Assembly: GCA_035509375.1 (NCBI GenBank)
Contig: DATJLP010000007.1
Span: forward strand, 9,848-73,847
Reading direction: 5' to 3'
Source of the DNA: Candidatus Acidiferrum sp.
GTDB taxonomy: Archaea > Micrarchaeota > Micrarchaeia > Micrarchaeales > Micrarchaeaceae
Length of the DNA stretch: 64,000 bases
Made by a program: the position numbers and the translations under genes. This document shows, one piece after another, positions 1 through 64,000 of this stretch. Under the pieces are notes generated by a model. It was not told the origin of the DNA, made no database searches, and worked only from the letters and a program-made list of their open reading frames with translations. Each line of letters begins with the position of its first letter. Position 1 is the stretch's first letter.

Positions 1-1300
1 AACTTTCGATCAGTTTTGTGTGCGACAGGGTGTAACTGCTCCCTGTGCTGACAACGACCAATGGCTTTGTCCTCTTTATTCCCTGGTTTATTATCGTCTC
101 CGCTACCTTTTCGTCTGCCCCTGGAGTCTGGAACAAGGTTATCGCCATTATTGCATCGACATTGCTGTCATTGTTTAGCGCTTCCAACGCCGCTGAGAAG
201 CGGTCTGCACCTGCATCGCCGCCTATGTCCAACGGCAGCCTTACGTTCACTATCGGAGGCATAACCTTTCTAAGATACTTCTGTGTCTCTTTGCCCAATT
301 CTGGAATTGCGAGTCCGCTGTTGTAGAGCGCATCTGTTGCAAGCACCCCGTGGCCTCCTCCGTTGGTTATTATTCCGATCCTGTTGCCGGTTGTAAGCGG
401 CTGGGTATCGAATATCTTGGCAAAGTATAGCAGGTCCTCCAATGTTTCCGCAGTTATGAACCCGAACTGCCTGAAAAGCGCCTTGTAGGCCTCTGTGCTT
501 CCCGCAAGGGATGCGGTGTGCGAGTGCGCGGCTGTTGCACCCGACGGAGTTGTGCCTCCCTTCAATATCACAACGGGTTTTAGCATCGTCGCCTTCTTTG
601 CCAGCTCTGCGAATTCCTTGCCGCGTTTTACTCCTTCAATGTAGAAGACAACCACCCTTGTCTCTTTGTCGTGCGAAAGATAATTCAGAATATCAACCTC
701 GTCAACCACCGCTGCATTTCCATAAGATATGAACCTTGCAAGTCCAAATCCCTCGGCGCTTATTAGATCAAGTATCGAGCTCCCAACGGAGCCGCTCTGC
801 GACACGAAGCTCACTCCGCCGATCTTCGGCCTCTCTATTTTGTATGTTGGAAGGAATAGGGTGTCGTTCTTCGACCTCGGGTCCATGATGCCGAGGCAGT
901 TCGGTCCTATTACCGGTAATTTGTACCTCTTTGCCGCCTCCTCCAGCTTGTCCTGCAGCTTCTGGTTGCCGACCTCTGCAAATCCGCTGCTCACAACCAC
1001 GACTCCTTTTACCTTCGCCTTGCCGCATTCCAAGATCACTTGCGGGACGAACTCTGCCGGAACGCATATGACGGCAAGGTCTATGGGCTCTTTCACTTCT
1101 GCTACGCTCTTGTATGCCTTTCTGCCCATGATCTTTTCCTGTGCGCTTATGTTGATTGGGTATATCTTGCCCTGGAAATCCACATCGATGTAGTTCTGCA
1201 TTATCGCGTGGCCGACCTTCGTTGGGTTGTCGGATGCGCCTATGACTGCCACGCTCTTTGGGCTGATTATCGGTTCGATGTTTGCAGCTTTGATATTCAT
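1..1300 (-). CDS. acdA: acetyl-CoA synthetase (ADP-forming) alpha subunit, partial (C-terminal end lies beyond window start)
   Basis: Absent from the ORF track because it runs off the window. My translation from ATG (1300-1298) reads MNIKAANIEPIISPKSVAVIGASDNPTKVGHAIMQNY...GPNCLGIM...TAAHSHTASLAGS, i.e. a CoA-binding fold and a phospho-His loop. It starts 4 nt after the beta-subunit stop. Confidence 0.8.
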   Translation of the reverse strand, partial: MNIKAANIEPIISPKSVAVIGASDNPTKVGHAIMQNYIDVDFQGKIYPINISAQEKIMGRKAYKSVAEVKEPIDLAVICVPAEFVPQVILECGKAKVKGVVVVSSGFAEVGNQKLQDKLEEAAKRYKLPVIGPNCLGIMDPRSKNDTLFLPTYKIERPKIGGVSFVSQSGSVGSSILDLISAEGFGLARFISYGNAAVVDEVDILNYLSHDKETRVVVFYIEGVKRGKEFAELAKKATMLKPVVILKGGTTPSGATAAHSHTASLAGSTEAYKALFRQFGFITAETLEDLLYFAKIFDTQPLTTGNRIGIITNGGGHGVLATDALYNSGLAIPELGKETQKYLRKVMPPIVNVRLPLDIGGDAGADRFSAALEALNNDSNVDAIMAITLFQTPGADEKVAETIINQGIKRTKPLVVVSTGSSYTLSHTKLIES

Positions 1301-1304
1301 GCGC

Positions 1305-1922
1305 TTACCTTAGCATTCTGAGGTCCACCGCTTCGTACGTTCCGTCATGAATGATTATCGGGTTGAGGTCCAGCTCCTCGAAATCGTTTTCGTCAAACAT
1401 CTTTGAGGCTTTCATGATCAGATCTGTAATCATCTCTTTTGATTTGTCATCTGGTGCTACGATCCCCTTTGATCTGAGCTGTGATATCATTGATAGCGCG
1501 TCGTACCTGGTTATTGGGCATATTCTTAAGGCAAAGTCCTTGAATGTTTCAACGTAGATGCCGCCCAGCCCCAGCAATATCGTCTTGCCGAACTGCGCAT
1601 CGATGTTGCCGCCGATTATTATCTCTATACCTTTCGGGGCCATCTCCTGCGCGATTATCTTGTAGGGTTTCAGCTTCGCTGCCTTCTTTGAAAGTGCCTT
1701 GTATGCGGACCTTATCTCGTCTTCATTGCCAAGGTCGAGCATGACCAGTCCGCTTTTTGATTTGTGCAATGCCTTCTGGGAGAGGACCTTCAGTACAATC
1801 CTTCCTTTTCCGTTCCAGAATTTTACCGCGATGTCTTCGCTCGTAACATAGGAGCTCCTTATGCTCCTGATCTTGTATTTGTCAAGAACGCGCTTTGCCA
1901 CATCATAGTCAACAAGCATCAC
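1305..1922 (-). CDS. acdB: acetyl-CoA synthetase (ADP-forming) beta subunit (ATP-grasp)
   Basis: 205-aa ORF. ATP-grasp-like sequence (VLKVLSQKALHKSKSGLVMLDL, IIIGGNIDAQFG) lying immediately upstream of the alpha subunit. Confidence 0.75.
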   Translation of the reverse strand: MMLVDYDVAKRVLDKYKIRSIRSSYVTSEDIAVKFWNGKGRIVLKVLSQKALHKSKSGLVMLDLGNEDEIRSAYKALSKKAAKLKPYKIIAQEMAPKGIEIIIGGNIDAQFGKTILLGLGGIYVETFKDFALRICPITRYDALSMISQLRSKGIVAPDDKSKEMITDLIMKASKMFDENDFEELDLNPIIIHDGTYEAVDLRMLR

Positions 1923-1939
1923 GACACACTTAGCACTGG

Positions 1940-2623
1940 CTATATTTTCACAATTCCTTTGGTGTAAAGGGTTATGAAGACTATTATTATGAAAACTATA
2001 ACTACGAGTATTATCTTCAGTTTCTTTCCTTTCGACTTCCTTATCTTCGCCTCTATCTCTTCAAGTGTCTGCTCCTCCTGGCCTGGCATCACTTCCTGTG
2101 CCGGAGCTGGCTGTTGCTGCATTGGTGGTTGGGGCTGCATTGGAGCTGTCGTTCCTCCTTGTTGCGCCATGCCCGTCTTAGCCTGCATGAGCCCCTTTTC
2201 GGTAAGCATCACGTCAAGCTGGCCGTTCTTTATCTCATCAACGGCGTACTGCTGCTGGCTGAGCTTGTAAAGGTGCATTGCAAGGTCCTTGGGCCTAAGG
2301 TTCACGGCAGTTCCTATGTCAACGTATGACCTTTTGCCCGTCTGCAGCTGCATGAGTATTGAGAAATCTACCTGGTCGAATGGGAGTACGGCCTTGTCGG
2401 CAGCCTCCTTCAGGAGCGCTTTGCCCGCGTCCGTGACCGTTATCATGCTCTGCCCGGGGAAGTTTGCCGTGAAGTCTATCAGGCCCTTTATCCTGAGCGT
2501 TCCGAGTATGTTTGATCCGTCGAAAAACGATGAGTTTATCTTGCTTCCGAACTTCTCAACAACAAGGTCTGGCGTTATCTTGCTGAGCGCGACGAGGTCT
2601 AGGAAGTTGGGTTCGTCTGCCAT
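1940..2623 (-). CDS. hypothetical tail-anchored membrane protein with Q/P-rich linker
   Basis: 227-aa ORF. Soluble N-terminal region, then a PMQPQPPMQQQPAPAQ low-complexity stretch, then a single C-terminal TM (IILVVIVFIIIVFITLY). Confidence 0.5.
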   Translation of the reverse strand: MADEPNFLDLVALSKITPDLVVEKFGSKINSSFFDGSNILGTLRIKGLIDFTANFPGQSMITVTDAGKALLKEAADKAVLPFDQVDFSILMQLQTGKRSYVDIGTAVNLRPKDLAMHLYKLSQQQYAVDEIKNGQLDVMLTEKGLMQAKTGMAQQGGTTAPMQPQPPMQQQPAPAQEVMPGQEEQTLEEIEAKIRKSKGKKLKIILVVIVFIIIVFITLYTKGIVKI

Positions 2624-2664
2624 GCCTCTATAACGATGCGAATCTTTATATACATTTTCGGGGA

Positions 2665-3954
2665 ATGCACAGTAGAGAACCCCTTGTTTTGAGGCTTTTG
2701 ATGCAGTTGAGATTCCTTGGAGGCGCCCAGGAGGTTGGAAGGTCTGCGATAATGCTCAAGGATGAGAGGACCCTCATGCTTGACTTTGGGATAAAGATAG
2801 ACCACAAGACGGAATACCCCACGAGCATACCAAAGATGGACGCGATGATAATAAGCCATGCCCACCTCGACCACAGCGGTTTCTCGGCAGCGGTCTACAA
2901 CGAGATGCAGGTTCCCACGTTCGGCACGCTTCCCACAATGCAGCTGTCTAATTTGCTTCTTGAAGACACCCTTGCAATAGCGAGAAAGGAGCACACGCGC
3001 GCGTTCTTCCACAAGAGGCAGATAAGGAGCCTGATGAGCAGGTCGATAAACCTGGATTACCACACCCAGGCGCACCTCGGCGACTTTGACATAGAGTTTT
3101 ATGATGCAGGGCACATAAGCGGCAGCGCGATTACGCTGATCGAGAAGGCGCACGCGAAGGGCAACAAGAGGATTGTGTATACCGGAGATTTCAAGCTGCA
3201 GGAGCAGACCCTGCACAGCGGGGCCGAGGTTGTCAAGAGCGATGTCCTCATCATGGAATCGACATACGCAACCCGCGACCACCCAGATAGGAAGAAGGTG
3301 ATAAAGAGGCTCATCGACCAGGTGAAGGAGACGCTGGACAACGGAGGCAATGCGCTCATGCCCGTGTTCGCTGTTGGCAGAAGCCAGGAGGTTCTTTCTC
3401 TGCTGTATGAGAACGGGCTTACTCCATCAACATACATAGACGGGATGGCAAGAAAGGCGACAACCATAGTGATGAACCACCCGAAGTTCATAAGCAACCA
3501 GGAACTTTTGGCAAACGCGATAAAGGAGACCACCTGGATCGAGGAGAGAGGCGCAAGAAGGGAGGCGCTTGACGGTCCTTCAATAATAGTTACAACGGCT
3601 GGAATGCTGAACGGTGGGCCTGTACTAGATTATATAACGAAGCTGAACAAGAATTCTCACATATTCCTTACGGGGTACCAGGTTGAAGGCACGAACGGAA
3701 GGACCCTGATGGATAAGGGATACATCATGCTGGACGAACAGAAGACAAAGATAAACACTCCTGTGAGCTTCTACGACCTATCTGCTCATGCAGACAGAAA
3801 GGACCTTCACGAATACGTGAAAAGAAGTGCTCCAAATAAGGTGGTGTGCGTGCATGGAAGTGCTGAAAATGCAAAGGCGCTGGCCGACGACCTGAATGTT
3901 GAAGGTTTTACTGCAGTAGCTCCGAAAGTTGGAGATGTTGTTGATATTGATTGA
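2665..3954 (+). CDS. beta-CASP / metallo-beta-lactamase ribonuclease (aCPSF2 / RNase J-like), paralog 1
   Basis: HAHLDHSG (HxHxDH), MESTYA, DLSAHADRKDL and VHGS motifs. No KH domains. The likely true start is MQLRFLGGAQEVGRS at 2701. Confidence 0.8.
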   Translation: MHSREPLVLRLLMQLRFLGGAQEVGRSAIMLKDERTLMLDFGIKIDHKTEYPTSIPKMDAMIISHAHLDHSGFSAAVYNEMQVPTFGTLPTMQLSNLLLEDTLAIARKEHTRAFFHKRQIRSLMSRSINLDYHTQAHLGDFDIEFYDAGHISGSAITLIEKAHAKGNKRIVYTGDFKLQEQTLHSGAEVVKSDVLIMESTYATRDHPDRKKVIKRLIDQVKETLDNGGNALMPVFAVGRSQEVLSLLYENGLTPSTYIDGMARKATTIVMNHPKFISNQELLANAIKETTWIEERGARREALDGPSIIVTTAGMLNGGPVLDYITKLNKNSHIFLTGYQVEGTNGRTLMDKGYIMLDEQKTKINTPVSFYDLSAHADRKDLHEYVKRSAPNKVVCVHGSAENAKALADDLNVEGFTAVAPKVGDVVDID

Positions 3955-3956
3955 AA

Positions 3957-4078
3957 CGCCTCGGCCGGGATTCGAACCCGGGTTTCTTGATCTGATAGAC
4001 TGCTGTCTAGGAGATTCACAAGCGGGCTGTGCATATGGCTTGACAGGCTCGTATGCTAGACCACTACACTACCGAGGC
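3957..4078 (-). tRNA. tRNA-Asp (GUC) with about 48 nt of extra sequence in two blocks (putative introns)
   Basis: Hand-folded. Acceptor GCCUCGG/CCGAGGC, discriminator G, D arm GUGU..GCAU, anticodon stem CGAGC/GCUUG, loop CUGUCA(+intron)C, T arm CCGGG-UUCGAAU-CCCGG. A 16-nt insert lies in the anticodon loop and a 32-nt hairpin insert lies between the anticodon stem and the T stem. Confidence 0.7.
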
Positions 4079-4088
4079 TTGCTATAAC

Positions 4089-4835
4089 TTAGTAAGCAAA
4101 CAAATTTGAATGGTATGGTCTTATTAGATGGATAAACTTTGTAAAATCTCTTGTTACCCTGATTCTAAAAACGGGCTTTATGTTAGGTCTCTTGTCTTTT
4201 TGTATGTATAACTTGTATTGTATATCAAACTTTGTCAAGTAGTCCGTTATATTTGAGGCTAATCCTTCCGAGATTGTTGAGAATACTGCTATTTTTTGAT
4301 TTTTGCCAAGATAACCGTCTGTATCCATTAAACCTCTCAAAAAACCTATCCCAAACTTTGTACTTGGACTAACATGTTTACTTAATTGTACAGTTCTGGT
4401 TTTGTTATCGCTCCAATAAAGGTATTTTGCTATGAAATTTAATGCATCTTTAGAAACTATTCTAATTATGGTTACATGGTATTCAGTTCTTGTGTATCGC
4501 CATGGCTCTTTTCCGAAAATAAATTTAATCAGCTCTGATAAATGTAGTATGTACTCGACATCTTTTGAATTAAGGGATATGCTGATTTGGTGCCTGTAGT
4601 TGCCGTCTTTCGTATAATTACCGTCACCTGCAAATGCTCCAATAAATTCTCCTGTCTTTTCCTGGTCGGTTTCGTTAATAGAAACCTTTACCATTTTCTT
4701 TCCTTTACCAGATTTTTTATACCAATAATATACTGTTGTTTTGCTCAGTCCTAGTTTATTTGATAACTGATTTAGGCTACTCTCAGGAGCACCGTTAATT
4801 ATCAAATTCCTTTGGCGCAAATTTAACCTCTTCAA
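4089..4835 (-). CDS. free-standing LAGLIDADG-family homing endonuclease-like protein with N-terminal HTH
   Basis: Two LAGLIDADG motifs (FIGAFAGDGNY and FLRGLMDTDGY) plus an HTH (LSNKLGLSKTTVYYWYKK). AT-rich: about 32% GC in a counted 60-nt line versus about 55% in core genes. Its stop is 10 nt from the tRNA-Asp 5' end. Confidence 0.8.
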   Translation of the reverse strand: MKRLNLRQRNLIINGAPESSLNQLSNKLGLSKTTVYYWYKKSGKGKKMVKVSINETDQEKTGEFIGAFAGDGNYTKDGNYRHQISISLNSKDVEYILHLSELIKFIFGKEPWRYTRTEYHVTIIRIVSKDALNFIAKYLYWSDNKTRTVQLSKHVSPSTKFGIGFLRGLMDTDGYLGKNQKIAVFSTISEGLASNITDYLTKFDIQYKLYIQKDKRPNIKPVFRIRVTRDFTKFIHLIRPYHSNLFAY

Positions 4836-4849
4836 CAGAGCACCTAAAC

Positions 4850-5299
4850 TTATTCTTTTGTTATTTCTTTCTGTATCTTCTTAAGCTCTTCGTCTTTTGC
4901 CCTTGGGCCCATCAATGTTGTCAGGTATCCCGGATATGCTTCGAAGTAGACCTCTTCCTTTGCAAGTATCTCCATGAACCCTTTGTCTGTTCCTATCGCT
5001 GGGTAGAGCTTTGCGTGGAGGTGGTCAACACCATAGCCCTCGAATGCAAGGTTTACCCTTCCGGCCTTGAGCCCTTTCTGCAGAATCTTTGCAACCTTCT
5101 TCACAACCATCATGAAGCCTTCGAGCTCCCTGTCATCCACATCGAAAATGTAACTCTGCGTGTGCTTTTTGGGTATGACAAGGCTCTGCCCCCTTATGTT
5201 TGGGAAGATGTCAAGCATTCCTATGTGGTCATTGTCCTCGTATATCTTGTATGATGGCGCTGCTCCTTCGACTATCTTGCAGAAAATGCAGTCCTTCAT
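4850..5299 (-). CDS. HIT-family nucleotide hydrolase/transferase
   Basis: CIFCKI N-terminus and a histidine-triad region, GVDHLHAKLYP. Confidence 0.8.
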   Translation of the reverse strand: MKDCIFCKIVEGAAPSYKIYEDNDHIGMLDIFPNIRGQSLVIPKKHTQSYIFDVDDRELEGFMMVVKKVAKILQKGLKAGRVNLAFEGYGVDHLHAKLYPAIGTDKGFMEILAKEEVYFEAYPGYLTTLMGPRAKDEELKKIQKEITKE

Positions 5300-5309
5300 T
5301 TCATCACGA

Positions 5310-5397
5310 TCCCGTTGGAGCGAGTCGAACGCCCAACCTGCCGCTTTCTAACATTCACATACTACAGGCGGCCGCTCTGCCATTGAGCTACAACGGG
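5310..5397 (-). tRNA. tRNA-Tyr (GUA) with 16-nt canonical (37/38) intron
   Basis: Acceptor CCCGUUG/CAACGGG with the archaeal C1:G72 pair. D arm GCUC-AAUGGCA-GAGC, anticodon stem GCCGC/GCGGC, loop CUGUAG|intron|A, T arm GGGCG-UUCGACU-CGCUC. Confidence 0.8.
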
Positions 5398-5501
5398 GCA
5401 ATGGTATTACTGCTGATAATATTAATAAACTGTTTGCGATTATAGGGATAACCCTTCCGAATGTATAAATATGAGAAATTTCAGAATATAGTAGGGTAGG
5501 G

Positions 5502-8276
5502 TTGACTGGTAGCATGGCGACTCGAAGCGGCTCGAAGCAGACCACAGACAGCCAGGCTAGGGCTAAGGAGATCATAAGAAAGAGGAGAAAATCGCCCATG
5601 TTCCTTTACTACTTTGAGGAGAGGGTTGAGAGGCTCGTCCATTCCCCTGGGTTTGTTGATGGGATACTTGCTGTTTTGACATTCATAGCCGCGTGCGCGG
5701 CGCTGCGCTTCTACCCCCTTGTCATAAGCGCCGTGATCGCCGTTGCCCTCTTCGTTGTCGCTGTCAGGAAGCCGTTTCTCGGCCTGCTCCTCTTGATAGT
5801 TGTGATCTTCCCGATGCTCGTCTACCAGATGCCTGCCCTTGCATGGCTCTACCTGCTCGTGGCTGCCGGCTCGCTGATATACGGCTACATGTACCACCGC
5901 GTGCTCCTCTTCCTCTATTTGATAGTGGCAGTGACCTTCTCCCCAATAGGCTACATGGCCACCATCCCGTTGCTCATCGTGGCCGTTCTCATGATAGGTT
6001 ACAAGCGCGCGATCATACTTACGGTCCTTTTTGTGATAGCTGCGGTCTCGCTCTCGGCGCTTACCGGCGTGCAGAATTCATCCTACATCATATACAGCGC
6101 CGCCAACGCCCACAGCATGCTGGTGAGCCCAGCCTTGAACAGGTTCTTGGTCCCCAACAAGCCGGGCTTCAGCATCTTTAACTTCTCTGGCAACCTGGGG
6201 GGCATATTTTCAACCTTCTCCAGCGAGCAGGTCATAACAATAACCACAGATGTCTCCGGGTCTATTGTCAACGCAATGCTCATCACCCCTTACTATTACC
6301 TGATCGAATCTGTCGTTCTGGTGCTTCTCGTCTTTGGAATAGACAGCATAGCCGCAAACAGCAGGTCGAGATTCAGGGGCCTGCAGGCGAGCGTGCTTGG
6401 AGTGGGATACCCGCTTGTAGCCGCTGCGCTGTCCATATCTGCGGCCCAGCCGCTCCCCTATGTCCTGCTTGTAGCAGGATTCGTTGTCGCCCTCGTCTTT
6501 GTATTCCTCATGGAAGGGCTGGGAGTAAAGCTGGTCAACGCGCTTGAGATAAGGAAGCAGGACCTGAGGATGAAGTTTGGCGAGGCGTTCGAAGACCTTG
6601 AGGCCGGGAATGTTGCCGAGACGTTCGATGATGTGGCAAACTATGCGGCCACAAAGAGGGAGCTGATAGACGCGGTGCTCGGCCCGATAGAGGAGCGCGC
6701 CGTCTCAAAGGCCTACAACATCAAGCCCGCCAAGGGGATACTCTTCTTTGGACCTCCAGGAACGGGAAAGACCCTGATGATGCGCGCGCTTGCGAACGAG
6801 GTTCGCGCCGGCTTCTTCTATGTGAAGGCGTCAAACCTCGTCTCCTCCTTCCCTGGAGAAACGGAGAGGATGATATCGAACATATTCGCGATTGCCAAGA
6901 AGAACGCACCGTGTGTCCTCTTCTTTGACGAGATAGATTCTATCGCGCCCTCTAGGGAGAAGGTTGCCTCTGGAGATGCTGGAAGGCAATCCCTGTCGCA
7001 GCTTCTTGTGGAAATGGACGGCTTCCAGAAGACCAGCAACGTTATAATGGTTGGTGCGACAAACGCGCCCAACATCCTGGACCCGGCGGTGATGCGCCCT
7101 GGGAGGTTTGACAAGATCATCTACCTGCCACCGCCGGATTACAATGCGAGGAAGCAGATATTCGACCTCTACCTCAAGAAATTGCCCATCTCGAGCGACA
7201 TAGACCTTGACGAGATAGCGGAAGAGACCGAGAGGTACACCGGCGCGGACATAAAGGTGCTGTGCGAGACGATCGCCCAAAGGGTGGCGCAGGTGGCATC
7301 GGCAAAGCACAGCGTTTTGGAGATAACCCAGCAGGACATAATGAACAGGATAGCTGCGACGAAGCCGTCCATCACCCTTGCGCAGATAGAGATGTACCAG
7401 AAGTTCAGGATCGACTTTGAGAGGAGCGTATACGGCCAGAAGGGAGAGGAGAGCAAGGGCGATGAGATTGGATTGAGGGACGTGGTGGGCATGGACGACG
7501 CGAAGAAGATCCTGACCGACGCGATAGAGCTGCCTCTGCTGCATCCCGAGCTGATAAAGAAGTACAAGATAAAGTCGATTAACGGAATTCTGATCTTCGG
7601 GCCTCCGGGAACGGGAAAGACGATGCTGATACGCGCCATAAAGGGCGAGATGGCCGGCATCACAATGGTCGAGATAAACGGGGCGGAGCTGGCCGACCAG
7701 GGAATAGAGAGGGCCACGGCAACGATAAAGGAGATATTCGACAGGGCGAAGAGCAGCGCGCCATCGCTCATACTGCTGGACGAGGTCGAGGAGCTTCTTC
7801 TGAAAAGAGGGTCTGCAACCGAGTACTCGGCGCAGATAACGAGCGAGATGCTGAGAGAGATAGACGGGATAAGCAAGATGGAGAACGTTGTGGTGATCGG
7901 CACGACCAACAGGCCGGACGCGATAGATGTGGCCGCGCTGCGGCCGGGCAGGTTCGACAAGATCGTCTTTGTCAGGCCTCCGAACAGGGAGCAGCGTGCA
8001 ACGCTCTTCAGGTACAACCTGAAGGAGGTGCCGATAAGCGACGACATAGACTATGACGCGCTTGCGGACGAGGCGAAGGGGTACACCGGCGCGGACATAT
8101 ACCACGTCTGCAGGGAGGCGAAGACCATAGCGCTTGACAAGAGCCTCAAGGGCGGGAAGGAGGCCAACGTTGAGATGCAGGACCTCATGGACATAATGCA
8201 GAAGATAAAGCCATCGGCACCGGAGCAGGTGATGTCCCAATACCTCTCGTTCTTCTCAAAGTTCGGAGAGAGGTAG
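5502..8276 (+). CDS. polytopic membrane domain fused to tandem AAA+ (CDC48/VCP-like) ATPase domains
   Basis: About 340 N-terminal aa contain many hydrophobic helices. Two AAA modules follow: GPPGTGKT / FFDEIDS / MRPGRFD, and GPPGTGKT / LLDEVEE / LRPGRFD. An ATG alternative to the TTG start lies at 5514. Confidence 0.85.
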   Translation: MTGSMATRSGSKQTTDSQARAKEIIRKRRKSPMFLYYFEERVERLVHSPGFVDGILAVLTFIAACAALRFYPLVISAVIAVALFVVAVRKPFLGLLLLIVVIFPMLVYQMPALAWLYLLVAAGSLIYGYMYHRVLLFLYLIVAVTFSPIGYMATIPLLIVAVLMIGYKRAIILTVLFVIAAVSLSALTGVQNSSYIIYSAANAHSMLVSPALNRFLVPNKPGFSIFNFSGNLGGIFSTFSSEQVITITTDVSGSIVNAMLITPYYYLIESVVLVLLVFGIDSIAANSRSRFRGLQASVLGVGYPLVAAALSISAAQPLPYVLLVAGFVVALVFVFLMEGLGVKLVNALEIRKQDLRMKFGEAFEDLEAGNVAETFDDVANYAATKRELIDAVLGPIEERAVSKAYNIKPAKGILFFGPPGTGKTLMMRALANEVRAGFFYVKASNLVSSFPGETERMISNIFAIAKKNAPCVLFFDEIDSIAPSREKVASGDAGRQSLSQLLVEMDGFQKTSNVIMVGATNAPNILDPAVMRPGRFDKIIYLPPPDYNARKQIFDLYLKKLPISSDIDLDEIAEETERYTGADIKVLCETIAQRVAQVASAKHSVLEITQQDIMNRIAATKPSITLAQIEMYQKFRIDFERSVYGQKGEESKGDEIGLRDVVGMDDAKKILTDAIELPLLHPELIKKYKIKSINGILIFGPPGTGKTMLIRAIKGEMAGITMVEINGAELADQGIERATATIKEIFDRAKSSAPSLILLDEVEELLLKRGSATEYSAQITSEMLREIDGISKMENVVVIGTTNRPDAIDVAALRPGRFDKIVFVRPPNREQRATLFRYNLKEVPISDDIDYDALADEAKGYTGADIYHVCREAKTIALDKSLKGGKEANVEMQDLMDIMQKIKPSAPEQVMSQYLSFFSKFGER

Positions 8277-8573
8277 CTAGCCCCTTATAACGGAAATGAC
8301 CTTTCCGATTATCGCGTCTTTCCTCACTGGGCCGAAGGTGCGGCTGTCTACGCTCAGGCTCCTGTTGTCCCCCAATACAAGGTAGCTGCCGTCCCTTATT
8401 TTTGATATCCTCTTTATGATTATTGTTTTCCTGCCGGGATACCTGAGAACAACTATGTCTTTTTCTTTTGGCCTGCCGAACAGGTAGGAGAGCCTGCTTA
8501 CAAGTACGTAATCCCCATCCCTTACTGCTGGCTCCATGCTCCTGTCCCTTATCCTGAATATTGACAAGGGCAT
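8277..8573 (-). CDS. sodX: S26-family peptidase, NiSOD maturation protease (SodX-like)
   Basis: SMEPAV (nucleophile Ser box), KRISK (Lys box) and GDNRSLSVDSR box. It is short, has no TM, and lies directly downstream of sodN. Confidence 0.75.
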   Translation of the reverse strand: MPLSIFRIRDRSMEPAVRDGDYVLVSRLSYLFGRPKEKDIVVLRYPGRKTIIIKRISKIRDGSYLVLGDNRSLSVDSRTFGPVRKDAIIGKVISVIRG

Positions 8574-8581
8574 GGCCGGGA

Positions 8582-9076
8582 TTACAGTTTGGGCACCACA
8601 AGCGTGTGCTCCGTCGGGTATGGCGACTTTACCCTTGAGGTCTGTATGTTCTTCGTCTTCCAGAACATCTCGGCGATCTTCTGGACATTTTCAAGCAGGG
8701 CCTCCGCATCGGCAACGCTGGTGCCCTGCTTGGCCTTTGATGCAGACTTGAGGGTGTCCCACACAAGCCCGTGGAGCTCGGGGTGGGCTGTAGCATGCTC
8801 CGGCTTGAAGTAGTCGGCCCAGAGCACTCTGACCTCGTGCTTGCAGATCTCTGCATGCTGCTCCTTTACCGCAGTATATCTGATCATCTTGTTCCTTCCG
8901 TCTGTGGTCATGTCGTTGTTCTTGACAAGGTCTGCAATAAGCATGTCCATTCTCAAGACCGTGTGGGCTGCTATCTGCGCGGTATGCGGGTCGTATATTC
9001 CGCATGGGATGTCGCAGTGCGCGTACGCTACCTTGAATTTTACAATCCTGTCCAGTGCCTTTAGTACCCTGTTCAT
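8582..9076 (-). CDS. sodN: nickel-containing superoxide dismutase precursor
   Basis: The nickel-hook HCDIPCGIYDP follows a 19-aa propeptide (MNRVLKALDRIVKFKVAYA). Confidence 0.9.
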   Translation of the reverse strand: MNRVLKALDRIVKFKVAYAHCDIPCGIYDPHTAQIAAHTVLRMDMLIADLVKNNDMTTDGRNKMIRYTAVKEQHAEICKHEVRVLWADYFKPEHATAHPELHGLVWDTLKSASKAKQGTSVADAEALLENVQKIAEMFWKTKNIQTSRVKSPYPTEHTLVVPKL

Positions 9077-9122
9077 TCCACCACAATATCATTTGGCGAT
9101 ATTGTTTATAAGCCTTTCTCGC

Positions 9123-10244
9123 TCACCATTCCTCCCTGATCGGAAATACGAGCTTCTCCCAGGCCTGCGGCGAGAAAGCCCCCCTGCTTTGTATAACTAT
9201 GGTGGGCTCGGTTGTCACCTCCCCTATAACCTTGCTTCTTATGTTGTGCCTCCCCGCGACCCTCTCAACGTCGGCAGGGTTTGGGGTGAAGATGCACATG
9301 CCCTGCCCCATATTCCATGTCATGTACGCCTCCCTGTCGCTTATGTTTCCAATCTCCTGGCAGTGTATCATCAGGCCGCACGGGACCATTGGGTCGGTTA
9401 TGCGCGCGCCGAGGCCGCTGGGCATCAGCGCCCTCCTTAGCTTTTCCGGGAGGCCTCCTCCGGTGACATGGGATATGCCGTGCACCTCTGCCATCGGCTC
9501 ACCGGCAACGCCGCCCACCATGTCCACAACAGCCTTTGTGTATATTCTTGAGGGGTGCAGCGCCTGCTCGCCTATCGTTCTGCCGTCCAGCTCCTGCTCC
9601 GTCCAGTTGCTGCCGTATGCATTCTGCATGGTCTTCCTGAGCAGCGTCAACCCATTGGACCTGAACCCTTCCTCTCTCAGGGCCACAATCTTGTCCCCGT
9701 TCTTGATCTCGTTTCCTCTCAGCATCCTCGAAGTCCTTGCAAACCAGATTACGCCAGCAGACCAGTTATAGTTGAAGGGCCCGACCCCCCTCACCCTGGG
9801 GCCAAGGTCTGCGACCTCGCCGTTGATAACAGCCACGCGCGCCTCCCTTGCCGCGCTTATGGTGCCCTCTGCGAGCTGCATTATCATTCCAAGGTGGGAG
9901 CCTCTGCTGCTTTGAAAGCCGTTGACATCCAGCACAGAGCCTATCACGGCCGGCTCGCCTCCCCTGCGCACTGCGTCATCGCACGCCATTGCAAAGAGGT
10001 CGTGCGCAACGGTGCCGTGGTATCCGACGCGCTCTGCTATCTCTGGTTTTGATCCTGTGCCCTCAAACTCAGCGCTCATTACAGCGTCGCTTGGCAGGTT
10101 CCTGAGCGGAATGGCCCTGAAGCTGGAAAAGTCCGGAAATACCTCAGAAACCTCGCCGATCCTGCCGGCCCTGTTCACCCAGGTCTGCTTTGCAGCCTCA
10201 TAGAGGATATTTGACGCTCTTCGCTTGCCATGATTTATGGGCAT
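9123..10244 (-). CDS. purM: AIR synthase (PurM)-like phosphoribosylformylglycinamidine cyclo-ligase
   Basis: PurM-superfamily pattern: GTGSKPEIA, DLFAMACDDAVRRGGEP, NGEVADLGP, EEGFRSNGLTLLRK, HVTGGG, TWNMGQG. The sequence is divergent. Confidence 0.7.
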   Translation of the reverse strand: MPINHGKRRASNILYEAAKQTWVNRAGRIGEVSEVFPDFSSFRAIPLRNLPSDAVMSAEFEGTGSKPEIAERVGYHGTVAHDLFAMACDDAVRRGGEPAVIGSVLDVNGFQSSRGSHLGMIMQLAEGTISAAREARVAVINGEVADLGPRVRGVGPFNYNWSAGVIWFARTSRMLRGNEIKNGDKIVALREEGFRSNGLTLLRKTMQNAYGSNWTEQELDGRTIGEQALHPSRIYTKAVVDMVGGVAGEPMAEVHGISHVTGGGLPEKLRRALMPSGLGARITDPMVPCGLMIHCQEIGNISDREAYMTWNMGQGMCIFTPNPADVERVAGRHNIRSKVIGEVTTEPTIVIQSRGAFSPQAWEKLVFPIREEW

Positions 10245-10284
10245 AAATTGTCTCTTATCTTTCAGATATAAATAACTTCATAAA

Positions 10285-10356
10285 TGGGCCTGTGGAGAGT
10301 CGAACTCCAGTCTCAAGCGTGTAAGGCTAGCGTCTTGACCGTTGGACGACAGGCCC
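10285..10356 (-). tRNA. tRNA-Val (UAC)
   Basis: Acceptor GGGCCUG/CAGGCCC, T arm UGGAG-UUCGACU-CUCCA, anticodon loop CUUACAC. The anticodon stem has one U-U mismatch. Confidence 0.7.
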
Positions 10357-10429
10357 ACAATAAGCTTACACTAATTCCACAGTTGGAACTGCAATCCTAT
10401 GCAACCTAATCCCTAATATCCCTTTCGGG

Positions 10430-11095
10430 TCACTTGCTTTCGAGGCTGGCATCGTCTATCACATAGCTTCCAGAGGATCCAGACCATGTCTTGTGGAACT
10501 TCAGTATCTTTATCGATTTCTTGAAGAGAGGTGCATCAAGCACGAAAGACTCAGCCTCGCCGCCTTCGAACGATAGATTGATCTTGTACTTGTTGTGTAC
10601 CTTAACAAGTTTATCTATGGTCTGCTCGTTGATCCTTGCACCGAGAAAGCTTTCATCTAGGCCGGCCGCAGAGACGTTGACTATTATAGCGTTGAATGTC
10701 TTTGATATCTCGTTTAGTTCTGATAGTGGGTCTGTACCCCATAGCGGAGCGTGATGAGTTATGCCGAGCCTCTTGCATATCTCGTTTATCCTGTCAGCCT
10801 GGTACCTGCTCGCCACAGCGCCGGTTATCAGCTCTGTCACCTCGTTCTCTTTGAGCGCATTCTCTATGTCAACAAGCTCCTTCTCCTTCTCGCCCTTTGT
10901 GTTGAAAAACACCTGCCTTATCCCCATCGCTTCTGCCTGCAGCTTTGTCCATTTTATATTCGGTCTATGGAACATGTAGCTGAATTCGTTCTCTGATACT
11001 GCGCTGATCAGCAGGTCTGTCTTCTTTCCCTTCTCTGCCATCTTGTGTATCGCCAAAGTCGAATCCTTGCCACCGCTGTAAAGTGCTGCTATCAT
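10430..11095 (-). CDS. dph6: diphthine-ammonia ligase (Dph6 / MJ0570-type PP-loop ATPase)
   Basis: SGGKDS PP-loop at the N-terminus and GEGGE-like FEGGEAES near the C-terminus. Its start overlaps the nth stop by 4 nt. Confidence 0.75.
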   Translation of the reverse strand: MIAALYSGGKDSTLAIHKMAEKGKKTDLLISAVSENEFSYMFHRPNIKWTKLQAEAMGIRQVFFNTKGEKEKELVDIENALKENEVTELITGAVASRYQADRINEICKRLGITHHAPLWGTDPLSELNEISKTFNAIIVNVSAAGLDESFLGARINEQTIDKLVKVHNKYKINLSFEGGEAESFVLDAPLFKKSIKILKFHKTWSGSSGSYVIDDASLESK

Positions 11096-11754
11096 TTTGC
11101 ATCACTTGAGGGGCAGATGTCGTTGAGCACGCACCTATCGCAGTACTTTCTCCTTGCGGTGCAGACATCCCTTCCCAACGCTATGAAAAGGTGGGTTGTA
11201 TCTTTCCAGTCCTCTTTTCTTTTCACTATCTTCATTAGCCTCTTTTCTATCTTCTCGGGGTCTTTTGTGTTGTATAGGAAGAGCCTGTTTGCGACAGTTA
11301 TGCAGTGGGTGTCTATCGCCATCCCTGTGTTGATTCCAAAGGCGTTTGCAAGGACGACGTTAGCAGTCTTCCTGCCCACTCCAGGCAGCTCGAGCAGCTG
11401 CTCCATTGTCTTTGGCACGCTTCCTCTGAAGTTCTTTTCTATGTACTTCGCTGTTGCGATTATGTTCTTTGACTTGTTGCGGTATATATTTATCGTTCTC
11501 ACATAGGGGTAGAGCCTTGTGGGGCTAAGCTTTGCGAAGTCCTTTGGGTTTTTGTACTTCTTGAACAATGCGGGAGTCGCCTTGTTCACCTGCGTATCCT
11601 GCGCCTGCGCGGAGAGCATAGTCGATACCAGCAGTTCCCATGGGTTTGAATGCTCCAGTGATGTCATCATCTCTTCTGGGTACCTTTTCTTTAGTCTTGA
11701 GAGGATTACCCCTATCTTCTCTTCTGCACCCCTACCGTTCATCTTGAATACCAC
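11092..11754 (-). CDS. nth: endonuclease III (DNA glycosylase/AP lyase)
   Basis: HhH-GPD (LPGVGRKTANVVL) and a C-terminal 4Fe-4S cluster loop, CTARRKYCDRCVLNDIC. Confidence 0.9.
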   Translation of the reverse strand: MVFKMNGRGAEEKIGVILSRLKKRYPEEMMTSLEHSNPWELLVSTMLSAQAQDTQVNKATPALFKKYKNPKDFAKLSPTRLYPYVRTINIYRNKSKNIIATAKYIEKNFRGSVPKTMEQLLELPGVGRKTANVVLANAFGINTGMAIDTHCITVANRLFLYNTKDPEKIEKRLMKIVKRKEDWKDTTHLFIALGRDVCTARRKYCDRCVLNDICPSSDAK

Positions 11755-12296
11755 CTAAAAAATGCGCTGAACGCCTTGCCCCTGTGCGATACCTTGTTCT
11801 TTTGCGCTACATCGACTTCGGCCAAAGTCTTTCCTTTATACCCATTTGGGGAGAATATCGGATCGAAGCCAAACCCATGACTGCCCTTTTCCCTTTTTGT
11901 TATGCTCCCGTGCACCTTTCCTGAAAAAGATTTTGTGCTTCTTCCATCAAAAAAGCTTACAGAGCATTCGAAATATGCAGACCTGTCTTTTACGCCATTC
12001 ATCAGCTTCAATATCCCCTTGTCTCCCAGTGTGGGTACCGCATAAGCGGAATAAACCCCGGGAAAACCTCCAAGAGCCTTTACAAATAAGCCAGAGTCAT
12101 CAACAACCAGTGGTTTTTTTATGTACCTGTATGCATGCCTTGCAGCGAACTCGGATACATCTGAAAGGAGATCCGACTGTATTTCCAGCTTTTCCAGTTT
12201 TTGGGGCATGGATAACTCTATCCCGTATCTCTTTGCAATCTCATTAGCTTCTGCGAGTTTTCCTTTGTTGTGTGTTAGCAGGGTTAGTTTTTTCAT
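11739..12296 (-). CDS. non-canonical purine NTP pyrophosphatase (Ham1/RdgB, ITPase)
   Basis: Ham1 pattern: THNKGKLAE, DDSGLFV.ALGGFPGVYSA, GFGFDPIF, SHRGKA. Confidence 0.85.
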   Translation of the reverse strand: MKKLTLLTHNKGKLAEANEIAKRYGIELSMPQKLEKLEIQSDLLSDVSEFAARHAYRYIKKPLVVDDSGLFVKALGGFPGVYSAYAVPTLGDKGILKLMNGVKDRSAYFECSVSFFDGRSTKSFSGKVHGSITKREKGSHGFGFDPIFSPNGYKGKTLAEVDVAQKNKVSHRGKAFSAFFRWYSR

Positions 12297-12348
12297 GTGC
12301 TCAAATACTGTTTAGAAGAAGATATTTATAAAGAAAAGGGCATATCGG

Positions 12349-13608
12349 TTGGGGGAAATGCGCATTGTATCAGACCTTCACGTCCATTCGAGGTTCGCTG
12401 CTGCATGCAGCAGCTCTATAACGCTCAATGGGCTTGAGCAGGCTGCTGTTGAGAAAGGGATAAACCTTGTGGGGACTGGCGATTTTACACATCCGGAGTG
12501 GCTCAAAGAGATAAAGGGCACCCTTGAAGAGGTTGTCGATACCAGAACATTCAAAATCAAAGGGTCAAAATCAGATGTAAGGTTCATGTTGAGCTCTGAG
12601 GTGTGCACGATATCGAACGATAAGGATGGAGTCAAAAAGATACACCACTGCATATTGATGCCGAGCCTGGAATCCGTCGACTCGCTGAACGCGTCCTTGT
12701 CGAAATACGGAAGCCTTCCTTCCGACGGGAGGCCTATACTATCAATGAAGGCTTCTGAGCTTGTTGAGAAGGTCATGGCTGCGGATAGCAACGCTTTCAT
12801 CTTCCCGGCACACGCCTGGACACCATACTTCGGCGTATTCGGGGCACTTTCCGGCTTCGATTCGATGAAAGAGGCGTACGAGGATCAGGAAAAGCACATA
12901 TACGCGCTTGAAAGCGGCCTTTCTTCAGACCCTCAGATGAACTGGAGAATATCGGCCCTTGACAAATATGCGGTGTTGTCAACAAGCGACATGCACTCTC
13001 TGCCAAAGATGGGAAGGGAGATGAGCGTTTTTAACCTTGATAACCTTTCTTACAGATCGCTGATAAGCGCAATAAAGGACAAAGACGTAAAGCGATTTGA
13101 AAAGACGGTTGAGTTCTTTCCTGAAGAGGGGAAGTACCACTTTGATGGTCATAGGAAGTGCATGGTCTCGATAGACCCTGACAAGCAGAAGAACATAACA
13201 AGGTGCCCGGTATGCGGAGGAAAGATTGTTGTTGGCGTCCTTCACAGGATCAACGACCTTTCCGACAGGGATGCCGGCTACTCACCAAAGGGAAGGGTTC
13301 CTTTCATAAAGGCGGTCCCCTTGCTCGAGGTGATAGCAAACGTGATGAAAAAGAGCACAACCTCAGTGCCAGTTCAGAAAATGTACATTGAGATGACCGC
13401 CAGGCTCGGCACCGAGTACAGCATACTCCTTGACGTCGGTGTGGATAAAATATCTGAAGCCTTTGGGGTTGACATGGGGACCGCCATATCGAACATGAGG
13501 AACGGCACAATAACCATAGAGCCGGGATATGCGGGAGTGTTTGGCAAGGTGGACCTGCTAAACAGAGAGAGGAAAAAAGGGCCCACTTGGAAGCAGAAGA
13601 CGCTTTAG
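12349..13608 (+). CDS. endonuclease Q-like (PHP-domain nuclease cutting 5' of deaminated bases)
   Basis: N-terminal DLHVHSRF, GTGDFTHPEW, and a zinc-finger CPVCGGKIVVGVLHRINDL. Size is about 415 aa. The likely ATG start is at 12358. Confidence 0.7.
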   Translation: MGEMRIVSDLHVHSRFAAACSSSITLNGLEQAAVEKGINLVGTGDFTHPEWLKEIKGTLEEVVDTRTFKIKGSKSDVRFMLSSEVCTISNDKDGVKKIHHCILMPSLESVDSLNASLSKYGSLPSDGRPILSMKASELVEKVMAADSNAFIFPAHAWTPYFGVFGALSGFDSMKEAYEDQEKHIYALESGLSSDPQMNWRISALDKYAVLSTSDMHSLPKMGREMSVFNLDNLSYRSLISAIKDKDVKRFEKTVEFFPEEGKYHFDGHRKCMVSIDPDKQKNITRCPVCGGKIVVGVLHRINDLSDRDAGYSPKGRVPFIKAVPLLEVIANVMKKSTTSVPVQKMYIEMTARLGTEYSILLDVGVDKISEAFGVDMGTAISNMRNGTITIEPGYAGVFGKVDLLNRERKKGPTWKQKTL

Positions 13609-13965
13609 TCAGTAGCTGCTGGTGAAGAGCCTCTTTGCTATCACTATTGGGCTTACCACCACTTTTCTGAATGTGTTTGATGCCCTTCTTATCTTAACAT
13701 TCTTGAACGCCGCCATGGCGAAGTTGTCCATTATGCTGTTGTAGTGCTTGAGCGCCACAAGTGCGACAAACAGCACGCCTATGATCGCCATTTCCACCGT
13801 TATGAGCCACCCGGTGACTGTGAGGACAAAGTGAGAGTAGTTCTCTCCCTTCAGTATGAGCAGGGTGGCCAATGATATCATGAAATCTAGTATGACGGAT
13901 ATGTATGCTAGCTTCTCGAGCCAGCCCTCCATCCTCTTTACCCTCTCAAACTCGTGGTAGTACAA
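13609..13965 (-). CDS. hypothetical small membrane protein
   Basis: 118-aa ORF with two to three hydrophobic helices. No motif recognised. Confidence 0.4.
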   Translation of the reverse strand: MYYHEFERVKRMEGWLEKLAYISVILDFMISLATLLILKGENYSHFVLTVTGWLITVEMAIIGVLFVALVALKHYNSIMDNFAMAAFKNVKIRRASNTFRKVVVSPIVIAKRLFTSSY

Positions 13966-14043
13966 ACTTATTCACCAATCGCCACTATGATAGCTATTGC
14001 AAGCATTTAAAAAGAATGCAGAGTCACTTGACTAGTGGAAGTT

Positions 14044-14577
14044 TTATGTTTCGGATTTTTCGGCTCCGCTTTCCTGCGCTTCCCCACCGTTTGGAGACCT
14101 TAGATAGCCGGGATAATCGGGAAATATTGTGCCCTGCTCCCTCTGCATTTTGAATATCTCTTCGATGTCGCTGTTCAATTTTGCCTTAGTGGTGCCGAGC
14201 ACATTGTTTGCAAACCTCATTGCAATCGCGTCGATGCCGGCAGACCTTTCGCCGACTATCCCCAAATAAGCGTGGCGCTCGCTGCTTCCGTTGTTCCGGT
14301 CGCTTTCGACAGAGAGGAAGACCCTTCTGCCTTTCACCATCATGTCTCCATCTGGCAGGACCGTGAATTGCCCTCGCTCCGCCCTTATCGCCCCTTTTAG
14401 CTCAGACCCCATCCATAACTTAATCTCGCTGTTTGGAATGTCTCCAAGGACCCTCAAACCGTAACGCGTTACAGGAACGTGGGTTGCCAGGTCAAAAGAG
14501 TCGGACCTTGTCAGCCCCCAGAAAATAGGGCCCTCGGCCCTTGAAGCATCTGGAATGTTCGCAGGCTTTCGAACCAT
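14044..14577 (-). CDS. hypothetical protein
   Basis: 177-aa ORF with coding-like composition. No motif recognised. Confidence 0.4.
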   Translation of the reverse strand: MVRKPANIPDASRAEGPIFWGLTRSDSFDLATHVPVTRYGLRVLGDIPNSEIKLWMGSELKGAIRAERGQFTVLPDGDMMVKGRRVFLSVESDRNNGSSERHAYLGIVGERSAGIDAIAMRFANNVLGTTKAKLNSDIEEIFKMQREQGTIFPDYPGYLRSPNGGEAQESGAEKSET

Positions 14578-14714
14578 AGTACCTTTGCTAATTTGTAATC
14601 CCTGTTTATAGCCCTTTCTGTCCTTAATCTTCCTGTAATCGGGTGCCGGAGCGCACCTTTTAAATATTTCATTGCATAATGATAACTGTTAATTCTATAC
14701 ATCAGCCATAACCA

Positions 14715-15146
14715 GTGCTTTTTATGGGAAATCAGCTTGACAACAAGATAATAGCGGCGATCAGGGTACGCGGCCGCGTCAACGTGAGGCATCAGACCAC
14801 CGAGACGCTGAACAGGCTTCGCCTCAAGAGGGTGAACAACTGCATCGTGGTGAAGATGAACGACTCATACTATGGAATGATCAAGGAATGCAGCAACTAC
14901 ATAACCTACGGCGAAATAGACGAGGAGACGCTCTCCAGGCTGATAAAGAGCAGCAAGATAGAGGCAGACCCGAAGCAGATACTCGATGGGACGTATGACA
15001 TGAAGGCGCTTAAGGAGAAGCTGCCGTTCAGGCTGCACCCCCCAAGGCACGGATACAAGAGCATCAAGAGGAACGTCACGCAGGGAGGGGCGGTGGGCTA
15101 CATGGGCCCGAAGATAAACGGCCTGATAAAGAGGATGGTGAAATAA
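14715..15146 (+). CDS. rpl30p: 50S ribosomal protein uL30 (L30P)
   Basis: IAAIRVRGRVNVRHQTTETLNRLRLKRVNN is typical of archaeal L30. The probable ATG is at 14724. The TAATG junction overlaps uL15. Confidence 0.85.
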   Translation: MLFMGNQLDNKIIAAIRVRGRVNVRHQTTETLNRLRLKRVNNCIVVKMNDSYYGMIKECSNYITYGEIDEETLSRLIKSSKIEADPKQILDGTYDMKALKEKLPFRLHPPRHGYKSIKRNVTQGGAVGYMGPKINGLIKRMVK

Positions 15147-15547
15147 TGGTCGTAAGAAGGACGAAACGCAACAGGAAGTACCTCGGCACGAGAAGGTGGG
15201 GCGTTGGCAACATAAAGAACGCGCGTGGCAAGGGGGACCGCGGAGGGGTCGGGCGTGCTGGAGCAAGAAAGCACAACTTCACATACATGACATCGCATGC
15301 GAGGGAGGAGATGCACAAGAAGGGCTTCCACCCATGGAACAGCAAGAAAACCGGGGAGATAACGCTGATTCAGATAAACAGCATGCTGGTCGGAAAGGAA
15401 GGCAAGCAAGAGATAGAGCTGCAGAACTGCAAGGTCCTTAGCAACGGCACAATAAGCAAGCCGGTAAAAATAAGGGCTGCAGGCTTCTCAAAGGCTGCTG
15501 AAGAGAAGATAAAGGCGGCCGGCGGAGAGGCAATTGTCATAGAGTAG
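15146..15547 (+). CDS. rpl15p: 50S ribosomal protein uL15 (L15P)
   Basis: MVVRRTKRNRKYLGTRRWGVGNIKNARGKGDRGGVG N-terminus. Confidence 0.85.
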   Translation: MVVRRTKRNRKYLGTRRWGVGNIKNARGKGDRGGVGRAGARKHNFTYMTSHAREEMHKKGFHPWNSKKTGEITLIQINSMLVGKEGKQEIELQNCKVLSNGTISKPVKIRAAGFSKAAEEKIKAAGGEAIVIE

Positions 15548-15561
15548 ACTTTTGTGGGTCG

Positions 15562-16734
15562 ATGGGAGAATCATTAAGAATCGCATTTTACACGGATACG
15601 TATCTCCCTGCCGTTGACGGTGTCGTAACCTCCATCCTGAATACAAAAAGGGAGCTGGAGAGGCGCGGGCACGAGGTCTACATATTCACCAGCGGGGAGA
15701 GCATGTCAAAGCCCCTCACCGAGATAGAGCACAACGTCTACGCGGTCCACGGAGTCAAGTTCAACAGGTACCCGCAGTACAGGCTTGCGATCTTCCCGTT
15801 CCTCGCGTCTGTCAAGCTCAACGAGATAAAGCCCGACATAATACACGCCCACACCCCCTTCATGATGGGGCTTTCCGGGCTCTCAATGGCGAAGATAAAC
15901 AGGCTTCCCATGGTCGGAACATTCCACACATTCTTCACAGACAAGAGCGTGCTTGCGGAATACGGAGGGGGGAAGGCAGTTGAAAAGGTCATGATCAGGG
16001 CGGCCTGGCCGTATGCAAGGTTCTTCTTCAAGAAGTGCAACAGGGTAATAGCCCCAAGCCTTACGACCGCGAACGTGCTGCAGCGCCACGGGATAAACAA
16101 CACCATTGTAGTGCCGAACGGCGTAGACACGAGAAGGTTCAACCCAGATGTCCAAAGCTCGAGGATAAGAAAGAGCATAACAAAGAGCAAGAGGGACAAG
16201 GTTGTGCTCTATGTCGGCAGGATGAGCAAGGAGAAGAGGGTGGACGTCCTAATTAGGGCGGCGGCCCGCCTGAAAGGGCATGGAATAAAGTTCGTCTTCG
16301 CTGGCACGGGCCCGGCGGCGCACAGGTACCAGCACCTTGCCGCAAGGCTGGGCCTCCGAGACACGGCCAGGTTCGTGGGCTTCGTGCCGGACAAGGACCT
16401 TCCGAAGTATTACGCGGCTGCTGATGTATTCTGCACCCCCTCGACTTTTGAGACACAGGGCATAGTGGCGATAGAGGCGATGGCGGCGGGAACGCCGGTC
16501 GTTGGGGCCAACAGCAGGGAGCTTCGCGAGGTGGTGAAGAACGGAAGAAACGGGGAGAAGTTCAGGGCTGGCGATGCGGGCGATTGCGCAAGGAAGATAG
16601 AGAAGGTTATAAATAACCAGAGCGCATATAAAGAGATGGTTAAGACCGCAGAGAGGTACTCTATAAAAAACGTTACAGATACGTTATTAAATGTATACAA
16701 AGAGATAATTTCAGGCGCGGATTCTGATTTGTAA
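15562..16734 (+). CDS. GT4-family (GT-B) glycosyltransferase
   Basis: N-terminal YLPAVDGVV and a C-terminal EGFGIV-like ETQGIVAIEAMAAGTPVV motif. Confidence 0.85.
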   Translation: MGESLRIAFYTDTYLPAVDGVVTSILNTKRELERRGHEVYIFTSGESMSKPLTEIEHNVYAVHGVKFNRYPQYRLAIFPFLASVKLNEIKPDIIHAHTPFMMGLSGLSMAKINRLPMVGTFHTFFTDKSVLAEYGGGKAVEKVMIRAAWPYARFFFKKCNRVIAPSLTTANVLQRHGINNTIVVPNGVDTRRFNPDVQSSRIRKSITKSKRDKVVLYVGRMSKEKRVDVLIRAAARLKGHGIKFVFAGTGPAAHRYQHLAARLGLRDTARFVGFVPDKDLPKYYAAADVFCTPSTFETQGIVAIEAMAAGTPVVGANSRELREVVKNGRNGEKFRAGDAGDCARKIEKVINNQSAYKEMVKTAERYSIKNVTDTLLNVYKEIISGADSDL

Positions 16735-16796
16735 ATCGAATAAGAAGCCAAGGCGATTAGCTGGCAGGTAATGAAAGCGTAGGGCCGATAAAGCCC

Positions 16797-17468
16797 GTGG
16801 ATAGGAAGGAACAGAAGGCCAATTCTAGCACAAACCAAGATGGCAAGGGAGCGTCGATGCTCAACAACATGATAAAGGAATCGACCGACCCGAGGGTGCA
16901 GGAGCTCAAGAAGGAGATAGAGGCGATAAAGAAGCAGAGGGGCGAGCTCGTCTCAAGGATGCGCGAGAGCCAGTACCGCCTCAACTACAAGAACGCGGAG
17001 CAGCAGGCGCTGGTCAAGCTCGTCGAGATGCAGAAGGCGAAGGAGCAGGGGAAGGCCAAGGAGAACATAGGCAAGCTGAAGAGGATGAGGCACTCGATAG
17101 AGTTCAGGATTTCGACAGAGTCGATGAACCTGCAGCAGGAGAAGAGCATGGTGAGGAAGATCGAGGAGGTCAATGCCTTGATAGAGGAGGCATTGAAGCT
17201 CGAGAGGCTTGAGAGGAAGAGGGGCCTGGTGAGCAAGGACATAGAGATGTACCAGAAGACGCTCGGCGAGGTTGTCGCAAAGATAACCGAGCTGGACGCG
17301 AAGCTGGACACTCTCTATTCCGAGATAAGGAAGAGCCTGGGCATACAGAAGAGGAGGCCGAAGGTCATGGGAGAGAAGAGGCCGCAGCCGAAGCCGCAGA
17401 AGAACGAGGAGATAAACCTCGAGGACATAGTGGTGATAAAGAAGAAAGGAGGTGCGAGCGCCAACTGA
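16797..17468 (+). CDS. K/E-rich coiled-coil protein (archaeal COG1340-like)
   Basis: 223 aa with heptad-like charged repeats throughout. The family assignment is tentative. Confidence 0.45.
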   Translation: MDRKEQKANSSTNQDGKGASMLNNMIKESTDPRVQELKKEIEAIKKQRGELVSRMRESQYRLNYKNAEQQALVKLVEMQKAKEQGKAKENIGKLKRMRHSIEFRISTESMNLQQEKSMVRKIEEVNALIEEALKLERLERKRGLVSKDIEMYQKTLGEVVAKITELDAKLDTLYSEIRKSLGIQKRRPKVMGEKRPQPKPQKNEEINLEDIVVIKKKGGASAN

Positions 17469-17494
17469 ATAGACTTGCAAATAAAAAAGAAAAA

Positions 17495-18814
17495 GTGTTA
17501 ATGATGAAAATTACGTTCTTAGGAGCAGCAGGAGAGGTAGGAAGGAGTTGCATAATGATCAGTGCGAAGAACACGAGCATTCTGCTTGATGCCGGCATAA
17601 AGCTGGGGCAGACGATAGAGTATCCGCAGATAACGGACGACATGCTGAGGTCTCTCGATGGGATATTCATATCTCACGCGCACATAGACCACAACGGTTT
17701 CATACCGCACATATACTCGTCGGGATACAGGGGCAACTTCTACGCCACAAAGCCGACGATAGAGGTCGGCCAGGTGATGATAAGCGATTACATAAGGATA
17801 TCGAACCCGGCCAGCGTGACGAAGAAGGGCCTTGAGGAGATGACCAGGCATGCGAAGATAGTGGAGTATCACAAGGAGATGAAGCTCAAGGACCTGACGA
17901 TAAAGTTCATACCTGCGGGTCACATACTTGGCAGCGCGATAATAGAGGTGAACGACGGCAAGAACAGGGTCGCCTACACCGGAGACATCTGCCTAAACAA
18001 GTCGAGGCTGCTCGAGGGCGCCGACATCAGGAGCGTCAGGGCCGACACGCTGATAACGGAGAGCACATACGGGGCTAAGGTGGATGTCTTCCCAAATGAG
18101 AAGATAACATCGCAGAACATGGCCAAGAGCATTAAGACTACGCTGCAGGCCGGGGGCAAGGTGATAGTGCCGAGCTTCGCGGTGGGCAGGGCGCAGGAGG
18201 TGCTCTTCCTCCTTGACGACTACATGAACTCTGGGATACTTCCGAGGGCGCCGATCTACGTCGATGGAATGATAAACAAGGTTATGAGGATATACAGGCA
18301 TAACGTCATCTACTGCAGGAAGGAGCTGCAGAGCAAGATACTGATGAGCGACGACGACCCGTTCAAGAGCAAGAACTTCATGGTAGTTGAGAAGAAGAGC
18401 ACGAGGAACAAGATAGTGAACGACAGCGAGCCGGGAATAATAGTGACGACAAGCGGCATGCTGAGCGGAGGCCCGGTCATGTTCTACATGTCGAAGCTTG
18501 CGAGAAATTCCTTGAACAAGATGCTCCTTGTGGGATACCAGGCCATAGGGACCATGGGCAGAATGATACAGGAGGGCGCGAAGAGCGTGGTGCTCGAGGG
18601 GCATCCCCTAAAGATCGAGATGGACGTCAGCACCTTCCACCTGTCGGCCCACGCGGACCGTCCGCAGCTTGAGAGGATAATGGGCAGCGTCAAGGGTCTG
18701 CAGAACGTCTTCATGGTTCACGGGGAGCTCACGAAGGCGAAGGAGCTCAGGGAGTTCGCGGCCAGGAGGTACGACGCGAAGGTGCCGCTGATCAAGGAAG
18801 AGCATAATATCTGA
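17495..18814 (+). CDS. beta-CASP / metallo-beta-lactamase ribonuclease, paralog 2
   Basis: HAHIDHNG, TESTYG, HLSAHADRPQL and VHGE motifs. ATG starts lie at 17501 and 17504. Confidence 0.8.
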   Translation: MLMMKITFLGAAGEVGRSCIMISAKNTSILLDAGIKLGQTIEYPQITDDMLRSLDGIFISHAHIDHNGFIPHIYSSGYRGNFYATKPTIEVGQVMISDYIRISNPASVTKKGLEEMTRHAKIVEYHKEMKLKDLTIKFIPAGHILGSAIIEVNDGKNRVAYTGDICLNKSRLLEGADIRSVRADTLITESTYGAKVDVFPNEKITSQNMAKSIKTTLQAGGKVIVPSFAVGRAQEVLFLLDDYMNSGILPRAPIYVDGMINKVMRIYRHNVIYCRKELQSKILMSDDDPFKSKNFMVVEKKSTRNKIVNDSEPGIIVTTSGMLSGGPVMFYMSKLARNSLNKMLLVGYQAIGTMGRMIQEGAKSVVLEGHPLKIEMDVSTFHLSAHADRPQLERIMGSVKGLQNVFMVHGELTKAKELREFAARRYDAKVPLIKEEHNI

Positions 18815-18816
18815 TT

Positions 18817-19281
18817 GTGTTTGGGGAGTGGCGAATCCTTGCAAAAGGCATAAATAGTGCAAAGACGTATGAAAGCGCTAAAGGTAGGGTAGAAATGGCT
18901 GGTAGGAAGAATGCTAAATATTCCAAGGAGCTCGAGCAGATAAAGATGCTCAAGTCGATAAATTCTGTCTTGAAGACGAGCGACATGGAGAACGCGCTCC
19001 TTGCCAACTCCGCAAAGGATTCCGAGACTGTGAGCGATGGCATGGTGGAGGAGATGCTCGGCACAGTGAGAGCACAGAGAGACAGGAACAGGGGCGTACA
19101 GGACATTGAGAGGTTCACAACCCAGGTCGCATCAACCGCGCCGCAGAGAAGGGCGCAGCATCCTAAACCTTCGCGAAGGGCGATGCCGGCAAGAAGGGCG
19201 AGGCCAAAGATGAAAAGAAGTGCAAAGAGAATGGCGCATGGCAAGGCGAAGAGGACGGCGCATAAGAGAAGGAATAAATAG
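18817..19281 (+). CDS. hypothetical protein with very basic C-terminal tail
   Basis: The C-terminus reads RRAMPARRARPKMKRSAKRMAHGKAKRTAHKRRNK. The likely start is MAGRKN at 18895. Confidence 0.4.
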   Translation: MFGEWRILAKGINSAKTYESAKGRVEMAGRKNAKYSKELEQIKMLKSINSVLKTSDMENALLANSAKDSETVSDGMVEEMLGTVRAQRDRNRGVQDIERFTTQVASTAPQRRAQHPKPSRRAMPARRARPKMKRSAKRMAHGKAKRTAHKRRNK

Positions 19282-19303
19282 TCTGATTCTAAAATTATTT
19301 CAT

Positions 19304-19375
19304 GGGCTCTTGGCTCAATGGCAGAGCGCCCGCTTTGCAAGCGGGAGGTTGCGGGTTCAATTCCCGCAGAGTCCA
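19304..19375 (+). tRNA. tRNA-Ala (UGC)
   Basis: Clean cloverleaf. Acceptor GGGCUCU/AGAGUCC with the G3:U70 identity pair, anticodon loop UUUGCAA, T arm GCGGG-UUCAAUU-CCCGC. Confidence 0.9.
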
Positions 19376-19380
19376 CTTAA

Positions 19381-20364
19381 TTATGTGTTGATTGTTTCTC
19401 TGATCTTCTGTCTGTTTTCAAAAACATATTCTGCCATCCTTGCCCAGTTACAGACCTCTTGCATCGTAATCTTTCTTTCTGAAGATCCTTGTATTATGTG
19501 AAATAAGAAATCGAAGTCGCCTATGCAGGAAGTTAATATCATATCTATAAGCATATCCTTTTCTTCGAGTGTAAGTTTGCGTATTTTTGAATAAGTTTCG
19601 ATCACAACACGGACCTTTGATAAGTCCAGTACGTACTTTTTGCTGTTATAGTGGCAGAGCCTCTGGATGACTATAGCGAGGTCTTTGATCAAGAGATTTC
19701 CATAATGTACGAAGTCGAAGTCTATGAGTCCATTAAGCTTGCCATTCTTCCAAATTAGATTCGTTTTGCTAATGTCATTGTAAAGATAGTAGTATTCTAA
19801 TTTTCTCTCTTTGTGTTTTGCTATGTAATCAGCGATTGGAAGCACCATCCTAGCGTATCTTATGAATGTAGATTCATTTGTATTATGGTTCCTTTTCTTA
19901 TTCAACTCGGTCAGAGTCCTCTTTACTAGAACACCAACTTTGCTTGGCTGATATGGATCGTTACGGTTAGATTTGAGCATGAAAAATTTCTTGTTTTTAA
20001 TTAGTATATTATGATATTCTGCAAGCATTTTGGATATTTCGCGCAGTTTAATAAAGTCGAAATTATACACATGTGTGCCATCTATGTATTCATACATCCA
20101 GAAAAGACTCCCTTTCTCCTTTACCAGGTAATCGCCCTTCACGGTTTTCATCGGTACTGGTATTGAATATCTCAACCCACCCCGTTTCAAAGTGGTAAGA
20201 TACTTGAGCTCAAATCTGACGTTTCTTTCGTTAGCCGCCACTACTTTTCTTAAAATATACTTGTTCTTTCCTTCTGTTACAAGCCAGTTTTGATTCATCA
20301 GGCCTACGTCTATCTTTTTTGATTTGACATTAGATAATCCCCAATTATTGAGTATTTGCTTCAT
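19381..20364 (-). CDS. aminoglycoside/choline-kinase-like phosphotransferase (APH family)
   Basis: Kinase-like catalytic region YNDISKTNLIW and LIDFDF. AT-rich: about 32% GC in a counted line. Its stop is 6 nt from the tRNA-Ala 3' end. Confidence 0.65.
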   Translation of the reverse strand: MKQILNNWGLSNVKSKKIDVGLMNQNWLVTEGKNKYILRKVVAANERNVRFELKYLTTLKRGGLRYSIPVPMKTVKGDYLVKEKGSLFWMYEYIDGTHVYNFDFIKLREISKMLAEYHNILIKNKKFFMLKSNRNDPYQPSKVGVLVKRTLTELNKKRNHNTNESTFIRYARMVLPIADYIAKHKERKLEYYYLYNDISKTNLIWKNGKLNGLIDFDFVHYGNLLIKDLAIVIQRLCHYNSKKYVLDLSKVRVVIETYSKIRKLTLEEKDMLIDMILTSCIGDFDFLFHIIQGSSERKITMQEVCNWARMAEYVFENRQKIRETINT

Positions 20365-20478
20365 AGTTTCTAATATCCTCTAGAAAGTATCATAAATGCA
20401 TTATCTCTAAAGAGATTTGGCAGATTACATTCCAATTGTGCTGGGTGGCAAACTTAAAACAAATAAAAACGTGGGATT

Positions 20479-20907
20479 ATGGCGAATAAACCAAAAATAG
20501 AAAAGAATGCAAGGGGGTTGACGAAAGAGGAGATAGCCGCGATGAAGGAAACGCTCAAAGAGCGGAATTCAAACATGGACGGGGAGACCGCTGTGCTCGC
20601 CAAGATTGCAGCGATGAAGGAGCCGGATCGCACCATGGCCAAGCGAATTCACCAGATTGTCAGGACTGTCGCGCCTGAGCTTACACCGAGGACTTGGTAT
20701 GGGATGCCTGCATACTCTAAGGGAGAAAAGGTTATCTGCTTCTTCCAGGACGCGAATAAATTTAAGGCGAGGTATGCGACGTTTGGATTCAGCGATAAAG
20801 CCAACCTAGATGATGGTGCAATGTGGCCGATCTCTTTCGCACTGAAGAAACTAACACCCGCAGAAGAGACGAGGATAACCTCACTTGTGAAGAGAGCGGT
20901 AAGCTGA
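20479..20907 (+). CDS. DUF1801 (YdhG-like) domain protein
   Basis: The pattern [17 protein letters not shown]....RYATFGF resembles DUF1801 proteins. Confidence 0.55.
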
Positions 20908-20915
20908 GTTTTGTC

Positions 20916-21149
20916 TCAGTGTTGGCCTTCTAGAAGGTCGCTTATGAATTTACCGACTTCTTTTTCGCCAGATATAATCTTATCTCCAATTTTTAGCTGG
21001 ATTTCTGGAACCTTCTCTTCGTCCCTTGTGCTAACTTCATATTTTCCGGCTTTAAGTTCGTCCCGAAGAAGAGGAAGATTTCTACCTATATCTTGACGAT
21101 TTGGATTCCAAAGTATGTCGATGTGCGCTCTGAAGAGCGTGGACGCCAT
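20916..21149 (-). CDS. small hypothetical protein (thioredoxin-fold C-terminal-half-like, no Cys)
   Basis: 77-aa ORF downstream of the MFS gene. No usable upstream start was found by inspection. Confidence 0.3.
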   Translation of the reverse strand: MASTLFRAHIDILWNPNRQDIGRNLPLLRDELKAGKYEVSTRDEEKVPEIQLKIGDKIISGEKEVGKFISDLLEGQH

Positions 21150-21183
21150 AAAATTAAAACAATGCGCAGGTATTTATTCTTAA

Positions 21184-22446
21184 CTAGTAGCACTTCCTGA
21201 ATATCGCTATTGAGATTATGTTCAGCAGTATCGCTATCGAGAAGGTGTACTGGTATCCGATCGCTGCGGATATAGTCCCTGAGCCGAATGCGCCTATTAT
21301 TGCAGACAAACCTAGAAGGGCAACCCACATCCCTATGTAGTAGCCCTTGTGCCTTCCCCTTACATGGTTGTATACCACAACAGATGAGGATATGTTCCAG
21401 TACGCGTACGCCAAGCCGGCTATGAAGTATGCGATTATGTTTATTTGGAAGGCCAGGCTTGTGAATACGAAAATCGGTATGATTGCCACGAAGTACGAAA
21501 CGCTCCTTGTGATGGTTGCCAGGGTGTAGTACCTCTTGAGAACGACCTGCGTTACGAAGTACAGGACGACCGCGTATATGAGGAGCTGCGCTATGCCGTT
21601 GATGACGTTGATTAGGAAGATGTTGCTGTAGGTTATTCCAAAATATCTCAGGTATGGGACGTAGGCGGTGTTGAACATCACGCTTCCGAGGTTGAAGAGC
21701 GCCACAGCGATCAGCAGGGTGTAGATGCTCCTCGTCCTCTTCTTCCTTAACGACTTGTGTATTTTCTCTATCAGGGGCATTCCTGTCATCAGGTGCGGCA
21801 GGGCGCTGATGAGCCTTAGAATCGGGAACGCCCTGTGCGCTGCCTCGAGCCTTTCTTTTGAGAGGGCCCTCTTTGGCATCTTCTTTACAAGGATATACGC
21901 CATAGCCAAGGCGATTACGTTCAGCCCCAGTAGAAAGTCGAGATAGTAGGATATTGTGTGGTAGGCAACGAAGAGCCCTGCGAAGTAGGCGATGATGCCT
22001 CCGATTATAGACATTATGCTGTACTTGCTGAAGTACTTCGGCAATGAGGGGTTTACCCTGGTGCCCATTACGAGTATGTTTATCGCGGGCGAGGCGGCAG
22101 TAGCCATGAGGGCGTAGAGCCCGTAGTCGAATTCCAGGAATGCAACGTGCCCTGCAATGTAAAGTATCAGAATGACCGGAAGGGTTCCGAGGAGCGAGAG
22201 CAGTATGAATATCTTCATCCTTCCGAGCTTGTCTACCAGCCTTCCCCAGATTATCGATGAGGGCACGCTTACGAGGTAGTATGCGGCTATCGCCACTCCG
22301 ACATCGTAGACCGTTCCCTTGAGCGAGAGGATCAGAAGGGGTATCACTATCGAGAGTCCGCTGCCTATAGCCGCGTATGGCACGACCGTGTACATCCAGT
22401 TGTAGTGAAGACCCTTCGCCATGCTGTTGCCTGCTTGTATCTCCAC
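21184..22446 (-). CDS. MFS-type transporter
   Basis: 420 aa with about 12 hydrophobic helices and an MFS loop-like GRLVDKLGRMK. Confidence 0.75.
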   Translation of the reverse strand: MEIQAGNSMAKGLHYNWMYTVVPYAAIGSGLSIVIPLLILSLKGTVYDVGVAIAAYYLVSVPSSIIWGRLVDKLGRMKIFILLSLLGTLPVILILYIAGHVAFLEFDYGLYALMATAASPAINILVMGTRVNPSLPKYFSKYSIMSIIGGIIAYFAGLFVAYHTISYYLDFLLGLNVIALAMAYILVKKMPKRALSKERLEAAHRAFPILRLISALPHLMTGMPLIEKIHKSLRKKRTRSIYTLLIAVALFNLGSVMFNTAYVPYLRYFGITYSNIFLINVINGIAQLLIYAVVLYFVTQVVLKRYYTLATITRSVSYFVAIIPIFVFTSLAFQINIIAYFIAGLAYAYWNISSSVVVYNHVRGRHKGYYIGMWVALLGLSAIIGAFGSGTISAAIGYQYTFSIAILLNIISIAIFRKCY

Positions 22447-22679
22447 TCACACTTTATATATACTTTTTCCTATCGCCAAATGCGATATGGTCTGCCTTGC
22501 TGAATTGGCCCGCTATTCTGCATCTGCCCCTCTTATCGTAAGGCTATGACCCAACTTTTCTAAGTAGCTGTGCAACCTCTCTGTCAGGCTGCGCCTGCTG
22601 GGCGCCGAGCGTTGGGTCCCTGTCTTGAGGGTATCTGCTGAATGGTCCGAACCCTTCTGGGATTGTTAGTATCATGTAT

Positions 22680-23141
22680 TCACTGCTTGGTCGGCTTTCC
22701 GTGCTTCCCGTTTGTGTTTGGAGAGTTTGGCACAACTAATTTAGCCCTGGCGAGTTTGATCACATTTTGAGCGTGGCCCAGCGCCTCTTCGCCCATCCTT
22801 GCAAGAGCCTCTGGCTTGTGGCTTTGCGCCAGTTCGCTCACAACCGATAACGCGCGCCTTAGATATCTAAGCTGCCTCTGCAGCTCCGCATCACTTGCTT
22901 CAGGGGGTGCCTCCCTTTCCAAAGGCGCCATAGCCCTCAATAATGTACCGGCCGCCATTCTTGTTTCGTTGCTTAGGTCATTCAGGGTCGGTGGCCTTCT
23001 GTGGAATCCTCCCCTTCCTGTTAAATCATATATGGGAAGTTGAAGCTCATAAGCCCCTGCGCGAATATTTTCTAAGATGCCCTTTGGCCCTCCCAGTTCA
23101 AGCGTTCCCCCTTGGCCCTGTTCCATGTTGGTTTGTGGCAT
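22680..23141 (-). CDS. hypothetical protein
   Basis: 153-aa ORF. No motif recognised. Confidence 0.4.
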   Translation of the reverse strand: MPQTNMEQGQGGTLELGGPKGILENIRAGAYELQLPIYDLTGRGGFHRRPPTLNDLSNETRMAAGTLLRAMAPLEREAPPEASDAELQRQLRYLRRALSVVSELAQSHKPEALARMGEEALGHAQNVIKLARAKLVVPNSPNTNGKHGKPTKQ

Positions 23142-23225
23142 AAGATCAACTCATTTAACAAAATCTTATACCGCCAAGATGATATTTAAACATTGCTTTT
23201 TTTACAATTTTATGAAAAAGAGCTG

Positions 23226-24356
23226 TTATTTTGCTGGGTTGGCTGGCAGGTCATCGGCGCGGTTGATGGACCTGTTGCCCGTGGCCTTCCTTATTCTGTT
23301 CATTATTGCAAGGCCGATGCCCTTCTCGTCAAAGGCCTCTATTATGCCGAACTTCACCTTGAGGGAGTCGAGCGCTATGAGCCCGTCGTAGAGGTTCTTC
23401 GCTATCTCGTAGGGGTTCTCCCTCTTTCCAAGCTCTATCGTGCTGCAGCCGAAAGAATCCGACATGGCACTGCACGACTCGCCAGAGCCTATGAATGCGA
23501 ACGATGGTGCGTTTGGGGCATCGTCAAGTATCTCCACCAGCTCCGTTATTTTTCCGTTGAAGAGCATTACTGGAGTATCTGGCGTGTAATGGGTATACTT
23601 GGTGCCTGGGCTTACCGGTTTGTCGGCGCTGGCCATACCCCTTGCCACATTATCCACCTTCGGCCTTTTTCCGAAAGCCCTCTCTATCTCCTCAATGGTG
23701 AAAGGACCTGGCCTCAGTATCGTGAAGCTCCTCAGGTCTATTATGGTGGACTCTACCCCAAAGAAGGACCTTCCGGAATCTATGATGCAGTCAACCTTTC
23801 CTTTGAAGTACCTGACCGCCTGGCCTGCGTTTGTCGCTGTGGGCTTTCCTGACGGGTTCGCGCTCGGCGCAGCTATAGGCATGCCGGCCTCCTTTATCAG
23901 GGCCAGCGCCACAGGGTGCGCTGGCATGCGTATCGATATTGTATCAAGGCCTGCAGTTACCGCCCTTGGGAGCTTGCCTCTAGACCTGGCTATGAAGGTT
24001 ATCGGAGATGGCCAGATCCTCTTTATGGAAGGAAGGTACCCTTCCGGTATCTCTGCTATCTCCTGCGCCATCTCCAGCGAAGAGACGTGCGCTATCAGCG
24101 GGTTGTCTGCCGGCCTTCCCTTTATCTCGAATATCCTCCTGCATGCGGCTTCGCTGTATGCGCTTGCTCCTATCCCATATACGGTCTCTGTTGGAAAGAC
24201 CACTATCTTCTCCTCTTTGATGAAGCCGGCTGCCCTGCTCACCCTATTCATTTCCGGCTTCAGCGCGTCTATTGCCAATACCTCTGTCTCCATGTGCTCT
24301 CCGAGACTCAATATTGTGCGTAAAGAATAATAAGGATCAGCGCCTCGTTGGGCCAC
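23226..24356 (-). CDS. sua5: threonylcarbamoyl-AMP synthase (Sua5/YrdC family, with Sua5 C-terminal domain)
   Basis: VVFPTETVYGIGA, RPADNPLIAHV, SIRMPAHP and SANPSGKPT motifs. The likely true start is METEVL at 24293, which removes the overlap with the upstream gene. Confidence 0.85.
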   Translation of the reverse strand: MAQRGADPYYSLRTILSLGEHMETEVLAIDALKPEMNRVSRAAGFIKEEKIVVFPTETVYGIGASAYSEAACRRIFEIKGRPADNPLIAHVSSLEMAQEIAEIPEGYLPSIKRIWPSPITFIARSRGKLPRAVTAGLDTISIRMPAHPVALALIKEAGMPIAAPSANPSGKPTATNAGQAVRYFKGKVDCIIDSGRSFFGVESTIIDLRSFTILRPGPFTIEEIERAFGKRPKVDNVARGMASADKPVSPGTKYTHYTPDTPVMLFNGKITELVEILDDAPNAPSFAFIGSGESCSAMSDSFGCSTIELGKRENPYEIAKNLYDGLIALDSLKVKFGIIEAFDEKGIGLAIMNRIRKATGNRSINRADDLPANPAK

Positions 24357-24966
24357 GCTCCGCCCTCTTGGCTATTTCGACCAGCGCATCCCGTTCCACC
24401 TCCAGAACCCTGTTGGACCTGTAGAACGACTCTATGCTGTCCTGCTCAGATCCCCTCGGATTGATTATTATCCTGCCCGGCTCGTGGAATGGCACGGTTG
24501 ACGGCGAGAGCGCCCTGCCAAGCTCCGGGCTCCTGCATATCGCCTCGGCCTTCGCCTCGTCTATATCTAAAGCAAAGTCCTGCGCGAGCGTCCTTCGCAA
24601 AGCTGCGGCCTGGAGGGCTCTCAGGCCAGGGTCCTTTGCGTCCCTCTCGCCCCTCAGGAGCTGCTCCTGCGCTGCGCCTTCCGATGGCGCAAGCCTGGCT
24701 GCAAGGTCCTTCGCCTTCTGGACCATATCAAGGTGGTCGCTCAGGAATTTAAAGTACGATTCCGAAACAATGAGGGCAAGCTCGTCAAATCCCACGGTCC
24801 TGCCGCTATAGCCCCAGGCAACCCTCCAGTCCCCTTTCCCATAGATGCTGTCCCACTGCTTGAAGAACTCGGCCCTGTTCCCGTCCTGATACTCTGCCCT
24901 GCCAACGACCTTCCACCTACGCTGATCGTCCGTCATCCTAGGCAGATATCCCGCGCTCATGGACAA
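24337..24966 (-). CDS. hypothetical protein
   Basis: 209-aa ORF. No motif recognised. Confidence 0.45.
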   Translation of the reverse strand: MSMSAGYLPRMTDDQRRWKVVGRAEYQDGNRAEFFKQWDSIYGKGDWRVAWGYSGRTVGFDELALIVSESYFKFLSDHLDMVQKAKDLAARLAPSEGAAQEQLLRGERDAKDPGLRALQAAALRRTLAQDFALDIDEAKAEAICRSPELGRALSPSTVPFHEPGRIIINPRGSEQDSIESFYRSNRVLEVERDALVEIAKRAERGPTRR

Positions 24967-25061
24967 TTTGACCTCACCCTAAGGGCCTCGGCCTGCGGCT
25001 CAGCAAAGCCAAGCCATCCCAACCCCATCCAAAAATTATGGGAACTTGAAAGTTTAATTAA

Positions 25062-25742
25062 CTATCTAAAAATAGCTTTTATCGCTCTTGACCTCTCTCT
25101 CAGGCTCTCGATAACCTCCTCTGCACCCGCCTCTTTAAGCGCCTCTTTCGAATACCCGCCGGACGCAACCCCAACAGCTTTCGCCCCGGCCGCTGCCGAT
25201 GCCTTTATTATCTGCGGCGAGCTTGCGACTATCCAAACGGAAGAGCCCGCCTCCAGGCCGAATTCTGCGCTTGCCCTCCTCTCAGCCTTCTGTATCAGCC
25301 TTGTAAGGTCGTTCTCCTTGTTGCCGTATTCGCCGAACTTGAAGTGCTCGGCAAGGTTGGCGCGCTGCAGCTTGTTCTTTATTATGTCCTCTATGTCGCC
25401 TGTTGCGATTCCGACCACGGCCCCCCTCTTTGAGAGCTCTTCCAGGAACTGCCTTGCGCCCTCCAGGACCGTTATCGCTTCCCTACCTGTTACATTGTAG
25501 TAAGAGTATCCGAGCTCCTCTGCCGTGCCTTCTAGCCTGAGCGCTATCTCATCCTGGCTCACCTCGTTCTTCTCGAGTATGTCCCTGACCATCAGCTGCG
25601 CCGGCACGCCTTCGTATTCGGAGAGCTTGAAGCTGGGCTCGAACCCGTACCTGCTCCTTATCGCCTCGAAGACATACTCAGAGACGTCCTTCTGGTCCTT
25701 GACTATGAGGTTGTTTACATCGATCAGAACGAGCCTCTGCAT
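25062..25742 (-). CDS. HAD-superfamily hydrolase-like protein
   Basis: HAD layout with motif I as LIDVNN (second Asp replaced by Asn), GIATGD, and a late SS..IIKASAAAG region. Confidence 0.65.
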   Translation of the reverse strand: MQRLVLIDVNNLIVKDQKDVSEYVFEAIRSRYGFEPSFKLSEYEGVPAQLMVRDILEKNEVSQDEIALRLEGTAEELGYSYYNVTGREAITVLEGARQFLEELSKRGAVVGIATGDIEDIIKNKLQRANLAEHFKFGEYGNKENDLTRLIQKAERRASAEFGLEAGSSVWIVASSPQIIKASAAAGAKAVGVASGGYSKEALKEAGAEEVIESLRERSRAIKAIFR

Positions 25743-25813
25743 TGTATCACACAGGTGTTAGATTATATCTGCAGTAAATAAATCCTTTGTGATGTAATAT
25801 AGGTTGTGGTTTT

Positions 25814-26158
25814 ATGATGCCGAATATGGACCCTAGGGCCTTGAAGAGCATGATGGAGAAGATGGGCATCAAGACCAGCGAGATAGACGCTACGAGCGTT
25901 GTCATTCACTGCGCTGGAAAGGACCTTGTGATAAGCAACCCCCAGGTGACGCAGATAGACGCCCAGGGCGCCACGAGCTTCCAGGTTGCGGGTGTTGTTG
26001 AGGAGAAGGAGGTTGATGTCTCTGTGGAAATAACCGATGACGACGTGAAGACCGTGATGGACCAGGCGGGGATAGACGACGAGGAAAGGGCGAGGGCGGC
26101 CCTCAAGGAATCGAACGGCGACATAGCCGGAGCGATAATCAAGCTCAACAGTCAGTAG
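25814..26158 (+). CDS. nac: nascent polypeptide-associated complex protein (archaeal NAC)
   Basis: NAC domain (MEKMGIKTSEIDATSVVI...) plus a C-terminal UBA (ERARAALKESNGDIAGAIIKL). Confidence 0.85.
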   Translation: MMPNMDPRALKSMMEKMGIKTSEIDATSVVIHCAGKDLVISNPQVTQIDAQGATSFQVAGVVEEKEVDVSVEITDDDVKTVMDQAGIDDEERARAALKESNGDIAGAIIKLNSQ

Positions 26159-26460
26159 TTTACCTTGTAAGCCTGCGCGTATGGCACTCCGTTGACCCTC
26201 TTTACGTGCGTCTGATCTATCACCTTGTTCCGTATGGCGGTGCTGACCGCCTCCTGCCCCACGATGTTTGCGGTGATCATGTTCTTGGTTGATATCTCGC
26301 CGAATTCCCTTGCAGGTATCAGGCTCCCCTTGTAGAAGTCGGCGTACCCCTTTATGTTGATTAGGATGTTCCCCTCCTCGAGCACCTTGTCTATCAGGGA
26401 TTCGTCGCACATGGCGATTATCTTGCCGTTTTCTGTCTGGTGGATCTTTACGTAGATCAG
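26152..26460 (-). CDS. DUF424-like protein, probable non-AUG start
   Basis: The track ORF begins MCDESLIDKVL at 26412. The in-frame upstream sequence reads (L)IYVKIHQTENGKIIA back to a stop at 26461-26463, which matches the DUF424 N-terminus. Only CTG (26460-26458) or ATC codons are available as starts there. Confidence 0.5.
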   Translation of the reverse strand: MIYVKIHQTENGKIIAMCDESLIDKVLEEGNILINIKGYADFYKGSLIPAREFGEISTKNMITANIVGQEAVSTAIRNKVIDQTHVKRVNGVPYAQAYKVNY

Positions 26461-26464
26461 TCAA

Positions 26465-28018
26465 TCACCCGTATCTGTATAGCAAAAGGGTAGCGAACAG
26501 GTAAAGCACCCCGTATGTGCCGAGCCAGACCGAGCCGAGGAGGTTGTTGGTCAGCAGGGCGAGGGTTCCAAGAGAGAGCAGGCCTGCTGAGAAGACCACC
26601 TCTATCTTCGTATTAGAGATCGCGTACGCAAGGTTGTGCTTTGTGTTTCCTCCCTTTGCCCTCACCGCGCGCCATATGGGGTTCTTGCCAGAGAGGGCAG
26701 CGATCGCGGCCTTTGCCCTCGATATGGCAAGGGCGAAGTTGAGTATGAACACCATGAGGCCGAGCTTGAACGAGCCGAAGTAGATCTTCGTGAGTATGAC
26801 AGGTGCGATTATCGAGAGCACAAATGCTGCACCGCCGAATATCTCGAGGTATCTGCTGATGTAGGTCGCCTCGAAGAGCGCCCTCAAGCCGCCCAGGTGC
26901 GCAAACGGCAGCGTGGAAAAGGCGAGGAATACAGAGAGGATGGTGAACGCTATCAGCACAACCGAGAGGTAGTTCAGGCCGAAGCCGTGCGTCAGGTAGT
27001 CAAGGCTGGCCCAGGGGGTCAGCCTGCCGGACTCCCTGTTCCTCTTCATGTAGTATCCTATGAATTGCGTGTCGCCGTAGTTGTACCTCCACTGCTGCTT
27101 TACGAGCGCGGTGTAGGAGTCCATGGGCCTGCCCCTCGCATAGACCTTCGGAACGTAGAGGCTCTTGAAGTTGTGCATGTCGGACTCGAAGCTGAAGAAG
27201 GTGTCCTCTATCACGTATTCGGGGAAGCCGCCTATCTTGTCGAGCGCGCTCTTCCTTATCACCCCGCAGGAGCCTGCGAAGAGAGCGGTGTTGTTGAGCG
27301 CCCTGTGCGGTTGAATAAACTTGAAGAAGAAGCCGTCAAAGAGGTCCACCGCCTGCGCGAAGAAATTGCCCTTAGCCGACCTTTTCTCGGTCTGGACAAA
27401 TGCGACATCCTTGTCGTTGAAATATGGGAGAAGGTCCTTAAGGAACCTCGTGTCTGTCAGGTATTCGTCTGCGTCTATGACAGCAAGGAAGTCCTCCTTG
27501 CATATCTTGAGCATGTTGTTTATCGCGCCGGCCTTGTATCCCTTCCTGCTGTCCCTGTGAAGGAACGTGACCTTGTTAGATTTGCAGTAGCTCTCGAGCT
27601 GCTCCTTGGTCTCTGGTATTGTGGAATCGTCGACCATGTAGTACTTCAGCCTGTTCTTTGGGTAGTCGAACTCGAAGAGCCTGCTCATGTCCCTCTTCAC
27701 CTCTTCCACATCCTCGTTGAAGACCGCCATTACAACCGCTATTTTGGGGAAGCTCCTGAGCGGCTTTAGCTTTGATGATATCCCCTCTATGTACCTGTCG
27801 TAGAAGTACGACCTGAAGTACGAGATCGCGGCGTAGACGTTGAAGAAGCCAGCGAAGAGCGATATTCCGAGGAAGGCGCACGATAGTATGTACGAGGTGG
27901 TTGAATTTGCCTCTATGAACATGTAAAAGGCGAAGATGAGGCTGGCTATCGATAAGATTATGAAAATGGCTATGGTGCTGAACCTTACCAGCATACCCTT
28001 GGTTATTTGATTATGCAT
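26465..28018 (-). CDS. membrane-integrated processive GT2 glycosyltransferase (cellulose/chitin/hyaluronan-synthase-like)
   Basis: N- and C-terminal TM bundles. GT-A core with YYMVDDST, DADEY (DxD), VIEDT and a QQWRY (QxxRW-like) motif. Confidence 0.8.
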   Translation of the reverse strand: MHNQITKGMLVRFSTIAIFIILSIASLIFAFYMFIEANSTTSYILSCAFLGISLFAGFFNVYAAISYFRSYFYDRYIEGISSKLKPLRSFPKIAVVMAVFNEDVEEVKRDMSRLFEFDYPKNRLKYYMVDDSTIPETKEQLESYCKSNKVTFLHRDSRKGYKAGAINNMLKICKEDFLAVIDADEYLTDTRFLKDLLPYFNDKDVAFVQTEKRSAKGNFFAQAVDLFDGFFFKFIQPHRALNNTALFAGSCGVIRKSALDKIGGFPEYVIEDTFFSFESDMHNFKSLYVPKVYARGRPMDSYTALVKQQWRYNYGDTQFIGYYMKRNRESGRLTPWASLDYLTHGFGLNYLSVVLIAFTILSVFLAFSTLPFAHLGGLRALFEATYISRYLEIFGGAAFVLSIIAPVILTKIYFGSFKLGLMVFILNFALAISRAKAAIAALSGKNPIWRAVRAKGGNTKHNLAYAISNTKIEVVFSAGLLSLGTLALLTNNLLGSVWLGTYGVLYLFATLLLYRYG

Positions 28019-28120
28019 CCTACCAACGATAAGAACGTAGTTATCCTTACCCTAACAAGATATTAAATTAGTAGCTCTTAAATAGGTAATACTTCAGTTT
28101 TAAGGTAATACTGAGGATAT

Positions 28121-28244
28121 GCCAGGGTGGCAGAATCTGGTAACGCGCCGGTCTCGAGTTTGCAAAACTTCGAGAGCTGATCTGTGATGCAATAAGAAAA
28201 CCGGTGTCCGCAAGGACTTTAGGGTTCAAATCCCTACCCTGGCG
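28121..28244 (+). tRNA. tRNA-Ser (CGA) with about 40-nt anticodon-loop intron
   Basis: Acceptor GCCAGGG/CCCUGGC, anticodon stem CCGGU/ACCGG, loop CUCGAG|intron|A, long variable arm UGUCC-GCAA-GGACU, T arm UAGGG-UUCAAAU-CCCUA. Confidence 0.8.
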
Positions 28245-28262
28245 AAGGAAAAAGATGGTAAA

Positions 28263-28685
28263 GTGAAAATCAAGATTAGGTATGGTGCGCTCCAAGACGC
28301 GGATGGACTGGAAGGTATGGATAGGATTGCGCATAAGGAAAGAAAATCTTGGGCGATAAGAAGCGCGCGGGAGTATAGAGAGATAATAAAAGACTCGGAA
28401 AAAAGAGTCATAATAGCAGAGCTCGATGGCAGACTTATTGGATATCTCCATTCTATGGTAAAAAATAATAGGGAAATAATATGGTTGGAGGACATATATG
28501 TGATTAAAAGTTATAGAAAACGGGGCGTTGCAAAAAAGCTTGTAAAGAAGTTTGTTGGAATGCAACGAGGCAAATTTAGAGGGATTGCACTATTGACCCC
28601 TGACAGAAACGTCAGGATTTTCGAAAGGTTAGGGTTCAAGAAGAGCATGAACTACATGAGCATGATATTCTATAGGCACAAGTAG
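28263..28685 (+). CDS. GNAT-family N-acetyltransferase
   Basis: Acetyl-CoA binding motif YRKRGVAKKLV in a 140-aa protein. Confidence 0.75.
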   Translation: MKIKIRYGALQDADGLEGMDRIAHKERKSWAIRSAREYREIIKDSEKRVIIAELDGRLIGYLHSMVKNNREIIWLEDIYVIKSYRKRGVAKKLVKKFVGMQRGKFRGIALLTPDRNVRIFERLGFKKSMNYMSMIFYRHK

Positions 28686-28710
28686 GGAGTCTGCCTGCAA
28701 AACTAGAGTT

Positions 28711-29949
28711 CTACCCTGGCGAATTTACGAATTCGTTGAGCAGCACCGTAGCGTATGAGCCTGAGGGCAGCGAGAACGAGAGCGTTGCGTTGCTGCCATC
28801 CACCTTGCTGGAAAAGTCCTTGAAAGGGGCGAACAGCACCCTATAGTTGCCCTTGCAGCTCAGCTCCGGCATGCTCTGGATCTTGAACATCTCCTTGGTC
28901 AGGCCCATCTCCTCGAGTATCTGCTTTTCTGCATAGTTGATGCGTTCGCTGTCGTATCCGACTATGTTGCCTGCTATGAAATGCAGCCCTTCAAGTCTTC
29001 CATCGCTTGCGTTCATTCTTTTATCCATGTCAGGGAAACCATATTGATCTGTAGGGCAGAGTATATCGTCGGCTTTCGGAGCAATTTCCTTGTTTTTAAT
29101 TCTGTATTCTATCTCCTTGTTGAACACCAGGCCTTGTACAGAATGGACAAACATCAATGATAGCTGCCTGGGCAGCCTCCTTATCGCGTTGGCGTAGTCT
29201 GTGGGGTATCTTGAGAGGTATTCGATGACCGTGAGCTCGTACTTCAGGTAGTAGGGGAAGTATTGCAGCGCTGCGGTAAAGTCGCGCTCCTTTGCAAGCC
29301 TCTCCCTTGCCTCTATAGAGTCGAGGTTTCTCTCATTTTTTGTGTTTGTGAGATAGTCCATCGCAGCCTTTTCAAACTCGCCCTTCATTATCGCAAGGCC
29401 AACATCATAGTTGTTATCCCTGTACCCGAATCTTTGCTCTCCGAAGTAGTTTGGGAATACGCCATTGAGCTCGTTCTCTATCTGCTTTATCCTCTCTTCT
29501 GTGGCGTTTGATTCCTTTATCGCGATTGTGAACCTGTTTCCAAGCAGGTCGCCAAGCTCTACCCCTGTGTCGCTCTGCCATGCCCCGTTTATCGATATGT
29601 CTTTTACATGCAGGGTTGAGATGTGCTCCGCCTTTGCGCCGAATATGCTGCATAGTTGCGTAGATACCGAAGCCCTGTCCTTAGTTCCTGCAAACCCTAC
29701 AGACTTTATGCCGCGTCCTGCCCTCTTTGCTATTATCTTAAGCGCCTGTATGGTGTTCCAGTCGCGCTTTTGCATTACAAAGACTGTGAATTTGCCCGTA
29801 GGGGAAGTCTGCATTCTAAGGCTTTCGTGCGTAAATTTCTCGCTTGCCTTCAAAACAGTAGAACTTTTTGTTATTTCCTCGACTATGAAGTCGTCCGGGC
29901 TGTCTTTTATTTTACCTAAGAATCCTTCATGTGAAGATAGCCTCGTCAT
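28711..29949 (-). CDS. truD: tRNA pseudouridine(13) synthase TruD/Pus7
   Basis: GFAGTKDRASVSTQ catalytic motif. NYFGEQRFG is also present. Confidence 0.85.
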   Translation of the reverse strand: MTRLSSHEGFLGKIKDSPDDFIVEEITKSSTVLKASEKFTHESLRMQTSPTGKFTVFVMQKRDWNTIQALKIIAKRAGRGIKSVGFAGTKDRASVSTQLCSIFGAKAEHISTLHVKDISINGAWQSDTGVELGDLLGNRFTIAIKESNATEERIKQIENELNGVFPNYFGEQRFGYRDNNYDVGLAIMKGEFEKAAMDYLTNTKNERNLDSIEARERLAKERDFTAALQYFPYYLKYELTVIEYLSRYPTDYANAIRRLPRQLSLMFVHSVQGLVFNKEIEYRIKNKEIAPKADDILCPTDQYGFPDMDKRMNASDGRLEGLHFIAGNIVGYDSERINYAEKQILEEMGLTKEMFKIQSMPELSCKGNYRVLFAPFKDFSSKVDGSNATLSFSLPSGSYATVLLNEFVNSPG

Positions 29950-29992
29950 TTTGCCACTTTATAAACATTAGCAGAGAGAGATTTGCGCCTTT

Positions 29993-31171
29993 CTAGGAGG
30001 TTTGAATAGGTAGGTTTTGCAGGCGCTTTATATACTCGTTTATAGTTACGGTCCCTAAGTTTATACTGCTTGCTATGTCTTTTTTATCCGTATTTTTTAT
30101 TATGCCCATTTCTTGGCCAACAACAATTATGGCCGCGGCTGCGTTTGCCATGGGTCTGCTGTTTAAAACGCCCGCAGCTTCGGCACGATTTAATAGAAGC
30201 ATGGTGTTCGCCTCCAGCTCTTGATTTTCGAGTCCGTTACGCCTCATCACTTCATTCACGAAATGGGTTGCAGGGTATGATATGATTCGGACTCCTGTAA
30301 CTCTGCTTACAAAATGTAATCGCCTTTTGAATGACGCCAGTGAAGTTGCTTTGGTTTCTTTGTTCATATCCTCTTGGGTGATTGGAGTGCCGTTTTGATT
30401 GCATGCAAGAAAGAGCAGGCATGCTGCCGTAACTTGAAGCTCTCCACCGCGTTTAATTAAATCTTTATTATCAAGATAAAGCTGTATTGCCGCTGCTCTG
30501 TCATTTTGATCTAGGGCGTACTTTTCTTTTACTGCATCGAAAAGCTCATCTATCGCATCTAGTTTTCTTGCGTTGATTCTTGGTACAAGCTCCATTTCCT
30601 GAATAAACTTACGTCCTCTAAGTAACTGGTGCCAAACAGATCTTCTATCAACTTTAGGTATGCTGGAAAATCTAAGCGTCTTTTCGATCTCTTCGGTTAT
30701 AGAGCTTCGATGCCCTCTGGGAATACCGGCATACTCTTCTATATCACTTCTTCTCACTTTAGTGTAATCCAATCCTTTAACATCATTCGCTCCTCTTAAA
30801 ATTTTCCTATGTTCAGAACTCCTTCGTGCCTTTGCCATGGCGGTTGCTATTGAGAATGCTGCAACAGCCATCCTTTCTGGATTGCACTCCTCCGGTTTTC
30901 TTGAATCAGTAGCTGCATCGAATATCTCCTGTGCTCTTGAGGCTGTTGTTTCGTTTACCCTAAAGTGAGATGATAAATCGTCTAGCATCTTGGAACCAAT
31001 TGCTTTTTTCTCTGTCATAGAGGAGCTTGCAGTCTTCCTGAGCAAAGGACCTTCGTCTGACACGCGAGCTGTACTGATCTGCGGCTCTATAGAATCATGC
31101 TGGCGCATCATAACTCCAGTCCCAATATGGCTTGTTACCGATGCCTCCAATTCGAGCAATCTTTTCCTCAA
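29993..31171 (-). CDS. TFIIB/TFB-like protein: two C-terminal cyclin-fold repeats, no N-terminal zinc ribbon
   Basis: The C-terminal half carries QVTAACLLFLACNQNGTPITQEDM and SRPMANAAAAIIVVGQEMG...GTVTINEYIKRL, which resemble the TFB core repeats. The N-terminal roughly 210 aa contain no Cys pairs or zinc ribbon. Confidence 0.6.
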   Translation of the reverse strand: MRKRLLELEASVTSHIGTGVMMRQHDSIEPQISTARVSDEGPLLRKTASSSMTEKKAIGSKMLDDLSSHFRVNETTASRAQEIFDAATDSRKPEECNPERMAVAAFSIATAMAKARRSSEHRKILRGANDVKGLDYTKVRRSDIEEYAGIPRGHRSSITEEIEKTLRFSSIPKVDRRSVWHQLLRGRKFIQEMELVPRINARKLDAIDELFDAVKEKYALDQNDRAAAIQLYLDNKDLIKRGGELQVTAACLLFLACNQNGTPITQEDMNKETKATSLASFKRRLHFVSRVTGVRIISYPATHFVNEVMRRNGLENQELEANTMLLLNRAEAAGVLNSRPMANAAAAIIVVGQEMGIIKNTDKKDIASSINLGTVTINEYIKRLQNLPIQTS

Positions 31172-31454
31172 CTAAACCACTAGAGTCGACAATGTAAAGG
31201 TTCAGATATTTATCTTTATCTCTACAAACTTTGGCTATGGGGCAAGGGTTGTAGGGAAAGATACTTATAAGAAGTTAGCGATTTGTCTTAGAAAGGCGTC
31301 ACAGCAACTTTGTGTACGCGTCTAGAAGATATTCTGAGCATCGAAACATGCAAGATTCTATTTAACTTTCCCAATAAGACTATACCAAGCTAGAGGGGGT
31401 GTTGTGGTAAAGCCCTTATAAATATTCCATATTAATTGTTAGACAGGTAAGTTT

Positions 31455-32882
31455 TTGCTCGAATCAAAAAGGTCATCGATGTCTTTTTTGCAAATCATTC
31501 TAATTTTTGTGGTGTTCGCGTTTGCTCTCACAGCTGTCCTCACAATATATAAAATTGGCGGGATATACTGGGACTTTATCGCCGAGATTCTCTACGCAAA
31601 ATCCCTTCTCACTTCAAAATTCTATTTTGCATTTTTCAGCGGTAACCTGAATAGTGTTATAAGCTATGGGAACTCGTTCTATTTTGAGGTTCTCAGGCCT
31701 CCTTTGATAGGGATTATTATGGTGCCGTTCATGGCGATAGGCACGAGCACTGGAGTACCCATATACCTCACATTTGTCCTCCTTTTTCTTTTAGCCTCGT
31801 GTTTCTATCTTTCAAAAAGAGTGCAACTAAGCCCGCTTTTGATGGCATTGCTGTTCTTTACCCCCTATGTGCTCTTCTACTTCGTGATGCTGAACGGTGC
31901 CGAAATAATAACAATGTGTTTCCTGCTCGTCTTTATCGGCCTGGTGATCGAAAGGCGGTGGGAGGCAGGTATCGTATTGGCTCTTGCAGGGCTGGCAAAG
32001 TATGATTCGCTGATATTCCTGCTTTTGCTTGCGGTACTCCCGCCAAAGGTTAGAAACAAGGCGCTCGCAGCATTTGGGATAACCACTCTACCATGGCTCA
32101 TTTTCAACACCGTTGCGTTTCATAACCCGATATGGAGTTACATCCTTTCTATACATTCGTTCTCTGCGGGGGCGCAGGGGCTATTTTCACTCTCGGTGAT
32201 TTCTGCCTCTCTAAAATTAATGCTGCCGTACCTGATACCGGCATTTTTGGTTTTTGCGGCTGCCATTGCAATCAGTTTTGTTTGCAATAAAAAGCGCAGC
32301 ATAGATATGAAGATGGATTACAGGCATAAGGTGGTGTTCGCCTCTTTTGGGGTTGGCCTTTTCGGATGGCTCTTAACAGCCATATCGGGATCGATAAACG
32401 GCCTTCCGCGGGAGGCCTTTCTTATTTACATAGGGATTGCGCTCATACTAGGTGTTCTGATCACCGACCTGTCCAATGTCAAATTGAGATTGCCATTTAA
32501 CAAAGACCTGTATGCATACCTTGTGGGTGCTCTCTTTGTTCTAACTGTTGGTATGCTGATATATGCACAGACGACCCTGCAAACGAACTATGTTTTTGCA
32601 TCGTACGGCTCCACAAACCCCATATACAAGAATGTTACAAATACTCTGGCGGTGGACGGCCTTGGAAACTGCAACGTGATCTCGAATTACTGGCCGTATC
32701 TTTTCTATTTCGGAGTGAAGGCGCACTCCCCTTATTACTATAACTCAACAGTGGAACGCTACCCGATCGTTATCCTTTATGATAATTCTTCTGGTTTCCC
32801 AATAAACTTCATGAACGTTACAAAAAACCTGACATACAATAACTTCACGATCTATTTCCCTAAAAACTGGACATGCGGTTAG
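31455..32882 (+). CDS. polytopic membrane protein, possible GT-C (ArnT/PMT-like) glycosyltransferase
   Basis: 475 aa with at least 10 hydrophobic helices and a sequon-rich extracytoplasmic C-terminal tail. The family call rests on architecture and context only. Confidence 0.4.
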   Translation: MLESKRSSMSFLQIILIFVVFAFALTAVLTIYKIGGIYWDFIAEILYAKSLLTSKFYFAFFSGNLNSVISYGNSFYFEVLRPPLIGIIMVPFMAIGTSTGVPIYLTFVLLFLLASCFYLSKRVQLSPLLMALLFFTPYVLFYFVMLNGAEIITMCFLLVFIGLVIERRWEAGIVLALAGLAKYDSLIFLLLLAVLPPKVRNKALAAFGITTLPWLIFNTVAFHNPIWSYILSIHSFSAGAQGLFSLSVISASLKLMLPYLIPAFLVFAAAIAISFVCNKKRSIDMKMDYRHKVVFASFGVGLFGWLLTAISGSINGLPREAFLIYIGIALILGVLITDLSNVKLRLPFNKDLYAYLVGALFVLTVGMLIYAQTTLQTNYVFASYGSTNPIYKNVTNTLAVDGLGNCNVISNYWPYLFYFGVKAHSPYYYNSTVERYPIVILYDNSSGFPINFMNVTKNLTYNNFTIYFPKNWTCG

Positions 32883-32954
32883 CACAACGCATAAACGGTA
32901 GAAGCGCAAATGTTTTTATATGTACTTAATTTAATGTAAGCGGGGGAGAATACT

Positions 32955-35900
32955 GTGGCAAATAACGCTCGTGGGCGTTTTCTAGCCATTACTGTGGCTA
33001 TAATTTTTCTGTGCTTAATCTGCCTTCCTACTATTACTACTGCAGTTTCGATACCTGTTTCCATATCAAACTACGCTTCGGTGCTGATTTCTAACCACCA
33101 GAGTTTTGCTACAAAAGGCGGGCTTCAGCAGCTTTTGATTTTAAATGCCTCCAAATTTTCCACCTACGAGAACGGCAACCTGCAGAATGTTGAATTCTTC
33201 TACTCTAACGGAACAATAATCCCATCTTGGCTGGAGGGCAATCTGAGCAACGAGTTGCAAACAACAAATCTTAACAGATCAAGCCGCATAGTGTACTGGC
33301 TTAAGCTTGCGCCAAGTATATCGGCGGGTGGCAATTACGTAGTGTATGTAGGTTTTGCCCCAAAGAACGTGAGTTTTCTGAATGGTGTTACAGTAGGGGA
33401 AGCTCCGGAACTCTCTTCGCCTTATGGCAGATATGACAATGGCGGGCAGGTATTTACAAACGGGTATTGGGATTTCAGCGGGTCAAGCTTTCCGTCAGGT
33501 ATAAACTCGATCGTCAACAACGGCACAGTATCTGTAAATAATGAGTTGACGATAATCGGAGGTAGAACGCAAACTCCTGGAGAGAATGGTGCGGCTGCTC
33601 CAAACATTATCGTCAATGAGAGCGTTGATTTCTACGGCACGCTCACCACCTCCCCGGTCGGTGATTCTTGGGGGTGGTCCGAAGATGGAATCAGCAACTG
33701 CACAAATAAGTACAATGCCCACTTGGGAGTAATTGGATGTTCTGACATATCGGTAGATTTTGAGGGCAGCGCTGGGGGGCCGAACTGCACAATAGCAGGC
33801 GGCTTTGCGCTCAGAAACGCAGGGTTTGGCGGGACCTGTAGCCTAAAAGGCGTACCTTTAAACACAGGAAATTACATCCCAGCATACAATGGCTATGCAA
33901 TATTTTCCTTTGTTTTCACGCCAGATAATGCAATTCTATACACAAACTATACCGACATGTATGCTAACATAATTTACACCCAAAACACAATAAAAGGCCT
34001 GCCATTTGCGATAGCTGTAGGTAATAATGAAGGAACATATGCACCAAATGGAGAAAAGATATACTGGCTCAGATACAGGCAGACTCCACCGAATGGAATA
34101 ATGCCGAACACATCGGTTGGTGGCGCATCCAGCGTAATAACTGCCAGATCCCCCATTACGCTGTACAACAATCAGCCGGTAGGAACTAGCAGCAACTTCC
34201 AGCAGATGTTGCCAATCAACAGTTCGAAATATACCGCGTATGAAGCAAATAACCTGCAAAATGTTGAATTCCAATATGCAAACGGGACGGTAATCCCGTC
34301 TTGGTTTGAAGGTAATCCGAGTAACGAAACGCGGGCGAGCAATTTAAACGCCTCTAATAATTTAGTATACTGGTTGAAACTTGGACCAAGTATACGCGCA
34401 AACGGTAACCTGACCATTTACATAGCGTTTGCAAATAGGAGCGTATCACTCTTGAATAACATAACAACTGGGGAAGCACCACAGCTATCATGCACAAACC
34501 CTTCAAATACGGCAACCGGCTGCGGAGTTAATCAATATGGAAAATATGACGATGGTGGTAAAGTATTTCCTAACTATTGGAATTTCAACGGTACTTCTCT
34601 TGAGGGCTTTAGTACGCCTGGTGGAAGCGGCAATTTTGTTGTAGTAAACAACGGGGTAGTTATTGGCGGTGTTTTAAATGGCACCTTCCCTTACATTTAT
34701 CGTTTCACTTATAACGCTCTTAGTTTGGGAGTCGGGATGATTGGTTATCTGAACTCGTCAAACGGGTTGTTCATTTTTAGAGGCTCCAATCCAAATGAGG
34801 ATGGTATAGTTTCGGCATTTAACTCTTCAATGTCACGATACGAGATTTTTAATTATAATAATACTTCGGGTTTATCATCATTTGAAAACACCGGTGTGCC
34901 ATACAGTACAAAACATATAGCATTGTTGATTTACGGTAACAGTACATCAATAAGAGGATATGCCGCTGGATCTTTTAAAGCCAGTTCAACGGACTATGTG
35001 CAACAGCAGAGCACGTCAATCTACGTTCAGGGAGGGGCAGGGTACGCTCAGGTAATTTTCACTGCGAATACTCCGCCTGATGGAATAATGCCAACTACGA
35101 GCCCCGCGGCCTCTAATGTGGTGCTGGGCCTTTCCCTTTCTGCCAACCAGATTGTTTACGGGCAACCGGGCACAATTACCGCAATGGCCTCCAATAATGG
35201 CATAATAAACATAGAACTAAACGGAAATGTTGTAGCTACAGGTAGCTCTTCTACTTCGTATCAGGTTTGCCAGGCACGGAACAGCAGTTGCCCAGCCGCT
35301 GGAACTTACAGTGTAGTGGCCAGTTCACCAGACGCAAACTATATAGTAAACAAAACTCTTGTAATTGTTCAGGCAACCCCGCAATTAACGCTGTCTGTTC
35401 CATCCAACTACAGCTTCGACCAGCAACCTGGAAACGTAATCTTTGGGATAAACACAATTGACAACCAGCTTAACGTCACGCTCTCTGGTGCGGCAATAGG
35501 AACAACAAACCTGGCGTCAAGCGCCCTTACAGAGCCATTCCCAGGAAACTACTCCGCGACGTTATACACTCCTGGAAATGCAAACTACACTCCTGCGTCT
35601 AGGACCGCAAACTTCAGCATCTTCGCCCAGATGACCAATATAACCGGTATAGGGAGGCTGCCTGATGCCTTGGCATTCGATTCCTGCAACGGATACATAT
35701 ATGTTGCAAATTGGGGATCGAACACCGTTTCTGTGATAGACAACCTTACAGTCCTTGGCAACATAACAGTAGGGATTGGGCCTAAGGCCCTGCAGTTCGA
35801 TAGCGCAAACTGTAAGGTTTATGTGGCTGATAATGTATCAAATGACGTAAAGGCACTTGTAGGTTTCAGTGTTGTAAGCACAACGTACGTTGGAGCCGAT

Positions 35901-38900
35901 CCCTTTGCGATGGCGCTCGATCCGGTTAATAAACAGCTGTATGTGGCTGATTTTGGCTCGGGGCAGGTTTCCTTATTAAATACGAACACGACAAACAGCA
36001 CACTGGTTGGGAACATAATGGTTGGTGCGCAGCCAATAGCAATACTCTACAATCCAGTGAAGAATGATACCTATGTGGCTGATTTTGGCTCGAATAATGT
36101 TGGTATACTCGGCAAGAACGCCGTGAAGCACCTCGTTGCGGTTCAGGATGAGCCTGATGCGCTCGCGTACAACAATAGCGGCTGCGTATATGTTGCAAAT
36201 TATGGATCTGCAACGGTATCAGTCATTTGCGAAAACGTGACGGTAGTTGTGACAAACCAGACCAGCCCATCGCCTCTGCCGCCACCTGGAGGTTGCTGGT
36301 TTGGTTGCGGCCCGGGTGGCCCGTGGGTGTGGCCGCAGCCGAGCCCTATAGGCCCGTTCCCATACATATGCGATCCGTTCACTGGATACTGCTATTGGAC
36401 GCCGCCAGGCGGCCTCATAGGATGGAATCCGAAACTCCCTCCCTACTATACCGATATATGCGATTGCCACGGGCAGCAGTTGTTAGAGATAGCGCAGAAG
36501 CCTGACGGCAGTTATTACACATTCTTCAATTTACCTGGTACGGCGAAAGATGTGGGGCAGCTGATTGAAGAGACCGATGGTTTTGGACTGATACCAGACA
36601 ACCTTGACCTAGGAGATGTGCTGCCCGATCAGTTGCAAGGGGCATACCAGTTTGTCACCGTGGTTGTGCCGGTAGCCTACGATGCGGCACAGGTGGCAGC
36701 ATTGATTTATGCTATGGGCAATACAATAACACTCAACCCAGAGATAGCCAAAAGTGTATTTGTTGACGGCAACAATGGTATAGTGTACAATGGCCTCGTG
36801 GTGGATTTTGCAGATACGAGCAACCAGATACTCTTTAATTATACGGATGAGGCAACAAATGCAACAAACATGTTTGTAAACCAGACTCTTCAGCAGTTCA
36901 CAGATACGGAATCGTATCTTGTAGAAAGGCAGATACTAGCAAATTCCTCAGTAAGGGAATCGCTGGTTGGCAATACATTTAACGTGATTAATGCAGACTT
37001 TAATGCGATAGCGATTGTTGGACCAGGACAGGTCGCGTACACAGTGATGGCCCTCAATACCACAAATGCAATAAGCGATAATATAGAGCTCACTAACCTG
37101 ACAAGCGATTCTGCAATTCCTATATCAATGATAGACCAATCCGGAGTTCCAATATTAAATTTTGATGGAAATGTTTTACTTATCAATACAACTGTTTCGG
37201 GAACCAATGTTGGTGTGCAGATACCTGTAAAAGGTAACAGCACCACAGGCATTGTTGTATTCGTTGCAGGGGGACTGCCATCTCCAATTCCGGGAGAGTG
37301 GGGCGTAAGGGCTTTCGGTAAAGACCAATATTCAAACAATAACACAATAACCTATTCGCATGTGCAGATTGGCACATACAACGATACAGAAATAATACAA
37401 AACCCGGGAGGATACCGTGCAGAGCTCTCGTATATGATTGACTTGAGTGTCTTCTGCTTTGAGCTCTACATACATGTTCCTTTCTGGCCAGTGACATATA
37501 ATCTCACCTTTGTAGCCCAAGGTCTGCCATCGGGCACGCCGTGGGGAGTCTCGCTGTTTGGCATACCATTATCGACAACTTCAAATAGCATAACGTTACA
37601 CCTGCCGAATGGTGATTGGCAATATGCAATTGATGCTCCGTTGAACTATTCGGCAAAGCCGCCAGGAGGGGCGGCTCTGATAAATAACTCTGGTGGCACA
37701 ATATACATAAACTTCAGCAGGCTGCCTTCCAACACTAGATACGCGCCTTATCCGATACCGGTGGGGAAGAACCCGATAGCTCTTCTGTTTGATAAGAATG
37801 ATTGCTTGCTTTACGTTGCCAACTACGGATCCAATTCTGTCTCTGTGGTGCAGGGGCTTGTGAACATAGGAAATCTCTCTGTGGGGGTCAGGCCTACAGC
37901 TTTGGCACTGGCAAATGACACCGGCTGGTTGTATGTGGCAAATAAAGGATCTGGCAGCCTCAGTGTTATAAACATAACCAGGGAGATCGCGACGCTTAGT
38001 GTTGGGGCAAACCCGGTGGCGATGGTTTATGACCCTCTCAACAAATATATCTACGTGTCGCAACAGAATGCATCGAGCAGCATCGTCTCTGTAGTTTATC
38101 ATCTTAGTGTGCTTACTGGCGGTTCAACCAGTTTTGTTGTACCATCAAGCAGCACGCAGATACCAGTAAACAACACTTGCACAGGGGGTGAGTATGTGCT
38201 CATAAATGACACATTATACGAATACATACAAACAGTGTCATCACCCAACAATGCTGGAAACTTCACCACTGCCAACATCATTTCCACTTCGGCAAGCAAC
38301 CTCACCTTAACACTCCCATCCAACTATAAGTCATTCTTCTTCACCACAAGTTCCTACTTAGGGGAGACCACCACAACGCCAAAGACGAGTTGGAGCGCCT
38401 TTACCTACAATGTAGAGAAAACCAACTTGAATGAGATCCGTAATCTCGGGGTTACTTATGTTTCGCAGAATGCATCAGCAACAGGGATTTCACTTTCCAA
38501 CTCGCTTCAGGTAAGCGTGAACGTCGGAGGGGGGCCGATAGCGATGGCAGGCCTGGCTTCTAGTCTTCCATACGCAAACGTAATTGCCTACAACAGCGTT
38601 GGCCTATCATCAGAGGGAACAGGATCTCACAGCCTTCAGCTTTCATTCCCGGTGAATGTGGCAGGGGATGCAGCGTACATACTAGGCGCGGTGAGTTCAG
38701 GCAGCGTGCAGCCGAATGTCACAATGCCAAACGGGTGCAGTATGGCCCAATCAGCATCTGTAGACTTGAGCCATGAGGGGTGGGTGTTCGCTGCCAACTG
38801 CATATTCTCAAGCGGCGGCACGTTCAGCGCGAACTACATATACAAAGGAGCTGGCACAGCCACAATGGCGGTCTGGGTCTTTAACACCTCTGCCAATACG

Positions 38901-38903
38901 TAA
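32955..38903 (+). CDS. giant secreted surface protein (1982 aa) with duplicated DUF2341/ConA-like modules and YVTN beta-propeller repeats
   Basis: GTG start preceded by GGGGGAG. Signal-peptide-like N-terminus. Two homologous modules (NLQNVEF.Y.NGT.IPSW.EGN...VYWLKL.PSI) and two blocks of ...YVAN.GS..VSVI... repeats. There are very many N-x-S/T sequons. Confidence 0.85.
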   Translation: MANNARGRFLAITVAIIFLCLICLPTITTAVSIPVSISNYASVLISNHQSFATKGGLQQLLILNASKFSTYENGNLQNVEFFYSNGTIIPSWLEGNLSNELQTTNLNRSSRIVYWLKLAPSISAGGNYVVYVGFAPKNVSFLNGVTVGEAPELSSPYGRYDNGGQVFTNGYWDFSGSSFPSGINSIVNNGTVSVNNELTIIGGRTQTPGENGAAAPNIIVNESVDFYGTLTTSPVGDSWGWSEDGISNCTNKYNAHLGVIGCSDISVDFEGSAGGPNCTIAGGFALRNAGFGGTCSLKGVPLNTGNYIPAYNGYAIFSFVFTPDNAILYTNYTDMYANIIYTQNTIKGLPFAIAVGNNEGTYAPNGEKIYWLRYRQTPPNGIMPNTSVGGASSVITARSPITLYNNQPVGTSSNFQQMLPINSSKYTAYEANNLQNVEFQYANGTVIPSWFEGNPSNETRASNLNASNNLVYWLKLGPSIRANGNLTIYIAFANRSVSLLNNITTGEAPQLSCTNPSNTATGCGVNQYGKYDDGGKVFPNYWNFNGTSLEGFSTPGGSGNFVVVNNGVVIGGVLNGTFPYIYRFTYNALSLGVGMIGYLNSSNGLFIFRGSNPNEDGIVSAFNSSMSRYEIFNYNNTSGLSSFENTGVPYSTKHIALLIYGNSTSIRGYAAGSFKASSTDYVQQQSTSIYVQGGAGYAQVIFTANTPPDGIMPTTSPAASNVVLGLSLSANQIVYGQPGTITAMASNNGIINIELNGNVVATGSSSTSYQVCQARNSSCPAAGTYSVVASSPDANYIVNKTLVIVQATPQLTLSVPSNYSFDQQPGNVIFGINTIDNQLNVTLSGAAIGTTNLASSALTEPFPGNYSATLYTPGNANYTPASRTANFSIFAQMTNITGIGRLPDALAFDSCNGYIYVANWGSNTVSVIDNLTVLGNITVGIGPKALQFDSANCKVYVADNVSNDVKALVGFSVVSTTYVGADPFAMALDPVNKQLYVADFGSGQVSLLNTNTTNSTLVGNIMVGAQPIAILYNPVKNDTYVADFGSNNVGILGKNAVKHLVAVQDEPDALAYNNSGCVYVANYGSATVSVICENVTVVVTNQTSPSPLPPPGGCWFGCGPGGPWVWPQPSPIGPFPYICDPFTGYCYWTPPGGLIGWNPKLPPYYTDICDCHGQQLLEIAQKPDGSYYTFFNLPGTAKDVGQLIEETDGFGLIPDNLDLGDVLPDQLQGAYQFVTVVVPVAYDAAQVAALIYAMGNTITLNPEIAKSVFVDGNNGIVYNGLVVDFADTSNQILFNYTDEATNATNMFVNQTLQQFTDTESYLVERQILANSSVRESLVGNTFNVINADFNAIAIVGPGQVAYTVMALNTTNAISDNIELTNLTSDSAIPISMIDQSGVPILNFDGNVLLINTTVSGTNVGVQIPVKGNSTTGIVVFVAGGLPSPIPGEWGVRAFGKDQYSNNNTITYSHVQIGTYNDTEIIQNPGGYRAELSYMIDLSVFCFELYIHVPFWPVTYNLTFVAQGLPSGTPWGVSLFGIPLSTTSNSITLHLPNGDWQYAIDAPLNYSAKPPGGAALINNSGGTIYINFSRLPSNTRYAPYPIPVGKNPIALLFDKNDCLLYVANYGSNSVSVVQGLVNIGNLSVGVRPTALALANDTGWLYVANKGSGSLSVINITREIATLSVGANPVAMVYDPLNKYIYVSQQNASSSIVSVVYHLSVLTGGSTSFVVPSSSTQIPVNNTCTGGEYVLINDTLYEYIQTVSSPNNAGNFTTANIISTSASNLTLTLPSNYKSFFFTTSSYLGETTTTPKTSWSAFTYNVEKTNLNEIRNLGVTYVSQNASATGISLSNSLQVSVNVGGGPIAMAGLASSLPYANVIAYNSVGLSSEGTGSHSLQLSFPVNVAGDAAYILGAVSSGSVQPNVTMPNGCSMAQSASVDLSHEGWVFAANCIFSSGGTFSANYIYKGAGTATMAVWVFNTSANT

Positions 38904-38934
38904 AAGCTATTGGAAAGCTATTTATTAATCTTCA

Positions 38935-39687
38935 TTGATTCTATTTTGGAAAGGTGTTCATATCAGCTTCATCGATGCGGATAGCACTGAAATGGTAGAG
39001 GTTCTAGTTTTCGGAGACAGTATAACATACGGTGCGTGGGACAACAATGGCGGTTGGGTTCAGAGATTGAGGGAACCAATAGACATCAAGAACCTTGTTG
39101 ACGCGGACGTTGCCTACTTCGTGTACAATCTAGGCGTGGTGGATGAAACCAGCACAGGTATTTTGAAAAGGCTAGAGCTTGAGATGGCAGCTAGAAGATA
39201 TGTAAATGAAGAGCAGGAGAGAATAGTGTTGTTCAATTTCGGCCTTAATGACTCTGCATTGATTAAAGAAAAGGAGCATAGGGTTCCCAAAAAGCAGTTT
39301 GAGGAGAACCTCATAAAACTCATTGAGTTGGCAAAGAAGGACGCAGATAAAGTGATCTTTATTGGGCCAACACCTGTTGATGAATCGAGAGCAAACCCTA
39401 CAGCCTGGGATCCAGATAAAGGATATCAAAATAAGTACGTTAGGGAGTACAACGAAATTATACAGCGTGTCTGCAAAATCAAGAACATCCCGTTCTTGGA
39501 AGTATTTGACAAGATGCTGAGGCTTGAATATACCTCCTTGCTTGAAGACGGGCTGCACCTCAGCCCAGCAGGTCATTTGGTACTTTATGAATTTGTAAGA
39601 AAGTTCTTGGAGGATAACAAAGTTATAAACTTCAGCCCTGAGAAAGAGGTGGGAAGTGTGCACCGTCCGCATAGCAAGAAAGGTTAA
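38935..39687 (+). CDS. SGNH/GDSL-family hydrolase
   Basis: Block I VLVFGDSITYG, block III GLNDS, block V DGLHLSPAGH. The likely start is MVEVLVF at 38992. Confidence 0.75.
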   Translation: MILFWKGVHISFIDADSTEMVEVLVFGDSITYGAWDNNGGWVQRLREPIDIKNLVDADVAYFVYNLGVVDETSTGILKRLELEMAARRYVNEEQERIVLFNFGLNDSALIKEKEHRVPKKQFEENLIKLIELAKKDADKVIFIGPTPVDESRANPTAWDPDKGYQNKYVREYNEIIQRVCKIKNIPFLEVFDKMLRLEYTSLLEDGLHLSPAGHLVLYEFVRKFLEDNKVINFSPEKEVGSVHRPHSKKG

Positions 39688-39768
39688 CCGCTTTTCAAAA
39701 TAACAAAATAGGTAAGTATTTTTGTATATTTCAGCAAGTATAAATATCTGGAAAGCACCTAATTATTC

Positions 39769-40110
39769 GTGAATAACATGGCAGCTCCAGCACAGACTTT
39801 GAAGCCAGGAGAGACAACGCTCGCTATACTGCAGGAGAAGATACGCACCACGGAGGAGCACGTCCACACGTGGGTTCCTGAGTACACCGCGTTGCCTCAG
39901 TTCTTGAGGCCGTTTGTCGCTGAGCTTGGTAAGAAGGTGGTGGGCGTTCAGCCAACCGAAGAGTTCAAGGAGGAGCTTAAGCTGCTCAGAACAGAGGCAT
40001 CTAGGATAGTGGAAAGGATACAGGCTGCATCGACAGAGGATTTCGCCAAGACTATGGCTGATTTCCAGGAGATGCTGCTGCAGGCGCAGCACAAGTTCGT
40101 CGAACGTTAG
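39769..40110 (+). CDS. hypothetical helical protein
   Basis: About 110-aa ORF with a likely ATG at 39778. No motif recognised. Confidence 0.4.
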   Translation: MNNMAAPAQTLKPGETTLAILQEKIRTTEEHVHTWVPEYTALPQFLRPFVAELGKKVVGVQPTEEFKEELKLLRTEASRIVERIQAASTEDFAKTMADFQEMLLQAQHKFVER

Positions 40111-40161
40111 CTCGCCGCAACCATCCCAAATGCATAAACACCTAAAATTGGAGTAGTTTTC

Positions 40162-41097
40162 ATGAAAATAGTGTTTTATGCAGATAATCATACAGATATG
40201 GAAGGGCCCAAAAAGGTAGAGGGGCTTGTAGAGGAACTTCTCAAACAGCATGCTCCGAAAGATCTTGTAATCTGTACTGAGGATAACTCTGATGAATTCA
40301 CAAAGAGGGTCTTTGCTAAGGGGCTAAAAGGCATCATGAGCGGAGAGTACTACATTAGGCATATCATAGATAGTCCTGTTGTGAAAGCAGCCCATTTTGA
40401 TCTCCTAAAAGTATTTGCCGGGTTTGCCGAAAAAGGGGTGAGGATCTTTCCTGTAGATATGAATACAACCACCGCGAAAGGTATTGATGTGCTTATGCTA
40501 GGCCACCAGTATAGAGACCTTGAGGACCGTCTTGGAGGCGCCAGGAGCTTTGACCGGGCTTTTGTCGCTTATGCAGACATGCTTAAACTGTTACAGCAGG
40601 GTGATGCCATAAGAAACCCAGACATCTTTGAGAACATAAGCGCCGTTATAGCTGAACAGAAACCCGAATGTGTGGTGGTTGTTTATGGCGGGGCGCACAT
40701 CCCATATCTAAAGCAGAGGTTTGATGCGCTAGGCTACAATACGAGTGTTAGAAATGAATCTGTATTTGAATCGCTCGACACGAGAGTTGATGCGGCTGTT
40801 GCAAGGGGCTGTCTGACAGAAGAAGACAGGCTGGAGGTCGCAAGGGGACTGCTATTAGCTATAGGGACTTCGTATAGGACATCGGCGTCCAAAAACGAGA
40901 TGGAGACCGCTTTGGATCAAAAAAGAGTGACCAAACTCCGCGGTTTGGTGGACAAAGTAAAGAGCATGGATGAGGCTAGAGGGGTTTTTGACAGTATGGC
41001 TTCAGGAGAGTTTTTTGAGAGGCTGTCAGATAAAGCAGAGACAAGGACGCAGAAGCGCCTGCGCGAGCTCGGAATACCTGAACGCAGGCCGCGTTAA
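40162..41097 (+). CDS. hypothetical protein (faint ChaN/TraB/Tiki-like pattern)
   Basis: FYADNHTD...LVICTED near the N-terminus and VVVVYGGAHIPYL later recall the Tiki/TraB/ChaN superfamily. The resemblance is weak. Confidence 0.4.
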   Translation: MKIVFYADNHTDMEGPKKVEGLVEELLKQHAPKDLVICTEDNSDEFTKRVFAKGLKGIMSGEYYIRHIIDSPVVKAAHFDLLKVFAGFAEKGVRIFPVDMNTTTAKGIDVLMLGHQYRDLEDRLGGARSFDRAFVAYADMLKLLQQGDAIRNPDIFENISAVIAEQKPECVVVVYGGAHIPYLKQRFDALGYNTSVRNESVFESLDTRVDAAVARGCLTEEDRLEVARGLLLAIGTSYRTSASKNEMETALDQKRVTKLRGLVDKVKSMDEARGVFDSMASGEFFERLSDKAETRTQKRLRELGIPERRPR

Positions 41098-41130
41098 TCC
41101 GCTATAACGCTGTCATCGCAAAGAAACGCA

Positions 41131-41160
41131 ACCTATTTATACCTATTTTAACCTAAATAC
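41131..41160 (+). promoter_or_regulatory. three tandem 10-nt TATA-like repeats upstream of 23S rRNA
   Basis: ACCTATTTAT ACCTATTTTA ACCTAAATAC read directly, about 140 nt upstream of the processing stem. Confidence 0.4.
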
Positions 41161-41302
41161 TGCTTGGTGCTATTATGGCAACCGGGTCCTTATAGGCTCC
41201 TACTGTATTTGAAGGCTTTTTCTGTCTGATGAAAATACTATTGTAGCGTCTGTAATCTCTGTTGTTATGCATTGATGATATCGTCTGCTTGGCGATTGAC
41301 TT

Positions 41303-41321
41303 GAGGAGAAGAAGTTTGCAA
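41303..41321 (+). repeat. 5' strand of 23S rRNA processing stem
   Basis: GAGGAGAAGAAGTTTGCAA is complementary over 16 nt to 44157-44172. Confidence 0.7.
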
Positions 41322-41329
41322 CATTATAA

Positions 41330-44155
41330 ACCACCTAGGGGATGGCTTGGCTGTGGTAGCGAAGAAGGACGTGGCAAGCTGCGATAAGCCCAGGGTAGCC
41401 GCAGGTCAGGCGTTGAACCTGGGATTTCCTAACTGTGCACAGCAATGTGCGCGCATACTCGGGGAACTGAAATATCTTAGTACCCGAAGGAGAAGAAATC
41501 ATTAGAGATGCGGTGAGTAAAGCGATTAAAAGCCGCAGAGGGCGTACCGAATCCCGTCTTGGCAACAGGATGGGAGATGTGGCGCTGCGTTTCATCCAAT
41601 CGAATAGCCGAACTTTCTGGAAAGAAAGGTCATAGAGAGTGACAACCTCGTAGGCGAAGTTCTATTGGAGATTGCAGCAAAAGAGTAGTTCTGCCTGAAT
41701 ACGCAGAACGAATACGGGGGCATTAAACTCCAACCCTAAATATTGACCATAGACCGATAGCGAACAAGTAGCGTGAGCGAAAGCTGAAAAGAACCCACAC
41801 GCGTGGGATTGAAAAGATCTGAAACTAGGTGGTGACACGAAGGTAAGGCGCGGAAGGAATGAAGTGCATTGAAGAGAAGATGCGAAAGCATCCATCGTTA
41901 TGCATGGAACAGTGTCTTATCATTCTTCTTGAAGCAAGAGCCAGGGAGTGTGTGGTTGTGGCGAGCCGAAAGGCGTAGCGAAAGCGAGAGCTCGCAGATC
42001 CGAGGAGCATGGTATGAAAATGCCAGAGTCACCATCACACGACCCGAAGCCGCTGCGAACTACTCGTGACCAAGGCGAAGCTAGGCTAACGCCTGGTGGA
42101 GGCCCGCAACCTGTCATGGCATGTCCTGTTGGGTGAGTTACGAGTAGCGGCGATATACCACTCGAGCGCGGCAATAGCGGGTCCCCTCTGAAGTATCTTT
42201 AGGATAGCTCCGGCTGAGCTTGCACATGCGGTAGAGCTACCGAATAGGAGGTAAGGGTTCGAAAGGGCCCACCTTCTTATCAAACTCCGAATGCGTGTGC
42301 TGCGTAGACGCCGGGAGTCGGCCATGTTGGGTAAGCTAGCGTGGCGAGACTGCAAAGATAGTGACTAAGGTTAAGGTCCCCAAATCCTAGTTAAGTGTAA
42401 CAAAGGTTAGAAGCTCTTTAGACATCTGGGAGGTAGGCTCAGAAGCGGCCACCCTTTAAAAAACGCGTTATAGCGTACCAGTTGAGGGGCATCTGACCGA
42501 AAATATACGGGGCTAAACTAGGTACCGATACCCTAGAGTCGAGAGACTGGTAAGGGGGCGTGCTGCACGGCACGAAGTATGTCCGAAAGGACATATGGAC
42601 CGTGTAGCAGTGAAAATCCTGGTATTAGTAACAGCATTTATGGGTGAGAATCCCATACACCGAAAGCACAAGGTTTTCTTCGCGACGCTCGTCAGCGGAG
42701 AGTTAGGCGATCCTAAGGTGCAGGCCAATCACCTTGCACCAAAAGGGAAGCTGGTTAATATTCCAGCCCGTAGGATGTAGGCGTGGCAACACAAGGTAGA
42801 TTTCTGACGCTTGGGGATAGTCCCGCAAGAAAGTGCAAATGGCTGCGGAGTCTCGTTATGAGGAGAAGCAGCTAAATGAACATTGGGATGAGTTCCTGAG
42901 CCCGTGAAAAGGGAATCTGCAACGATCATTCTACTCCGTACCTAGATCTAGTACAAGTGCTGCTGGCTGAAAAGGCCAAGGTGTGACGGAATAACCGTGG
43001 TTAGGGAAATCGGCAAATTGGTGGCGTAAGTTATCGACAAGCCATGTCTGCGTATAGTATGCGCAGATAGCATTTACAAGGGAACAGCGACTGTTTATCA
43101 AAAACACAACTCACCGCAAAGCCGAAAGGCTAAGTACAGTGGGTGACGCCTGCTCACCGCCGGTACGTGAAAGCCCTTTTCAAGGGGAATAAGCGCCGGC
43201 AAAGAGCGGGAGTAACACTGACTCTCTTGAGGTAGCGTAATACCTCGTCACTTAATAGGTGACTTGCATGAATGGCGTAACGACTGTTCCACTGTCCCAA
43301 CCACGGATCCGGTGAACTTACTGCGCGGTGAATATGCCGCGATCTCTTAGTGGGAAATGAAGTCTCCATGAAGCTTGACTATAGCCTGTAGTTGTTGTGC
43401 AATGGATTATGCATAGAGTAAGTGGGAGCGTCGAAATGTGGGCTGCGGCCCACATGGAGCGACAATGTAACACCACTCTTAATCTGTTTCGCAGCTAACC
43501 CGTAAGGGAACAGCCGCAGGTGGATAGTTAGACTGGACGGTTATTTTCGATAAGGAAACGAAAATGACCAATGCTCTGCTTAGGCGGGTTGGAAACCCGC
43601 CGGTAAGCGCAAAGGCAAATGCAGGGCTGACTGTATCTCGAAAAGCGTGGGATGCAGACACGAAAGTGGGGCTTAACGAACGTTGGTAGCCTTTTTAATG
43701 GGGCTCCAAGCTGTCAAACAAGTTACTCTGGAGGTAACCGATTCGTCGCGGGTGAGAGTTCACATCGACCTCGCGCATTGATACATCGATATGGGCCTTC
43801 GTTATCCTGGTGATGCACAAGTCACCAATGGTTGGACTGCTCGTCCATTAAAAACGAACACGAGCTGAGTTCAGTACGTCGCGAGACAGTACGGTAATAT
43901 CTACTAGGAGTGTTAGTGTCGGAGGATAAGATCCCCCTAATACGAGAGGAACAGGGGATCGGCGCCTCTAGTGTACCGGTTGTGAAAGCATCGCCGGGTA
44001 GCCACGCGCCAAATGGATAAGTCCTGAAAGCATCTAAGGACGAAGCTGTACCCGAAACGAGACACTGGGCCGGTTCAATTATAGAACTTTGATAGGACGG
44101 GTGCGCAAACAGGGAGCTCACGCGACCTGTGAACATACCGTTACTAAAGGCCAAC
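41330..44155 (+). rRNA. rrl: 23S (LSU) rRNA, stand-alone, divergent
   Basis: 5' domain GAAGGACGUGGCAAGCUGCGAUAAGCC. GTPase-centre, PTC and sarcin-ricin (AAUACGAGAGGAAC) regions are recognisable. The 3' part contains GAAAGCAUCUAAG. Ends are estimated to within about 20 nt from the flanking stem. Confidence 0.9.
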
Positions 44156-44156
44156 T

Positions 44157-44172
44157 TTGCAAACTTCTTCTC
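44157..44172 (+). repeat. 3' strand of 23S rRNA processing stem
   Basis: TTGCAAACTTCTTCTC is the reverse complement of 41306-41321. Confidence 0.7.
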
Positions 44173-44174
44173 TC

Positions 44175-44186
44175 TTCTTTTTGTTT
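44175..44186 (+). terminator. possible oligo-T terminator after 23S rRNA
   Basis: The T-rich run TTCTTTTTGTTT lies directly after the processing stem. Confidence 0.3.
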
Positions 44187-44206
44187 ATGGAGGATTAGCG
44201 TGAGCA

Positions 44207-44590
44207 CTATATTACGATTACGTTATGATATCCTAGCTTCTTGATCTCTTTGAAAGCGGTATCATTTGTTACCAGCTTTTCGTTATTTGCTATTGCTATT
44301 CCGGCAATTAAAATATCGAATTCATCTATCAATTTCCCTTCATTTTTCAAATTCCTGTATATTTCTGCGGATTTTTCTATCTCGCGCTCGCCCAAGGCAT
44401 AAACATTAAGATCTCTTAACATATCGTCGATGGATTGCTGCTCAGAGAACTTTTTACCTTTAAGCAGTTCATACTCGCCTATTATGGTGATTGCCGCATT
44501 CTCTTTACCTTTATAACTCTTGATCGTCTCGATTGCATCCTTCTGACCACTAAGAGCGTCTATAAGCAAGTTTGTATCAAAAACTACCAT
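44207..44590 (-). CDS. vapC: PIN-domain toxin VapC
   Basis: MVVFDTNLLID, an acidic Glu in GEYELLKG, a D in DILIAG and a TND near the C-terminus give the PIN acidic quartet. Confidence 0.85.
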   Translation of the reverse strand: MVVFDTNLLIDALSGQKDAIETIKSYKGKENAAITIIGEYELLKGKKFSEQQSIDDMLRDLNVYALGEREIEKSAEIYRNLKNEGKLIDEFDILIAGIAIANNEKLVTNDTAFKEIKKLGYHNVIVI

Positions 44591-44594
44591 TTCT

Positions 44595-44813
44595 TCACTT
44601 AACTAATCGGCTTTTGCCTGATGCGCGCCTTCCATCTGTTACCTCTTTCTTCCAGATAGCAGCGTCGCTATCACTTATTGTGCCGAAAAATTTTTCAAGC
44701 TGATTTATATCGCCCTTCTTGCCTCTGCCCTGTATAAGTTCCTCTATCATTTTAGAGAAAGATAAATCTTTTTTCATCTTTCGGAGTTCGCTATACACGA
44801 TATCTGACACCAC
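44595..44813 (-). CDS. vapB: VapB-type antitoxin (archaeal small antitoxin family)
   Basis: The pattern ISDxVYxELxKxKKDxSFSxxIxxL is typical of archaeal VapB partners. GTG start. 4-nt gap to vapC. Confidence 0.7.
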   Translation of the reverse strand: MVSDIVYSELRKMKKDLSFSKMIEELIQGRGKKGDINQLEKFFGTISDSDAAIWKKEVTDGRRASGKSRLVK

Positions 44814-44914
44814 TATGACCTTAGACGTTTTAACACCTATATATATTTCTATATATAGATATAAATACTTGCTGCTTAAACTTTGGATTTTTATTTTACT
44901 GCTATATTGGAAGC

Positions 44915-44930
44915 AAGTATTTAAATACTT
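44915..44930. promoter_or_regulatory. perfect 16-bp palindrome AAGTATTTAAATACTT in the vapB / pilin-like intergenic region
   Basis: Read directly. A third AAATACTT copy lies at 44863-44870, extended to an 11-nt inverted match (44863-44873 versus 44912-44922). Confidence 0.5.
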
Positions 44931-44970
44931 ATTTGTGTAAAATATATTTACTTAAGTAAAAGGTTGTTGC

Positions 44971-45348
44971 ATGGTGGGTAAAACGATAGAACTAGCAGGT
45001 GTTGTAAAGTATTTGGTTGTTCCGGTCTCTCTCTTTTTCGGCCTACTTAGCATTGCGAATGGTGCACAGGTTGGGCAGGTGCTGCAGATAGTTACTGAGC
45101 TAGGCACCATAAAAGGCATACTTGCGCAGATAGGTCCAACGCTGAGCGCCATACTCTTTATAGTCGCTGGAGTATTCTACGCCCTGGGCCAGATGCTGCC
45201 TCCGGACAAGAGGGCCAACTTCCACACAACCGCAGTCAATATAGTGATTGGTGCCATAGTCGTAGGAGTCCTGAGCGTTGCCTCTACCTCTCTGGCCACC
45301 GCATCCACACATCTGCTCAGCAACGTTACATCAAACTCGGTCTCTTAG
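44971..45348 (+). CDS. VirB2/TrbC/CedA1-like pilin candidate (signal peptide plus two-helix hairpin)
   Basis: 125 aa. N-terminal h-region ending SIANGA, then helix IGPTLSAILFIVAGVFYALGQML, basic loop PPDKRANFH, then helix AVNIVIGAIVVGVLSVA. Confidence 0.5.
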   Translation: MVGKTIELAGVVKYLVVPVSLFFGLLSIANGAQVGQVLQIVTELGTIKGILAQIGPTLSAILFIVAGVFYALGQMLPPDKRANFHTTAVNIVIGAIVVGVLSVASTSLATASTHLLSNVTSNSVS

Positions 45349-45355
45349 TGGTTAA

Positions 45356-46387
45356 TTGCTAGGATACAGCATCGCAGTAAGCGTGATTGCGATAATGATA
45401 AGCATAGGAGGCATCATCTTCGGCCTTGGGTATGCGATGGATAACGCAAAGCTCAAGAACTTTGGCAGGGACGAGCTCTTCCAGTCTTTCATAAACGGAG
45501 CCATAGTTGGCGTATTGTTCCTGTTTTTCAGCCCGGGTGGCATAGGGACGGGCATAATAAACGGAATTGTCTCGGGAACGGGGGCCACGGCGAGCTGCAC
45601 GGGCTACATGAGCACGAACTATGCGATATGCTTCGCGTCAAACTACCTCGTTGGCGTTCAGGAAGTCAGCATAAACGGCGCCAGCTACCCCTCGCTGCTG
45701 GACTCGTCGCTCGAGCTCCTGGTACCTGTATCAGCAGTCTACATAGTGCTGGGCTTCATATCGTCGGCGCAGCTGAGCCTGGGGGTGATATCCGTATCGT
45801 TCTCAACAATCCTTGCTCCGGTACTCGCACAGCAGGATTTCATAATAAATGCGCTCACCTTTTCGATAATAAGCATATACACGCAGTCGGCACTGCTTGG
45901 CGTTATATCGGTGGTGGCCGTGCCCATCCTCCTGCCGGTCGGAATAGTGCTCAGGACATTCTATCCGACCAGAAAGCTCGGGGGCACGATAATCGCCATA
46001 GCGATAGGCCTCTTCGCCGTCTTTCCACTCACATACCTGCTAGACGCGCAGATAACGTCAAGTTTTGCGGCTTCGTTGAACCAAAACTCGCTGAACACCT
46101 TTACGATACAGGCAGAGGGTGTCCAGAATGCGCTTCTCTCAGTAGGCGGGAGCGCGATATCGGCCAACACGATAACGGGAACCGCATTGAGCCTGATAAA
46201 CTCGGCTTCGAGCTTGGCTAGCTCCTTCTCAAGCGTGCTAAACGAGCTTGTTGCATGGCTATCTATACTCATAATCGAGGTGTTCTTCTTCCCGGTCTTC
46301 AGCATAATTTTGACTGTGACTTCGATAAGGGAACTGGCCAAGATCCTTGGCTCTGAGGTCTCCTTCGGGCGCTTTGACATATTTTAG
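45356..46387 (+). CDS. polytopic membrane protein, VirB6/TrbL/CedA-like candidate
   Basis: 343 aa with at least 6 hydrophobic helices. TTG start 7 nt after the upstream stop. Confidence 0.5.
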   Translation: MLGYSIAVSVIAIMISIGGIIFGLGYAMDNAKLKNFGRDELFQSFINGAIVGVLFLFFSPGGIGTGIINGIVSGTGATASCTGYMSTNYAICFASNYLVGVQEVSINGASYPSLLDSSLELLVPVSAVYIVLGFISSAQLSLGVISVSFSTILAPVLAQQDFIINALTFSIISIYTQSALLGVISVVAVPILLPVGIVLRTFYPTRKLGGTIIAIAIGLFAVFPLTYLLDAQITSSFAASLNQNSLNTFTIQAEGVQNALLSVGGSAISANTITGTALSLINSASSLASSFSSVLNELVAWLSILIIEVFFFPVFSIILTVTSIRELAKILGSEVSFGRFDIF

Positions 46388-46394
46388 TGATTAT

Positions 46395-47138
46395 ATGGAG
46401 TTCACAAAAGAGAGGGCGCTGATGTGCGCGATAGCAGCGCTCGACTCTCTCTTGATGATTATCACGATTTTATCAGGCTCTGCATATCTGGCGGTGGTTG
46501 AAGGGATGCTACTGCTCGCAACATTCTCAATTTACAAGATGTGGTACCTCATAGAAGCCAAGATTATAGAGAAAACCAACCTTGTGCAGCTCTTTAACGG
46601 TTTTGAGCTTGATGGGAGCAGGTCTGCGATAATATCCAGGGTTGCCAACGGCTATACCTCAACCTCTGCTGCAAGGGTCGACTCTCTCGGCAGTGTTGCG
46701 GTCGACAGGGAGAGGGTGGAGAGGCTTATAGAGCATCTGAACAGTCCATTCAAGCTTGTCCTTCAGGTAGAGAGGTTCGACGCCTCAAAGCTCCTGGAGA
46801 GGCTGGAGACGAAGAGGAGCATCAAGGAGATAGAGCTGTCCAGAGTGCACGGGCCTTCATCGGGGAAAGGGCTGATCACCTCTAACAGGCTAAAGAGCGA
46901 GATATCGCATTTGGAGCAGGAGATAGCTGGCATAAAAGGCGGCGGCATGCCATTGAAGCTTTCCTACTATATGATGACGTGCGCCACAGCGCAGAGCAGG
47001 TACAAGGCTGAGGAGCTCTCTAGAATGCAGCTGGGAGAGCTTGTTTCTGAGTTCGACGCAACGTTTGGCACGAAATCTTCCGTGCTTTCTAGCGATAGCC
47101 TCTTAAAGCTGATGAAATTCGATTCGATGATTGCTTGA
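46395..47138 (+). CDS. membrane-anchored protein (TM hairpin plus soluble domain), candidate VirB3 / VirB4 N-terminal-domain equivalent
   Basis: ATG 7 nt after the upstream stop. Two N-terminal helices (ALMCAIAALDSLLMIITIL and VVEGMLLLATFSIYKMW) followed by about 190 soluble aa. Its stop overlaps the TTG of the ATPase ORF. Confidence 0.45.
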   Translation: MEFTKERALMCAIAALDSLLMIITILSGSAYLAVVEGMLLLATFSIYKMWYLIEAKIIEKTNLVQLFNGFELDGSRSAIISRVANGYTSTSAARVDSLGSVAVDRERVERLIEHLNSPFKLVLQVERFDASKLLERLETKRSIKEIELSRVHGPSSGKGLITSNRLKSEISHLEQEIAGIKGGGMPLKLSYYMMTCATAQSRYKAEELSRMQLGELVSEFDATFGTKSSVLSSDSLLKLMKFDSMIA

Positions 47139-48235
47139 TAATAAAATCAAACTCTAGGAAGGCGGCCATTTATTCAAATATATTCCCAATGTCAGAGCCC
47201 CCTCTTGAAGAGGAGGACCAGGAAGGCGGCCTCTATGTGGGAAAAACATCGATCTACAAGCTGCCTTTCTTCCTGAACCAGGACCGGCTCATAAACCCGC
47301 ACATATCGGTCCTTGGGATGACCGGCTCGGGAAAAACCTATCTTGTGAAGAGCCTGATAGCGAGATACCGCTTGTTCAAGGAGCATAACGTGCTGATTAT
47401 AGACTGGAACTCGGAGTATACAGGGCTTGTCTCGCACCTCCACGGAAGAACTACAAAGGTGGAGGTGGGGAGGATGCCTAGCGTATCTGAGGTTATTTCG
47501 GGCCTGAACAGCATAGACCTATCTGCTGTAGGCGATGGCTCCGAGAAACTCTCTTTGGCCTCGACCTTCTTGGCCGGTTTGCTGAAATTCATGCTTTCTC
47601 TAGGGCCTGACAGGAGGCTTGACACGGTCGTGGTGATAGATGAGGCGTGGAAGCTGCTTAATTTTGACAAGAATATTGGTAAGCTCTTTAGGGAAGGCAG
47701 GAAGTTTGGTTTTGCCGTGATAGCCGCAACCCAGTTGCTCAATGACGTGGACAATGAGGTGCTGGCAAACGCGGCGTGCAGTTTTGTTTTCAGGTTACAG
47801 GGGTCGGAGAATTTTGAGAGGTTGGTCTCTTCCGAGTTGATAGATGAGGATTCGGTCGGTGTGGTAAGGTCGCTGAAAAGGGGGAGCTGCCTGGTCTCCT
47901 TGGCCTATAAAGGAAGAGACCTGTCAAGGAGGTTTGTTGTAGACAGGGTTAGCGGCTTTTCGATGGGCAATTATTCTATAAATGGTGATAAATTGGTGGT
48001 GAATATATCTGCGCATAAGCTTGGGGCGGTTCTTGATGACTCTCACCTGAGCAGCGAGGCAAAAGTCAGGATAGGAAGGTTCTTTGAAGAGAATAGCAAG
48101 GGTGTGGATTTGCAGCACCTAGTAACATTCCTTTTTGCTGCTGGACTTGGCAGGCCCGACATATTCTCTCTTGCCAGGGCCCTGGGCATAAACGATGCGG
48201 CAGTGGCCATGGCTATGGAGGTTGTGAAATGTTGA
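47135..48235 (+). CDS. VirB4/TrbE/CedB-class (HerA-FtsK superfamily) ATPase domain protein
   Basis: Walker A GMTGSGKT (47315-47338), Walker B VVVIDEAWKLL (about 47627-47659), and VIAATQ. An alternative ATG lies at 47189. Confidence 0.75.
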   Translation: MIIKSNSRKAAIYSNIFPMSEPPLEEEDQEGGLYVGKTSIYKLPFFLNQDRLINPHISVLGMTGSGKTYLVKSLIARYRLFKEHNVLIIDWNSEYTGLVSHLHGRTTKVEVGRMPSVSEVISGLNSIDLSAVGDGSEKLSLASTFLAGLLKFMLSLGPDRRLDTVVVIDEAWKLLNFDKNIGKLFREGRKFGFAVIAATQLLNDVDNEVLANAACSFVFRLQGSENFERLVSSELIDEDSVGVVRSLKRGSCLVSLAYKGRDLSRRFVVDRVSGFSMGNYSINGDKLVVNISAHKLGAVLDDSHLSSEAKVRIGRFFEENSKGVDLQHLVTFLFAAGLGRPDIFSLARALGINDAAVAMAMEVVKC

Positions 48236-48873
48236 AAAGGGCCAAAAAACCGGATTGGAAATTCAGTTCTTCCTTTTGTGTTAAAGGCAAATTGATTTCT
48301 GCCATTTCAGAGGTTGAGAAGACGCTTGGCAGCGTGCCCGAAATAAAGCAGGTTAGCTGCGGTGAAACAATCGGGTTTGAACTTTTGAACGGAGGCGATG
48401 GCAAACAGGTAGTTGAGCTTGATAGCAGTTCTGTGCGTCTGGTTTTCTATTTCAATGAGCAGAACAAGAGGAGATATTCGGCCTGTCTCTTGAAGTTTTT
48501 CTCAATATTGGCTATTGTTAACGATCATTATACTTTCGATATAAAGCCATTGTACAGCTATGTGATTGAGTCGCTGAGGTGGTCCCTTCCCTATGCAGAG
48601 GCGCAGGAAAACGACCCTAAAGCCGTGGCCCGCCTTTCGTGGAACCTGAGGAATATGACATTTGCAAATGCGAGTCTTTCGCAAGAGATTTTTGAAAATA
48701 AAAGAAGGATGGATGACATTCAAAGCAAATTGGCAGACTACGGAGCCTTTTGCAAGAAAGTGGTCGGCTCGCTCTCCCAGAAAAACGGTAATGTTCTGAA
48801 AGATCTGGAGGCAAGTTTTGGCATAGGTCAGGAATTGGGGAAGAAGGTGTGTGCAATGCTGGAAGGCGGGTGA
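48229..48873 (+). CDS. hypothetical soluble protein of the T4SS-like operon
   Basis: 214 aa. Its ATG overlaps the upstream stop (ATGTTGA). No motif recognised. Confidence 0.45.
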   Translation: MLKRAKKPDWKFSSSFCVKGKLISAISEVEKTLGSVPEIKQVSCGETIGFELLNGGDGKQVVELDSSSVRLVFYFNEQNKRRYSACLLKFFSILAIVNDHYTFDIKPLYSYVIESLRWSLPYAEAQENDPKAVARLSWNLRNMTFANASLSQEIFENKRRMDDIQSKLADYGAFCKKVVGSLSQKNGNVLKDLEASFGIGQELGKKVCAMLEGG

Positions 48874-49594
48874 AATGGTGCAGCGGGTCATCAGTTTTCT
48901 GGTTCTGGGGGCTCTTGTTGCGGCAGGGGCTTGCATCTCTTTGATTAAGGGGTTTGGCAGTTTCTCTTTGGCGGTGTTGGGAGGGGCTGCATGCTATGCC
49001 CTTATAATTTTATCCGAGTGGGGCGCCTCGAGAGGGTCTATTTTTATACGAGATAAAATTGAGTTGAAACAGAGAAAACCGCTTGACGAGTCTAGAGTAT
49101 TGGAAAGTTTGGGCGCAGCGGGGCGTAAAAACGATAACTTGTTTGTAACGAAAGGGCTGGCGGTCGACGTTGAAGATTTATTTAACGTGATGAAGATAGA
49201 ATCGGCGGTTGCAGGCAACAATTCTATAGGAGGCATGGAGGATTCGCTGTCTCTTCCTCTGTTTAAACTTTTAGAGGGTATGAAAGTCTGCATTTCTGGG
49301 AAATTTATAGGCGGCGGCTTGTCGAAAGAGATGATAGCTGCTAGAATTCTGTATGGCAAGTGGATTTCTGGAGAGAACTGTAAGGTTTCAAAAAATGTTG
49401 ATGGCATATTACGGGCTAATTTGACATCATTTGCGGATAGGTGCATTGGAGCGGGGGATTTGAAAACTATTGCAGTGTTTGATGCAGAGGAGGAGTTTCG
49501 CTTTTGGTCAGTTTTGGAGGGTTTTTCGAAAGATAGCGCGATGCTGCTACTGCGAGCCTCCTCCGGCGATTTGGAGGTGTTGCGATGCTGGTAG
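48851..49594 (+). CDS. hypothetical membrane protein of the T4SS-like operon
   Basis: Two N-terminal helices (VISFLVLGALVAAGACISLI and LAVLGGAACYALIILSEW). The likely ATG at 48875 is 1 nt after the upstream stop. Confidence 0.45.
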   Translation: MQCWKAGEMVQRVISFLVLGALVAAGACISLIKGFGSFSLAVLGGAACYALIILSEWGASRGSIFIRDKIELKQRKPLDESRVLESLGAAGRKNDNLFVTKGLAVDVEDLFNVMKIESAVAGNNSIGGMEDSLSLPLFKLLEGMKVCISGKFIGGGLSKEMIAARILYGKWISGENCKVSKNVDGILRANLTSFADRCIGAGDLKTIAVFDAEEEFRFWSVLEGFSKDSAMLLLRASSGDLEVLRCW

Positions 49595-49782
49595 TGCTAC
49601 TTTTTGCATTGAAAGTGGGGGTGTTTTCAGGATTATTTACAATCAACATGTCTAGTGCCCTGTCGCTTGCAGGAGTATCTAAAGATTATGAAGAAGGTAG
49701 TTCGTTTAAAGCGTTCTGTAGCGGAATTGTTCTGATAATTTGCTGTGCTCTCATATATGCGTTGGGTCTTGTTTTGAAATAG
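49585..49782 (+). CDS. small two-helix membrane protein of the T4SS-like operon
   Basis: 65 aa. Its ATG overlaps the upstream stop by 10 nt (ATGCTGGTAG). Confidence 0.4.
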   Translation: MLVVLLFALKVGVFSGLFTINMSSALSLAGVSKDYEEGSSFKAFCSGIVLIICCALIYALGLVLK

Positions 49783-49783
49783 G

Positions 49784-50098
49784 TCAGATCTCTAGCTTTA
49801 CATCGTCTCCTTCTATATGGACTTTGTATGTTTTGAGCTGGTAATCCTGGTCCCATGCATCCGGTGCCGCCTTTCCGGTGGTAACATCATATGTCATGCC
49901 GTGCCATGGGCAGGTGACTATCGGTCCGCTAAGGGAGCCGTCAGATAGGGGGCCGTTGTGGTGGGGGCAGTTCTGCTGCACTGCGTATACCTTGCCGTCG
50001 ACCTTGAACAGCGCTATCTCGGTGTCGTCATCTATCTTTATGTGCTTGCCAGAGCCCTCTGCAAGCTCGCTAAGTTTTGCAACGCTTACAATTCCCAT
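49784..50098 (-). CDS. Rieske [2Fe-2S] ferredoxin-like protein
   Basis: CPHHNGPL ... CPWHGMTY (CxH...CxxH). Confidence 0.8.
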   Translation of the reverse strand: MGIVSVAKLSELAEGSGKHIKIDDDTEIALFKVDGKVYAVQQNCPHHNGPLSDGSLSGPIVTCPWHGMTYDVTTGKAAPDAWDQDYQLKTYKVHIEGDDVKLEI

Positions 50099-50119
50099 TC
50101 GATCATTAAAACATGGAAG

Positions 50120-51028
50120 TTAACTTTGATATTTGTTGCGGTTCTGGTTTCTGCTTGTCATGCGCTTCGACCAGAACCCGCTATGTTTTATTATAGGTGT
50201 AAATACCGACGCGAGCGGGCGCTTCCTAATTCCAGATAAAAAAGTGTTTATTTCAGACATATCATCTGCACTTAGCTTCCACCCTGCGGCACCTGCATTC
50301 TCTATGATGTGCTGCTCCGTGCTTGCCTTAGGTATTGCTATAACATTTTCCTTCGCTATGAGCCAGTTCAGGGCCACCTGCGATGCGGTCTTTCCGTGCT
50401 TGGAGCCTATTTTCTTGAGCGATTCTGCGAGCTTCTGGTACCTCTTGTCAAAGAGAGCCCCTCTTGCTAGCGGGCTATATGCTATAACAGTGACCTTGTT
50501 CTTTTTGCAGTAACCTAGCAGCTCACTCTCAACATCCCTGACAAGTATGCTGTATTCCACCTGGTTTGATACAATATCATCATTCTTCAGCGCAGCCTGG
50601 GCCTCTTCGAATTCGCCCACATCAAAGTTGCTCACCCCTATGTGCCTTATCTTGCCGTCTTTCTTGAGCTTTTCCATCGCCCGCATTGTTTCTCCTATAG
50701 GAACGCTGTGGTTTGGCCAGTGGAGCTGGTATAGATCAATTTGTTTCACACCTAGCCTCTGAAGGCTGGCATTGCACGCTTTTATTACGTCATCGTACTT
50801 GAAATTATGCGGAGAGACCTTTGTGGCCAGAAAGACGTCAAGGCCTTTTATTGCATGGCCCACCATCTCTTCATTGCCGTACATCTCTGCTGTGTCGACA
50901 AGCGTCATTCCTTGCGCTACAGCGTTTCTTATTGCAGTTATATCGGTAGCGCCGCTTAGCATCTTCCACGTGCCTATCCCTATGGCAGGAAGTTTTTCCC
51001 CCGTTTTGCCAAGAGGTTTGTATTCCAT
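50120..51028 (-). CDS. aldo/keto reductase
   Basis: LGKTGEKLPAIGIGTW, DTAEMYG, LYQLHWP and IGVSNF motifs. Confidence 0.85.
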   Translation of the reverse strand: MEYKPLGKTGEKLPAIGIGTWKMLSGATDITAIRNAVAQGMTLVDTAEMYGNEEMVGHAIKGLDVFLATKVSPHNFKYDDVIKACNASLQRLGVKQIDLYQLHWPNHSVPIGETMRAMEKLKKDGKIRHIGVSNFDVGEFEEAQAALKNDDIVSNQVEYSILVRDVESELLGYCKKNKVTVIAYSPLARGALFDKRYQKLAESLKKIGSKHGKTASQVALNWLIAKENVIAIPKASTEQHIIENAGAAGWKLSADDMSEINTFLSGIRKRPLASVFTPIIKHSGFWSKRMTSRNQNRNKYQS

Positions 51029-51043
51029 ATTATCATTTGGCGA

Positions 51044-51835
51044 CTAATTATCAGAGAAGCCGTCCAGAGGCTTATAGGTGCCTGCAGATAAACCTTGGCT
51101 CGCAGCGCTCGATGCCTTTTTTCTCCTTATTTTCGCCAGCCTGTCTTCTGCCAGCTCTTTTCTTTCGGCATCGGCGTCAAACTTTACTATATCGCTTAGC
51201 CCCTCTTCGGTGTAAATTCTATCTGGATCTCTAACAAGCCTGTCTAGGTATCTGTGCACCTGCAGTTCTCTAATTGCTGCAGACCTGGAGAACTTCGTAT
51301 TGCCCAGGGGTGCGCTGCGTTCCCTTTCAAATTCTTTTCTCCTAACTTCTTCCAAAATCCCTGCAGTGACATGGTGACCGTTATTCAGCGCGATGGGCTC
51401 TAGGACAACCTGCATTCCGTTGTGGTTGAACTCCACCATCGGCCTATCCGGCCTGTATGCATCTATACGAAGTTCTGAAACCTCACCTTGCCGCTCCTGC
51501 AATTCTTGTATTTCGTCTTTCTTTGCCGAATAAACAAACCACGCTCGGTTTATTATATGACGGTTTGTTACTTCTCTGTTTGATTCTGTGGCCTCTCCAA
51601 GTTTTTGTTGGGGAGTTATGTCAAGGATTATGGAAACGTTTGCATAGCCGTCTATCTGGGTTGTTACCTCTGCTGTGCCGTATTTGCTTATGTGTATGCT
51701 TAATTTCTCCTTGTTTGAAAAAAGGCCGTAGCGGTAGTCGTCCTGTGTTAAGGAGGATCCTATATTTGATGCTGCGATTGGGCTCGTTAAACGAGATGTG
51801 TCGCCTGGTCTGACAGCGACATTGCGAACTTCCAC
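51044..51835 (-). CDS. hypothetical protein
   Basis: 263-aa ORF. No motif recognised. Confidence 0.4.
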   Translation of the reverse strand: MEVRNVAVRPGDTSRLTSPIAASNIGSSLTQDDYRYGLFSNKEKLSIHISKYGTAEVTTQIDGYANVSIILDITPQQKLGEATESNREVTNRHIINRAWFVYSAKKDEIQELQERQGEVSELRIDAYRPDRPMVEFNHNGMQVVLEPIALNNGHHVTAGILEEVRRKEFERERSAPLGNTKFSRSAAIRELQVHRYLDRLVRDPDRIYTEEGLSDIVKFDADAERKELAEDRLAKIRRKKASSAASQGLSAGTYKPLDGFSDN

Positions 51836-51920
51836 AGTACCCCTAAGAAAACACGGCTTTTAGGTATTTATAGCTTAACTTTATTCCTATTACCTGAGTC
51901 ATTTCATCCAGAGGAAGTAA

Positions 51921-53243
51921 ATGATACCAATAGTCGACTTTGACAGGTTCTTAATGGCGTTCTCCTTAGGAGTTCACATAATACTCGCTTCTATAGGAAT
52001 ATCGCTCCCGGTTATAGTAGTGATCGCAGAGGTTTTGGGCATTAGAGATAATGACAGGCACTTCACGGTTCTTGCCAGGCGTCTCTCCCTGGTGCTTGTT
52101 GTGCTTTTTGCGGTTGGAACCGCATCTGGAACGCTTGTTGCGCTTGAGCTCTTTCTTCTTTGGCCGAAGTTTATGGCACTTGCAGGGCAGGTGGCCATCC
52201 TTCCCGTATATATGGAGGTCTTTGCCTTCTTCCTAGAGGCGATATTCCTTGCGATTTACATATATTCTTGGGATAAGTTCAAGGGAAGGTACACCCATGC
52301 GGTGTTTGGCGTGCTGGTGGCAATAGGCGCTGCCGCTTCAGGCGTCCTGATAACAATGCTCAACTCCTTCATGAACACGCCTGTAGGATTTAACATAGCA
52401 ACCTACCTGCAGACAGGGACCCTGACAATGATAAACCCGCTTGCCGTCTTCAACGCCCCGGCAACAGGAATAGAGGTTGCGCACGTGCTTGCGACCACAT
52501 ATTTTGCTGGGACTTTCATATTCTGCGGGTATATGGCCTTCATGCTTCTGCGCAGCAGCGGGGCTGAAAAGGAGTACTACATGAAGGGGCTGAAGCTGAC
52601 CTTTGCGTTGGTGTTTGTCACCACGCTCTTCTCTGTTTATACAGGGACATTGTCGATAAAGACGCTTGCGACAATACAGCCTGAAAAGTATGCTGCCCTT
52701 GAGGGCAATATTGCTGCGGTGGCCAATGCCCCGGAAATAATAGGGGGGTTCTTCATAAACGGAACGCTTGTTGACTACCTGTCTGTACCAAAACTGCAAA
52801 GCACGCTGCTGGGAGGCGCAAATGTGGTTGCGCCGGGCCTAAGCCAGTATCCGCAGAGCACTTGGCCGCCGCTTGTGGTGCACGACCTGTTTGACCTGAT
52901 GGTCTTCTTTGGCGTTGGGTTTGGGATATTTGTGTTCGCGGTGCTGTTTCTTTCAATACTCAAAGAGAGGCCTTTCGAAAGGCACTGGATACTCTGGCTG
53001 ACCGTGGTTGCAAGCATCTTTGCGGTTCTGCTTCTGGAGCTTGGCTGGGCGATGGCCGAGATAGCAAGACAGCCGTGGATAATATACAACGTGATGCTGG
53101 TCAGCCAGGCGGCAAACTACTCTCCCTCTGTAATTCCGTTTGCGGTGCTTTTCGTGGTGATATATGCGCTCATCTTGCCCTTCACACTCTTTGTGCTCAG
53201 GAGGCTTTTCAGAGACAGGCCTTTATCGAATGATTTGGTGTAG
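51921..53243 (+). CDS. cydA: cytochrome bd-type quinol oxidase subunit I
   Basis: Polytopic protein with the conserved GWAMAEIARQPWIIY (GW..E.GRQPW-like) motif. Confidence 0.85.
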   Translation: MIPIVDFDRFLMAFSLGVHIILASIGISLPVIVVIAEVLGIRDNDRHFTVLARRLSLVLVVLFAVGTASGTLVALELFLLWPKFMALAGQVAILPVYMEVFAFFLEAIFLAIYIYSWDKFKGRYTHAVFGVLVAIGAAASGVLITMLNSFMNTPVGFNIATYLQTGTLTMINPLAVFNAPATGIEVAHVLATTYFAGTFIFCGYMAFMLLRSSGAEKEYYMKGLKLTFALVFVTTLFSVYTGTLSIKTLATIQPEKYAALEGNIAAVANAPEIIGGFFINGTLVDYLSVPKLQSTLLGGANVVAPGLSQYPQSTWPPLVVHDLFDLMVFFGVGFGIFVFAVLFLSILKERPFERHWILWLTVVASIFAVLLLELGWAMAEIARQPWIIYNVMLVSQAANYSPSVIPFAVLFVVIYALILPFTLFVLRRLFRDRPLSNDLV

Positions 53244-53245
53244 AC

Positions 53246-54202
53246 ATGGCATTGTTTTACTGGATTAATTATGCGGTGCTTGCTTCATTCCTGACGCTGT
53301 TCACGATAGAGATAGGCGTGGCACTGTCCTTCATCTTCGCATATGAAAGCTCTAAAGACAAGTTGAGGAGGTATCTGAACCCGATCTGGCAGATAACAGG
53401 AACGTTTGCGGTTTTCTACGTTGTTAATTTTGTTACGACCTTCCCAACCGCGCTTGTTTTTGTGGGCAATTTCTACATAGCGCCGCTTCTCGGGGCGGCC
53501 CTTTTCTTCATATTGAGGAATGCCTTCTTGGTGTATAGCGAGTATGTGAATGATCCTGTCAAGGAAAAGAAATACCTAAGGGTGTATAGCTTTTCGGCCC
53601 TTTTTGCGGCCTTTTTGGTAATCTCTGTGCTTTCTTCTGGAGTAAGCGGCTATGGGGTCAATTTAAGCACCGGTACGGCAAGCGTGATTGCGATTCTGTT
53701 TAACCCGTTTGACATGCTGGTGTTCGCCTCTGTCGCTTTGCTGGGGCTCTTCATAGATTCTGTGGTGTTTTCGATAGAGCCGTTCAGGAAGATAGGGCCG
53801 ATATGCGGGCTGGTTGCCTTGGTACTCGTCTTCTTTGGGCTGGCAGCCTACCTTCCTTACTCGATACAAAACCTGGGGGCGAATATTCCGCTGTTTACGC
53901 TTCTTTTTGTTCTTTTGTTTGCGATAATACTATTCAACCTTGTCAGAAACAAAATTGCAAGATACATTTCGTTCGTTTGGCTCTTCTATTCGATAATTTT
54001 CTTTGGCGTGCTCCAATACCCATATTGGTTTGGAGGGAGCGCACTGTCGTCCAGCTACCTTGTAAATGCGATTGTAGGCCACTATGCCGTGCTGATAACA
54101 ATTGTCGGAGGCATATTCCTTACAATTGCGTTATCAGCCTTTGCATACATAACCTATTTTAAGAAAGATTACCAGAATAAAATTCAAAATAAAAGGTATT
54201 AG
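53246..54202 (+). CDS. cydB: cytochrome bd-type quinol oxidase subunit II (divergent)
   Basis: Polytopic protein 2 nt after cydA. NPIWQITGTFAVF resembles the CydB GPVWDGNEVWL region. Confidence 0.65.
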   Translation: MALFYWINYAVLASFLTLFTIEIGVALSFIFAYESSKDKLRRYLNPIWQITGTFAVFYVVNFVTTFPTALVFVGNFYIAPLLGAALFFILRNAFLVYSEYVNDPVKEKKYLRVYSFSALFAAFLVISVLSSGVSGYGVNLSTGTASVIAILFNPFDMLVFASVALLGLFIDSVVFSIEPFRKIGPICGLVALVLVFFGLAAYLPYSIQNLGANIPLFTLLFVLLFAIILFNLVRNKIARYISFVWLFYSIIFFGVLQYPYWFGGSALSSSYLVNAIVGHYAVLITIVGGIFLTIALSAFAYITYFKKDYQNKIQNKRY

Positions 54203-54853
54203 ATGTCAATCCAAACTGTTGTTCAGTTTTCTACAGTTGCAATATTTGCCCTGACCTTTGTGCTCTCTTTCTTCATTACAAGGGAGTTCTACAGCAAAAG
54301 AAGCAGGAGCCTAATGTTCTGGAGCCTGGGGCTATGGATGTTCGCCCTTGCCGCGCTCCTTGAAATAGTGTTTGCCTATGGGATATACAACCAGCCCTTG
54401 ATAAAACTCTATCTGTTTGTTGTGGCCCTGGTTGTTGAGTTCCTTGCGCTGGGCTCGGCAAACCTTCTGAAATCGAAGGCAGTGATCAGGTATTACTATA
54501 TTTTCTGCCTGGTTACAACTGCTGCCCTTGGCATCTCGTTGATACCTGCGGCCATAGGCAATATACTGGTAACATATGTGGTTTATGGGGCGCTTCCTCT
54601 ACTGATAACAATTACTTCATCGGCTATCGCCCTTCCAGCCGCCGGGGTGCTTATCGCCATTGCTGCGCTTAGTTTTTCCAAGACCAGGAATCCTAAGATG
54701 CTGAGCATCATCGCCGGCGTGGTGATAGTGAGCATAGGCGGCCTACTGTATATAACGGTCTTCCCGGTATTCCTCTACTACTCCGAATTCATAGGGATAG
54801 TGCTGCTTTGGCTCGGCTTCTTTGACCTAAAGATGCTAAGGCTCAGATCATGA
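54203..54853 (+). CDS. hypothetical polytopic membrane protein coupled to cydAB
   Basis: 216 aa with about 7 helices. Its ATG immediately follows the cydB stop. Confidence 0.45.
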   Translation: MSIQTVVQFSTVAIFALTFVLSFFITREFYSKRSRSLMFWSLGLWMFALAALLEIVFAYGIYNQPLIKLYLFVVALVVEFLALGSANLLKSKAVIRYYYIFCLVTTAALGISLIPAAIGNILVTYVVYGALPLLITITSSAIALPAAGVLIAIAALSFSKTRNPKMLSIIAGVVIVSIGGLLYITVFPVFLYYSEFIGIVLLWLGFFDLKMLRLRS

Positions 54854-55529
54854 ATACGGCCAGAAGGATCACCCATACCGATAAAGGCACGGTAAGGTTG
54901 TCGTAGTTTCCCGGGGTTGCTACCTCTACAAGCATCGCTACGGCCGATGCCGATGCGGCCACAAAAAGGAAATTGATGTTTGATGCAGGGAAGAATACGC
55001 TGAGGAACACATAGATGCTTATCAGGCTTCCGAAAAAGAGCGCAACGCTTCCCTCGAATGTCTTTTTTATGCTTGGGCGGCGGTTGCGGGCGTACTTCCC
55101 CACTATTGGGGCAATCCCGTCTCCAAAGACCATGGCGCACAACGCAGCGACGCCTATGAAGCTTCTGAACGCAATGAGGGTGAACACCACGAACATCGAT
55201 ACAAAGATCAGCGGCCCATATACAACCTCGTATATGTCGTTCATCTTGGCGAACTTCAGCACCTTGTCAAAATACTTTGAGCCTTTTGGAATGCCTGAGA
55301 GCATTGCTCCGATGAAGGCGAGCGGCGGGACCGCAAAAAGGAGCTGTGCGTAGCTGCTGTTGAAGAGGAACCAGAATACTATCAGCCCGCCCATCCACAG
55401 GTGGATTATCTTCCTTGCCGTGCCCTTTGAGACCCTTTTCCTTTCTACAAGGAGGTCCATCGCGAGCGCTATGGAGAATATGTAGATGAGCTCGAGTATT
55501 TCTATCGAGATGTTGTAGATGAAGGCCAT
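54843..55529 (-). CDS. CTP-dependent polyprenol (dolichol/phytol) kinase / cytidylyltransferase-family membrane protein
   Basis: RKIIHLWMG and FGDGIAPIVGKY....KKTFEGSVA motifs, typical of the dolichol-kinase/CDS family. Confidence 0.6.
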   Translation of the reverse strand: MAFIYNISIEILELIYIFSIALAMDLLVERKRVSKGTARKIIHLWMGGLIVFWFLFNSSYAQLLFAVPPLAFIGAMLSGIPKGSKYFDKVLKFAKMNDIYEVVYGPLIFVSMFVVFTLIAFRSFIGVAALCAMVFGDGIAPIVGKYARNRRPSIKKTFEGSVALFFGSLISIYVFLSVFFPASNINFLFVAASASAVAMLVEVATPGNYDNLTVPLSVWVILLAVFMI

Positions 55530-55542
55530 CGGAGCGCCGATA

Positions 55543-56067
55543 CTACTTTACGCCAAGGTGCTCGAGGATCGGGTTCATCGACTCCTCAAGAGCGCTTGAG
55601 TCCTTGATCGTTATTATGTTGCCGTCTATCTCGAAGCCCTTTTCGGAAGGCACCCCGTGGAACAGGAGAACGGTCCTCTTCGTCTCCTGGTCTTCTGGCA
55701 GGGCGAGCTTCTTGCCCTTGATTATGTTGGCCCTCGCAAGTATCTTGGTTGCGTTTCCTATGGCGGCAACGTACTTCTTGCTGTTGTTGAACTTCATTGC
55801 AACATCAAGGAGCGGGCGGAACTCCGGAAGCTTGTAAGCCTCTACTCCCGCGCCGTCGACAAGTATTATGCCGTCATATTCGGAGGCCTCTACCTTGTTG
55901 GTGTTTATGTCGGCCCTGTAGCTCGCCCCGTGGGTGCCTATGCACTCCTTGGTGCTGTAGCTGGTTATTTGGTAGCCGACGCCCCACCTGTCAAGAAACA
56001 TCTTTATTGTTGCAACCGACTCGTCCTTGAAATCATTTGGGGGTATGAAGATGAGGAATTTCATCAT
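55543..56067 (-). CDS. DJ-1/PfpI-family protein lacking the nucleophile Cys
   Basis: DJ-1 fold pattern (YDGIILVDGAG). The nucleophile elbow reads AAIGNAT instead of AAIC(H)G. Confidence 0.65.
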   Translation of the reverse strand: MMKFLIFIPPNDFKDESVATIKMFLDRWGVGYQITSYSTKECIGTHGASYRADINTNKVEASEYDGIILVDGAGVEAYKLPEFRPLLDVAMKFNNSKKYVAAIGNATKILARANIIKGKKLALPEDQETKRTVLLFHGVPSEKGFEIDGNIITIKDSSALEESMNPILEHLGVK

Positions 56068-56068
56068 G

Positions 56069-56812
56069 TCACGATTCCATATACGGTGCGAGGAAGTATG
56101 CCACTGTTGCGTCCCCTATCTTGTAATCGACCTTTACAGGCTCCTCTGTCTTGAGCGAGAGCATTATAGAGTTGCCCGGCGGGCATGCCCTGACGATCCT
56201 GTCAAGGTAATCAAGGTTGAAGGTCACGGAAGAGGCCTTTGTCACGCTCAGCTTCTTTACGAAGTCGGTGTTGCCAGAGTGCTCCTCCTCGAGCTCTGCG
56301 GCGTCGCCCTTTGCTATTATTCTGAACACCTCCTTCTCTGTCTTGAAGCCGATTAGCGTTGATAGCGAGGTTGCGTCCTTCAAGACCTCCCTGAACGGGT
56401 CGCTCTTTACCTCAACCGTTGATTCAAACTCTATCTTGGGCTCCTTGTCGGCCTCTTTCTTGACATCTATCATTGGGAGCTTGTACCTTCTCCTGCTGTT
56501 CTCTCCAACGAACTCGATCGAAAGCTTGTTGTTAGAGTCCTTTATCAGAAGGTGCTCGTTGCTCCTCGAGCTTGAGAGTATCTTGCTCAGGTTCTCTAGG
56601 TTTATGCCGATTGATGTTGGCTTCTCAACCTCATATTTCGAGAACGCCTTGCTTGGTATGAAAAAAGAGACCATGCTGATCCCAGAGGGGTCCATGGCCT
56701 TGAGAGAGATGCCCTCTTTTGTTATGCTGAAGGCGCCCTCGTCGACCAGGCTGACTATCGAATCGACACAGTTCCTCCAGTACCTAGCATCATCTATCTT
56801 TATATCGAACAT
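56069..56812 (-). CDS. pcn: DNA polymerase sliding clamp PCNA
   Basis: 247 aa. The N-terminus MFDIKIDDARYWRNCVDSIVSLVDEGAFSITKEGISLKAMDPS is typical of archaeal PCNA. Confidence 0.85.
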   Translation of the reverse strand: MFDIKIDDARYWRNCVDSIVSLVDEGAFSITKEGISLKAMDPSGISMVSFFIPSKAFSKYEVEKPTSIGINLENLSKILSSSRSNEHLLIKDSNNKLSIEFVGENSRRRYKLPMIDVKKEADKEPKIEFESTVEVKSDPFREVLKDATSLSTLIGFKTEKEVFRIIAKGDAAELEEEHSGNTDFVKKLSVTKASSVTFNLDYLDRIVRACPPGNSIMLSLKTEEPVKVDYKIGDATVAYFLAPYMES

Positions 56813-56897
56813 ATAACCACAGTAATAGCATATCTATTCTGTCGTAAAGGAATAAAAAGATATGCAAATCCCGTGAATAAGGGAATACTACGAGGTT

Positions 56898-58277
56898 TCA
56901 GACAGCGTTTTTGGGGTCCAGAACCCTCTGCAATGTCCTTCTGTCAAGTATCTTTTTCTCAATGCAGACCTCCATTATGCTCTTCCTGCCAAGATATGCC
57001 TCCCTTGCGATCTTTGATGCCTTGGCATAGCCTATGTATGGGGTGAGGGCCGTTGCTATTGAAAGGTCCATGTTTAGATGCCAGGCGATTGTGCCTTTCT
57101 TTGCCCTTATTCCCGTTATGCAGCTCTCGGTGAATGCGTGTATGGCGTTGGAGAGTATGTTTATTGAGAAGAGCAGGTTATAGGCCACTATTGGCATGAA
57201 AACGTTTAGCTCGAGCTGGCCGGATGCCGCCGATATGTCTATTGTATGGGAGAGGCCGATCACTTCGAACCCCACCATGCCGAGCATCTCAGGCACACTG
57301 GGGTTTATCTTTCCAGGCATTATCGAAGAGCCTGGAAGAAGCTCTGGCAGGATTATCTCTCCGATGCCGCCGCGCGGCCCGGAGGTCATCAGCCTGAGGT
57401 CGTTTGCTATCTTTCCTGTAGCTATTGCGATCTCCTTTAGCGCATTGCTCACCATCAGCTCGTCCTGCTGGCTCTGCTGGACCTTGAACTTGTTGTCAGA
57501 GATGAAAAACCTGCAGCCCGTCATCATGTTTATCTGCTTCAGGGCGTTTCTTGCATAGGTCTTGTCCGCGTTGATGCCGGTTCCCACAGCCGTTCCTCCA
57601 AGTGGAAGTTCCAATAGGGCGTGCTGTGCATACCTCAGATTATCAATGGTTTTTGATATTGCGCCGGCATATCCCCTGAACTCCTGCCCTAGCGTAATCG
57701 GCACTGCATCCTGGAGGTGCGTTCTTCCCACTTTTATTATTTTTGAGAACTGCTTTGCCTTTCTGTTCAGGGCATTTGATAGGTTCTTGAGCTCCGGAAG
57801 AAGAGTTTCGCCGATTACGCGATAGCAAGAGATGTGAATGGCAGAATGGAAGATGTCGTTGGTGGACTGGCTCATGTTGACGTGGTCGTTCGGGTGCACA
57901 ACCTTGTAGTCGCCCTTCTTTCCTTTCAATATCGTGATCGCTCTGTTTGCGATTACCTCATTTGCATTCATGTTTGTGCTTGTGCCCGCGCCGGCCTGAA
58001 ACACGTCGGTGACAAAATGCTCTGAAAGCTTTCCAGAAAGTATCTCGTTGCATGCCTTGACTATGGCGGATCCCCTTCTCCTGTCCAGCTTCCCAGTGCT
58101 CATGTTTGCCAGCGCTGCCGCCTTCTTTATTAAAACGAGCGATTCGATGAACCTCCAGTCAATCTTGAGGCCAGATATCTGGAAGTTGTTTACCGTCCTC
58201 TGGGTCTCGGAGCCGTAGTAGGCCTCCTCCGGCACCCTCACCTTGCCAAGGACATCCGATTCTGTTCGATACTTCAT
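56898..58277 (-). CDS. class II fumarase/aspartase-superfamily lyase; signatures favour aspartate ammonia-lyase
   Basis: GSSIMPGKINPSVPE SS-loop. VPEEAYYGSETQRT and FQAGAGTSTNMNANEV resemble aspartase (QGGAGTS) more than fumarase (QTGSGTQ). Confidence 0.8.
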   Translation of the reverse strand: MKYRTESDVLGKVRVPEEAYYGSETQRTVNNFQISGLKIDWRFIESLVLIKKAAALANMSTGKLDRRRGSAIVKACNEILSGKLSEHFVTDVFQAGAGTSTNMNANEVIANRAITILKGKKGDYKVVHPNDHVNMSQSTNDIFHSAIHISCYRVIGETLLPELKNLSNALNRKAKQFSKIIKVGRTHLQDAVPITLGQEFRGYAGAISKTIDNLRYAQHALLELPLGGTAVGTGINADKTYARNALKQINMMTGCRFFISDNKFKVQQSQQDELMVSNALKEIAIATGKIANDLRLMTSGPRGGIGEIILPELLPGSSIMPGKINPSVPEMLGMVGFEVIGLSHTIDISAASGQLELNVFMPIVAYNLLFSINILSNAIHAFTESCITGIRAKKGTIAWHLNMDLSIATALTPYIGYAKASKIAREAYLGRKSIMEVCIEKKILDRRTLQRVLDPKNAV

Positions 58278-58288
58278 GCTATTACATC

Positions 58289-59293
58289 CTACTTATCTTT
58301 TATAATCCTGTCCATGGCCTCTGTTTTGAGCAGCTGTATCGCTGTTGCCGGGTCTACCCCCTTAGGGCACACTTTGGAGCAGGCCCCGGCGAACTCGCAG
58401 CCCCAGAGCCCTTCTATGCTGTTGACCTCGTCTATCCTCTTTGAGCCCTTGTCATCCCTAGAATCGGCGGCGTATCTTTGTACCTGAGAGAGGGCCTGCG
58501 GGCCGATGAACCCTGGGTTCGTGTTAACGACAGGGCAGGCGTCCATGCAAAGCCCGCACATTATGCAATACGAGTACGGGAGGAATTTTTCGACCTCATC
58601 TTGCGTCTGAGCGTACTCTTTCTTTGCAGCATACTGCGCTTTTGCGTCCTTTTTGTACAGGTGTGGGCTGACCGAGCTGTGCTTTGCAAAGAAATCATCG
58701 AAATCGTTAACCAGGTCCTTCAAAAGAGGGTGGGCCTGCATAGGCGCGACATCTATCGTGTCATCCTTTGCGGATTTCATGATGTTGGTTTCGCAGGCCA
58801 GGGAGGGTTTGCCGTTTATCACCACCCCGCACGATCCGCAGATGCCCATTCTACAGCTGTACCTCATTGAGAGAGTGTTGTCGCATTTTTCCTTTATTTG
58901 AAGTATGCCGTCGAGCACGGTTGTGAACCTGTCAACTTTTATTTTGTACGGCTGCTTCTCCATTTTGGCCTTCGAATTATTGAAGCGTGTAACGTTAATC
59001 GTTATCTCTTTTGTCTTGCCGCCAGGCTTCTGCCCTTTTTGCGAAATTTCTGGAAGTGTCTGGGATATGACGTTTGCGTTTATTGGAATTCCGGATGTTG
59101 CACCGCCTTTTACGTAAGCCTCTCGGGCCCCGAACACGCCGAATACAAGAAGGCCTATTGCAGCTAGCGGAAGAAGCGCTGCATTCGCTGCAGGATAAAA
59201 GAGATATGAGAGCACCGACAGGAGCATTATGACGGGTGTTCCCATGAGAGAGATGTATAATGGCAGTGCGCTCATGGACCTCATATAAACCAC
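58289..59293 (-). CDS. sdhB: succinate dehydrogenase/fumarate reductase Fe-S subunit with N-terminal two-helix membrane extension
   Basis: SCRMGICGSCG...C (2Fe-2S), CIMCGLCMDACP (4Fe-4S) and CEFAGACSKVCP (3Fe-4S). The first roughly 60 aa are hydrophobic (LPLYISLMGTPVIMLLSVLSYLF and LLPLAAIGLLVFGVFGA). Confidence 0.85.
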   Translation of the reverse strand: MVYMRSMSALPLYISLMGTPVIMLLSVLSYLFYPAANAALLPLAAIGLLVFGVFGAREAYVKGGATSGIPINANVISQTLPEISQKGQKPGGKTKEITINVTRFNNSKAKMEKQPYKIKVDRFTTVLDGILQIKEKCDNTLSMRYSCRMGICGSCGVVINGKPSLACETNIMKSAKDDTIDVAPMQAHPLLKDLVNDFDDFFAKHSSVSPHLYKKDAKAQYAAKKEYAQTQDEVEKFLPYSYCIMCGLCMDACPVVNTNPGFIGPQALSQVQRYAADSRDDKGSKRIDEVNSIEGLWGCEFAGACSKVCPKGVDPATAIQLLKTEAMDRIIKDK

Positions 59294-59697
59294 ACGTATA
59301 GAAGGGCTGCGAACCCGATGACCCAGACGAGCAGCGCGGCATATGGAATTACCCGATACATGACTGCAAGCCTGGCGCCGACATGGTTTTTCGCTGACTC
59401 TGTATAGGACTTATTCAGGCGTCCGAAAACAAACCCCCTTGTCTGTATCAATGAGATACCTTTTGCGGTCTCGAACACCTGCGGGGTGAAAAGGACCCAG
59501 ACGGCTAGAAAAAGGGCTTGGAAGATTGCAAAGTCCAGTTTGGTCGCATAGCTGTACACGAATGCAGCGAATGTGAGTATGGAAAATATTATGAGAATCC
59601 TGTAGAAGAGCATGTGTATGAATGCCTCTGCATCAAATTGGGCGAGCCTGGCTATGCTGGTCTGCCTTCCTCTCGAGTCATATATCTGCTTCTCCAT
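59281..59697 (-). CDS. three-helix membrane protein, candidate SDH membrane anchor
   Basis: 138 aa lying between sdhA and sdhB, overlapping the sdhB start by 13 nt. It has three hydrophobic helices. Confidence 0.5.
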   Translation of the reverse strand: MEKQIYDSRGRQTSIARLAQFDAEAFIHMLFYRILIIFSILTFAAFVYSYATKLDFAIFQALFLAVWVLFTPQVFETAKGISLIQTRGFVFGRLNKSYTESAKNHVGARLAVMYRVIPYAALLVWVIGFAALLYVWFI

Positions 59698-59701
59698 AAC
59701 A

Positions 59702-61441
59702 TCAGTATTTTCTTGCCATTGGTTTCCATTTTGTTATCTTGACAGGCAGGTATGATATTACTATGTCCCCATTTTCTGCCCTTGCTATAGTGTGCTTCAG
59801 CCAGCGCCTGTCGTCCCTCTTCTTGTAGTCCGTCCTGGTGTGCGCGCCCCTGCTCTCCTTCCTGTTTATCGCGCACTCTATCGTCACCTGTGACAGGTCC
59901 AGGAGGTTTCCTATCTCGAGCGTGTCTCTCAAATTCGTATTAAAGGTCTTGCCCTTATCGGATATGTGTATGTCGGAATACATCCCCTTGAGCTTTGCTA
60001 TTCTCTTTTTGGCCTCGAGCATGCCCTTCCTGCTCCTGAATACATACATGTGATCCTCCATGGCCTTCTGAGCCTCTTCCTTTATCAGATATGGGTCATT
60101 TTGCCCGTTTCCATCAATCATGGCGTTTATCCTCTCTTCGCTGTCCTCTGCCATTTTCTTTGCAGCTTCCTTTTCAACCCCATTTGCCATTGCGAACTCT
60201 GCGGCAGCCGTCCCGGTTATCCTTCCCCAGACAGCGCATTCGCTGAGAGAGTTGCTGCCCAGCCTGTTTGACCCGTGCACGCTGACGCACCCGCACTCTC
60301 CCGCCGCCCATAACCCTTCTGTAGGCCTCTTCGGATCCTGGGACATTATCCTTCCATTCACGTCTGTGTGTATGCCGCCCATTGTGAAGTGCGTGGCAGG
60401 CCTTACGGGTATCATCTCTTCCACTGGGTCCAAGCCCAGGCTCTTTATGGAGATCTCCCTGATCATGGGCAGGCGCTCGTCCAGCTTTTCCCTGCCAAGG
60501 TGCCTCAAATCCAGGTATACGTGCTTCATCCCTGTGCCTTCCTGCGCGACTCCCCTTCCCCTATCTATTTCTGTCATTATCGCCCTTGATATTATGTCCC
60601 TCGGCGCAAGCTCCATGACGCTCTTCGCGTAGTTTTTCATGAACCTTGAGCCCTTCGAGTTGATAAGGTAGCCGCCTTCTCCGCGCGCTGCCTCTGTTAT
60701 CAGTATTCCGCTTGGGACGAGCGCCGTTGGATGGAACTGCACAAACTCCATGTCCTTAAGGGGAAGGCCGCTCCTGTACGCAAGGGCCGTCCCGTCGCCC
60801 GTGGCAGAATGAGAGGTTGTGGTAAAATTGTACATCCTGGAGTGGCCTCCTGTCGCTATTATGCAGGCTGGCGCCCTGAAGAGCTTTGCTGTGCTTGTTG
60901 CGAGGTCGATTGCGGATAGGCCGATGAACCTGTTTTTGCCGATGTGAAGCGCTGTTGCGAAGTGCTCGTGGAACCTGTCTATGCTTTTGATGCCCAGTAT
61001 TGTGTCGTAGAGCGCCCGCATTATGAAAAAGCCGGTCTTGTCTGCAGCGAAGGCGGTCCTCTTGACGCTCATCCCCCCAAATGCCCTCAAGACTATATCG
61101 TCGTCTTCGTCTCTGGACCATGGAACGCCGAGGTGCTCCAGGAACCTTATCTCATTTGGAGCGTTCTTGACGAGGGTCTCTATGGCCTGCTGGTCGGCAA
61201 GGTAGTCTGACCCCTTTGCGGTGTCGTAGCCGTGAAGGTCGAAAGAGTCCCTGCTCTTGTCAGGGTAAAGGACGCCAGATATCCCTCCCTCTGCCGATAT
61301 AGAATGGCTTCTCATCAGGTGCAGCTTCGATATCACCGCTATCTTCCTGTCGTCTCCGAGGATTTTGCTCGCGTGTATTGCTGCGGTTAGCCCGGCAATG
61401 CCACTGCCAAGAATTACAAGATCATAGTCCAGTATCTCCAT
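59702..61441 (-). CDS. sdhA: succinate dehydrogenase/fumarate reductase flavoprotein subunit
   Basis: DLVILGSGIAGLTAA (FAD), RSHSISAEGG (covalent-FAD His) and HPT.. / ESRGAH motifs. Confidence 0.9.
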   Translation of the reverse strand: MEILDYDLVILGSGIAGLTAAIHASKILGDDRKIAVISKLHLMRSHSISAEGGISGVLYPDKSRDSFDLHGYDTAKGSDYLADQQAIETLVKNAPNEIRFLEHLGVPWSRDEDDDIVLRAFGGMSVKRTAFAADKTGFFIMRALYDTILGIKSIDRFHEHFATALHIGKNRFIGLSAIDLATSTAKLFRAPACIIATGGHSRMYNFTTTSHSATGDGTALAYRSGLPLKDMEFVQFHPTALVPSGILITEAARGEGGYLINSKGSRFMKNYAKSVMELAPRDIISRAIMTEIDRGRGVAQEGTGMKHVYLDLRHLGREKLDERLPMIREISIKSLGLDPVEEMIPVRPATHFTMGGIHTDVNGRIMSQDPKRPTEGLWAAGECGCVSVHGSNRLGSNSLSECAVWGRITGTAAAEFAMANGVEKEAAKKMAEDSEERINAMIDGNGQNDPYLIKEEAQKAMEDHMYVFRSRKGMLEAKKRIAKLKGMYSDIHISDKGKTFNTNLRDTLEIGNLLDLSQVTIECAINRKESRGAHTRTDYKKRDDRRWLKHTIARAENGDIVISYLPVKITKWKPMARKY

Positions 61442-61444
61442 CTA

Positions 61445-62740
61445 TTACTCATCCCTTTTGTTCAGCCTCGCAACGCCCTTCTCTATCTTGCTGTATCTTG
61501 AGAGCATCATTTTTGTCTCCTCCTTCACCTGCCCCGCATCAACATGCACCATTGCAACGCCGGATTTCACCGCCGCGTCGGCCACCCTGGTTGCAATCTT
61601 TACCGCCATGGCGGTGTATTCCTTCAGGTTGCCGAACTTAGGGATTATGTAATCTGTTGAGCGCTGCGACCGCTTAACCGATGATGCTATCGCGTCGCTG
61701 GCAGCTATGACCATCTCCTCTGTGACTCTCGAGGCCCTTGAAGAGAGCATGCCCCTGAAGAAACCGGGGAATGCAAGGTAGTTGTTTACCTGGTTGGGGG
61801 TGTCGCTCCTTCCTGTAGCTACAATTGAAGCGCCCGCGGCCTTTGCGTCTTTGTAATCTATCTCTGAATCCGGATTTGCAAGTGCAAATACTATCGGGTT
61901 GCTGCCCATCTCTTTTATCATGCCGCTGGTAAACGCTCCCTTTGTGGAGGCTCCTATTAAGACATCGGCTCCCTTGACAGCGTCTGCCAGCTCGCCCCTC
62001 TGTGAATTCCTGTTTGTGGTTTTTGCAATCCATTCCTTGAATTCATTCATGTTTGTCTGCCTGCCCTCATATATCACGCCTGCGGAGTCGCACACGGTTA
62101 TGTCTCCGGCCTCTGAAGCCGCGAGTATCTCCGTTATTCCGAGCCCTGCGGAGCCCGCTCCATTGATAACTATCTTTGCGGACTTCATCTTTTTCCCAAC
62201 GACTGCAAGGGCGTTGATCAGTGCCGCCCTGACAACTATGGCGGTCCCTTCCCTGTCATCGTGGAAGATCGGTATGTTTAGGCTCTTTTCTAATCTCTTC
62301 TTTATGTTGAAGGCCTTCGGAACCTCTATATCCTCAAGGTTTATCGCTGCGACAGACGGCTGTATCAGCTCTATGAACTTGACTATGTCATCCTCGTGTT
62401 TGGATTTTAGCGCTATTGGTATCGCGTCTACCCCTCCAAACTTCTTGAAGAGGATCGACTTGCCCTCTATTATCGGCATCTCCGCCTCCGGCCCGAGGCT
62501 ACCCAAACCCAGGACCCTTGTTCCATCCGTCACTATGGCCACAGTATTGGCCCTGTTTGTGTATTCGTAGGAGAGCTCCGTGTTCTTGCCTATGGCGCTG
62601 CTCACATCGGCAACTCCGGGTGTGTAGTAAATGGAAAGGTCTTTGCTGTCGTTTAGCGCCACTTTGCCTATTATCTCTATCTTGCCCTTGTACTTCTTGT
62701 GCAGGGCGAGAGCCTCTTCTCCTATAGGATTGTCATTCAT
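61445..62740 (-). CDS. NAD(P)-dependent malic enzyme (short, MaeB N-terminal type)
   Basis: YTPGVA, VTDGTRVLGLGSLG, MPIIEGKSILFKKFGGVDA and INGAGSAG motifs. Confidence 0.85.
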   Translation of the reverse strand: MNDNPIGEEALALHKKYKGKIEIIGKVALNDSKDLSIYYTPGVADVSSAIGKNTELSYEYTNRANTVAIVTDGTRVLGLGSLGPEAEMPIIEGKSILFKKFGGVDAIPIALKSKHEDDIVKFIELIQPSVAAINLEDIEVPKAFNIKKRLEKSLNIPIFHDDREGTAIVVRAALINALAVVGKKMKSAKIVINGAGSAGLGITEILAASEAGDITVCDSAGVIYEGRQTNMNEFKEWIAKTTNRNSQRGELADAVKGADVLIGASTKGAFTSGMIKEMGSNPIVFALANPDSEIDYKDAKAAGASIVATGRSDTPNQVNNYLAFPGFFRGMLSSRASRVTEEMVIAASDAIASSVKRSQRSTDYIIPKFGNLKEYTAMAVKIATRVADAAVKSGVAMVHVDAGQVKEETKMMLSRYSKIEKGVARLNKRDE

Positions 62741-62747
62741 GAAAACA

Positions 62748-63275
62748 CTAGTATTTCAAAAGCGAAACTATATCATGGCCGGCGAGTTTCTCCCTGCCCT
62801 TCAGGCCCTCGAGCTCTACCACGAAAGCGAACAAGGATACATTACCACCAAGCGATTTAATAAGTTCCGCTGCTGCCTTTGCGGTGCCTCCTGTTGCGAG
62901 GAGGTCGTCAACTATTGCGATGTTGTCGCCTTTCTTTACAGCGTCTTCGTGCACCTCTATGGTGGAGGTGCCGTACTCCAGCTCGTAGTCAAAGCTCACT
63001 CTCTTGTACGGCAGCTTTCCTTTTTTTCTTATTGTTATGATGCCTTTGTTGAGCTTGTATGCCACAGGTGCGCCTATCAAGAAACCTCTGGCCTCTATGC
63101 CGGCAACGTAGTCGATATCCTTGGTTGACATAAGGCGCGCCATCTCGTCTACACAGAGGGCGAACGCCCTCTTGTCCTGCAAAAGTGGGGTGATATCCTT
63201 GAAAGATATGCCTTTCTTTGGGAAATCCGGGATTTCCCTGATCTTTTCCTTGATTACCTGGATGGGAGAGTCCAT
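62748..63275 (-). CDS. apt: adenine phosphoribosyltransferase
   Basis: PRPP motif IAIVDDLLATGGTA. FKDITPLL is also present. Confidence 0.9.
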   Translation of the reverse strand: MDSPIQVIKEKIREIPDFPKKGISFKDITPLLQDKRAFALCVDEMARLMSTKDIDYVAGIEARGFLIGAPVAYKLNKGIITIRKKGKLPYKRVSFDYELEYGTSTIEVHEDAVKKGDNIAIVDDLLATGGTAKAAAELIKSLGGNVSLFAFVVELEGLKGREKLAGHDIVSLLKY

Positions 63276-63315
63276 ATCACTAATATCAAGTAAAGGTTTT
63301 TATCAGTATTAGGGC

Positions 63316-63492
63316 ATGTTTGACGGTGCTGCTTTGTCCAAAGAGGTATGTGAGATGTGCGGCGGCGCTTTTGACTGCATGGGGAAGGGCCTTAGGGTGT
63401 GCTGGTGCCTCAAGGCAAAGGTGAGCAGAGAGCGCTTATCAGAAATTAAGAAGGGCGCAAGGTCCTGCGTATGCGCCAAATGCCTTAGATGA
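63316..63492 (+). CDS. small cysteine-rich protein (Cys_rich_CWC-like)
   Basis: The 58-aa ORF is below the track cutoff. I translated it by hand: MFDGAALSKEVCEMCGGAFDCMGKGLRVCWCLKAKVSRERLSEIKKGARSCVCAKCLR. Confidence 0.5.
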   Translation: MFDGAALSKEVCEMCGGAFDCMGKGLRVCWCLKAKVSRERLSEIKKGARSCVCAKCLR

Positions 63493-63493
63493 A

Positions 63494-63566
63494 TGGGGCT
63501 GCCGAGATTTGAACTCGGACATCCAGCGCCCGAGGCTGGAGGTCTGCCAGGTTAGCGTACAGCCCC
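63494..63566 (-). tRNA. tRNA-Pro (CGG), weak D-stem
   Basis: Acceptor GGGGCUG/CAGCCCC, anticodon arm CCAGC-CUCGGGC-GCUGG, T arm CCGAG-UUCAAAU-CUCGG. The D-stem CGCU/GACC pairs poorly. Confidence 0.6.
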
Positions 63567-63636
63567 TGTAGAGGTTTTGCCTCACAGCCTATATTAATGT
63601 TTGAGTAGGCTGCGCGGCGATTGGTAAAATAGTTGA

Positions 63637-63966
63637 TTAAACTTCTTTTCCTACCATGCGGTCCAGTCGCTCGTACACCCTGTCGTCCGAAAGGAAATTT
63701 AGATGTCCGTCCAGCCTATCAACCCTCCTCTGTGATCTAACCAGCGCTGCTTCAACGTCGTCTTTGGTCACATGATAGTTTGGTATTTCAGAGTGCTGAA
63801 CTAGGTCGGAAAATGGATGCAAACGCCTCTCTATGTTTTTGGGGTCAAGACCAGCCACAACAGCAACTACGGCTTCTCTTGCTATGTATTCTGCCTCTTG
63901 CAGGTGGTTTCCTTTTGTCTGCTCCTCTTGCGCAGCTTTGTTGTATGCGCCTGCTGCTGCATTCAA
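63637..63966 (-). CDS. hypothetical protein (may extend beyond window end)
   Basis: The ORF has a TTG start in the track. The frame stays open upstream to position 64000, so the true start may lie outside the window. Confidence 0.35.
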   Translation of the reverse strand: MNAAAGAYNKAAQEEQTKGNHLQEAEYIAREAVVAVVAGLDPKNIERRLHPFSDLVQHSEIPNYHVTKDDVEAALVRSQRRVDRLDGHLNFLSDDRVYERLDRMVGKEV

Positions 63967-64000
63967 TAGAATTTTGCTGTTGAAGGTCGTGCCTGTAGGT

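Follow-up and report, generated by a model that had tools for sequence, protein, structure and literature searches.

We describe here a seven-gene operon of Micrarchaeota, tiny symbiotic archaea, which on balance probably encodes a domesticated, minimal, Ced/Ted-like transfer apparatus of the conjugative-pilus type (T4SS-derived). A pilin-class protein (ORF1) and a P-loop ATPase (ORF4) are inherited in it together with five membrane or accessory proteins, all seven genes forming one translationally coupled unit among chromosomal housekeeping genes. No published description of this Micrarchaeota operon was found in the literature.

Results

The window, i.e., the whole stretch of 64,000 nucleotides that was analysed, comes from a DPANN archaeon of the Micrarchaeota, in agreement with the DPANN-like lineage guessed in the initial annotation. 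The seven plus-strand genes which that annotation placed at 44971-49782 were all recovered (Table 1), with junctions of exactly +7, +7, -4, -7, +1 and -10 nt, and the motifs it quoted (SIANGA, PPDKRANFH, GMTGSGKT, VVVIDEAW and ATQ) were all located in the translations. Alternative starts exist for ORF3 (TTG at 46347, giving 263 aa) and ORF6 (GTG at 48851, giving 247 aa). A Shine-Dalgarno-like GGAGGT precedes the chosen ORF5 start, GGAGGTG is placed 6 nt before the ORF7 ATG, and GGTGA and GTGAT are found upstream of the ATG codons of ORF6 and ORF3, respectively. Reading of the intergenic region upstream of ORF1, where GC falls to 0.38, revealed the TATA-like boxes TTTAAATA and AAAATATATTT, and this region is presumed to be the promoter of the operon. 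A hydropathy scan predicted a signal-peptide-like segment plus two TM segments in ORF1, about seven TM segments in ORF2, an N-terminal TM hairpin in both ORF3 and ORF6 and two TM segments in ORF7, with ORF4 and ORF5 soluble; five of the seven products are thus membrane proteins.

Table 1. Features of the operon and its upstream region (window coordinates).
Feature	Position	Strand	Description
Putative promoter	44814..44970	+	AT-rich intergenic region upstream of ORF1; sequence read, GC dip
ORF1	44971..45348	+	125 aa; predicted VirB2/TrbC-class pilin precursor
ORF2	45356..46387	+	343 aa, TTG start; polytopic membrane protein, ~7 TM
ORF3	46395..47138	+	247 aa from ATG; N-terminal TM hairpin + soluble domain
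ORF4	47135..48235	+	366 aa, TTG start; FtsK/HerA-superfamily P-loop ATPase
ORF5	48229..48873	+	214 aa; soluble
ORF6	48875..49594	+	239 aa from ATG; N-terminal TM hairpin + soluble domain
ORF7	49585..49782	+	65 aa; small two-TM protein

The synteny check proposed in the initial annotation found the seven genes in identical order in no fewer than 12 different contigs of Micrarchaeota (L003-L009, L011-L013, L027 and the source contig L001). Because order and sizes repeat in 12 distinct related contigs, the seven ORFs are real genes and not chance reading frames. The flanks vary by genome, with TCA-cycle genes, ribosomal-protein operons or tRNA synthetases adjoining the operon, and its divergence follows lineages across the Micrarchaeota loci. 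The operon is vertically inherited and is present in every Micrarchaeota lineage sampled here. The earlier view of a chromosomal, non-mobile locus was therefore upheld, since the order is kept amid differing neighbours and the gene calls with Pfam marks over about 1-58 kb of the window are of housekeeping kind only. These calls contained no integrase, relaxase or coupling protein, none of these was found near the operon in the 12 Micrarchaeota contigs, and local HMM and phmmer searches found no second ATPase or VirD4 in any window ORF. The operon GC (0.46-0.52) agrees with the window average.

ORF1 consists of a signal-peptide-like N-terminus, with cleavage expected around SIA/NGA-Q from the sequence, followed by two hydrophobic helices with the invariant loop PPDK(K/R)ANFH between them. 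By itself it matched the Pfam models T4SS_pilin (E=0.002) and TrbC (E=0.0035), both under the gathering score. Among 60 family members, T4SS_pilin was matched by 58 and TrbC by 34 (best E 4e-7), as against none of ten reversed-sequence controls, and the matches covered positions 4-63 of 71 and 16-89 of 98, i.e., nearly the whole pilin profiles. The claim that ORF1 is a VirB2/TrbC pilin thus holds at the family level, where profile comparison assigns it to this class. With hhalign, TrwL/VirB2 was the sole reference of six (R388/pTi) to give any signal; the alignment of ORF1 with TrwL+VirB2 (P=0.0038) begins directly after the signal peptide, in register. The AF2 model is a helical hairpin (pLDDT 82.8; helices 5-31, 33-75 and 78-124), for which Foldseek against PDB returned generic helical hairpins only and no conjugative pilin. 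Among the seven genes ORF1 is the best conserved, with 50-70% identity across loci.

ORF4 comprises an ATPase core (Walker A GMTGSGKT, Walker B VVVIDEAW and REGRKFG) and a C-terminal domain of about 100 aa carrying an HhH-like LRxLGIxDxxIA motif, which resembles the HhH repeats of Topo V weakly (E=0.007). In Pfam, DUF87 and AAA_10 were matched above gathering, at 54.8 and 52.8 bits, respectively. CedB, an archaeal DNA-import ATPase, was the top NCBIfam model for ORF4 at 3e-18, with all curated cut-offs missed by a wide margin, and the top curated model in 40 of 40 family members (best 4e-24); TraC and VirB4 models were also matched, as was HerA_antiphage by all 40. The PDB profile search ranked HerA-like proteins (1.5e-20) ahead of VirB4 (3.4e-11) and the STIV B204 packaging ATPase (7e-6), the top PDB sequence matches were defence-associated and repair HerA proteins, and hhalign gave P=8e-25 for HerA versus P=2e-17 for VirB4. 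The best annotated plasmid matches were VirB4-like CD1110 and TraC. The DEAW Walker B is common to ORF4 and TraC/VirB4-like proteins, whereas the HerA references have DEAH or EEAH. ORF4 has neither the VirB4 N-domain nor the HerA barrel; it lacks the HAS-barrel N-domain because it begins about 35 aa ahead of the P-loop region. Of the original assignment to the VirB4 class, a Ced/T4SS-related P-loop ATPase with DEAW stands, but VirB4 proper does not, given the missing N-terminal domain and the higher HerA-like scores. The initial annotation had set a HerA grouping against a CedB one. A small NJ tree places a HerA-like protein as sister to the ORF4 family, and CedB is the top curated model. The two are not alternatives, since the HerA clade itself includes CedB and CedD (PMC11868833). 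By its sequence, ORF4 is assigned to the FtsK/HerA-superfamily translocase ATPases, with CedB as the closest curated model.

ORF2 carries a conserved LPxGxxLRxFxxTRxxGG motif and two invariant cysteines (C81 and C92) in one loop that is probably extracellular; its AF2 model reached pLDDT 77.8 and pTM 0.67. The initial annotation likened it to VirB6, TrbL and CedA, and here every homology test was negative: Pfam gave no match for 65 close and 68 remote relatives, the remote ones lacking any TrbL/VirB6 match, PDB gave nothing by sequence search or Foldseek, and hhalign detected no relation to R388 VirB6. ORF2 is thus VirB6/CedA-like by position and polytopic topology only. Its family, uncharacterised and made up of membrane proteins, is large (2358 clusters in a 1.84-billion-protein library); the wider members also form tandem arrays of six paralogues without ATPase or pilin, and the family is therefore not a dedicated T4SS part.

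Searches with ORF3, ORF5, ORF6 and ORF7 found no relatives of known kind. ORF3, with a partly coiled-coil soluble domain of about 190 aa, gave no family or PDB match, and comparison with VirB3, the VirB4 N-domain and VirB8 yielded no signal either. The stop of ORF3 and the start of ORF4 overlap by 4 nt, and ORF3 invariably lies directly upstream of the ATPase, also in the variant loci L014 and L015. It may be the membrane anchor of the ATPase or its detached N-module. ORF5 has a coiled-coil middle and an HTH-like C-terminus, with weak HTH-type hints only in searches; BLAST found positional orthologues in most loci (21-27% identity) and HMM recognised them in L014 and L027. ORF6 is fast-evolving, with positional orthologues of 150-247 aa across loci and no match in a PDB search. 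ORF7 is not called by public gene calls on the window's own contig; two-TM positional orthologues of 60-65 aa occur in L003-L008, L011, L012 and L027, with only 13-30% identity, and the small Ced membrane proteins resemble it in size and topology.

More distant Micrarchaeota have within the operon a second ATPase of about 720-754 aa with weak CedD, VirB4-like and TraD matches, a version that parallels CedB+CedD or VirB4+T4CP. L014 and L015 carry an ORF3-ATPase-ORF5 trio without pilin or ORF2, so the ATPase module can also function elsewhere.

Discussion

Ced and Ted are domesticated T4SS built of VirB2-, VirB6- and VirB4-like parts without mutual sequence similarity (PMC9905601). We hypothesize that ORF1 would be exported by Sec, cut by signal peptidase I, as is TedC (PMC9905601), and kept in the membrane as a two-helix hairpin before polymerising into a hollow filament or short conduit, at whose base ORF2 would form the membrane platform or channel. 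The ORF3 hairpin may tether an ORF4 hexamer to this platform, providing in trans the TM segment and N-domain that VirB4 and the HerA-clade ATPases CedB and CedD (PMC11868833) have in cis; TrsD is a VirB4-N-domain-like gene that is likewise encoded separately (PMC12102498). ATP hydrolysis by ORF4 would power pilin extraction and assembly, the passage through the channel of a polymer (most likely DNA, because of the ATPase superfamily), or both. The partner in transfer, as donor or recipient, would be a neighbouring cell, whether a conspecific one or the host archaeon. Since the operon of this lineage has no relaxase, coupling protein or integrase, the system would serve the cell instead of a mobile element. 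Ced/Ted do so too, as does the chromosomal T4SS of Patescibacteria, whose epibiotic growth requires a relaxase-less T4SS (PMC12102498). Several observations point away from a transfer apparatus: ORF2 shows no detectable relation to VirB6, TrbL or CedA and its wider family occurs without ATPase or pilin, ORF1 scores under Pfam gathering, Foldseek against PDB found no conjugative pilin, the ATPase misses every curated cut-off and stands closer to HerA-like proteins than it does to bacterial VirB4, ORF3 gave no signal with VirB3, the VirB4 N-domain or VirB8, and the ORF3-ATPase-ORF5 trio of L014 and L015 has neither pilin nor ORF2.

A membrane translocon without a pilus is possible, although we hold it to be rather doubtful. 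Here ORF3 would dock the hexameric ORF4 pump on an ORF2 channel together with the small hydrophobic ORF1, ORF6 and ORF7, and DNA or protein would cross a single membrane with no extracellular filament, ORF1 being a membrane-resident pilin relative in the manner of pilus-less monoderm T4SS. The HerA-clade ATPase, the generic ORF2 family also found without ATPase and the negative Foldseek search for pili suit this arrangement, as does the identity of ORF1 (50-77%), unusually high for an exposed pilin and in contrast to the mean of 25% in patescibacterial VirB2 arrays (PMC12102498). However, the layout of ORF1 is fully that of a pilin (signal peptide, amphipathic-plus-hydrophobic helix, basic loop, second hydrophobic helix), its matches span almost the full length of two pilin families, and Ced and Ted pilins of the same layout do form pili (PMC9905601).

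We regard as unlikely a membrane-anchored DNA-repair or anti-phage module, in which ORF4 would act as the HerA of HerA-NurA or HerA-based defence systems and the genes around it would encode partners specific to the lineage, with no link to secretion. The leading PDB sequence matches, the HerA_antiphage matches and the NJ tree agree with it, but ORF4 lacks the HAS-barrel and has DEAW in place of DEAH/EEAH, the operon holds no nuclease, Sir2 or other effector partner, most products are membrane proteins, one of them pilin-class, and conservation is strictly vertical as opposed to the patchy spread typical of defence islands. It is very improbable that the locus derives from an ICE or integrated conjugative plasmid, as its edge or as a remnant: the weak matches of ORF4 to conjugative ATPases and a VapBC pair with an AT-rich patch directly upstream would fit, against which stand the lack of integrase, relaxase and coupling protein in the gene calls over about 1-58 kb of the window, the lack of a second ATPase or VirD4 among all window ORFs, housekeeping neighbours that differ per genome, lineage-following divergence, a GC equal to that of the host genome and only 2 weak relatives among 2.9 million viral contigs (IMG/VR). 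Least credible is a provirus of a membrane-containing archaeal virus, with ORF4 as genome-packaging ATPase and the small hydrophobic proteins as virion membrane proteins; ORF4 does match phrog_7035 (1e-22), phrog_2666 'terminase large subunit' (1.6e-20) and STIV B204, but capsid, integrase and other viral genes are absent, IMG/VR is nearly devoid of relatives, and the gene order is kept in housekeeping contexts of deeply diverged genomes.

Since it combines a conjugation-type pilin and an ATPase of the DNA-pump type with five further membrane or accessory products, the operon is a candidate for an intercellular exchange machine, by which Micrarchaeota may exchange material with other cells.

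Results

The seven ORFs of the operon lie on the same strand and at the places claimed for them in the initial annotation, their measured junctions are +7, +7, -4, -7, +1 and -10 nt, and all the motifs quoted there were found in the ORF translations. According to hydropathy, ORF1 consists of a signal-like segment and two transmembrane (TM) segments, ORF2 has about seven TM segments, ORF3 and ORF6 begin with N-terminal TM hairpins, ORF7 has two TM segments, and ORF4 and ORF5 are soluble. Shine-Dalgarno-like motifs are present 5' of ORF3 (GTGAT), ORF5 (GGAGGT), ORF6 (GGTGA) and ORF7 (GGAGGTG), which backs ATG as the start codon of both ORF3 and ORF6, as well as ORF7 as a real gene.

Features of the window and of related contigs, with positions on the respective sequence
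Feature	Sequence	Position	Strand	Length	Identity to window copy
ORF1	window	44971-45348	+	125 aa	50-70%
ORF2	window	45356-46387	+	343 aa	35-70%
ORF3	window	46395-47138	+	247 aa	24-61%
ORF4	window	47135-48235	+	366 aa	29-51%
ORF5	window	48229-48873	+	214 aa	21-27%
ORF6	window	48875-49594	+	239 aa	26% or less
ORF7	window	49585-49782	+	65 aa	
ORF4 C-terminal tail	window	47900-48235			
ORF5 C-terminal tail	window	48750-48873			
tRNA gene (Rfam)	window	3957-4078	-		
LAGLIDADG_3 homing-endonuclease-type gene	window	4089-4835	-		
S24/S26-type peptidase gene	window	8277-8573	-		
Nickel superoxide dismutase gene	window	8582-9076	-		
tRNA gene (Rfam)	window	28121-28244	+		
Large protein, 'Lactonase' mark	window	32955-38903	+	1982 aa	
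23S rRNA gene	window	41312-44166	+		
VapBC-like pair	window	44207-44813	-		
PIN-domain gene of the pair	window	44207-44590			
Small partner of the pair	window	44595-44813			
~95-aa ORF and second P-loop ATPase	L006	10534-13027			
~95-aa ORF and second P-loop ATPase	L011	8398-10911			
~95-aa ORF and second P-loop ATPase	L012	8493-10991			
~95-aa ORF and second P-loop ATPase	L013	8609-10774			
~95-aa ORF and second P-loop ATPase	L027	10874-13422			
Variant module (ORF3-like genes, ATPase)	L014	4058-9234			
Variant module (ORF3-like genes, ATPase)	L015	5047-8548			
ORF2-family array	L019	5849-13312			
ORF2-family array	L020	5786-18288			

The GC content of the operon (0.46-0.52) equals that of the window, in which gene calls with Pfam marks over about 1-58 kb revealed ribosomal proteins, TFIIB, PCNA, TruD, Sua5, a CDC48-like AAA protein, glycosyltransferases, cytochrome bd oxidase and fumarase, and no integrase, relaxase or coupling protein. 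Local HMM searches of the window ORFs also found none of these three near the operon, and no second ATPase of the HerA/VirB4/VirD4 type was found among all window ORFs by local HMM and phmmer searches. The window is identical to a section of a 75-kb metagenome contig. Relatives of ORF1, ORF2 and ORF4 that bear a taxon name come, with few exceptions, from Micrarchaeota, Micrarchaeia or Micrarchaeaceae, and the species-representative genomes with an ORF4-type ATPase are Micrarchaeota MAGs. At NCBI, a protein identical to ORF1 is labelled 'Candidatus Acidoferrum sp.' and a related ATPase 'Acidoferrales bacterium' (database entries P0112 and P0042, contig L027); the contigs under Acidoferrum/Acidoferrales names carry archaeal 23S rRNA, PCNA, TFIIB and archaeal ribosomal proteins, and are therefore Micrarchaeota contigs binned into bacterial MAGs.

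The archaeal 23S rRNA gene of the window stands alone and, since no 16S or 5S rRNA gene was found within the 64 kb, the rRNA genes are unlinked. Between it and the operon, an AT-rich patch (GC 0.38) holds a VapBC-like toxin-antitoxin pair that is missing from the same position in related genomes. Two tRNA genes detected with Rfam, both missed by ARAGORN, are 122-124 nt long, a size that suggests introns, and the one on the minus strand adjoins a LAGLIDADG_3 homing-endonuclease-type gene. The 1982-aa protein, which has a faint Pfam 'Lactonase' mark only and whose gene is followed by a GDSL lipase gene, probably belongs to the giant surface proteins that are common in DPANN archaea. A nickel superoxide dismutase gene adjoins the gene of a small S24/S26-type peptidase, a pair unusual in an archaeon and possibly acquired by horizontal transfer.

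The same seven-gene order was found in the related contigs L003-L009, L011-L013 and L027: a pilin-like protein of about 120-140 aa, a polytopic protein of about 330-355 aa, a protein of about 240-265 aa, an ATPase of about 345-465 aa, and three proteins of about 190-242, 150-247 and 60-65 aa. The flanks vary by genome (citrate synthase/malate dehydrogenase/aconitase, a ribosomal-protein operon, tRNA synthetases), and this combination of constant order and varying flanks indicates that the operon is cellular and vertically inherited, and not a mobile element. Along the operon, identity to the window copy drops from ORF1 to ORF6; it is highest for ORF1, so that the strongest constraint lies on the pilin-like protein. 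In more distant Micrarchaeota (L006/L010, L011, L012, L013 and L027) the operon extends with an ORF of about 95 aa and a protein of 720-754 aa, both lacking in the window. The larger protein has Walker motifs and weak matches to CedD (9e-8), VirB4-like CD1110 and TraD, and is a distant paralogue of ORF4; the resulting two-ATPase form resembles CedB plus CedD, or VirB4 plus a coupling protein, and strengthens a T4SS/Ced-like reading of the family. A variant module in contigs L014 and L015 joins ORF3-like genes to a 520-543-aa ATPase of the ORF4 family (in L014 there are two ORF3-like genes in tandem, plus an ORF5-like gene), with no pilin or ORF2 gene nearby.

The proposal that ORF1 is a VirB2/TrbC-class pilin finds support at the level of its family. 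Taken singly, ORF1 matches the two Pfam models of this class (PF04956 and PF18895) under their gathering scores, T4SS_pilin with E=0.002 (18.6 bits, gathering score 26.6) and TrbC/VirB2 with E=0.0035 (18.0 bits, gathering score 27.9). Among 60 relatives, 58 match T4SS_pilin (best 4e-7) and 34 match TrbC (best 4e-6) at E<=0.01, and no further Pfam family is matched by more than four of them. Reversed-sequence controls matched neither pilin family at E<=0.05 (0/10), so that the match is not a composition effect. By hhalign, the ORF1 family aligned with R388 TrwL and Ti VirB2 (P=0.0038), the alignment starting directly after the signal peptide in both, and gave no signal with five other T4SS references. 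Small residues (A/G-x-A/G) stand at the end of the hydrophobic N-segment, and the AF2 model (pLDDT 82.8) consists of a signal helix followed by a two-helix hairpin (helices 33-75 and 78-124), so ORF1 has the VirB2/TrbC layout of a signal sequence, two hydrophobic helices and a short charged loop. Pilins of this class have about 70-100 aa when mature. The mature part of ORF1, about residues 33-125, is nearly invariant, the loop PPDK(K/R)ANFH included. A PDB sequence/profile search with the family gave nothing meaningful, and Foldseek, which has little power for two-helix proteins and was queried with the signal peptide included, found nothing in the PDB at E<=0.001, its top matches being generic helical hairpins. 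We conclude that ORF1 is, at family level, a putative VirB2/TrbC-class pilin, and it would be expected to form a filament, which in this class is helical, hollow and contains lipid.

ORF4 contains a RecA-type AAA_10 domain with Walker A and Walker B (52.8 bits, gathering cut-off 27.5) and also exceeds the cut-off of DUF87, the 'HerA central domain' of Pfam (54.8 bits, cut-off 23.2). Its top NCBIfam model is CedB (NF041017, 3e-18), at 65.8 bits against an equivalog cut-off of 700, and the same model is matched by 40/40 relatives (best 4e-24); the models for anti-phage HerA, TraC, CedD and VirB4 follow, all far under their curated cut-offs (VirB4, TIGR00929: 39.8 bits, cut-off 643). HerA-like proteins (1.5e-20) came ahead of VirB4 (3.4e-11) in the PDB profile search, and hhalign gave P=8e-25 with three HerA-like proteins and P=2e-17 over 224 columns with five VirB4/TraC proteins. 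In an NJ tree, which is indicative only as it holds few references, with those for HerA drawn from the query's own matches and with CedB, CedD and TedB absent, the Micrarchaeota and DPANN ATPases formed a single clade (72%) that had a HerA-like protein as its sister (81%), the bacterial VirB4/TraC group being separate. ORF4 shares its Walker B sequence, DEAW, with TraC/VirB4-like proteins, including the TraC-like L017 and L018, whereas this motif reads DEAH/EEAH in the HerA references. Among annotated plasmid proteins, it is matched best by VirB4-like CD1110 and TraC. The VirB4 N-domain of about 400 aa is absent from ORF4, whose P-loop lies at residue 61 of a total of 366 aa (about 800 aa in VirB4); a HAS-barrel is absent too, there being no N-domain, as is a TM segment with an N-domain as in CedB. 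No NurA, Mre11, Rad50 or defence-effector gene neighbours the operon in any locus.

The VirB4-class assignment made for ORF4 in the initial annotation thus stands for the AAA_10 core and the DEAW motif, and does not stand for the N-domain, the model score and the position in the tree. A grouping with HerA instead of VirB4/CedB had been regarded there as evidence against the apparatus; similarity to HerA-like proteins is indeed higher than to VirB4, yet CedB is the top curated model. Since the HerA clade of ATPases includes both CedB and CedD, which have a TM segment and an N-domain resembling parts of the VirB4 N-domain (PMC11868833), 'HerA versus CedB' is no clean test. Judged from its sequence, the accurate label for ORF4 is 'CedB-like, HerA-clade core ATPase', a protein that resembles CedB without being a member. 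At its C-terminus, ORF4 weakly resembles the HhH repeats of Topoisomerase V (E=0.007), and Pfam returned nothing consistent there. The tails of ORF4 and ORF5 end alike, in an HhH- or HTH-like motif of the type L(R/S)xLGIxDxxIA, a hint of a possible DNA-binding element; hhalign between the two C-termini was not significant (P=0.034).

For ORF2, the suggested kinship with VirB6/TrbL/CedA was not upheld by any homology test. Pfam TrbL/VirB6 matched neither ORF2 nor 65 close and 68 remote relatives, NCBIfam had no match for ORF2, a PDB sequence/profile search with the family gave nothing meaningful, Foldseek with the AF2 model (a membrane protein of about seven helices, pLDDT 77.8) reached a best E of 0.076 with unrelated helical proteins in the PDB, and hhalign with R388 VirB6 (TrwI) gave P=0.41. 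In CedA/CedA1 and VirB6/VirB2 the N-terminal hairpin of the channel is reported to be homologous to the cognate pilin; here, hhalign placed the ORF1 hairpin on ORF2 residues 9-76 without significance (P=0.047, probability 1%). Therefore, only position and topology fit the VirB6 analogy, ORF2 being polytopic (at least five TM segments) and its gene adjoining the pilin gene in 12/12 loci. Among 1.84 billion representatives, the ORF2 family accounts for 2358 clusters at E<=1e-3. On other archaeal contigs (L019 and L020), six paralogous remote relatives of 318-1457 aa stand in a tandem array, with neither an ATPase nor a pilin close by and with neighbours that carry no Pfam annotation. In their arrangement, these arrays recall the tandem extended VirB6 paralogues of Rickettsiales.

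ORF3 combines a TM hairpin with a soluble coiled-coil-rich domain, and its gene is always directly 5' of the ATPase gene and overlaps its start, likewise in L014 and L015, which lack pilin and ORF2. By analogy with CedB and CedD, which carry a TM segment and an N-domain in cis, and with TrsD, a VirB4-N-domain-like protein encoded as a separate gene in the Patescibacteria T4SS (PMC12102498), we propose that ORF3 may anchor the ORF4 ATPase, and it may supply the CedB-type TM segment and N-domain in trans. Homology searches, including PDB, gave no support for this role, and hhalign gave no signal between ORF3 and the VirB4 N-region and nothing between ORF3 and ORF6. The soluble ORF5 gave weak hints of an HTH, no relatives were detected for the membrane proteins ORF6 and ORF7, and nothing meaningful came out of PDB sequence/profile searches with the families of ORF3, ORF5 and ORF6. 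When each operon family was compared by hhalign with VirB2, VirB3, VirB4, VirB6, VirB8 and VirD4 of R388/pTi, references of low power at 1-2 sequences deep, a signal was obtained for ORF1 with VirB2 and ORF4 with VirB4/VirD4 only.

Discussion

We judge the chances to be slightly better than even that the operon encodes a domesticated minimal conjugative-pilus-type apparatus. In such an apparatus, the ORF1 pilin would be exported by Sec and then cleaved, ORF2 would be the platform, ORF3 would anchor an ORF4 hexamer, and ATP would drive pilin assembly and/or the translocation of a polymer, probably DNA, into or out of a second cell. Ted (TedC, TedA, TedB) is likewise a chromosomal relaxase-less cluster, where the gene of a pilin with a cleavable N-terminal signal sequence and a VirB2-class two-helix hairpin adjoins that of a polytopic protein, an FtsK/HerA-superfamily ATPase belongs to the cluster and parts are missed by plain sequence search (PMC9905601). 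It differs in that TedB is of VirB4 type with an N-domain, whereas ORF4 is a core nearer to HerA/CedB; TedA has been tied to VirB6 by profile-profile comparison, a link that ORF2 lacks; the accessories are ParA-like, Rad50 and HerA proteins in place of ORF3, ORF5, ORF6 and ORF7; and the phylum is Thermoproteota and not DPANN. Ced (CedA, CedA1, CedA2, CedB, CedD/CedE; PMC9905601, PMC11868833) provides the top model for ORF4 and its relatives, and shares HerA-clade ATPases, CedB and CedD being comparable to the two paralogous ATPases of some Micrarchaeota operons, and small two-TM proteins beside a polytopic one. However, ORF4 falls far short of the CedB cut-off and lacks the TM segment and N-domain of CedB/CedD, CedA1 is apparently exported unprocessed whereas ORF1 has a signal peptide, and Ced genes are UV-induced and act with Ups type IV pili.

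Chromosomal T4SS of Patescibacteria/CPR also belong to an ultrasmall host-dependent lineage, are lineage-wide, have no relaxase and encode a VirB2-like pilin, matched by the same Pfam models PF18895 and PF04956, near an ATPase (PMC12102498). Their ATPase, in contrast, is a VirB4 in the strict sense and falls within the MPF-FATA class, homologues of VirB3, VirB6 and VirB8 are detectable, and their pilins form variable multi-copy arrays (PMC12102498), whereas the Micrarchaeota operon has a single highly conserved pilin. With bacterial MPF-T T4SS (R388 Trw, Agrobacterium VirB) the operon shares the pilin gene in first place, the ATPase gene a few genes downstream, the pilin layout and an ATPase core that aligns over about 220 columns, but it has no detectable VirB3, VirB5, VirB6, VirB8-11 or VirD4, no outer-membrane parts and no VirB4 N-domain in its ATPase.

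Other explanations have to be set beside the pilus-type apparatus. A membrane translocon that makes no pilus, which we consider somewhat unlikely, would do without the filament; the generic hairpins returned by Foldseek for ORF1 and the pilin matches across its family bear on this point from opposite sides. It is improbable that the operon is a membrane-anchored HerA repair or defence module: HerA does give the top profile similarity of the ATPase core, and DUF87 is above threshold, but a HAS-barrel, NurA, Mre11, Rad50 and an effector are missing, the partners are membrane proteins and Walker B reads DEAW. A mobile element or provirus was rejected on synteny and gene content, the absence of integrase, relaxase and coupling protein from the gene calls over about 1-58 kb of the window included; we rate a remnant of an ICE as very improbable and a provirus as scarcely credible.

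Literature searches found no prior description of the Micrarchaeota cluster, which is absent from publications on Ced/Ted (PMC9905601, PMC11868833, PMC11823120), the Patescibacteria T4SS (PMC12102498), Micrarchaeota genomics (PMC12892359) and DPANN cryo-ET (PMC11329633). Its analysis exposed two large unannotated families, the ORF2 membrane family, with six-gene arrays in other archaea, and the ORF3 family. Cryo-ET has shown Micrarchaeota (ARMAN, Microcaldus ARM-1) connected to their hosts by intercellular nanotubes and 'filamentous connections'; in Micrarchaeon ARM-1 the nanotubes measure 6.7 nm (outer) and 4.4 nm (lumen) and there is a barrel-like docking platform, with no genes assigned to tubes or platform (PMC11329633). 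We think it quite unlikely that the operon forms the Micrarchaeota side of a physical host bridge, as the conduit itself or as a docking/import machine for the nanotubes and 'filamentous connections'. If it did, it would be the archaeal counterpart of the Patescibacteria T4SS, which is essential for epibiotic growth (PMC12102498), and DNA, nucleotides or other macromolecules of the host would pass through it into the symbiont.

On the apparatus reading, domesticated conjugation-type machines, known as Ced and Ted in Thermoproteota, would extend to DPANN. They would also parallel the chromosomal T4SS of ultrasmall CPR bacteria, which suggests convergent retention in reduced symbiont genomes. 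The operon was present in every Micrarchaeota lineage sampled here; with its single, highly conserved protein of the pilin class and its one or two ATPases of the DNA-pump class, it offers a concrete and testable candidate for the symbiont's half of a bridge by which DPANN archaea may physically exchange material with their hosts.
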